A stretch of DNA of 20,927 nt from an uncultured virus (IMG/VR IMGVR_UViG_3300042731_008559). Lineage: Duplodnaviria > Heunggongvirae > Uroviricota > Caudoviricetes. Within the stretch, counting starts at the first letter, position 1. Every line of letters begins with the position of its first letter. This document shows, one piece after another, positions 1-20,927 of this stretch. A model generated the notes under the pieces. It had not been told where the DNA came from, made no database searches, and was given only the letters and a program-made list of their open reading frames with translations. The position numbers and the translations under genes are program-made. The stretch lies in the IMG/VR virus record IMGVR_UViG_3300042731_008559; one strand, written 5' to 3'.

Positions 1-1
1 C

Positions 2-1600
2 GAGGACGCCGAAGAAGCGCTGGTCCTCGAAGAGATGGGCTATCCGCTGCCGCTGTGGGCTCGCATCACAAGGGCCTACACCGAGCATGGAATAGATGAT
101 GGTATCGCCACCGACATCGAGATGATCCGCGTCGTCGACGATGCGGTTCAACAACAGGGAATCGGCAAAAAATGGACGGGAGACGAGCCCGCGGAGCTGA
201 TCGAGCTTGGTTGGAGGCGAAACTTCATCGAGCGGGCCATCGAGCGAGGGCACGACGACGGCGTCTACATCGGGCAGAGGAAGATGCCACTCGAAGAGGC
301 TGCAGAGCTGTGGGTAACGGAGGCAAGGAGCGCTTTTTTCGACAACACGATGCCAGACGTTATCATCAACTTCGATGGGTACCGCGTCGAGATGCTCGAA
401 TCGATCGACCCGCGGGTCGCCTTCTTTGATGACATCTTTGATTGGTCGGTTTCTGGTTCGAGCCGCCCCGAATACGCCTGGGACACCATAGAAAGTCCCC
501 ACGCTCGCCTCTATCTCGTCTCCAAAGTTGAAAAGAGGCGAAACAAACCCGTTGCCATCGCGTGGGCCTGGCGAACTCAGGGGGTCTACGAAGAGGTAGA
601 GGGCGGAACGAGGCCGGGCGGAACTCGTATGGAGATGGTCGAGGTCGAGCCCGGACCCATCGTCGTCATCGACGCGGTCCAGACCATCTACAGGACGCGC
701 AAGGCTAACGTGAAGATCTTGAAGGCGATCGAGGCGCTGGCTCATGCGATGCTCGAAAACGAAGAGACTATCACAGAGGTGCGCATTCAAAACGACGAGC
801 TGAGTTCCTACGAAGTTCAGGAATATCTTTCTTCGCCCTATGCCAGCCCGTGGAAGAAAGTAGGCGACGAGAGCGTGTGGCGTGAAGAGATGCACAAACA
901 CCCGCAGATCGATAAGTTTGGCCAGGGGTGGATGCAGACCCAGTGGCTCCTTGCATCACGCGAATCACCAGACGAGAACCCGCAAGAGTGGAAATGCCCG
1001 CTCCGCACCGAGATGTACGGCGGCATGCCTGAGGGCGGCAACTTCGGATCCGCAACCATGCTGGAGCTGGGCGCCCAGAACATCGCTGAGGCTGCTCACT
1101 GCATCCTTGGCTCTCTCGGAAAGCTGACCAGGCGAGGAGACTCAGGGCAAGACGAGTGGGCGAGGTGGCAGTATTCCCTTGTCTACGAGGTGGCCCATCT
1201 CAAAGAGGAGCTGGGCATCATCAACATGTGGGTGTGGAAGTGGTATGAGTACGGCTGGCATCGGGATACTCAGGAGAAATTCAACGACCCGACGCCGGAC
1301 CAGCTCCCCTACGTCGAGAGATCAGTCGAGAACATCCGAGACGTTGCTCCTCCGCTGGTCGTTCTCGCCGAGCTGAAGCGCGCTCATGTCGAAGCGCAGG
1401 AAGACATGCCTGAGCCGATCAAGGCGGCGGCGCTTTCCTCCTACGACGTAATCATCGCCGTCGCAAACGCTGTTTTCGACGCTGTCGAGGGCTGGCCAGA
1501 GGAAAAGGTCTACAACCCCTTCACGGTTACGCCCCTTCAGGCGGCGACACAGCGGCTCGGAGAGACCATAAATGAGCTACTAACCTACGTGAGGCGATGA
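2..1600 (+). CDS. EMGY-leader family protein 1 (5'-truncated); multi-domain cargo
   Basis: Frame is open from the window edge (EDAEEALVLEEMGYP...). The track's start at 35 is the M of the shared EMGY motif, so the true start is upstream of the window. Stop TGA ends at 1600. Confidence 0.85.
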   Translation, partial: EDAEEALVLEEMGYPLPLWARITRAYTEHGIDDGIATDIEMIRVVDDAVQQQGIGKKWTGDEPAELIELGWRRNFIERAIERGHDDGVYIGQRKMPLEEAAELWVTEARSAFFDNTMPDVIINFDGYRVEMLESIDPRVAFFDDIFDWSVSGSSRPEYAWDTIESPHARLYLVSKVEKRRNKPVAIAWAWRTQGVYEEVEGGTRPGGTRMEMVEVEPGPIVVIDAVQTIYRTRKANVKILKAIEALAHAMLENEETITEVRIQNDELSSYEVQEYLSSPYASPWKKVGDESVWREEMHKHPQIDKFGQGWMQTQWLLASRESPDENPQEWKCPLRTEMYGGMPEGGNFGSATMLELGAQNIAEAAHCILGSLGKLTRRGDSGQDEWARWQYSLVYEVAHLKEELGIINMWVWKWYEYGWHRDTQEKFNDPTPDQLPYVERSVENIRDVAPPLVVLAELKRAHVEAQEDMPEPIKAAALSSYDVIIAVANAVFDAVEGWPEEKVYNPFTVTPLQAATQRLGETINELLTYVRR

Positions 1601-1601
1601 G

Positions 1602-2558
1602 ATGTCCTTCGATTTGAAGATTGAATGCGACGGCAATGAATACGACGCCACCATTGATGATGATGGCGACCTGCTCATCTTCGAGTACGATGCCTCCGAA
1701 GACGAGACGCTCGCCGAGATGGGTTATGAGCCCACAGAATGCATGATGCTTTCGACGGGTTGGAAAGACTTCCGTGCGCTGCTGGAGAAGGACGGTCAGT
1801 GGGAAGACTTCATGGACGGCGTCACCGGCGCCGAAACAACGTTCGAGCTTGACGGTGAGGAGTTCACGGAACGATACGACATGGAGTTTGACGAGTTTCT
1901 GGACTACTTGACTACTTTCCTCAAGAAGTCCCTGGAAGATTTTGACAGCAGAAGCAGGAGTATCGCTCGCATCATCGGAGCGCTTTCGGACAGCTATGGG
2001 ATCAGCATCGTTCTCCACTCGGTGCATGTTGAGGACCCTTCCCGGATACTGGAAGATGTCAGTCTTCAGCACATCCCTGAGATTTTTGAGAACGAGCTTG
2101 TTATCAACGATAAGTCGATAGCGAAGTGGAAACGCGGATCGGCCCTGATCACCAACGACGTAATCGACTTGTACTACACCGAGCACGACATGGGGGAGTA
2201 TGACGACGACTACAGGCCCCCAGGGATGTGGCCAGACTTCTGGACTATGGATAACAAAAACGACATGGATCACGTGCTCGCGAGCTTTGGCCTCGAAGAC
2301 CAAGTCCCGCCACTACCAGAGCGCCCATGGGTTCCGGAGAAAGATCCCGATGGTCCGTATGGTGTCGAGTTCGTCGACTACTATTGGGACCAGCATGCGC
2401 AGGGTGGCAGAGAAATCAACACGACGGTCTGGTATCCCGACCTGGAGTCAGCGAAGCGCCATTTCGAGATCGTCACGGACATCGGAACAGCAAACCAGCA
2501 GACGGAGGGTTTTCGAGTGATCGATCGAGAGGGAGAAATTGTCGCTTGGCATTTGTAG
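1602..2558 (+). CDS. EMGY-leader family protein 2; highly acidic cargo of unknown function
   Basis: 318-aa ORF, GAGG SD, starts right after the previous stop; N-terminus CDGNEYDATIDDDG...DASEDETLAEMGYEPTEC. Confidence 0.88.
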   Translation: MSFDLKIECDGNEYDATIDDDGDLLIFEYDASEDETLAEMGYEPTECMMLSTGWKDFRALLEKDGQWEDFMDGVTGAETTFELDGEEFTERYDMEFDEFLDYLTTFLKKSLEDFDSRSRSIARIIGALSDSYGISIVLHSVHVEDPSRILEDVSLQHIPEIFENELVINDKSIAKWKRGSALITNDVIDLYYTEHDMGEYDDDYRPPGMWPDFWTMDNKNDMDHVLASFGLEDQVPPLPERPWVPEKDPDGPYGVEFVDYYWDQHAQGGREINTTVWYPDLESAKRHFEIVTDIGTANQQTEGFRVIDREGEIVAWHL

Positions 2559-2567
2559 GAGAGTTTC

Positions 2568-2990
2568 ATGACGACATACGACTACGTCACCGAGTTTGAT
2601 CCTGGTTTCAACGAGGGGAAGGTTCGATACGCGGCCCCCACTCACGTCCTTCAGGTCTATGGGACGCCAACGGAAGCGCGCAAGTACATCGCTGAGGAGT
2701 TTGGGCTTCCAGCGATCCCGCCGCCTGTCACCGTGCTTCCTCCTTACGATATTCGCAGCGGCCCCACGCGCACGTTGACGGTCGTTCCCCCTGGCTCAGT
2801 TCCAGGCGACCTGATCTCACAGCCCACCATGTGGAAGCAGATCGTCCCGGCGACGGGACTCGAAGGCTTCGGCACTGTTGCCAGTGGCAACGGCTCTGGC
2901 AACGGTTGGTTTCTCACAATTGGCGCGATCATTGGAGGATTCGTCCTCGCTCGCGTCGCGGCGGCGATGCTCGAACGGCGGGAGCGATGA
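2568..2990 (+). CDS. Small Pro/Gly-rich protein with C-terminal transmembrane helix
   Basis: 140 aa, GGAG SD; Gly-rich linker, then hydrophobic WFLTIGAIIGGFVLARVAAAML and a charged tail; ATGA overlap with the next gene. Confidence 0.8.
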   Translation: MTTYDYVTEFDPGFNEGKVRYAAPTHVLQVYGTPTEARKYIAEEFGLPAIPPPVTVLPPYDIRSGPTRTLTVVPPGSVPGDLISQPTMWKQIVPATGLEGFGTVASGNGSGNGWFLTIGAIIGGFVLARVAAAMLERRER

Positions 2991-3751
2991 AGTCGAAGAC
3001 CTTCGAGTTGGTCTGTGACGATGAGCGTCACACCTTCATCCTCTACGAAGACGGGTCCATGGAGATTGAGAACTTCGACGAGGAAGAAGCCGAGACGCTT
3101 CGAGAGATGGGGTATCGAGAAGACTGTCTGTTTACGCTTGAAGACTATCAGAATCGGCCCCTTCGATTCCTCGTTATTTTCTCGACCTATTTGTGTGGCG
3201 AAAAGCTTCGGCTGCTGCTTCACGGCATGATCGCAGAGTATTTTTACATGGTCCGAGAGGCGGTCCCGACGGACATGGCGAACCATCTCGAAAGAATGAT
3301 GAATGTCATCGAGGAGGGCGACGGTTACAAAAGAGGCGATTGGGTCTGGGCAAAGAAAATGATCCGCAACTGGACTCAATTGAAAAAAGAAGCGCGGTGG
3401 CGCAGAGAGGACAAGGCCATGTATCCCACAGTCGTCGTGGGGCGAGGGCCTGACCCTGAGGTGGAGCGCCGTGTTCAAAAGATTTGCCTAACGATCATTT
3501 CTTTGTACGTCAGAAGCAGCAAGGGGGCGTTGGATTGTGGGCAGTCTGCGGCGAAACGCATTGATGCATGGGACAATGTAGAGGAAATCGTACATAGGAT
3601 AAGAGAGGTCGCCAGAGAACTTGCTGTCGATGAAGTCGTGGAAGCGGGCGGCGGTCTCAATGATATCGGTGACGTCAGGGAAGAGTCTTTCGAGGAATTT
3701 AATAGAGAGATTTTTGAAAAAGCTCTCAACATCATCTTCGAGGAGGACTGA
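2987..3751 (+). CDS. EMGY-leader family protein 3; helical cargo
   Basis: Start reassigned to ATG 2987 (ATGA overlap); N-terminus CDDERHTFILYEDG...DEEEAETLREMGYREDC. Confidence 0.87.
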   Translation: MKSKTFELVCDDERHTFILYEDGSMEIENFDEEEAETLREMGYREDCLFTLEDYQNRPLRFLVIFSTYLCGEKLRLLLHGMIAEYFYMVREAVPTDMANHLERMMNVIEEGDGYKRGDWVWAKKMIRNWTQLKKEARWRREDKAMYPTVVVGRGPDPEVERRVQKICLTIISLYVRSSKGALDCGQSAAKRIDAWDNVEEIVHRIREVARELAVDEVVEAGGGLNDIGDVREESFEEFNREIFEKALNIIFEED

Positions 3752-3753
3752 CG

Positions 3754-4482
3754 GTGCCGGTTTCGATCACTATCTACTGCGACGACGAGCGTCAGGACGT
3801 CATCATCTATGAGGACGGATCCTTCGAGTTCGTGGGCTACGACTTCAGCGAGGACTTGACGCTCGAAGAGCTTGGATATGAGCCCTCGGATTGCCTGAGC
3901 GCGGCAAGGGAACTTGAAGGCGACATGGTCAACTTTCTCCTGGGGTCGTGGACGGGCCTCGCATTCAACGCCGGCATCGAAGACATTCCTGGGACGGCCG
4001 TCGAATACGTCCTCGACTGCTTTGCTCACGTCGCTCAGCAGTTTGGAGAGGCGGTTCCAGATTTCAAGTGGGTGGCTGGGGATGTCATAACGATAGCGCG
4101 TGCTCACAACATGAACGTCGACAACGTCGAGCTGGAAGAGAGCATGTGGATTCGTGCCGACCTGATGCTGAAGTGGTTGCGTCAGTATGGTGTGCGCAGC
4201 GAGCCGGTTCCTTACGACCGCGAAGAGATGGAAAAAGTCCTCAATGAGTACATCGTCCTGCTCAAGGATTTTCTCAAGTACATCCTGAACGAGGACAACC
4301 TGCTAGAAGACATGGCCAGCGGAGACATTGATACGACCGTCAGCCAGCTTCGTATCATCATGTCGGACTATGCCAGGGCCACTGGAGACCTCGAAGACCC
4401 GACCGCCAGCGAGATCGAAGAGGTCGAGTTCCGAGAGGAATCGTGGCAGCTCGCTCGGCTCTTGCAGTATTTGGAGGCGTGA
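3754..4482 (+). CDS. EMGY-leader family protein 4; Imm5-like helical cargo (tentative)
   Basis: GTG start after GAGGAGG; leader CDDERQDVIIYEDG...DFSEDLTLEELGYEPSDC; cargo has LDCFAHV and C-terminal EESWQLARLLQYLE. Confidence 0.87.
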   Translation: MPVSITIYCDDERQDVIIYEDGSFEFVGYDFSEDLTLEELGYEPSDCLSAARELEGDMVNFLLGSWTGLAFNAGIEDIPGTAVEYVLDCFAHVAQQFGEAVPDFKWVAGDVITIARAHNMNVDNVELEESMWIRADLMLKWLRQYGVRSEPVPYDREEMEKVLNEYIVLLKDFLKYILNEDNLLEDMASGDIDTTVSQLRIIMSDYARATGDLEDPTASEIEEVEFREESWQLARLLQYLEA

Positions 4483-5315
4483 TGTCAGTGATCGTTCCTG
4501 TGAACTGTGAGAATACTCAGATCGAGATCGAATTCTTTGAACACGGGAGCTTCGACGTTCACGGCTACGATATCGAAGAAGCCAAAGTGCTCGAAGAGAT
4601 GGGCTACGACACACCCGAGTGTCTTGCGTTCCTTCGGAGGTTGAGCCAAAGGACACTCCGGTTTCTCCTCAAGCGGGTGCCACTCGACCCCTACGAGCTG
4701 ATGATTACCTACCTGCTCGACTGCCTGCAGCACTCCGCGGACTACGCCGAGTTCGATGAGTTCATCCCCTGGATGGATCAGGTTGCCGAGGCGATCCGGG
4801 AACTGGGGACTGAGGGAGAGCCCCTGCAAGGCGAGCTGTATGAGGAAGCTATCGGCCAGTACCGAAAGTTCAAGGAGTGGTGGACGCTCGAATATGGTGA
4901 TTACATCTCTGGCGAAAGAGCAATTCAGAGTGGTTTTCGTGAATATGGGGGTCAAGAATTTGACGGGAACTACATGGCCTACCTCAACGACATAGTAAAG
5001 GCACACCTTCGATGGATCTTGGGGATGGCGATCGATCAAGACCCCAAGCGCGCGTGGGACCCAGGCGGCATGGGCTTTCCCAAGCTCTACCATTTCGTTG
5101 ACGCCATGGCCAAGGGTGCCTCTTATTTTAGGGTATTCAAGGAATACCCAGAAATCACATGGGAGGATACTCTTGTCTACGAAGAGGGCATTTGGTTTCC
5201 GGCAACGGATGCTCCTCAGACTGCACAAACAATCGATTTTCACGAACGCTTTTTCCCCGAGGAGCGCGCCTGGCAGATTGGCCGCTACGTCAAGTATCTT
5301 GAAGGCACGGAGTAG
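4482..5315 (+). CDS. EMGY-leader family protein 5; Imm5-like helical cargo (tentative)
   Basis: ATG 4482 (TGATG overlap, GGAGG SD); leader CENTQIEIEFFEHG...DIEEAKVLEEMGYDTPEC; cargo has LDCLQHS and C-terminal EERAWQIGRYVKYLE. Confidence 0.87.
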   Translation: MSVIVPVNCENTQIEIEFFEHGSFDVHGYDIEEAKVLEEMGYDTPECLAFLRRLSQRTLRFLLKRVPLDPYELMITYLLDCLQHSADYAEFDEFIPWMDQVAEAIRELGTEGEPLQGELYEEAIGQYRKFKEWWTLEYGDYISGERAIQSGFREYGGQEFDGNYMAYLNDIVKAHLRWILGMAIDQDPKRAWDPGGMGFPKLYHFVDAMAKGASYFRVFKEYPEITWEDTLVYEEGIWFPATDAPQTAQTIDFHERFFPEERAWQIGRYVKYLEGTE

Positions 5316-5317
5316 CC

Positions 5318-6124
5318 ATGGAGTGCATGTTCAAGGTCGGTGATGACTACGTCGGCATCGAGATCGACGACGAGGGGAATCTTCTCATCGACCAGGACGA
5401 CATCGAGGAGGCAGTCGTTCTCGCCGAGATGGGCTACCCCATGAGTGACCTTGTCAAGTTCTACGACGCCTGGGCTCACCTCGAATACAACGAGCGCTGG
5501 AAGATCGTGAACCGCGGCGGCGATTTCGCGACGAGCGGCGATATTGGTGCGCTCCCTGTCTACAGCTATCTCAACGCGGAGCAGCGAGCGTGCCTCTCAC
5601 TGAGTCTGACCGAGAAAGACAGGGCCGACGCTGCGCTCTATGCCGACAACCTCAACCCAGAGCTTCGTCTTCAGATGATCGAGAGCATCGGGACGGATGA
5701 AGCGTGGTCGAACTTTCTGGGCGAGTACCGATTCCTCGACGAGCAGCGACAGCGACAGCTCATCGACCAGCTCGCTCCCGAGTGGAAGGGCTGGCTCGCC
5801 CGCAAGGCGCGGGTGCTGACATATCCTCATCGTTTTGAGCTGATACTTGAAGCCCCGGACGGCGAGAAGATGGAGTTCCTGCAGACGCAGCAGTGGCTGA
5901 CGCAGAACCAGCAGTTCGTCCTGATCAACTCACTGGAGGACGAAGAATCTCTCTTCCACGTGCTCAGGTTGCCGCTCCAGCTCGCGATCACCTCTGACCA
6001 GAGGTTCGCCTTCGCCGATGCGATCGAGGACCCAGGACTGAGGGAAGAGCTGGCCCGCGTAGCGCCAGGACTCACTGATCAGCAGCGGGCTCTTCTGATC
6101 GATCCTGAGCTTGAGCCTCTTTGA
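5318..6124 (+). CDS. EMGY-leader family protein 6; cargo of about 7 short helical repeats
   Basis: GGAG SD; leader ...IDDEG...DIEEAVVLAEMGYP; ~24-27 aa units containing L[TND]xx(Q)RxxLxxxL. Confidence 0.87.
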   Translation: MECMFKVGDDYVGIEIDDEGNLLIDQDDIEEAVVLAEMGYPMSDLVKFYDAWAHLEYNERWKIVNRGGDFATSGDIGALPVYSYLNAEQRACLSLSLTEKDRADAALYADNLNPELRLQMIESIGTDEAWSNFLGEYRFLDEQRQRQLIDQLAPEWKGWLARKARVLTYPHRFELILEAPDGEKMEFLQTQQWLTQNQQFVLINSLEDEESLFHVLRLPLQLAITSDQRFAFADAIEDPGLREELARVAPGLTDQQRALLIDPELEPL

Positions 6125-6818
6125 TTCGCCGTGTAGAAACTTCGATCGCTTCGTCGCAAATATCACTTCCGCAGAAGATGCGCCCCAGCTCGACAGCCGC
6201 GACGCCGGCCGAGCCGCTCCCGCAGAAGGGGTCGCAGACGACTTCGCCAGGCTCAGTGCTTTGGCTGATGAGCGTCCGGAGGACGGGGACTGGCTTCTCG
6301 GTGGGGTAGCCCTTGTAGATGCGTTTCTCTCTGATGACGTCTGGAATGGAGAGGTCGTTGAGCTTTCGCTTTCCTTTTTCGAAGAAGAGGATCAGTTCGT
6401 ACCGGGCTCTGTAGTGATAGCCCATGCCGATGGCGACCTTATCCCATACGAGCGGCTTGTGGAACGTGAACCCGGCCTCTTCGGCGATCGGCTTTGCCAC
6501 AAACATCGTTTCCTGGTCACAGAACAGGTAGCAATGTGAATCCATCCTGAGGACGCGGTACAGTACTCTGAACAGATCATCGAAGCGTGAGTTTGGGAAG
6601 ATTTGAAACCAGTCATTTGAAGAGGATTTCGAGTGGCTGAGCCTGGTCGTTGTCCCTTTTGCTCGGTGTTTCTCCAGTGATTCGTAGGGAGGGTCGGTCA
6701 CGACGAGGTCGACCGATTCGTCCTCAAGACTTCCCAAAAAGTCAAGCGCATCCTGCTTAACGACCTGTGAAGTGACAAATCGCGGTCCCCCGCGAAAAAA
6801 GAGCGGTTCCTGTTTCAT
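6072..6818 (-). CDS. Site-specific DNA methyltransferase (N4-cytosine/N6-adenine, beta class), orphan
   Basis: Catalytic motif VVTDPPY near the N-terminus; YPTEKP and SAM-binding DPFCGSGS near the C-terminus (beta order). Start placed at ATG 6818 (MKQEP); the upstream part of the 581-aa track ORF is antisense to real plus-strand genes. Confidence 0.95.
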   Translation of the reverse strand: MKQEPLFFRGGPRFVTSQVVKQDALDFLGSLEDESVDLVVTDPPYESLEKHRAKGTTTRLSHSKSSSNDWFQIFPNSRFDDLFRVLYRVLRMDSHCYLFCDQETMFVAKPIAEEAGFTFHKPLVWDKVAIGMGYHYRARYELILFFEKGKRKLNDLSIPDVIREKRIYKGYPTEKPVPVLRTLISQSTEPGEVVCDPFCGSGSAGVAAVELGRIFCGSDICDEAIEVSTRRIKEAQAQDRSEEPAADQ

Positions 6819-6825
6819 CGGCGGC

Positions 6826-6855
6826 AATATAGCACATGCAATATCCTCTGGACAA
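6826..6855 (-). promoter_or_regulatory. Putative sigma70-type promoter for a leaderless methyltransferase mRNA
   Basis: Minus strand TTGTCC-18 nt-TATATT with an extended -10 TG; ATG is 7 nt downstream of the -10 and there is no SD. Confidence 0.55.
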
Positions 6856-6877
6856 GGTAGGTTGCATATGTTACCCC
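6849..6877 (+). promoter_or_regulatory. Promoter/operator element copy 1: TGGACA-N6-GTTGCATATGTTAC
   Basis: Intergenic; 12/14 match to palindrome GTAGCATATGCTAC at 6861-6874; second degenerate box ATAGCACATGCAAT at 6829-6842. Confidence 0.7.
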
Positions 6878-6908
6878 TAGGATATGTGCGAGCGAAAGGA
6901 CCATCGTG

Positions 6909-7667
6909 ATGTCCAAGGAAAAAGAGCGATGCCCCGAGTGCAGAATGTTGGGCCAGCACAAGCTTCAGTGCAGTCGTCGTGAGGACGGAGGGCAGGTGCG
7001 CCTGCCTATGAAGATGGTCAAGCGCGCTGTGCCTCATCCAGAGCACCCCTCGGGAAAGGACCACTTCTCCGTCCAGGTGCTCTCTGACCCATGGTGTTGG
7101 GTCGTTGTCCGCTTCAAGCTCGAAACGATGCACGAGGACATGGGGACGCTCATCACCATGCTCGGGGCCGACTACGGATCGAAAAGCCCCAAGATGCTCC
7201 GGGACGATCTGTTCCGAATGGAGTTCCCCTTCAGCGATGGAAATACTCACGCTGGCATGTTCGCGCTCGAAGCGTGGCAGGCGCTCAGCCGCAACATGTG
7301 GTGCGGCGATCTCGACGAAGAGCTTTCCTTCTTCAGGACCCATCGAACTATCTGGGAGCTGGGCCACGAGCTGACCTACCACGAGGAGCTGAAGATTCTC
7401 CGTTTCCTGCGCGATAACCCCGAGAAGCAGTGGGGGAAGAAGGGGGCTGTCCTCATCGAGCTTCAGGACACGCTGGGCATTGGCGGCGGCGCCATCCTCA
7501 CGCTCATCGAGCCGAGCGGCGGCTTCGAGGATTACCAGTACGTCGTCACCATCGGCGGCTTCCGCTCCGGCAACCCCTTTACCATCGACCTGCCAGCCGT
7601 CGAAGCGCGGATCGCCCTGATGGAGGAACAGGGGCCTCCAGACCCCTGGGAGGAGTCGGCAGATTGA
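6909..7667 (+). CDS. Hypothetical protein with N-terminal C2HC-type zinc-finger motif
   Basis: AAAGGA SD; CPECRMLGQHKLQC at the N-terminus; GTG 6906 is an alternative start. Confidence 0.8.
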   Translation: MSKEKERCPECRMLGQHKLQCSRREDGGQVRLPMKMVKRAVPHPEHPSGKDHFSVQVLSDPWCWVVVRFKLETMHEDMGTLITMLGADYGSKSPKMLRDDLFRMEFPFSDGNTHAGMFALEAWQALSRNMWCGDLDEELSFFRTHRTIWELGHELTYHEELKILRFLRDNPEKQWGKKGAVLIELQDTLGIGGGAILTLIEPSGGFEDYQYVVTIGGFRSGNPFTIDLPAVEARIALMEEQGPPDPWEESAD

Positions 7668-8065
7668 TTTGGTTTGTTTCACTCGACGAGGGTCGTTTTC
7701 ACATCTACTGCAAAGACGGCCGCAAGAACGACGGCAAGTGGTTCGATCCTGATGATATCGAAGGGATGAAGGCGTTCTGTAAGAAGATGGAGATCGATCA
7801 CGTCTGCGGCCTCTCATCGGTTGACTTTCCTGAGGAGAATGGGCTCGACGAGGACTTCAATGCCAATGAGGTCATCGGCAAGGTGCTATGGTCAGGTCCC
7901 GCTCTCCTTCACCTCCAGGAAGGTCTCGTGTCCCTGTACCGCGCCTATCACTCGGGCCAGCTCACCGAGGACGAAGCCAACAGGCTGGAGAAGGCTGGCG
8001 ACGAGATCAAAGCTATCTACGATGAGGCCGAGCCTCGTCTCAACCCCGGTGGTAACCCCGAGTGA
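7664..8065 (+). CDS. Hypothetical protein
   Basis: TTG start overlapping the previous TGA, GGAGG SD; MIWFVSLDEGRFHIYC... Confidence 0.72.
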   Translation: MIWFVSLDEGRFHIYCKDGRKNDGKWFDPDDIEGMKAFCKKMEIDHVCGLSSVDFPEENGLDEDFNANEVIGKVLWSGPALLHLQEGLVSLYRAYHSGQLTEDEANRLEKAGDEIKAIYDEAEPRLNPGGNPE

Positions 8066-8346
8066 TCTGTCTACGCTGCGGCTACTGCTGCACAACCACC
8101 ATGGTCGTCATCGTGGACGACCCAAAGCTCGGCATCGTAGAAGATAACCTCAAGGCCGTGGGCTTCAATGGTCCCGAGCGATGTCAGCATCTCGTCGGCG
8201 ACAAGCCAGGCGAGTATTCCTGCGCCGTTCACGACGAGCCCTGGTACTGCGAGACGCCTTGTGCCTCTCACGGGCAGATTGAGCGATCGCCCACAGACGA
8301 GTGCCGAATGGGTCGCTACATCCTAGACGGTGGCCTCGACGACTAA
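8062..8346 (+). CDS. YkgJ-like CxxCxxCC cysteine-cluster protein
   Basis: CLRCGYCC...CQHL...CAVH...C pattern; GTGA overlap. Confidence 0.78.
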   Translation: MICLRCGYCCTTTMVVIVDDPKLGIVEDNLKAVGFNGPERCQHLVGDKPGEYSCAVHDEPWYCETPCASHGQIERSPTDECRMGRYILDGGLDD

Positions 8347-8367
8347 TTGCATCTGCTACTTTTTCAC

Positions 8368-8396
8368 TGGACAAGAAATGTAGCATATGCTACCTC
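8368..8396 (+). promoter_or_regulatory. Promoter/operator element copy 2: TGGACA-N6-GTAGCATATGCTAC
   Basis: Perfect 14-bp palindrome at 8380-8393 in an intergenic gap; second degenerate box ATTGCATCTGCTAC at 8346-8359. Confidence 0.75.
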
Positions 8397-8406
8397 TCTC
8401 TGCACT

Positions 8407-8562
8407 ATGGGTGAGGAGTCGATTTACGAGAAGAGCGAGTGCCCGGTCTGCCATCGCATGGAGTACTGTGACTGGTTTCTTTTCGGTGAATACCGCTGCG
8501 ATTCTTGCTACTTCAGCTACATCTACTCCATGTGGGACACCTGGAGATTATTGGGGTATTGA
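8407..8562 (+). CDS. Small zinc-ribbon-like protein (51 aa)
   Basis: ATG 8407 just downstream of element copy 2; CPVC...CDSC; TGATG-coupled to the next gene. Confidence 0.6.
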   Translation: MGEESIYEKSECPVCHRMEYCDWFLFGEYRCDSCYFSYIYSMWDTWRLLGY

Positions 8563-8819
8563 TGATGCGTCGCAAAGATGCGCCAAAGCAAAAGAAGCAG
8601 AAGAGCTACTCGCTCAAGTGGCTCGGCATGAACTTCATGATCGATGTCTACAAGACGGACGACGAGAAGCACAAGCTCTACTGGATCTGGAAAGAAGACT
8701 CTCCGGGCGTCTACGCGCTCCGAGCGGTCATCCCTGTCGTCAGTGGCAAGCCGATTCTCTCGGCTGGCCACCTGGCCTACGGCTTCATGCTGGGAAAGCT
8801 CAAGGCGCTCCGTGGCTGA
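8562..8819 (+). CDS. Small basic hypothetical protein
   Basis: MMRRKDAPKQKKQK...; start overlaps the previous stop. Confidence 0.7.
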   Translation: MMRRKDAPKQKKQKSYSLKWLGMNFMIDVYKTDDEKHKLYWIWKEDSPGVYALRAVIPVVSGKPILSAGHLAYGFMLGKLKALRG

Positions 8820-9111
8820 GTTCGCAAAGATCTTTTTTGCTGCGTTCATCTGGGTGCTGTTTATCGGCATCAACACTCGAATTGTGGCCCATAGAACCGA
8901 TTTCCTCATTCCGGCCTTCTGGTCGATGGTCGTCGGCATCGTCTGGGTCATCGTCATCCGTGAAGTCATTTTTGCAGAGCACGTCAGGTCGCTCGCGGCC
9001 TATCCGATAGGCGCAGCCCTCGCAACCGGGCTCGTCACCAAGTTCGTTCCGTCACGGGCCAAATGGCTCAATCACGACTGCAAGGAGAAAGAAGACAATG
9101 CCAAGACTTGA
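8812..9111 (+). CDS. Small membrane protein (about 3 TM helices)
   Basis: GTG 8812; three hydrophobic segments (IFFAAFIWVLFIGI, FWSMVVGIVWVIVI, LAAYPIGAALATGLV). Confidence 0.75.
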   Translation: MAEFAKIFFAAFIWVLFIGINTRIVAHRTDFLIPAFWSMVVGIVWVIVIREVIFAEHVRSLAAYPIGAALATGLVTKFVPSRAKWLNHDCKEKEDNAKT

Positions 9112-9346
9112 TGATCAGATCCCCGTCACCAAGGGTGCGGCTCAGGGTCGACTCGCAAAGGCGCTTCGCGCGTATTTCGAGGAGGAGCAGGTCGAGGTTG
9201 TCGACGTCAGGGTGCGTGCGATCGATGTCGATGTGACCGTGTGGATCGAGAATCACGGCGAGGACACGACGTTCAACGTCCGCCTCCCCAACGAGGACGA
9301 AGAGGGGACCTGCGCGCTCATTGTCGAACGGAAATACGGGGACTGA
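9098..9346 (+). CDS. Hypothetical protein
   Basis: 82-aa ORF tiling the operon; purine-rich upstream. Confidence 0.7.
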   Translation: MPRLDDQIPVTKGAAQGRLAKALRAYFEEEQVEVVDVRVRAIDVDVTVWIENHGEDTTFNVRLPNEDEEGTCALIVERKYGD

Positions 9347-9349
9347 GCC

Positions 9350-9763
9350 ATGGGAATCCCCACGCTCCCTAAAAGAGAGGTCCCCGAGGTCGGCTACCGC
9401 GAGATCCGCGACTGGGTCATTAATCATCTTGGGGACGAATTGGACGGTGAGAAGACGACGAGCGAGATCGTCATTGAACTCCTTAAGAATGCTGTGACCT
9501 ACCGTGACGACCGCGACATGTGGAAGGCCCGAACCCGAATGATGCAAGAGGAGCAGGCCGACGTCATGGAGCACTATTTCAACCTCTTCAGCCCGCTCGA
9601 CACCGAGAAGGCGCACGAGGCGCTGAGACGGGCCGACGAGCTGCTCAACAAGTACGACCCAGACCGTCGGGAGAAAGCTCTCGCCAAGCTAAGGTCACTG
9701 CCATCGTTTCCTGACTCGCTCTTGGCGGCGTCGGGGTTCCCGGATGAGGAGAACAAACCATGA
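9350..9763 (+). CDS. Hypothetical helical protein
   Basis: 137 aa; ATGA overlap with the next gene. Confidence 0.75.
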   Translation: MGIPTLPKREVPEVGYREIRDWVINHLGDELDGEKTTSEIVIELLKNAVTYRDDRDMWKARTRMMQEEQADVMEHYFNLFSPLDTEKAHEALRRADELLNKYDPDRREKALAKLRSLPSFPDSLLAASGFPDEENKP

Positions 9764-10083
9764 GCTTCACAATAGACGAAGGCGTCTTCGGTCTCCTCCA
9801 GGACGCGGTAAAAGACCCCAGGGGCGAGCGAGACAAAGAGCACACCTTCACGCTCAGGGGAGATCTTTGCTCTATGTCAGCACAGAAGGAGCTTCTGCGG
9901 CGGCGAGGCTTTGACGTGGGGCAAAGCAACGTGTACCCATGCCTGAAGGAGAAGGACGTTGACGCGGCGCTCAAGGTCATCTGGGAGATGCGCTGCAAAG
10001 GCTGGTGGCACTACCGCAAGGAAATGGTGAAGTTCAATATCTGCTCTGAAGAGGCGTGGGTCGAAGCGCTGAACCAGGAGTAA
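9760..10083 (+). CDS. Hypothetical protein
   Basis: GAGGAG SD; 107 aa. Confidence 0.75.
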   Translation: MSFTIDEGVFGLLQDAVKDPRGERDKEHTFTLRGDLCSMSAQKELLRRRGFDVGQSNVYPCLKEKDVDAALKVIWEMRCKGWWHYRKEMVKFNICSEEAWVEALNQE

Positions 10084-10085
10084 CC

Positions 10086-10625
10086 ATGGGACTCGATCTC
10101 AAGTTCACAGACACGCTGGTGAAGCTCGAATGCGCCGAGGGTGACCTTGGCAAATTCTGCGAACGAGAAGACCACGAATGCCTCTACAACATCATGGAGT
10201 CGATCAATCGTGGTAAAGGGCTCCCCGAGCCCATCGTTATGGCTCGCAACCTGAACCACATTCTTCTCTATGGTTGTTTCGACACTCGTTACTTTCGCAG
10301 AGCACCCATCGGGGCCTACGCGCTCTATGGCGAGTTCCGAAACCAGCTCGCCAGGCTCGTTCACGACGTTGAAGCAATCGAGTCGCTCTGGGACGATCCG
10401 GACCAGTACGCCGAGTCGACCTTCGCCGGAATACTTTTCTTTGGGGACAACGAAGGATGTATCGGCCCCGAGTGGTCGCAGCGCCTCGCCACAGACTTTG
10501 CGAACTGGAGATACCGCGTCGTCGAGCATTCCGCAAAGACGGGGCCATGGTTTCTCTCAACCTATACAAAACTGTATGCTGCGTTCGAGACAGCAGCCCA
10601 AGGAGGCTGCGTCAAGTTCTGCTGA
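10086..10625 (+). CDS. Phage-type hypothetical protein (MGLD N-terminus)
   Basis: ATG 10086 after AGGAG; MGLD start, FGDNEGCIGP and AAQGGCVKF resemble a common uncharacterised phage family (recall). Confidence 0.78.
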   Translation: MGLDLKFTDTLVKLECAEGDLGKFCEREDHECLYNIMESINRGKGLPEPIVMARNLNHILLYGCFDTRYFRRAPIGAYALYGEFRNQLARLVHDVEAIESLWDDPDQYAESTFAGILFFGDNEGCIGPEWSQRLATDFANWRYRVVEHSAKTGPWFLSTYTKLYAAFETAAQGGCVKFC

Positions 10626-10648
10626 GAGTAAAGAAAGGAAGGCACGAC

Positions 10649-10888
10649 ATGGGTTGGATTCTGTTTATCGACGAGAAGGGGGCACACTGCGCATGGCCCG
10701 ACGCGATCACGCGGATGAGCCCGATCGCCGATGGTGACGGCATCGTGCTCGAAGCTGGCACCAAGTCGAGCACCCCACAAGAAACACCACAACACACCAA
10801 CGACTTCGAGCAGGCCGTGATGTGGGTCGAAGAGGACGTTGAGGGGATGGACGAGGAAGGACCACCTGAGGAAGACGACGAAGTGTAG
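10649..10888 (+). CDS. Small acidic hypothetical protein
   Basis: ATG 10649 after AAAGGAAGG; acidic C-terminal tail. Confidence 0.7.
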   Translation: MGWILFIDEKGAHCAWPDAITRMSPIADGDGIVLEAGTKSSTPQETPQHTNDFEQAVMWVEEDVEGMDEEGPPEEDDEV

Positions 10889-10890
10889 CG

Positions 10891-11238
10891 ATGGTCCAGT
10901 GGGACTACAAGACGACCAAGCGGCAGAACCTCCATCTTTGTTCTGCGTTGACGTGGGTGGAAGACATTTCTGTCGAATGGGACGGTCAAGAGGGGCTTTG
11001 CAAAATCGAAGCAGACCTCGACTACCGTTTCGCTGATGTCCGGATTGTTCTGATTCGCGACGGCAACCACTCTATCCTCAGTGATCGCCTTAGCCTTGGG
11101 TCCAAGAAAGAATTTCGTGACCAGCTCGAAATGAAGAAGGGTGACATCGTCGCCATCCATTGGCGAGCGTTCAATAAGAGCCAATGTGCTCAGTCGGAGA
11201 TGGCTCGTCTTCGCGTCGAGGAAGTCGAAGGACATTGA
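10891..11238 (+). CDS. Hypothetical beta-rich protein
   Basis: 115-aa ORF starting 2 nt after the previous stop. Confidence 0.7.
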   Translation: MVQWDYKTTKRQNLHLCSALTWVEDISVEWDGQEGLCKIEADLDYRFADVRIVLIRDGNHSILSDRLSLGSKKEFRDQLEMKKGDIVAIHWRAFNKSQCAQSEMARLRVEEVEGH

Positions 11239-11294
11239 AACGTTCTTTCTCAGTCCTATTTCTCCTCATCTCGGCCCGCGGGAGGTGAGCCCCC

Positions 11295-11564
11295 ATGCCC
11301 GATGAGAACAAGCTCAAGATACTTGCCGACCACGAGGTCCGAATCGTCGAGAGCTGCGTCACCTGCAAGCACTCCAGCTTCAAATTCGCCTGGTGGGGCA
11401 TCTGCAAGAACTGGAGTTACCTCCACGCCAAGCATATGGATGCTCGATTCAAGCCGGCTCACGTGGCCTTCGTCTGCAAATACTACATCGAGGATCCAGA
11501 GGTCGAGACCAAGACGGGTCTCGGAAAGTACTTTGTCATCATCCGTTCGTGGATGGGATTATGA
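11295..11564 (+). CDS. Small Cys-rich (putative metal-binding) protein
   Basis: GGAGGTG SD; SCVTCKH...C...C. Confidence 0.72.
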   Translation: MPDENKLKILADHEVRIVESCVTCKHSSFKFAWWGICKNWSYLHAKHMDARFKPAHVAFVCKYYIEDPEVETKTGLGKYFVIIRSWMGL

Positions 11565-12043
11565 AACGCACTTGCATCAAATGCAGAGGCACTGGCTATG
11601 CGCCGATGATCATTGGCCGGCAGGAATACTACGAGTTTCATCGCTCGCAGATGATGGAGTACCTGGAACAGTGGCATGACTTCTCGGAGCGAGAAGAAGG
11701 CCCTGGAGACGTCAACCCTTGGGGGTGCTGGTATCTGACCGAAGAGGGCCGTTCTTGCATGCAGATGCGGATCTGCCGCTTCTGTGGAGGCACTGGCTAC
11801 TACCCGATGGGGCCTTGTCCACAGACGCAGCAGCGCGCCTGGGAGCTACTCCTCGATTGGACACCCGAGCAAGCGCTTCAGCGCGTCTTGGAATTGGGCC
11901 GCATTGTCGACAGAGAGGAGGGCATCGAGGACGATGACACCGTCGTCCTGAGGATGGACGAAATTCGCACCATTCACAACGTATTACTCCTGTGTGTCAA
12001 CATCATAGATTCACTAAACCGAGAGAGGGAGAGACAACAATGA
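11561..12043 (+). CDS. Protein with two DnaJ-type CxxCxGxG zinc-finger motifs
   Basis: ATG 11561 (ATGA overlap); CIKCRGTG and CRFCGGTG. Confidence 0.78.
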   Translation: MKRTCIKCRGTGYAPMIIGRQEYYEFHRSQMMEYLEQWHDFSEREEGPGDVNPWGCWYLTEEGRSCMQMRICRFCGGTGYYPMGPCPQTQQRAWELLLDWTPEQALQRVLELGRIVDREEGIEDDDTVVLRMDEIRTIHNVLLLCVNIIDSLNRERERQQ

Positions 12044-12351
12044 AAGCAGAATCAAAAGAAACCGTCGAGCTTACAAGATCTGAGATGGTGCAGGTTGCAT
12101 GTGCGCTGGACTTCATTGATCTTGCCACGGGTCATGCGCCGAGCAATCTATACGATTTCTTGGAGAGGGTATACACGTCGCCCCATGATTTCAGTGACCT
12201 AAAGAACAAGCTTATGGCTGCTGCTGGAGTTGGCGAGTGCCACTGCTGCTGTGAAATAACGAAGCCTCCCCTTTTTGATGAAAACGGCAACGCACCCGAC
12301 GACTGCGCTGAATGCCCGTTTGCTGATTCAAGAGTCGGGAAGCTTCCATAG
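12040..12351 (+). CDS. Hypothetical protein with Cys-rich C-terminus
   Basis: ATG 12040 (ATGA overlap, GGAGAG SD); CHCCC...CAECPF. Confidence 0.72.
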   Translation: MKAESKETVELTRSEMVQVACALDFIDLATGHAPSNLYDFLERVYTSPHDFSDLKNKLMAAAGVGECHCCCEITKPPLFDENGNAPDDCAECPFADSRVGKLP

Positions 12352-12834
12352 ATGGGCTATCGAACCACCAAAATCGAAACCCCCATGCTCGTCAAACGCT
12401 GGTGGGCTCGGCCCGTCTGCTGGTTTATCGGTCACAAGTGGTATGTGCTCGGCATCAACATGGGGAAGAACGCCGGGCTCTCGCACCTCCATCCAGACGC
12501 CGGCATCGACAAGTTCTGCACCCGTTGCGGAGCCGAATGGTACGACGGCAAAATGGTGACCGATGGCTTCCAACGCGCGCCTCGCGACAAAGAACCCATC
12601 CCCCCGAAGAAGAAGCTGAAGAAGCCGGTTATCAAGAAGCCGAAGCGTCCGAAGCGTCCAAAGCGTCCGAAGCCACCGACGAGCCCATGGAGGATGAAGA
12701 TGCGTCCGAAGACGAGCCCATGGAGGATGAAGATGCCTCCGAAGCCGCCTATGCCGAAGATGCCAAAGATGCCGAAAATGTCTGACTTTGGTGGCGGCAT
12801 CTTTGACTCCACCATATTCGACAAGGACGATTAG
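12352..12834 (+). CDS. DUF1660-like Zn-binding domain plus Pro/Lys/Met-rich repeat tail
   Basis: CWFIGHKW...CTRCG motif, then PKR, TSPWRMKM and MPK repeats; directly abuts both neighbours. Confidence 0.75.
   Translation: MGYRTTKIETPMLVKRWWARPVCWFIGHKWYVLGINMGKNAGLSHLHPDAGIDKFCTRCGAEWYDGKMVTDGFQRAPRDKEPIPPKKKLKKPVIKKPKRPKRPKRPKPPTSPWRMKMRPKTSPWRMKMPPKPPMPKMPKMPKMSDFGGGIFDSTIFDKDD
12640..12780 (+). repeat. Intragenic tandem repeats (9 bp x3-4; 33 bp x2; 9 bp x3)
   Basis: CCGAAGCGT units from 12640; GACGAGCCCATGGAGGATGAAGATGC[G/C]TCCGAA at 12678-12710 and 12711-12743; ATGCCRAAR units at 12751-12777. Confidence 0.9.
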
Positions 12835-12836
12835 CC

Positions 12837-13334
12837 ATGACGACGGAAAAAGAAAAGAACAGCGACATCGCGATGCCTGAAAGAATCTTTCAGCGCACCG
12901 TCTCCATCTTGACAAACGAACGCATCACAACCGTTACGTCGTCCTCTGACCAGGGGGGATCGTCCGGAGGATACTTCGGTGGCTCCATGCTCTTTACCAA
13001 TCCCCAGATCGTCAAGAACGCACATGACGCCGTCTCCTACCTTCGGACATACCTGACAGGAGACCTCTCCGCGCTTCCTGAGACTCGCTCTATCGATCGC
13101 GACGAGATGATCGGCGAGAAAGAGACGGCGCGGGGAGTATCGATACGCACCGGGAGAAACGGCTACATCGTCGAGCCCCACTTCAACAACGGACATGGCT
13201 GGATCAAGTCGATAGGAGACGAGGTCGTCTTCACCGATCTGACCGATATGCTCAAGTTCTGTATGGACCACCTCGAAGGCAAGCCAGGAACCGCCTGGTG
13301 GGACTGGGAGGGCGAGAAGATATGGACAAAGTAA
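12837..13334 (+). CDS. Hypothetical protein
   Basis: 165 aa; AAGGA upstream. Confidence 0.75.
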   Translation: MTTEKEKNSDIAMPERIFQRTVSILTNERITTVTSSSDQGGSSGGYFGGSMLFTNPQIVKNAHDAVSYLRTYLTGDLSALPETRSIDRDEMIGEKETARGVSIRTGRNGYIVEPHFNNGHGWIKSIGDEVVFTDLTDMLKFCMDHLEGKPGTAWWDWEGEKIWTK

Positions 13335-13948
13335 AAGTCGGCGTAGCAGCCATCATCGAGCGCGACGGCAAGATCCTCATGGGCCAGAGGAAAAACTCAC
13401 ACGGGGCCGGCCGCTGGTCCTTTCCAGGTGGACACATCGAGCCCGGTGAGACGCCAGAGCAGGCCTGCGAGCGCGAGGCAATGGAGGAGACGGGACTGCG
13501 GTTGCTCAACATTCGCCGTGGCCCATGGACCAACGATATCTTTCTTGCAGAGAAGAAGCACTACATCACCCTGTTCCTCTTTGCCGATGCAGAAGGCACG
13601 CCTGCGCTTCGAGAACCTGATAAGTGCGCAAAATGGCTCTGGGTTGAAAAGGACAACATTCCATTTCCCCAGTTTCTCCCCGTTTTCAATCTGATGAAGG
13701 AACACCCTGACATCCTTGGAAAGCAGCCGGATGGTGTCTCCGACGACGCAGGTGTCCCCGTTGAGATCCAAAGGGGGCTCCAGTCCAATGCCGATAAGCT
13801 CGATGCGATGGGCGGGACCTGTCCGGAGTGCCAGATCACCGCGGACATGTTCCGATACCTTCCCGTCGCCAACTACTTCAACCTCGGCACCAGATGCACG
13901 GGGACATGCAAGACATGCGGCATAGGCCCATGGGAGGAAATACTGTGA
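13322..13948 (+). CDS. Nudix hydrolase (NUDT15/MutT-like) with C-terminal zinc-ribbon extension
   Basis: Nudix box GGHIEPGETPEQACEREAMEETGL; KVGVAAII, RKNSHGAGRW, TNDIF...KHYITLF and EPDKC..W.W are NUDT15-like; tail CPEC...CKTC. Start ATG 13322. Confidence 0.93.
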   Translation: MDKVKVGVAAIIERDGKILMGQRKNSHGAGRWSFPGGHIEPGETPEQACEREAMEETGLRLLNIRRGPWTNDIFLAEKKHYITLFLFADAEGTPALREPDKCAKWLWVEKDNIPFPQFLPVFNLMKEHPDILGKQPDGVSDDAGVPVEIQRGLQSNADKLDAMGGTCPECQITADMFRYLPVANYFNLGTRCTGTCKTCGIGPWEEIL

Positions 13949-14775
13949 GCGAGACAGAAAAACCACGCATTCAAGAGATGATCGCAGTCCATCTCATCAG
14001 CGACAAGGAGGGGAGCCCGGCTCATGGCTGGGTTCATACCCATGGGCTCGACAAGTTCGGGCTCCCCGAGCTGGAGATTCGCGGGCTCCAGACGTTTCTC
14101 TACGGGATGGCTGGCAGCATCCTTAATCAGGTCGGCGAGTACATGATCGAGCTGAAAGAGGAGGGGCGAGCCATCAATCTCGGTGAGTCCATGCAGCTCG
14201 GAGACAAGTTCTGCATCTTTCAGTTCGCCAAGCTCCCTCCTATCGAAGGTCATGAGCACCACTACGAAGTCGAGCGCTGGTGTCTCGTCGAGCCCCCTGG
14301 AGCGCACGATTTCTGCGAAGGCTGCAAGACAGGACCACTCTCCTATGAGCACGGGGAGGAAGCCTGTGACTGCGGGCAGTGCGGCTGCAACCACGGGGTC
14401 GACGAAGAGCAGAAGATGGAGGTCGAGTTTCTCGACGCGGTGGGTGAAAAAATACCCTACCACGCCATGGAGGCGATTGCTGCCTGGACGCTAGCCGACC
14501 CCCAGGCTGCCTTCGCAATGCTTATCGATCGACTCGATGAGAAGGGAATGGCTACCATCGAAGTGGTCAGCGATGAAGAGAAGTACGTGAGACTCACCGA
14601 TCGCGTCAAAGAGGCCATCGAAGCCGGTAAGTCCTCTGACCTCATCGATGAGATCCTCGACGGCTGGAAGCACCAGAAGCATGTCGAGGCGATCCAGGGC
14701 GAGGAGTTCTGCGAAATGCCCGTCTCTGGGCGCGTTGCCAAGCTCGTCGAGCTGTTCGGCGAGACTCCGTTATAA
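13945..14775 (+). CDS. Hypothetical protein with DUF4261/DUF4262-like HTHGL-FGLPELEI motif and central Cys-rich linker
   Basis: GTG 13945 (GTGA overlap, GGAGG SD); WVHTHGLDKFGLPELEI; CEGC...CDCGQCGC. Confidence 0.75.
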   Translation: MSETEKPRIQEMIAVHLISDKEGSPAHGWVHTHGLDKFGLPELEIRGLQTFLYGMAGSILNQVGEYMIELKEEGRAINLGESMQLGDKFCIFQFAKLPPIEGHEHHYEVERWCLVEPPGAHDFCEGCKTGPLSYEHGEEACDCGQCGCNHGVDEEQKMEVEFLDAVGEKIPYHAMEAIAAWTLADPQAAFAMLIDRLDEKGMATIEVVSDEEKYVRLTDRVKEAIEAGKSSDLIDEILDGWKHQKHVEAIQGEEFCEMPVSGRVAKLVELFGETPL

Positions 14776-14821
14776 TCCATCCTCAGGACTATTCATCTCC
14801 GCAAGACCTCGACCTTTTTTC

Positions 14822-14851
14822 TGGACACCGCTGTGTAGCACATGCTACTTT
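14822..14851 (+). promoter_or_regulatory. Promoter/operator element copy 3: TGGACA-N7-GTAGCACATGCTAC
   Basis: Intergenic; 13/14 palindrome match at 14835-14848; TG-C-TACTTT extended -10; T-tract upstream of the -35. Confidence 0.75.
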
Positions 14852-14882
14852 TGGTACCGCACAAAGTCAAAGGTACGGCCCC

Positions 14883-15230
14883 ATGACTCACAGAACCAAA
14901 GCAATCGGGTGGGGGATACCCACCGCGCTCATGTTTGCCTTCTGGATCAACTTCATTTTCACCGCTCCAGGCTGCGAGGACCCGCCGTCGACGACCTGTA
15001 ACAATATTTGCGACAGCGCGAAGCCGGCAGAGTGCTCTGGAGGAGGGCAGATTCTCAGCGTCAACGAGTCTGGTGAGGAGGAACCGCTCGGGACCGAGTC
15101 CTACTGGATGTGTGTTTGTCGCGGTGAGGACAACAGGGCTATTCAGTTTCTCTCGAAGCGCGTCCGGTGCGCGATGCCCCGTGAGTCTGTGGCTTACGGA
15201 GAAGGCGAGGCTGGATACAGCGACGACTAG
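14883..15230 (+). CDS. Putative Cys-rich lipoprotein/exported protein
   Basis: Basic N-terminus, hydrophobic stretch, APGC lipobox-like site, further Cys residues in the mature part. Confidence 0.65.
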   Translation: MTHRTKAIGWGIPTALMFAFWINFIFTAPGCEDPPSTTCNNICDSAKPAECSGGGQILSVNESGEEEPLGTESYWMCVCRGEDNRAIQFLSKRVRCAMPRESVAYGEGEAGYSDD

Positions 15231-15239
15231 GGGGGATCA

Positions 15240-15527
15240 ATGTCGCTCGGCGAAGCAAAGATGGCAGCGCTCTGCGCGCTCAAAAACTGTGGCGAACAGG
15301 ATGGTCGATTTCAGACCTATGGACACCTCGCTGGCTGGGTCGTTGACGAGTTCGATTACAAGGATCGACTTGTGTCCGAATTTCTCAACTGGTGTGTATG
15401 GCGCAAGATTACGAAGCCCACACGGTTCGACCGTCCTGACGATGGAAAACGTGTGAGCGGTTACGAGATCGATTTTCAGCAGATCGAACGAGCGCTCGAA
15501 TTTCTGGAGGCGAAAGCACATGCCTAA
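15240..15527 (+). CDS. Single-unit homolog of the repeat in the downstream 845-aa protein (possible winged-helix)
   Basis: GGGGG SD; AALCAL...EFLNWCVWR...YEIDFQQIERAL matches the repeat pattern of the next gene. Confidence 0.75.
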   Translation: MSLGEAKMAALCALKNCGEQDGRFQTYGHLAGWVVDEFDYKDRLVSEFLNWCVWRKITKPTRFDRPDDGKRVSGYEIDFQQIERALEFLEAKAHA

Positions 15528-18057
15528 GATCGTTGGAGTCAGAGAGAGCTGCTGCTGGCGCCCCATTTTCGACACATGGTTCGATGGGGGCTGCGTCATC
15601 CCCGAGCATTTTCGCGATGCGGCCAAGGCGCTCACAGAGCACGAGGGGAACTCCGACTACGAATGCACCAGCGACGACTGGTTCAAATACCTGCGCTTCT
15701 ATATCGACGGGCCGAACGACAACATGGCCAAGGACACCGAAGAGTTTATCGTCTGGTGTCAACACGTCGGCATCTTTACCGTCAGGGTCGAAGCTATGAA
15801 GCCGGCCGTCTTGGAGCTGAACAAAAAGCAACTCGACTCGATGATCTACGACCAGAATGTGCTTGTCGTCCTGCACCACTTCAGGGATCGCGCCAAGAAA
15901 AAATACTGTGGGATGGGGTTTCCGACGGCGAGAGACATCGCTAGAGAGTACGACTTTGACGCGGACTTCGTCTACTCGGTCATCGTCTGGATGAAGTGCG
16001 AAAGCACCTTCAAGCTGAACGGCCAAATTAGACCCGACGCTGTCGACAAGCTCATCAGTGACATCGTCAACCGCAATAGATTCCAGAAGCATGAGGAGGA
16101 GCCGATGCCTCAAACCGTACAAGAAGAGCTAACCAAGCTCCGCCAAGAACAGCTCAGTGCCTTGTGGTGGGTCGCCACCGAGACCAGCAGCGAAGAGACA
16201 CCGACCTACGCAAAGCCAATGACCCTGAGGCAGCTCCATAAGCGCCTGCTCCTTACCCGAGCGTTCAAGGGTTCTTCAGATCGAAAGCTCAACGCTTTTA
16301 TCAACTGGGCGTCGGCTTGCAATAACTTCATCTACAAGACGGATGACGAGCTGTACCACATCAACCTCATTTATATCGCACAACACTTCAAGGACAAGGC
16401 TCGCTGGTTCGTTCAGCCCTTCTTCCCAAATGCGCTCATAGGACTCCGATGGATCGCCGAGAAGAACAACTGCGACGAGTTCGACCGCGAGATCGAGTGG
16501 TATCACCTGCGCTGCGGTCCATACTTTTCGAACCTCGAACAAACGAAGGTCTTTTGTCTCTGGTGCCAGTGGGAAGGCATCCTGCGCCAGAAGACGCCGG
16601 GTGTCGTCGCCTTCGTCTATAACGAAGAGCAGCTCAACCGAGCGCTGGGCGAGTACATGGACGAGCAGAAGCTCAAAGAGGCGACAGAGTGGGATCCCAC
16701 CGCCTCTGGCGAGCGCTTCCCCGGCGAGGAGAAAGCTCTTCAGTGGATGGTCGACAACTACGGGGGGTCCTGGATGTTCATCTCGGGCATCACCCAGGGC
16801 ATCTTCGAGAAGAAGCGCGTACAGGTTCAGAGCGAAGAGCTTGAGTGGTTGCGCCAGTTCATGACCCGGCGACCTGCCGACCATCCAGAGGGCATGAAAA
16901 AGGGCATCGAGTACTTCGGCATCGACTACCAGGCGGCTGAGAACCGTCTCTATGAGATAGCGGAAACGAGGCAGAAGATGGGCTACAAGCATGAAGACTT
17001 CAAAGGTGAGAAGCGTGTCCTTCAGTACCTGCTCCGAGTACAGGGTAGCTGGCAGGGAGCGGACGCCGACGTGGCCATTCAAAAGGCCATCAAAGGAACG
17101 GCTGAGGCGAACGGAATCGACGTAGATCTTTTCAAGCAGTACAGCCTCGAATTCCCGTGGCTGAACGTCGGTACAGAGAAGACGCGTAAAGAGGACCACA
17201 TGGGTAACCTCACCCGGAAGAAAGTCAGCGTCGCGACGGTCGACAAAGATACAATCCGCGAACGTCTCGCTCTCCTCGGTTTTATCGACATCGACGCCGA
17301 AATGAAGCCCGAGGTGCAGCTCCGTGCTCTCATGATGACGCTGAAGCACGAGAGCGGAAGCAAGACCTGGGAAGACCTCATCAACTGCCCCTGGGACTGT
17401 CACATCCAAGCAGCAGGCGGCTACAAGTCCATGTGGCGCAAGATCGCCCAAGACATGAAGCAGCGGGGCATCATCAAGGTGGTCAGGGAAGCCGGCAAGA
17501 AGGGTGACCGGCACAAGGTGGACACTGCTCTGCTCAAGAATCGAATGGAAGAGCTGCAGCGGGTGATCGAGATGAAGGGCGGTCGGTGCTCAGAGGTTCT
17601 GGTTCTGAAGGACCAAGAGTGCGACGACTGCAACACCGTGTTCAACCCGAGCGATCCCGGCGTCGAGAGCCAAACATCAGGAGACGGCGACATCTGCCCA
17701 TCCTGCGAGCAGACTCGCATCGCGGTCGAGATCGCCGAGCACCGAACGTGGCTCGCGAGCACCTTCAAGACCTCGATGGGTTCTGGACCGCCGCCCGGGG
17801 AAGTCGCGGCCTCCATCATATACGGCCATGCGACCGCACTCGCTGGCTCCGAGCACATCGCGTGGCTCCAGGAACAGATCCGCAACGCGAAGAAGCTCAC
17901 TAACGAGCCGACGCGTTACATGCAGTGGATGAAGGCGTCTGAGCTGCTGAGTCGCGTCGAGTCGCGCGTCAAGGGCGTCAAGGTCACAGAAGACGGACTT
18001 CTCCTCTCGAACTACCAACAGGCACGGCTGCGTCTGGAAGAGATGACAGAGGAGTAG
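15520..18057 (+). CDS. Large protein with about 7 diverged ~80-100 aa repeats and a CxxC...CxxC zinc finger
   Basis: 845-aa ORF, GGAGG upstream; repeated AL.W / F..W...G / hydrophobic-[DN]...[IL]..[RA]L blocks; CDDC...CPSC near aa 700-730. Confidence 0.85.
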   Translation: MPKIVGVRESCCWRPIFDTWFDGGCVIPEHFRDAAKALTEHEGNSDYECTSDDWFKYLRFYIDGPNDNMAKDTEEFIVWCQHVGIFTVRVEAMKPAVLELNKKQLDSMIYDQNVLVVLHHFRDRAKKKYCGMGFPTARDIAREYDFDADFVYSVIVWMKCESTFKLNGQIRPDAVDKLISDIVNRNRFQKHEEEPMPQTVQEELTKLRQEQLSALWWVATETSSEETPTYAKPMTLRQLHKRLLLTRAFKGSSDRKLNAFINWASACNNFIYKTDDELYHINLIYIAQHFKDKARWFVQPFFPNALIGLRWIAEKNNCDEFDREIEWYHLRCGPYFSNLEQTKVFCLWCQWEGILRQKTPGVVAFVYNEEQLNRALGEYMDEQKLKEATEWDPTASGERFPGEEKALQWMVDNYGGSWMFISGITQGIFEKKRVQVQSEELEWLRQFMTRRPADHPEGMKKGIEYFGIDYQAAENRLYEIAETRQKMGYKHEDFKGEKRVLQYLLRVQGSWQGADADVAIQKAIKGTAEANGIDVDLFKQYSLEFPWLNVGTEKTRKEDHMGNLTRKKVSVATVDKDTIRERLALLGFIDIDAEMKPEVQLRALMMTLKHESGSKTWEDLINCPWDCHIQAAGGYKSMWRKIAQDMKQRGIIKVVREAGKKGDRHKVDTALLKNRMEELQRVIEMKGGRCSEVLVLKDQECDDCNTVFNPSDPGVESQTSGDGDICPSCEQTRIAVEIAEHRTWLASTFKTSMGSGPPPGEVAASIIYGHATALAGSEHIAWLQEQIRNAKKLTNEPTRYMQWMKASELLSRVESRVKGVKVTEDGLLLSNYQQARLRLEEMTEE

Positions 18058-18066
18058 GCCCGATCC

Positions 18067-18408
18067 ATGAAACGAAAAGCAATTGACTACAAAGACGAGC
18101 GTTGGGTCAACGAAGAGACCGTCGCGAAGATCTCACGAGCCTTTTGTCGCGAGGCGAGGATACATCTCATCGGGCTCATCATCACGATGGCCATCCTGCT
18201 CGTTATTCTCTGGGTCCAGGGACACCTGTGGATGCCTCTTGTCTTTGTCTTCTTCGGATACCTCATCGGCGGGCGATGGGTGAAATACAAGAGCAGCATC
18301 GCATCACGAAAATTCTTTCTGAAGACGATGCAGGAGGAGCGCGACAAGATCCGCCGCGAGAACATCGCCTACTACGAGGCGAACCGAAAGAAAAAGATCG
18401 TTCACTGA
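18067..18408 (+). CDS. Small membrane protein (2 TM)
   Basis: LIGLIITMAILLVILWV and LWMPLVFVFFGYLIGG; GAGGAG upstream. Confidence 0.78.
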   Translation: MKRKAIDYKDERWVNEETVAKISRAFCREARIHLIGLIITMAILLVILWVQGHLWMPLVFVFFGYLIGGRWVKYKSSIASRKFFLKTMQEERDKIRRENIAYYEANRKKKIVH

Positions 18409-18686
18409 TGGGACACAAGCCGCAGCTCCCTAATCCAAAGGAGCACTACGTAACGGTCGAGGGCGTTGAGGGCCGTCGCGGGCTCATCGTCACTGAGTTT
18501 TTCGATGGAAAGCGCACCGAACTTCACATGCAGTTCTCCCCATGGTCGCACCCTGGGAAGCGTCGGCGATTCAGCTACTTTCGATGCACCCACAAAGACG
18601 GAGCGAAGCTCTTTGTAGCAACTTTGCGTAAGCTCGCAGATCTCGTCGAAGGCTTCATCGATCGACTACCAGACGAGCCGAGCTAG
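18408..18686 (+). CDS. Hypothetical protein
   Basis: ATG 18408 (TGATG overlap); MGHKPQLPNPK... Confidence 0.68.
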   Translation: MGHKPQLPNPKEHYVTVEGVEGRRGLIVTEFFDGKRTELHMQFSPWSHPGKRRRFSYFRCTHKDGAKLFVATLRKLADLVEGFIDRLPDEPS

Positions 18687-18695
18687 GAGAAAAAC

Positions 18696-18890
18696 GTGAG
18701 ACAGTGGGTCTACGATGTACAGGACACGGCGATTGCTTGGCTCCCGGCAGGATTTCGCCTCTTTTTGGCCATCATCCTCGCTCTGGCCTCTTATCCGACG
18801 CCCGAACCGTACAATATGGTGATCCTCATCGCAGCGGTCGCCGCCCTGACACTCCGCAGTACAAAAACACAAAAATCAAAAGGAGACTGA
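18696..18890 (+). CDS. Small membrane protein
   Basis: AGGAG SD, GTG start; two hydrophobic segments. Confidence 0.65.
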   Translation: MRQWVYDVQDTAIAWLPAGFRLFLAIILALASYPTPEPYNMVILIAAVAALTLRSTKTQKSKGD

Positions 18891-18891
18891 C

Positions 18892-19173
18892 ATGCACCCC
18901 GTTACCTTCATCATCAAGACTTCCAAGGGTGAGACCGAAGAGAAGAAGTTTTCGATGCCCTTCATTCCGATGCCGATCGGAACCAAGGTCACCTTCACCA
19001 AGGACCCCAGGGTGTTCTATGTGGACTCGCTTGAGTGCGAGACCATCGACTACGGCACCACCGGGAGCGCTCCGTCGAAGGCATCTCAGCGCTTCATCGT
19101 CAACGTGAGCGAGGAGAGAGAGGTGCCTGTGGAGATGAGCTTCAACGGAGAAAGTCGTCCTGGGGACGAATAG
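18892..19173 (+). CDS. Hypothetical protein
   Basis: AAGGAG SD; 93 aa. Confidence 0.72.
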   Translation: MHPVTFIIKTSKGETEEKKFSMPFIPMPIGTKVTFTKDPRVFYVDSLECETIDYGTTGSAPSKASQRFIVNVSEEREVPVEMSFNGESRPGDE

Positions 19174-19190
19174 AAGGATCCAGGGGCAGA

Positions 19191-19679
19191 ATGATCACAC
19201 TGCTGAAAAAGACGGCGCAGTACGCCAAGTACATCGCCAAGCACAAATGGTTCGTCTTCGTCGAGTGCGCGAAGATGGGGCTCATTCGCCGAGGGCTTGT
19301 CCACGACGCCTCGAAGTTCCTGCCCGATGAGTGGATTCCATATCAAGACTTCTTCTACGGCAAGAAGAACGATGAGGGATACTTCCACCAGCCGGGTACC
19401 GAGGAGGCGTTCGACGAGGCATGGCTCCGTCACATCCACCGCAACCCTCACCACTGGCAGTATTGGTTGCTCCAGCAAGACGACGGGCCGGTTAAGACGC
19501 TCAAGATGCCCAGAGAGTTTCTTCTTGAGATGATCGCCGATTGGCGAGGCGCCGGCAAAGCCCAGGGCTTCGCTACGATCAATGCCTGGTACGCCAAGCA
19601 GCGTGAAAAGATTGTTTTGCACCCAGAATCGCGGCGCGAGCTGGAGCAGATCCTTCGCGACGCTGGAGAATTGGAATAA
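19191..19679 (+). CDS. DUF5662-like HD-superfamily putative metal-dependent phosphohydrolase
   Basis: ATG 19191; HK..V, HDASKF, HIHRNPHHWQYW and EMIADW motifs. Confidence 0.85.
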   Translation: MITLLKKTAQYAKYIAKHKWFVFVECAKMGLIRRGLVHDASKFLPDEWIPYQDFFYGKKNDEGYFHQPGTEEAFDEAWLRHIHRNPHHWQYWLLQQDDGPVKTLKMPREFLLEMIADWRGAGKAQGFATINAWYAKQREKIVLHPESRRELEQILRDAGELE

Positions 19680-20308
19680 TGACTTTCAGAACGTGGAAAG
19701 ACCTTCAGGTCGACGTCCCGGAAGGCACCGTCGGAAAATGGACGGTCGATAGGTGGACACCGGATCCGAACGACATCCACTTCCAGCTCCAGAACATGCG
19801 GGACCCCGCTCGTCAAATCCTGCCCGGCTACACCTACACTCGCCTGCTTCGGGGCGACAACCCCATCATGACCGACACGCCGGCTGAGCTTAACGACCTG
19901 TGGGCTATCCTGAAAAAGGTTCGAGATTCACAAGAGCCCTCGGTGCTCATCCATGGGCTCGGGCTCGGCTGCGTCCTGAACGGCTGCTTCATCTACGGAG
20001 CAAGCAACGTCACCGTTGTCGAGAAGGAAGAGGACGTCATCGCGCTCGTCGGCCAGCACTGGCAGGAGCGCTACGCAGACCGCTTGGAGATCATCCACGG
20101 CGATGCGTTTACCTGGAAGCCGCCCAAGGGCGCTCACTGGGACCTTGTCTACCACGACATCTGGGACGATCTGTGCACAGACAACCTGAAGGAGATGTCG
20201 AAGCTCCACAGGCGCTTTGGCCGGCGATGCGAAGAACAGCTCTCATGGTGCCGGGATCTCCTCGAATCCCAGCGGCGACGAAACCGAAGGCGACCGAGCT
20301 ATTTCTAG
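19679..20308 (+). CDS. Class I SAM-dependent methyltransferase (spermidine-synthase-like fold)
   Basis: VLIHGLGLG, VTVVE, IIHGDAF and WDLVYHDIW motifs; TAATG coupling to the previous gene. Confidence 0.88.
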   Translation: MTFRTWKDLQVDVPEGTVGKWTVDRWTPDPNDIHFQLQNMRDPARQILPGYTYTRLLRGDNPIMTDTPAELNDLWAILKKVRDSQEPSVLIHGLGLGCVLNGCFIYGASNVTVVEKEEDVIALVGQHWQERYADRLEIIHGDAFTWKPPKGAHWDLVYHDIWDDLCTDNLKEMSKLHRRFGRRCEEQLSWCRDLLESQRRRNRRRPSYF

Positions 20309-20317
20309 GAGGTCCAG

Positions 20318-20927
20318 ATGTTCACAGAGCGAAAGAACCACGAGCTAACCCTGCGCAGCTCACACGTCGTCGACGGCGCCCTCGGCGAGTACGGCCACAC
20401 CGAAATCACCCGCGCCGATAACGAGATGCGGATCGTTTGCGGCTCGGACGACAACCCGCACATGTTCGAGAACTTCAGCTCCGACCGCTACGCAATAGTC
20501 AACGGGCTGCGGATCATCATCAAGCTCTGGAACCCAGAGCAAATACTCACGCTCGTCCGCGGACTCACCGTCGCGCTCTATACCTCAAGGGAACCAAACC
20601 CTCTCCGGGCCACTTGGAAGAAAGCGAACCGGCAGATCTACTTCCCAGGAGGCATTATCCTCGACAAGCGCATGGGGCGGTGGGAGATCGGTGACCACGG
20701 AGAGCGAATCTGCAACCTGTGGACGATGGACCCTGCCGTTATCGACAACGAGACAAGAGTTTGGATCGTGATGACGCTCGACAACGCGGCGCTCGAAGTC
20801 TTCCATTCAATTGAGCGCGTTACAAGTCCCGTCAATCGGTTTGCATCTGTCGAGGTCAAACTGCTCGGTGATGTCATCGAGGAGAAACAGGTTTCGGAGC
20901 CCCGGTCTTTGCCCTCAGACCCCGCAG
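20318..20927 (+). CDS. Hypothetical protein (3'-truncated)
   Basis: AGGAGG SD, ATG 20318; frame MFTERKNHELTLRSSH... is open to the window end (absent from the ORF track because it has no stop). Confidence 0.78.
   Translation, partial: MFTERKNHELTLRSSHVVDGALGEYGHTEITRADNEMRIVCGSDDNPHMFENFSSDRYAIVNGLRIIIKLWNPEQILTLVRGLTVALYTSREPNPLRATWKKANRQIYFPGGIILDKRMGRWEIGDHGERICNLWTMDPAVIDNETRVWIVMTLDNAALEVFHSIERVTSPVNRFASVEVKLLGDVIEEKQVSEPRSLPSDPA

What the first reader, a model, noticed from the sequence alone, without database searches (positions are those of the whole stretch)
2..6124. Tandem array of six genes with a shared acidic N-terminal 'EMGY' leader and variable cargo: candidate undescribed protein-targeting/delivery system
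Seen: the ORFs at <2, 1602, 2987, 3754, 4482 and 5318 align without gaps over their N-termini: (EDAEEALVLEEMGY); CDGNEYDATIDDDGDLLIFEYDASEDETLAEMGYEPTEC; CDDERHTFILYEDGSMEIENFDEEEAETLREMGYREDC; CDDERQDVIIYEDGSFEFVGYDFSEDLTLEELGYEPSDC; CENTQIEIEFFEHGSFDVHGYDIEEAKVLEEMGYDTPEC; VGDDYVGIEIDDEGNLLIDQDDIEEAVVLAEMGYP. D-x2-E-x3-L-x-E-[ML]-G-Y is invariant, the upstream G is present in all five complete copies, and flanking Cys are present in four. The remainder of each protein (about 200-500 aa) falls into at least four apparently unrelated types. The genes are tightly coupled in one operon that probably continues upstream, and I saw the motif in none of the genes right of the methyltransferase. Established: a conserved N-terminal tag with variable cargo is the architecture of polymorphic effector systems and packaging signals (T4 internal-protein capsid targeting sequence, PVC/eCIS leaders, LXG/MIX trafficking domains). 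Inference: the leader is a docking signal that loads diverse cargo into a virion or onto a shared partner. A small metal-binding or adaptor domain is an alternative.
Basis: partly seen in the sequence, partly recalled or inferred. Interest (0 to 1): 0.85.

Follow-up and report, generated by a model that had tools for sequence, protein, structure and literature searches.

The report
New acidic N-terminal handle, variable cargo
Six neighbouring genes of a large uncultivated phage-like element all begin with the same small, very acidic, folded protein module that no curated library describes, joined to different binding-type domains, so it looks like a reusable handle whose partner is still unknown.

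Summary
Six co-oriented genes, packed with gaps of -4 to +9 nt (<2-1600, 1602, 2987, 3754, 4482, 5318), start with one ~48-residue module. The tetrapeptide E[ML]GY occurs six times in the six-frame translation, only at these N-termini. A profile of five leaders finds 37 true members among 1.84 billion representatives, and the module sits at the N-terminus in 36 of them. Relatives carry ankyrin repeats, DUF5983_C or helical domains behind it. Pfam, NCBIfam, PHROGs, PDB sequences and fold searches give no match for the module. AlphaFold2 predicts a compact beta-beta-beta-alpha unit (pLDDT 95-97 in context) that runs into the cargo without a linker. It has two near-invariant Cys and a mean net charge of -11. 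It is therefore a real, uncurated, mobile N-terminal domain, amplified in this element and apparently in two other large contigs. The virion-loading reading is untested and has no support so far. The neighbours are DNA methyltransferases and NUDIX genes, no structural genes were found, and the L-x-E site is kept in only 24 of 44 members. p3, p4 and p5 are probably one end-to-end family, which leaves three or four cargo types in the window. My best reading is a constant docking handle on variable binder proteins used in host takeover (confidence 0.4).

The parts
2..1600 (+). p1, 5'-truncated by the window edge (532 aa seen). Only the last 14 residues of the module are visible (2-43). The cargo is long, and its last ~200 aa form a module also found without the leader.
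   Evidence: HMM E 3.9e-4 on the stub. P0052 (776 aa) and P0053 (498 aa) share 43-45% identity over 39% of p1 and have other N-termini.
1602..2558 (+). p2, 318 aa, module at residues 1-48 (1602-1745), pI 4.09. Its own cargo type is shared with P0011 and P0023.
   Evidence: (E 3.1e-23)
2568..2990 (+). 140-aa gene inside the array without the module. It has a proline-rich middle and a C-terminal hydrophobic helix and matches no family.
   Evidence: leader HMM with filters off gives score -1.8 and hhalign gives probability 0.4%.
2987..3751 (+). p3, 254 aa, module at 2987-3130, helical-type cargo (assignment tentative).
   Evidence: E 5.6e-21; GGGAG before the ATG
3754..4482 (+). p4, 242 aa, GTG start, module at 3754-3897, helical cargo ending in the W-Q-L-x-R helix.
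   Evidence: (E 2.5e-24)
4482..5315 (+). p5, 277 aa, module at 4482-4625 (Cys9, Cys47), all-helical cargo ending in the W-Q-I-x-R helix.
   Evidence: E 3.6e-23. AF2 pTM 0.81, pLDDT 95-97 for residues 1-50; one 64%-identical relative, P0002.
5318..6124 (+). p6, 268 aa, module at about 5318-5455 without either Cys. Its own cargo type is shared with P0006. It is the last gene of the array.
   Evidence: (E 8.4e-20)
6072..7100 (-). Convergent N6/N4 DNA methyltransferase that closes the array. The true start is uncertain, because the long ORF to 7817 overlaps a + strand ORF.
   Evidence: PF01555, E 2.4e-29; phrog_67, E 3.4e-44

Best explanation
The six genes are a tandemly amplified multigene family of a large (at least 123 kb by the collection's record) uncultivated, phage-like element seen in wetland metagenomes.

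Each protein begins with the same ~48-residue module. It consists of a three-stranded beta-meander, a helix, and a second helix that runs straight into the cargo. The module is very acidic (mean net charge -11). It has an invariant Asp before helix 1 and an invariant Gly after it, a near-invariant hairpin Gly, and two near-invariant Cys, one at the end of strand 1 and one at the start of helix 2.

Different non-enzymatic, binder-like domains follow it. In p3-p5 the cargo is a ~200-residue helical domain. p1, p2 and p6 have other types. Relatives carry ankyrin repeats or DUF5983_C.

I read the module as a constant handle that ties variable target-binding domains to one shared partner. This is adaptor logic, used in host takeover or counter-defence, and the array would have grown by duplication plus replacement of the 3' part.

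Shown here: the domain exists, it is N-terminal, it is modular, it is amplified in this element, and it is absent from curated libraries. Inferred: that it docks to a partner, what that partner is, and when the genes act.
For: Domain and its extent:
- Alignments.
- The 5-leader profile finds 42 proteins at E<=1e-3 among 1.84e9 representatives. Five of these are long repeat proteins of other families and were dropped.
- In 36 of the remaining 37 the module starts within the first 9 residues. The exception, P0026, has an in-frame Met at residue 81, just before it.
- Conservation over 44 members: D30 44/44, G41 44/44, G22 43/44, C47 41/44, C9 39/44.

Fold:
- AF2 gives pLDDT 95-97 for residues 1-50 of p5 in context and 80.7 for the module alone, with the same secondary structure.
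- Helix 2 continues into the cargo without a linker.

Modularity:
- Ank families in 11 of 38 and DUF5983_C in 3 of 38.
- The p1 C-terminal module occurs without the leader.
- 77 ankyrin loci from prokaryote genomes contain no leader.

Amplification:
- Six copies here.
- Six leader-ankyrin proteins all list a 143,612-bp longest contig, and two others list a 269,630-bp contig. That each set lies on one contig is inferred from the equal lengths.

Binder-like cargo and context:
- No enzyme or toxin family in any cargo.
- The neighbours are DNA methyltransferases, NUDIX genes and, in G001, a GT4-conflict glycosyltransferase.
- The leader proteins are more acidic (pI 4.05-4.80) than the other genes of the window, most of which lie at pI 5-6.
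Against: - No partner is identified. No gene co-occurs with the module in both contexts I could read, apart from a methyltransferase and NUDIX genes.
- The conserved residues (helix N-cap Asp, C-cap Gly, hairpin Gly, buried Leu) are those expected of a fold, not necessarily of a binding surface.
- Roughly half of the non-ankyrin members share a terminal helix as well. These may be one end-to-end family, which weakens the picture of a handle on unrelated cargo (12 of 27 have the W-[QF]-x motif once the false hit in p2 is set aside).
- 'Host takeover' rests on two gene neighbourhoods only.
- The viral nature rests on IMG/VR's classification of one relative and on PHROG hits. I found no capsid or terminase.
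Confidence: 0.4

Rival explanations
1. Virion-loading leader. The module targets the proteins into the prohead, like the T4 capsid targeting sequence or the long propeptides of giant-phage head proteins. It may then be cut off after the conserved L-x-E, so that the cargo is ejected into the host with the DNA.
For: - The module is strictly N-terminal in 36 of 37 members.
- The genes form a tandem paralog family in a large element. Giant phages have head-protein paralog families with N-terminal propeptides of 20 to more than 100 residues that are thought to act like the T4 CTS (passages of PMC5694885).
- L-x-E directly before [ML]-G is present in 6 of 6 window copies.
Against: - L/I-x-E at that place is kept in only 24 of 44 members.
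- It lies inside a confidently predicted helix of a compact domain.
- No prohead protease, capsid, portal or terminase was found near the array or in the one complete relative.
- The neighbours are DNA-modification and NUDIX genes.
Confidence: 0.2
2. No separate function. A few secondary fusions (ankyrin, DUF5983_C) were added, and the biology lies in the C-terminal parts.
For: - p4, p5 and ten relatives share both the module and a terminal W-[QF]-x helix at equivalent positions.
- pLDDT of the module is higher in the full protein (95-97) than alone (80.7), which fits packing against the cargo.
- The invariant residues are of structural types.
Against: - The module occurs on at least five cargo types with no detectable similarity to each other.
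- The p1 cargo module and ankyrin repeats exist independently of it.
- A cap would not be expected to stay recognisable (E down to 1e-20) while everything behind it is replaced.
Confidence: 0.2
3. Self-association or metal/redox switch. The module brings the paralogs together in homo- or hetero-oligomers, or its two Cys form a disulfide or half a metal site that regulates the cargo.
For: - The two Cys are kept together in 39 of 44 members and lost together in 3.
- In the ankyrin subgroup, His replaces Tyr before the invariant Asp (H in 12 of 44).
- Overlapping or abutting stop and start codons fit products made in fixed proportion.
Against: - There are only two conserved ligands.
- Three members, p6 among them, have neither Cys yet keep the rest of the module.
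- Two members keep one Cys only.
Confidence: 0.1

Closest known systems
T4 capsid targeting sequence and the N-terminal propeptides of giant-phage head paralog families (SPN3US, phiKZ)
   Same: An N-terminal element shared by several proteins of a large phage. The proteins are paralogs, often in arrays. The cargo is otherwise diverse (passages of PMC5694885).
   Different: The CTS is a 10-20-residue propeptide removed by the prohead protease. Here the element is a ~48-residue predicted folded domain continuous with the cargo. The putative cleavage motif is kept in 24 of 44 members. No head genes or protease were found nearby, and there is no sequence similarity.
Polymorphic toxins, including phage MuF toxins
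   Same: A constant N-terminal domain with C-terminal parts replaced by recombination, encoded by phages (PMC5576092 and PMC12226406: search listing and start of the abstracts only).
   Different: No cargo here matches a toxin or enzyme family. No small immunity gene follows each copy. That the MuF domain is several times larger is recalled, not tested.
Ankyrin proteins of large eukaryotic DNA viruses that carry a small constant adaptor (poxvirus Ank/PRANC F-box, recalled; ASFV MGF505-1R recruiting cullin-RING ligase, PMC13342108, listing only)
   Same: Viral multigene families in which a variable repeat-type binder is joined to a small constant module that recruits shared machinery. This is the working model I propose.
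   Different: Those modules are C-terminal and act on eukaryotic ubiquitin ligases. Here the module is N-terminal and the genes have Shine-Dalgarno motifs. No sequence or fold match was found.
Helical immunity-type proteins (DUF416 structures 3f7c and 2q9r; chain B of the T6S deaminase toxin entry 7jtu; an 'Imm-5-like' phage protein in BFVD)
   Same: The helical cargo of p5 aligns with them. VIA gives Z 9.4 (rmsd 4.4, 165 aligned), 8.5 and 8.3. Foldseek BFVD gives probability 0.80, E 1.3, TM 0.34/0.43.
   Different: These scores lie below the level the tool itself calls meaningful for helical bundles (about 13). Pfam gives no hit even at E up to 10. This concerns the cargo, not the module.
DUF5983 (PF19419)
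   Same: The C-terminal domain of three or four relatives (P0015, P0016, P0018, P0021) matches it, best E 3e-14.
   Different: DUF5983 is uncharacterised. In E. coli it is reported downstream of the CbtA toxin (passages of PMC10790755). None of the six window proteins carries it.

Membership tests
T4-type capsid targeting sequence / head-protein propeptide | N-terminal position | tested here: met
   The module starts within the first 9 residues in 36 of 37 members. The exception has a Met just before the module.
T4-type capsid targeting sequence / head-protein propeptide | Short propeptide (10-20 residues in T4) rather than a folded domain | tested here: not met
   About 48 conserved residues are predicted as beta-beta-beta-alpha, with pLDDT 95-97 in context and 80.7 alone. 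The length criterion comes from PMC5694885. Giant-phage propeptides can be longer.
T4-type capsid targeting sequence / head-protein propeptide | Conserved prohead-protease site (L/I-x-E in T4, recalled; A/S-x-E in SPN3US and phiKZ) at the end of the leader | tested here: inconclusive
   L-x-E is present in 6 of 6 window copies but in only 24 of 44 members of the family. Cleavage itself cannot be tested with these tools.
T4-type capsid targeting sequence / head-protein propeptide | Protein present in the virion; genes associated with head genes and a prohead protease | not testable with these tools
   No virion data exist. No head or protease gene was found in the window or in G001. The rest of the window's contig could not be fetched.
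Polymorphic toxin systems (including MuF) | C-terminal toxin domain | tested here: not met
   0 of 38 members match a toxin or enzyme family in Pfam. Only Ank families, DUF5983_C and two weak single hits appear. NCBIfam gives only ankyrin-type names.
Polymorphic toxin systems (including MuF) | Cognate immunity gene directly downstream of each toxin gene | tested here: not met
   The leader genes abut one another (spacings -4 to +9 nt). The only interposed gene is the 140-aa ORF at 2568-2990.
Any curated protein family for the N-terminal module (Pfam-A, NCBIfam, PHROGs) | Match of the first ~50 residues above or near the family threshold | tested here: not met
   Pfam: (E up to 10). The only item is UAE_UbL, E 0.06, 14 bits against a cut-off of 30.8, on p3. 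PHROGs. NCBIfam.
Known fold for the N-terminal module | Structural match to a solved chain | tested here: inconclusive
   VIA against 48,161 chains gives a best Z of 3.5 (6iy0_A, rmsd 3.1, 50 aligned) and none at Z 5 or more. Foldseek PDB finds nothing at E<=1e-3. The PDB sequence profile gives a best E of 0.015 on a crystallin. The domain is small, so a miss proves little.
Zinc ribbon / treble-clef type metal-binding domain | Four conserved metal ligands | tested here: not met
   Only C9 (39 of 44) and C47 (41 of 44) are conserved. His at position 29 occurs in 12 of 44, the ankyrin subgroup.
Imm5 / DUF416-like helical immunity proteins (cargo of p5) | Sequence or fold match | tested here: inconclusive
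   VIA Z of 9.4, 8.5 and 8.3 and BFVD probability 0.80 at E 1.3. Pfam gives no hit at E up to 10 in 21 helical-type members.

The most novel reading that the evidence does not exclude
The module is a previously unrecognised trafficking or recruitment domain of large phages. It would be a folded, strongly acidic N-terminal handle that delivers interchangeable binder domains (ankyrin, helical, others) to one machine. That machine could be the prohead, giving a new kind of capsid-loading domain. It could instead be a host or phage complex such as a protease, polymerase or defence system, giving a prokaryotic-virus counterpart of the F-box/PRANC adaptor logic. Either way it would also be a portable tag for loading or recruiting chosen proteins.
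Probability: 0.3. Interest if true: 0.8.

Novelty: new variant of a known kind. Interest (0 to 1): 0.55.

Why it matters
Large uncultivated phages are full of genes with no assignable role. A small domain that is kept while everything behind it is exchanged, and that is multiplied six-fold in one genome, gives a way into such a set. Finding its partner would assign a common pathway to about forty protein clusters at once.

If the module is a loading or recruitment handle, it would add a new mechanism to phage host takeover or virion assembly, and it would provide a compact fusion tag. If it is only the conserved core of a fast-evolving family, the array still marks a hotspot of diversifying binder proteins. 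That pattern is typical of genes engaged in conflict with the host.

Tried and rejected
**Fetching the rest of the contig and related contigs**
- An exact 50-base pattern from the window start found nothing in viral contigs.
- p1 and P0023 found no confirmed locus in metagenome contigs.
- P0023, P0019 and the 845-aa protein found nothing in viral contigs.
- P0018 found nothing in genome contigs.
- I therefore could not see whether the array continues upstream.

**Other searches**
- The window has no match in 50,697 phage records, either as DNA or with the 845-aa protein.
- No whole genome is held for the window.
- Searching genome contigs with the ankyrin member P0009 brought back 77 ankyrin loci. 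None contains the module.

**Homodimer test**
- The module, two copies plus zinc, gave no verdict (score 0.01, mark 0.42). This says nothing either way.

**Structure and feature look-ups**
- ESM Atlas gave no usable hit by features, and its own model is poor (pLDDT 0.37), so the structural rows mean nothing.
- Foldseek with the whole p5 model found nothing at E<=1e-3 in PDB or BFVD.

**The 140-aa ORF inside the array**
- To my eye it resembled a degenerate leader (an E-A-x-x-Y-I-A-E-E-F-G-L-P stretch). The HMM with filters off (score -1.8) and hhalign (probability 0.4%) reject this.

**Dropped hits and weak comparisons**
- Five long proteins among the 42 profile hits are repeats of other families (cadherin/RTX, SpaA, DUF5801, wHTH-Hsp90_Na-associated, DUF3920) and were dropped.
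- hhalign between cargo groups gave at most 22% probability, apart from DUF5983-type against P0036 at 58.7%.

**Sequencing runs**
- No RNA holder is listed, so nothing can be said about expression.
- Contigs of four wetland runs cover the array at 99% identity or more, with no informative rearrangement.

**Earlier notes and hallmark genes**
- The search of earlier findings held nothing on this window or on the p5 sequence.
- Terminase_6N and Phage_capsid were not found in G001. Other hallmark families were not tried beyond the PHROGs scan of 115 ORFs of 200 aa or more.

Full report
**1. What is in the sequence**

The left 6.1 kb of the window carries seven co-oriented + strand genes. They are p1 (<2-1600, cut by the window edge), p2 (1602-2558), a 140-aa gene (2568-2990), p3 (2987-3751), p4 (3754-4482, GTG start), p5 (4482-5315) and p6 (5318-6124). 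Successive genes are separated by 1, 9, -4, 2, -1 and 2 nt. Each start is preceded by a GGAG-type Shine-Dalgarno motif, so this is one bacterial-type operon that runs in from beyond the window. It ends against a convergent N6/N4 DNA methyltransferase (PF01555 E 2.4e-29; phrog_67 E 3.4e-44).

Six of the seven proteins share their N-termini. The six-way alignment has invariant D, E, L, E, G and Y over the part that p1 still shows. The five complete copies add an invariant hairpin Gly and are 28-36% identical to p5 over 50 residues.

The tetrapeptide E[ML]GY occurs six times in the six-frame translation of all 20,927 bases, only at these N-termini. An HMM of the leaders hits these six ORFs and nothing else in the window.

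**2. The leader is a domain family, not a local oddity**

A profile of the five complete leaders was run against 1.84 billion representative proteins. It returned 42 proteins at E<=1e-3, seven of them at E<=1e-10.

- Five are long repeat proteins matched by several partial stretches. Pfam shows they belong to other repeat families, so I dropped them.
- Three of the remaining 37 are the window's own products.
- In 36 of the 37 the match projects to a start within the first nine residues. The exception, P0026, has an in-frame Met at residue 81, directly before the module.
- A second, word-limited search with 30 leaders added five members.

Over 44 members the conservation is D30 44/44, G41 44/44, G22 43/44, C47 41/44, C9 39/44, E39 35/44 and L37 32/44. 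Both Cys are present in 39 members, both are absent in 3 (p6 and two others), and one is present in 2. The mean net charge of the module is -11 (range -16 to -3).

All members come from metagenomes. None has an informative name. Several list longest contigs of 123-270 kb.

**3. Cargo**

Pfam on 38 members finds ankyrin families in 11 and DUF5983_C in 3. It finds nothing for the module itself. NCBIfam gives only ankyrin-type names, and PHROGs gives nothing for the six window proteins.

BLASTP clustering of the parts behind the module (E<=1e-2) gives the following groups:
- an ankyrin group of 12, of which one, P0017, may be a chance link;
- a DUF5983 group of 4, with P0036 joining by hhalign at 58.7%;
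- a p2 type (p2, P0011, P0023);
- a p5 type (p5, P0002, P0007);
- a P0013 type with 3 members;
- a p6 type (p6, P0006);
- 13 singletons, including p1, p3 and p4.

The picture of unrelated cargo is too strong for part of the family. Of 27 members that are neither ankyrin nor DUF5983 type, 12 end in the same helix, W-[QF]-[ILH]-x-[RLH]-x3-[YF]-[LMI]. This count sets aside a false regex hit in p2. Most of the rest end in a similar amphipathic helix. hhalign repeatedly pairs these terminal helices at equivalent positions, but at probabilities of 22% or less. p4 and p5, and probably p3, therefore belong to one end-to-end type consisting of the module, about 200 helical residues and the terminal helix. 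I count three or four cargo types in the window.

Real domain exchange is nevertheless shown in three ways:
- the ankyrin and DUF5983_C fusions;
- p1, whose last ~200 residues recur at 43-45% identity in two proteins with other N-termini and no module;
- the 77 ankyrin loci of prokaryote genomes, which hold no module.

**4. Structure**

AlphaFold2 on p5 with a 38-row alignment gives pTM 0.81. Residues 1-50 have pLDDT 95-97, with strands at 2-9, 12-19 and 24-27 and a helix at 31-39. Helices from residue 46 onwards continue into an all-helical body. The terminal helix is again confident. The module alone (55 residues) gives the same secondary structure at pLDDT 80.7.

There is no linker between module and cargo. 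In the ankyrin members the first repeat begins about ten residues after the second Cys (by eye).

- For the module, the fold searches are empty. VIA against 48,161 chains gives a best Z of 3.5, Foldseek PDB finds nothing at E<=1e-3, and the PDB sequence profile gives a best E of 0.015.
- For the helical body of p5, the best matches are two DUF416 structures (Z 9.4 and 8.3) and chain B of a T6S deaminase toxin entry (Z 8.5). A BFVD 'Imm-5-like' phage protein has probability 0.80 at E 1.3.
- These values lie under the level the tool calls meaningful for helical bundles, and Pfam gives nothing even at E up to 10. I keep this only as a lead that the cargo could be an inhibitor or immunity-type binder.

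**5. The element and its neighbourhood**

No genome is held for the window. It has no match among 50,697 phage records. The array is found at 99% identity or more in contigs of several wetland metagenome runs.

The rest of the window holds the following, among many ORFs without any match:
- a NUDIX gene (13298-13948);
- a DUF4026_C protein;
- a DUF5662 protein (phrog_20637);
- a second methyltransferase (phrog_15480).

One relative, P0012, lies on an IMG/VR record of 182,770 bases (G001, CheckV estimate 95% complete) as a single copy. G001 shares only the module and a methyltransferase with the window.

Directly downstream of the G001 copy are two NUDIX genes. Glycosyltransferases follow, one of them of the GT4-conflict family. 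Elsewhere G001 has ParB, helicase, exonuclease, integrase, methyltransferases and thymidylate enzymes. It has no recognisable capsid, portal or large terminase among 115 ORFs of 200 aa or more, nor with PF03237 or PF05065.

'Phage-like' therefore rests on IMG/VR's classification and on the PHROG hits. The two readable neighbourhoods point to DNA modification and nucleotide-signal functions rather than to virion assembly.

Six leader-ankyrin proteins list the same 143,612-bp longest contig, and two helical members list a 269,630-bp contig. This suggests amplification in other elements too, but I could not fetch those contigs.

**6. Mechanism**

What is shown is a small, compact, very acidic N-terminal domain. 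It stays recognisable while the rest of the protein is replaced, it is always first in the chain, and it is multiplied within single elements. The cargo, where it can be named, is of a protein-binding kind (ankyrin, helical) and never enzymatic.

The simplest reading is adaptor logic, in which variable binders are held by a constant handle to one partner. From the neighbourhood I place it in host takeover or counter-defence (confidence 0.4).

The rivals are these:
- **Virion-loading signal (0.2).** The strict N-terminal position and the tandem paralogs recall giant-phage head families, and L-x-E stands before [ML]-G in all six copies. Against it, that motif holds in only 24 of 44 members, it lies inside a predicted helix, and no head gene is in sight.
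- **No separate function (0.2).** The module would be merely the conserved core of one fast-diverging family.
- **Self-association or Cys-based metal/redox function (0.1).** The homodimer prediction gave no verdict and counts neither way.

**7. Novelty**

I found no curated family, solved structure or paper that describes the module.
- Libraries and structures.
- Literature searches. None of them addressed it. They were keyword searches of open-access text, so absence is not proven.

The architecture, a constant N-terminal part with exchangeable C-terminal part in a viral multigene family, is a known kind. The domain itself, its fold-like nature and its binder-type cargo make it a new variant of that kind. 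Its function remains open.

Noticed in passing
window 4565-4603 and 5363-5428 (read laying loose ends): In three or four wetland runs, contigs of other origin match only about 40 bases of the conserved core of the p5 and p6 leaders and then run on unlike the window for up to 255 bases. Read by eye, the flanks of the p5-core match encode leader-like peptides (an acidic D-D-D-G hairpin before it, G-Y-P-x-S-D-C after it). So further leader genes exist in the same communities.
   Followed up: partly
window 2-1600 (last ~200 residues of p1); P0052, P0053: The C-terminal module of p1, with a conserved A-E-A-A-H-C-I-L-G-S-L-G-K stretch, recurs in a 776-aa and a 498-aa metagenomic protein that have unrelated N-terminal parts and no leader. 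It matches no Pfam family.
   Followed up: partly
L001 10711-11672 and 14184-17739; window 13298-13948: NUDIX genes lie directly downstream of the single leader gene in the IMG/VR relative and about 7 kb downstream of the array in the window. The relative also has three glycosyltransferases nearby, one of the GT4-conflict family.
   Followed up: partly
window 11393-12043: A 216-aa protein has two C-x-x-C-x-G-x-G-Y motifs, which is the spacing I recall from the DnaJ-type cysteine-rich zinc finger. It has 10 Cys in all and no Pfam match above threshold.
   Followed up: no
window 12352-12834: A very basic 160-aa protein (pI 10.4) has a proline/lysine-rich repetitive tail (P-K-R-P-K and S-P-W-R-M-K-M repeats). 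It matches no family.
   Followed up: no
window 15520-18057: An 845-aa ORF, the longest in the window, has no Pfam or PHROG match and no relative in the phage records or in IMG/VR.
   Followed up: partly
window 6072-7817 (-) and 6906-7667 (+): The methyltransferase domain fills only the last ~210 residues of a 581-aa minus-strand ORF. The front part of that ORF overlaps a 253-aa + strand ORF, so the real methyltransferase gene is probably much shorter than the ORF.
   Followed up: no
window 13298-13948 and 13828-14775: The NUDIX ORF has a Cys-rich C-terminal extension. It overlaps by 120 bases the listed start of the next ORF, which carries DUF4026_C (E 1.4e-10). The true start of the second gene is probably further downstream.
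   Followed up: no
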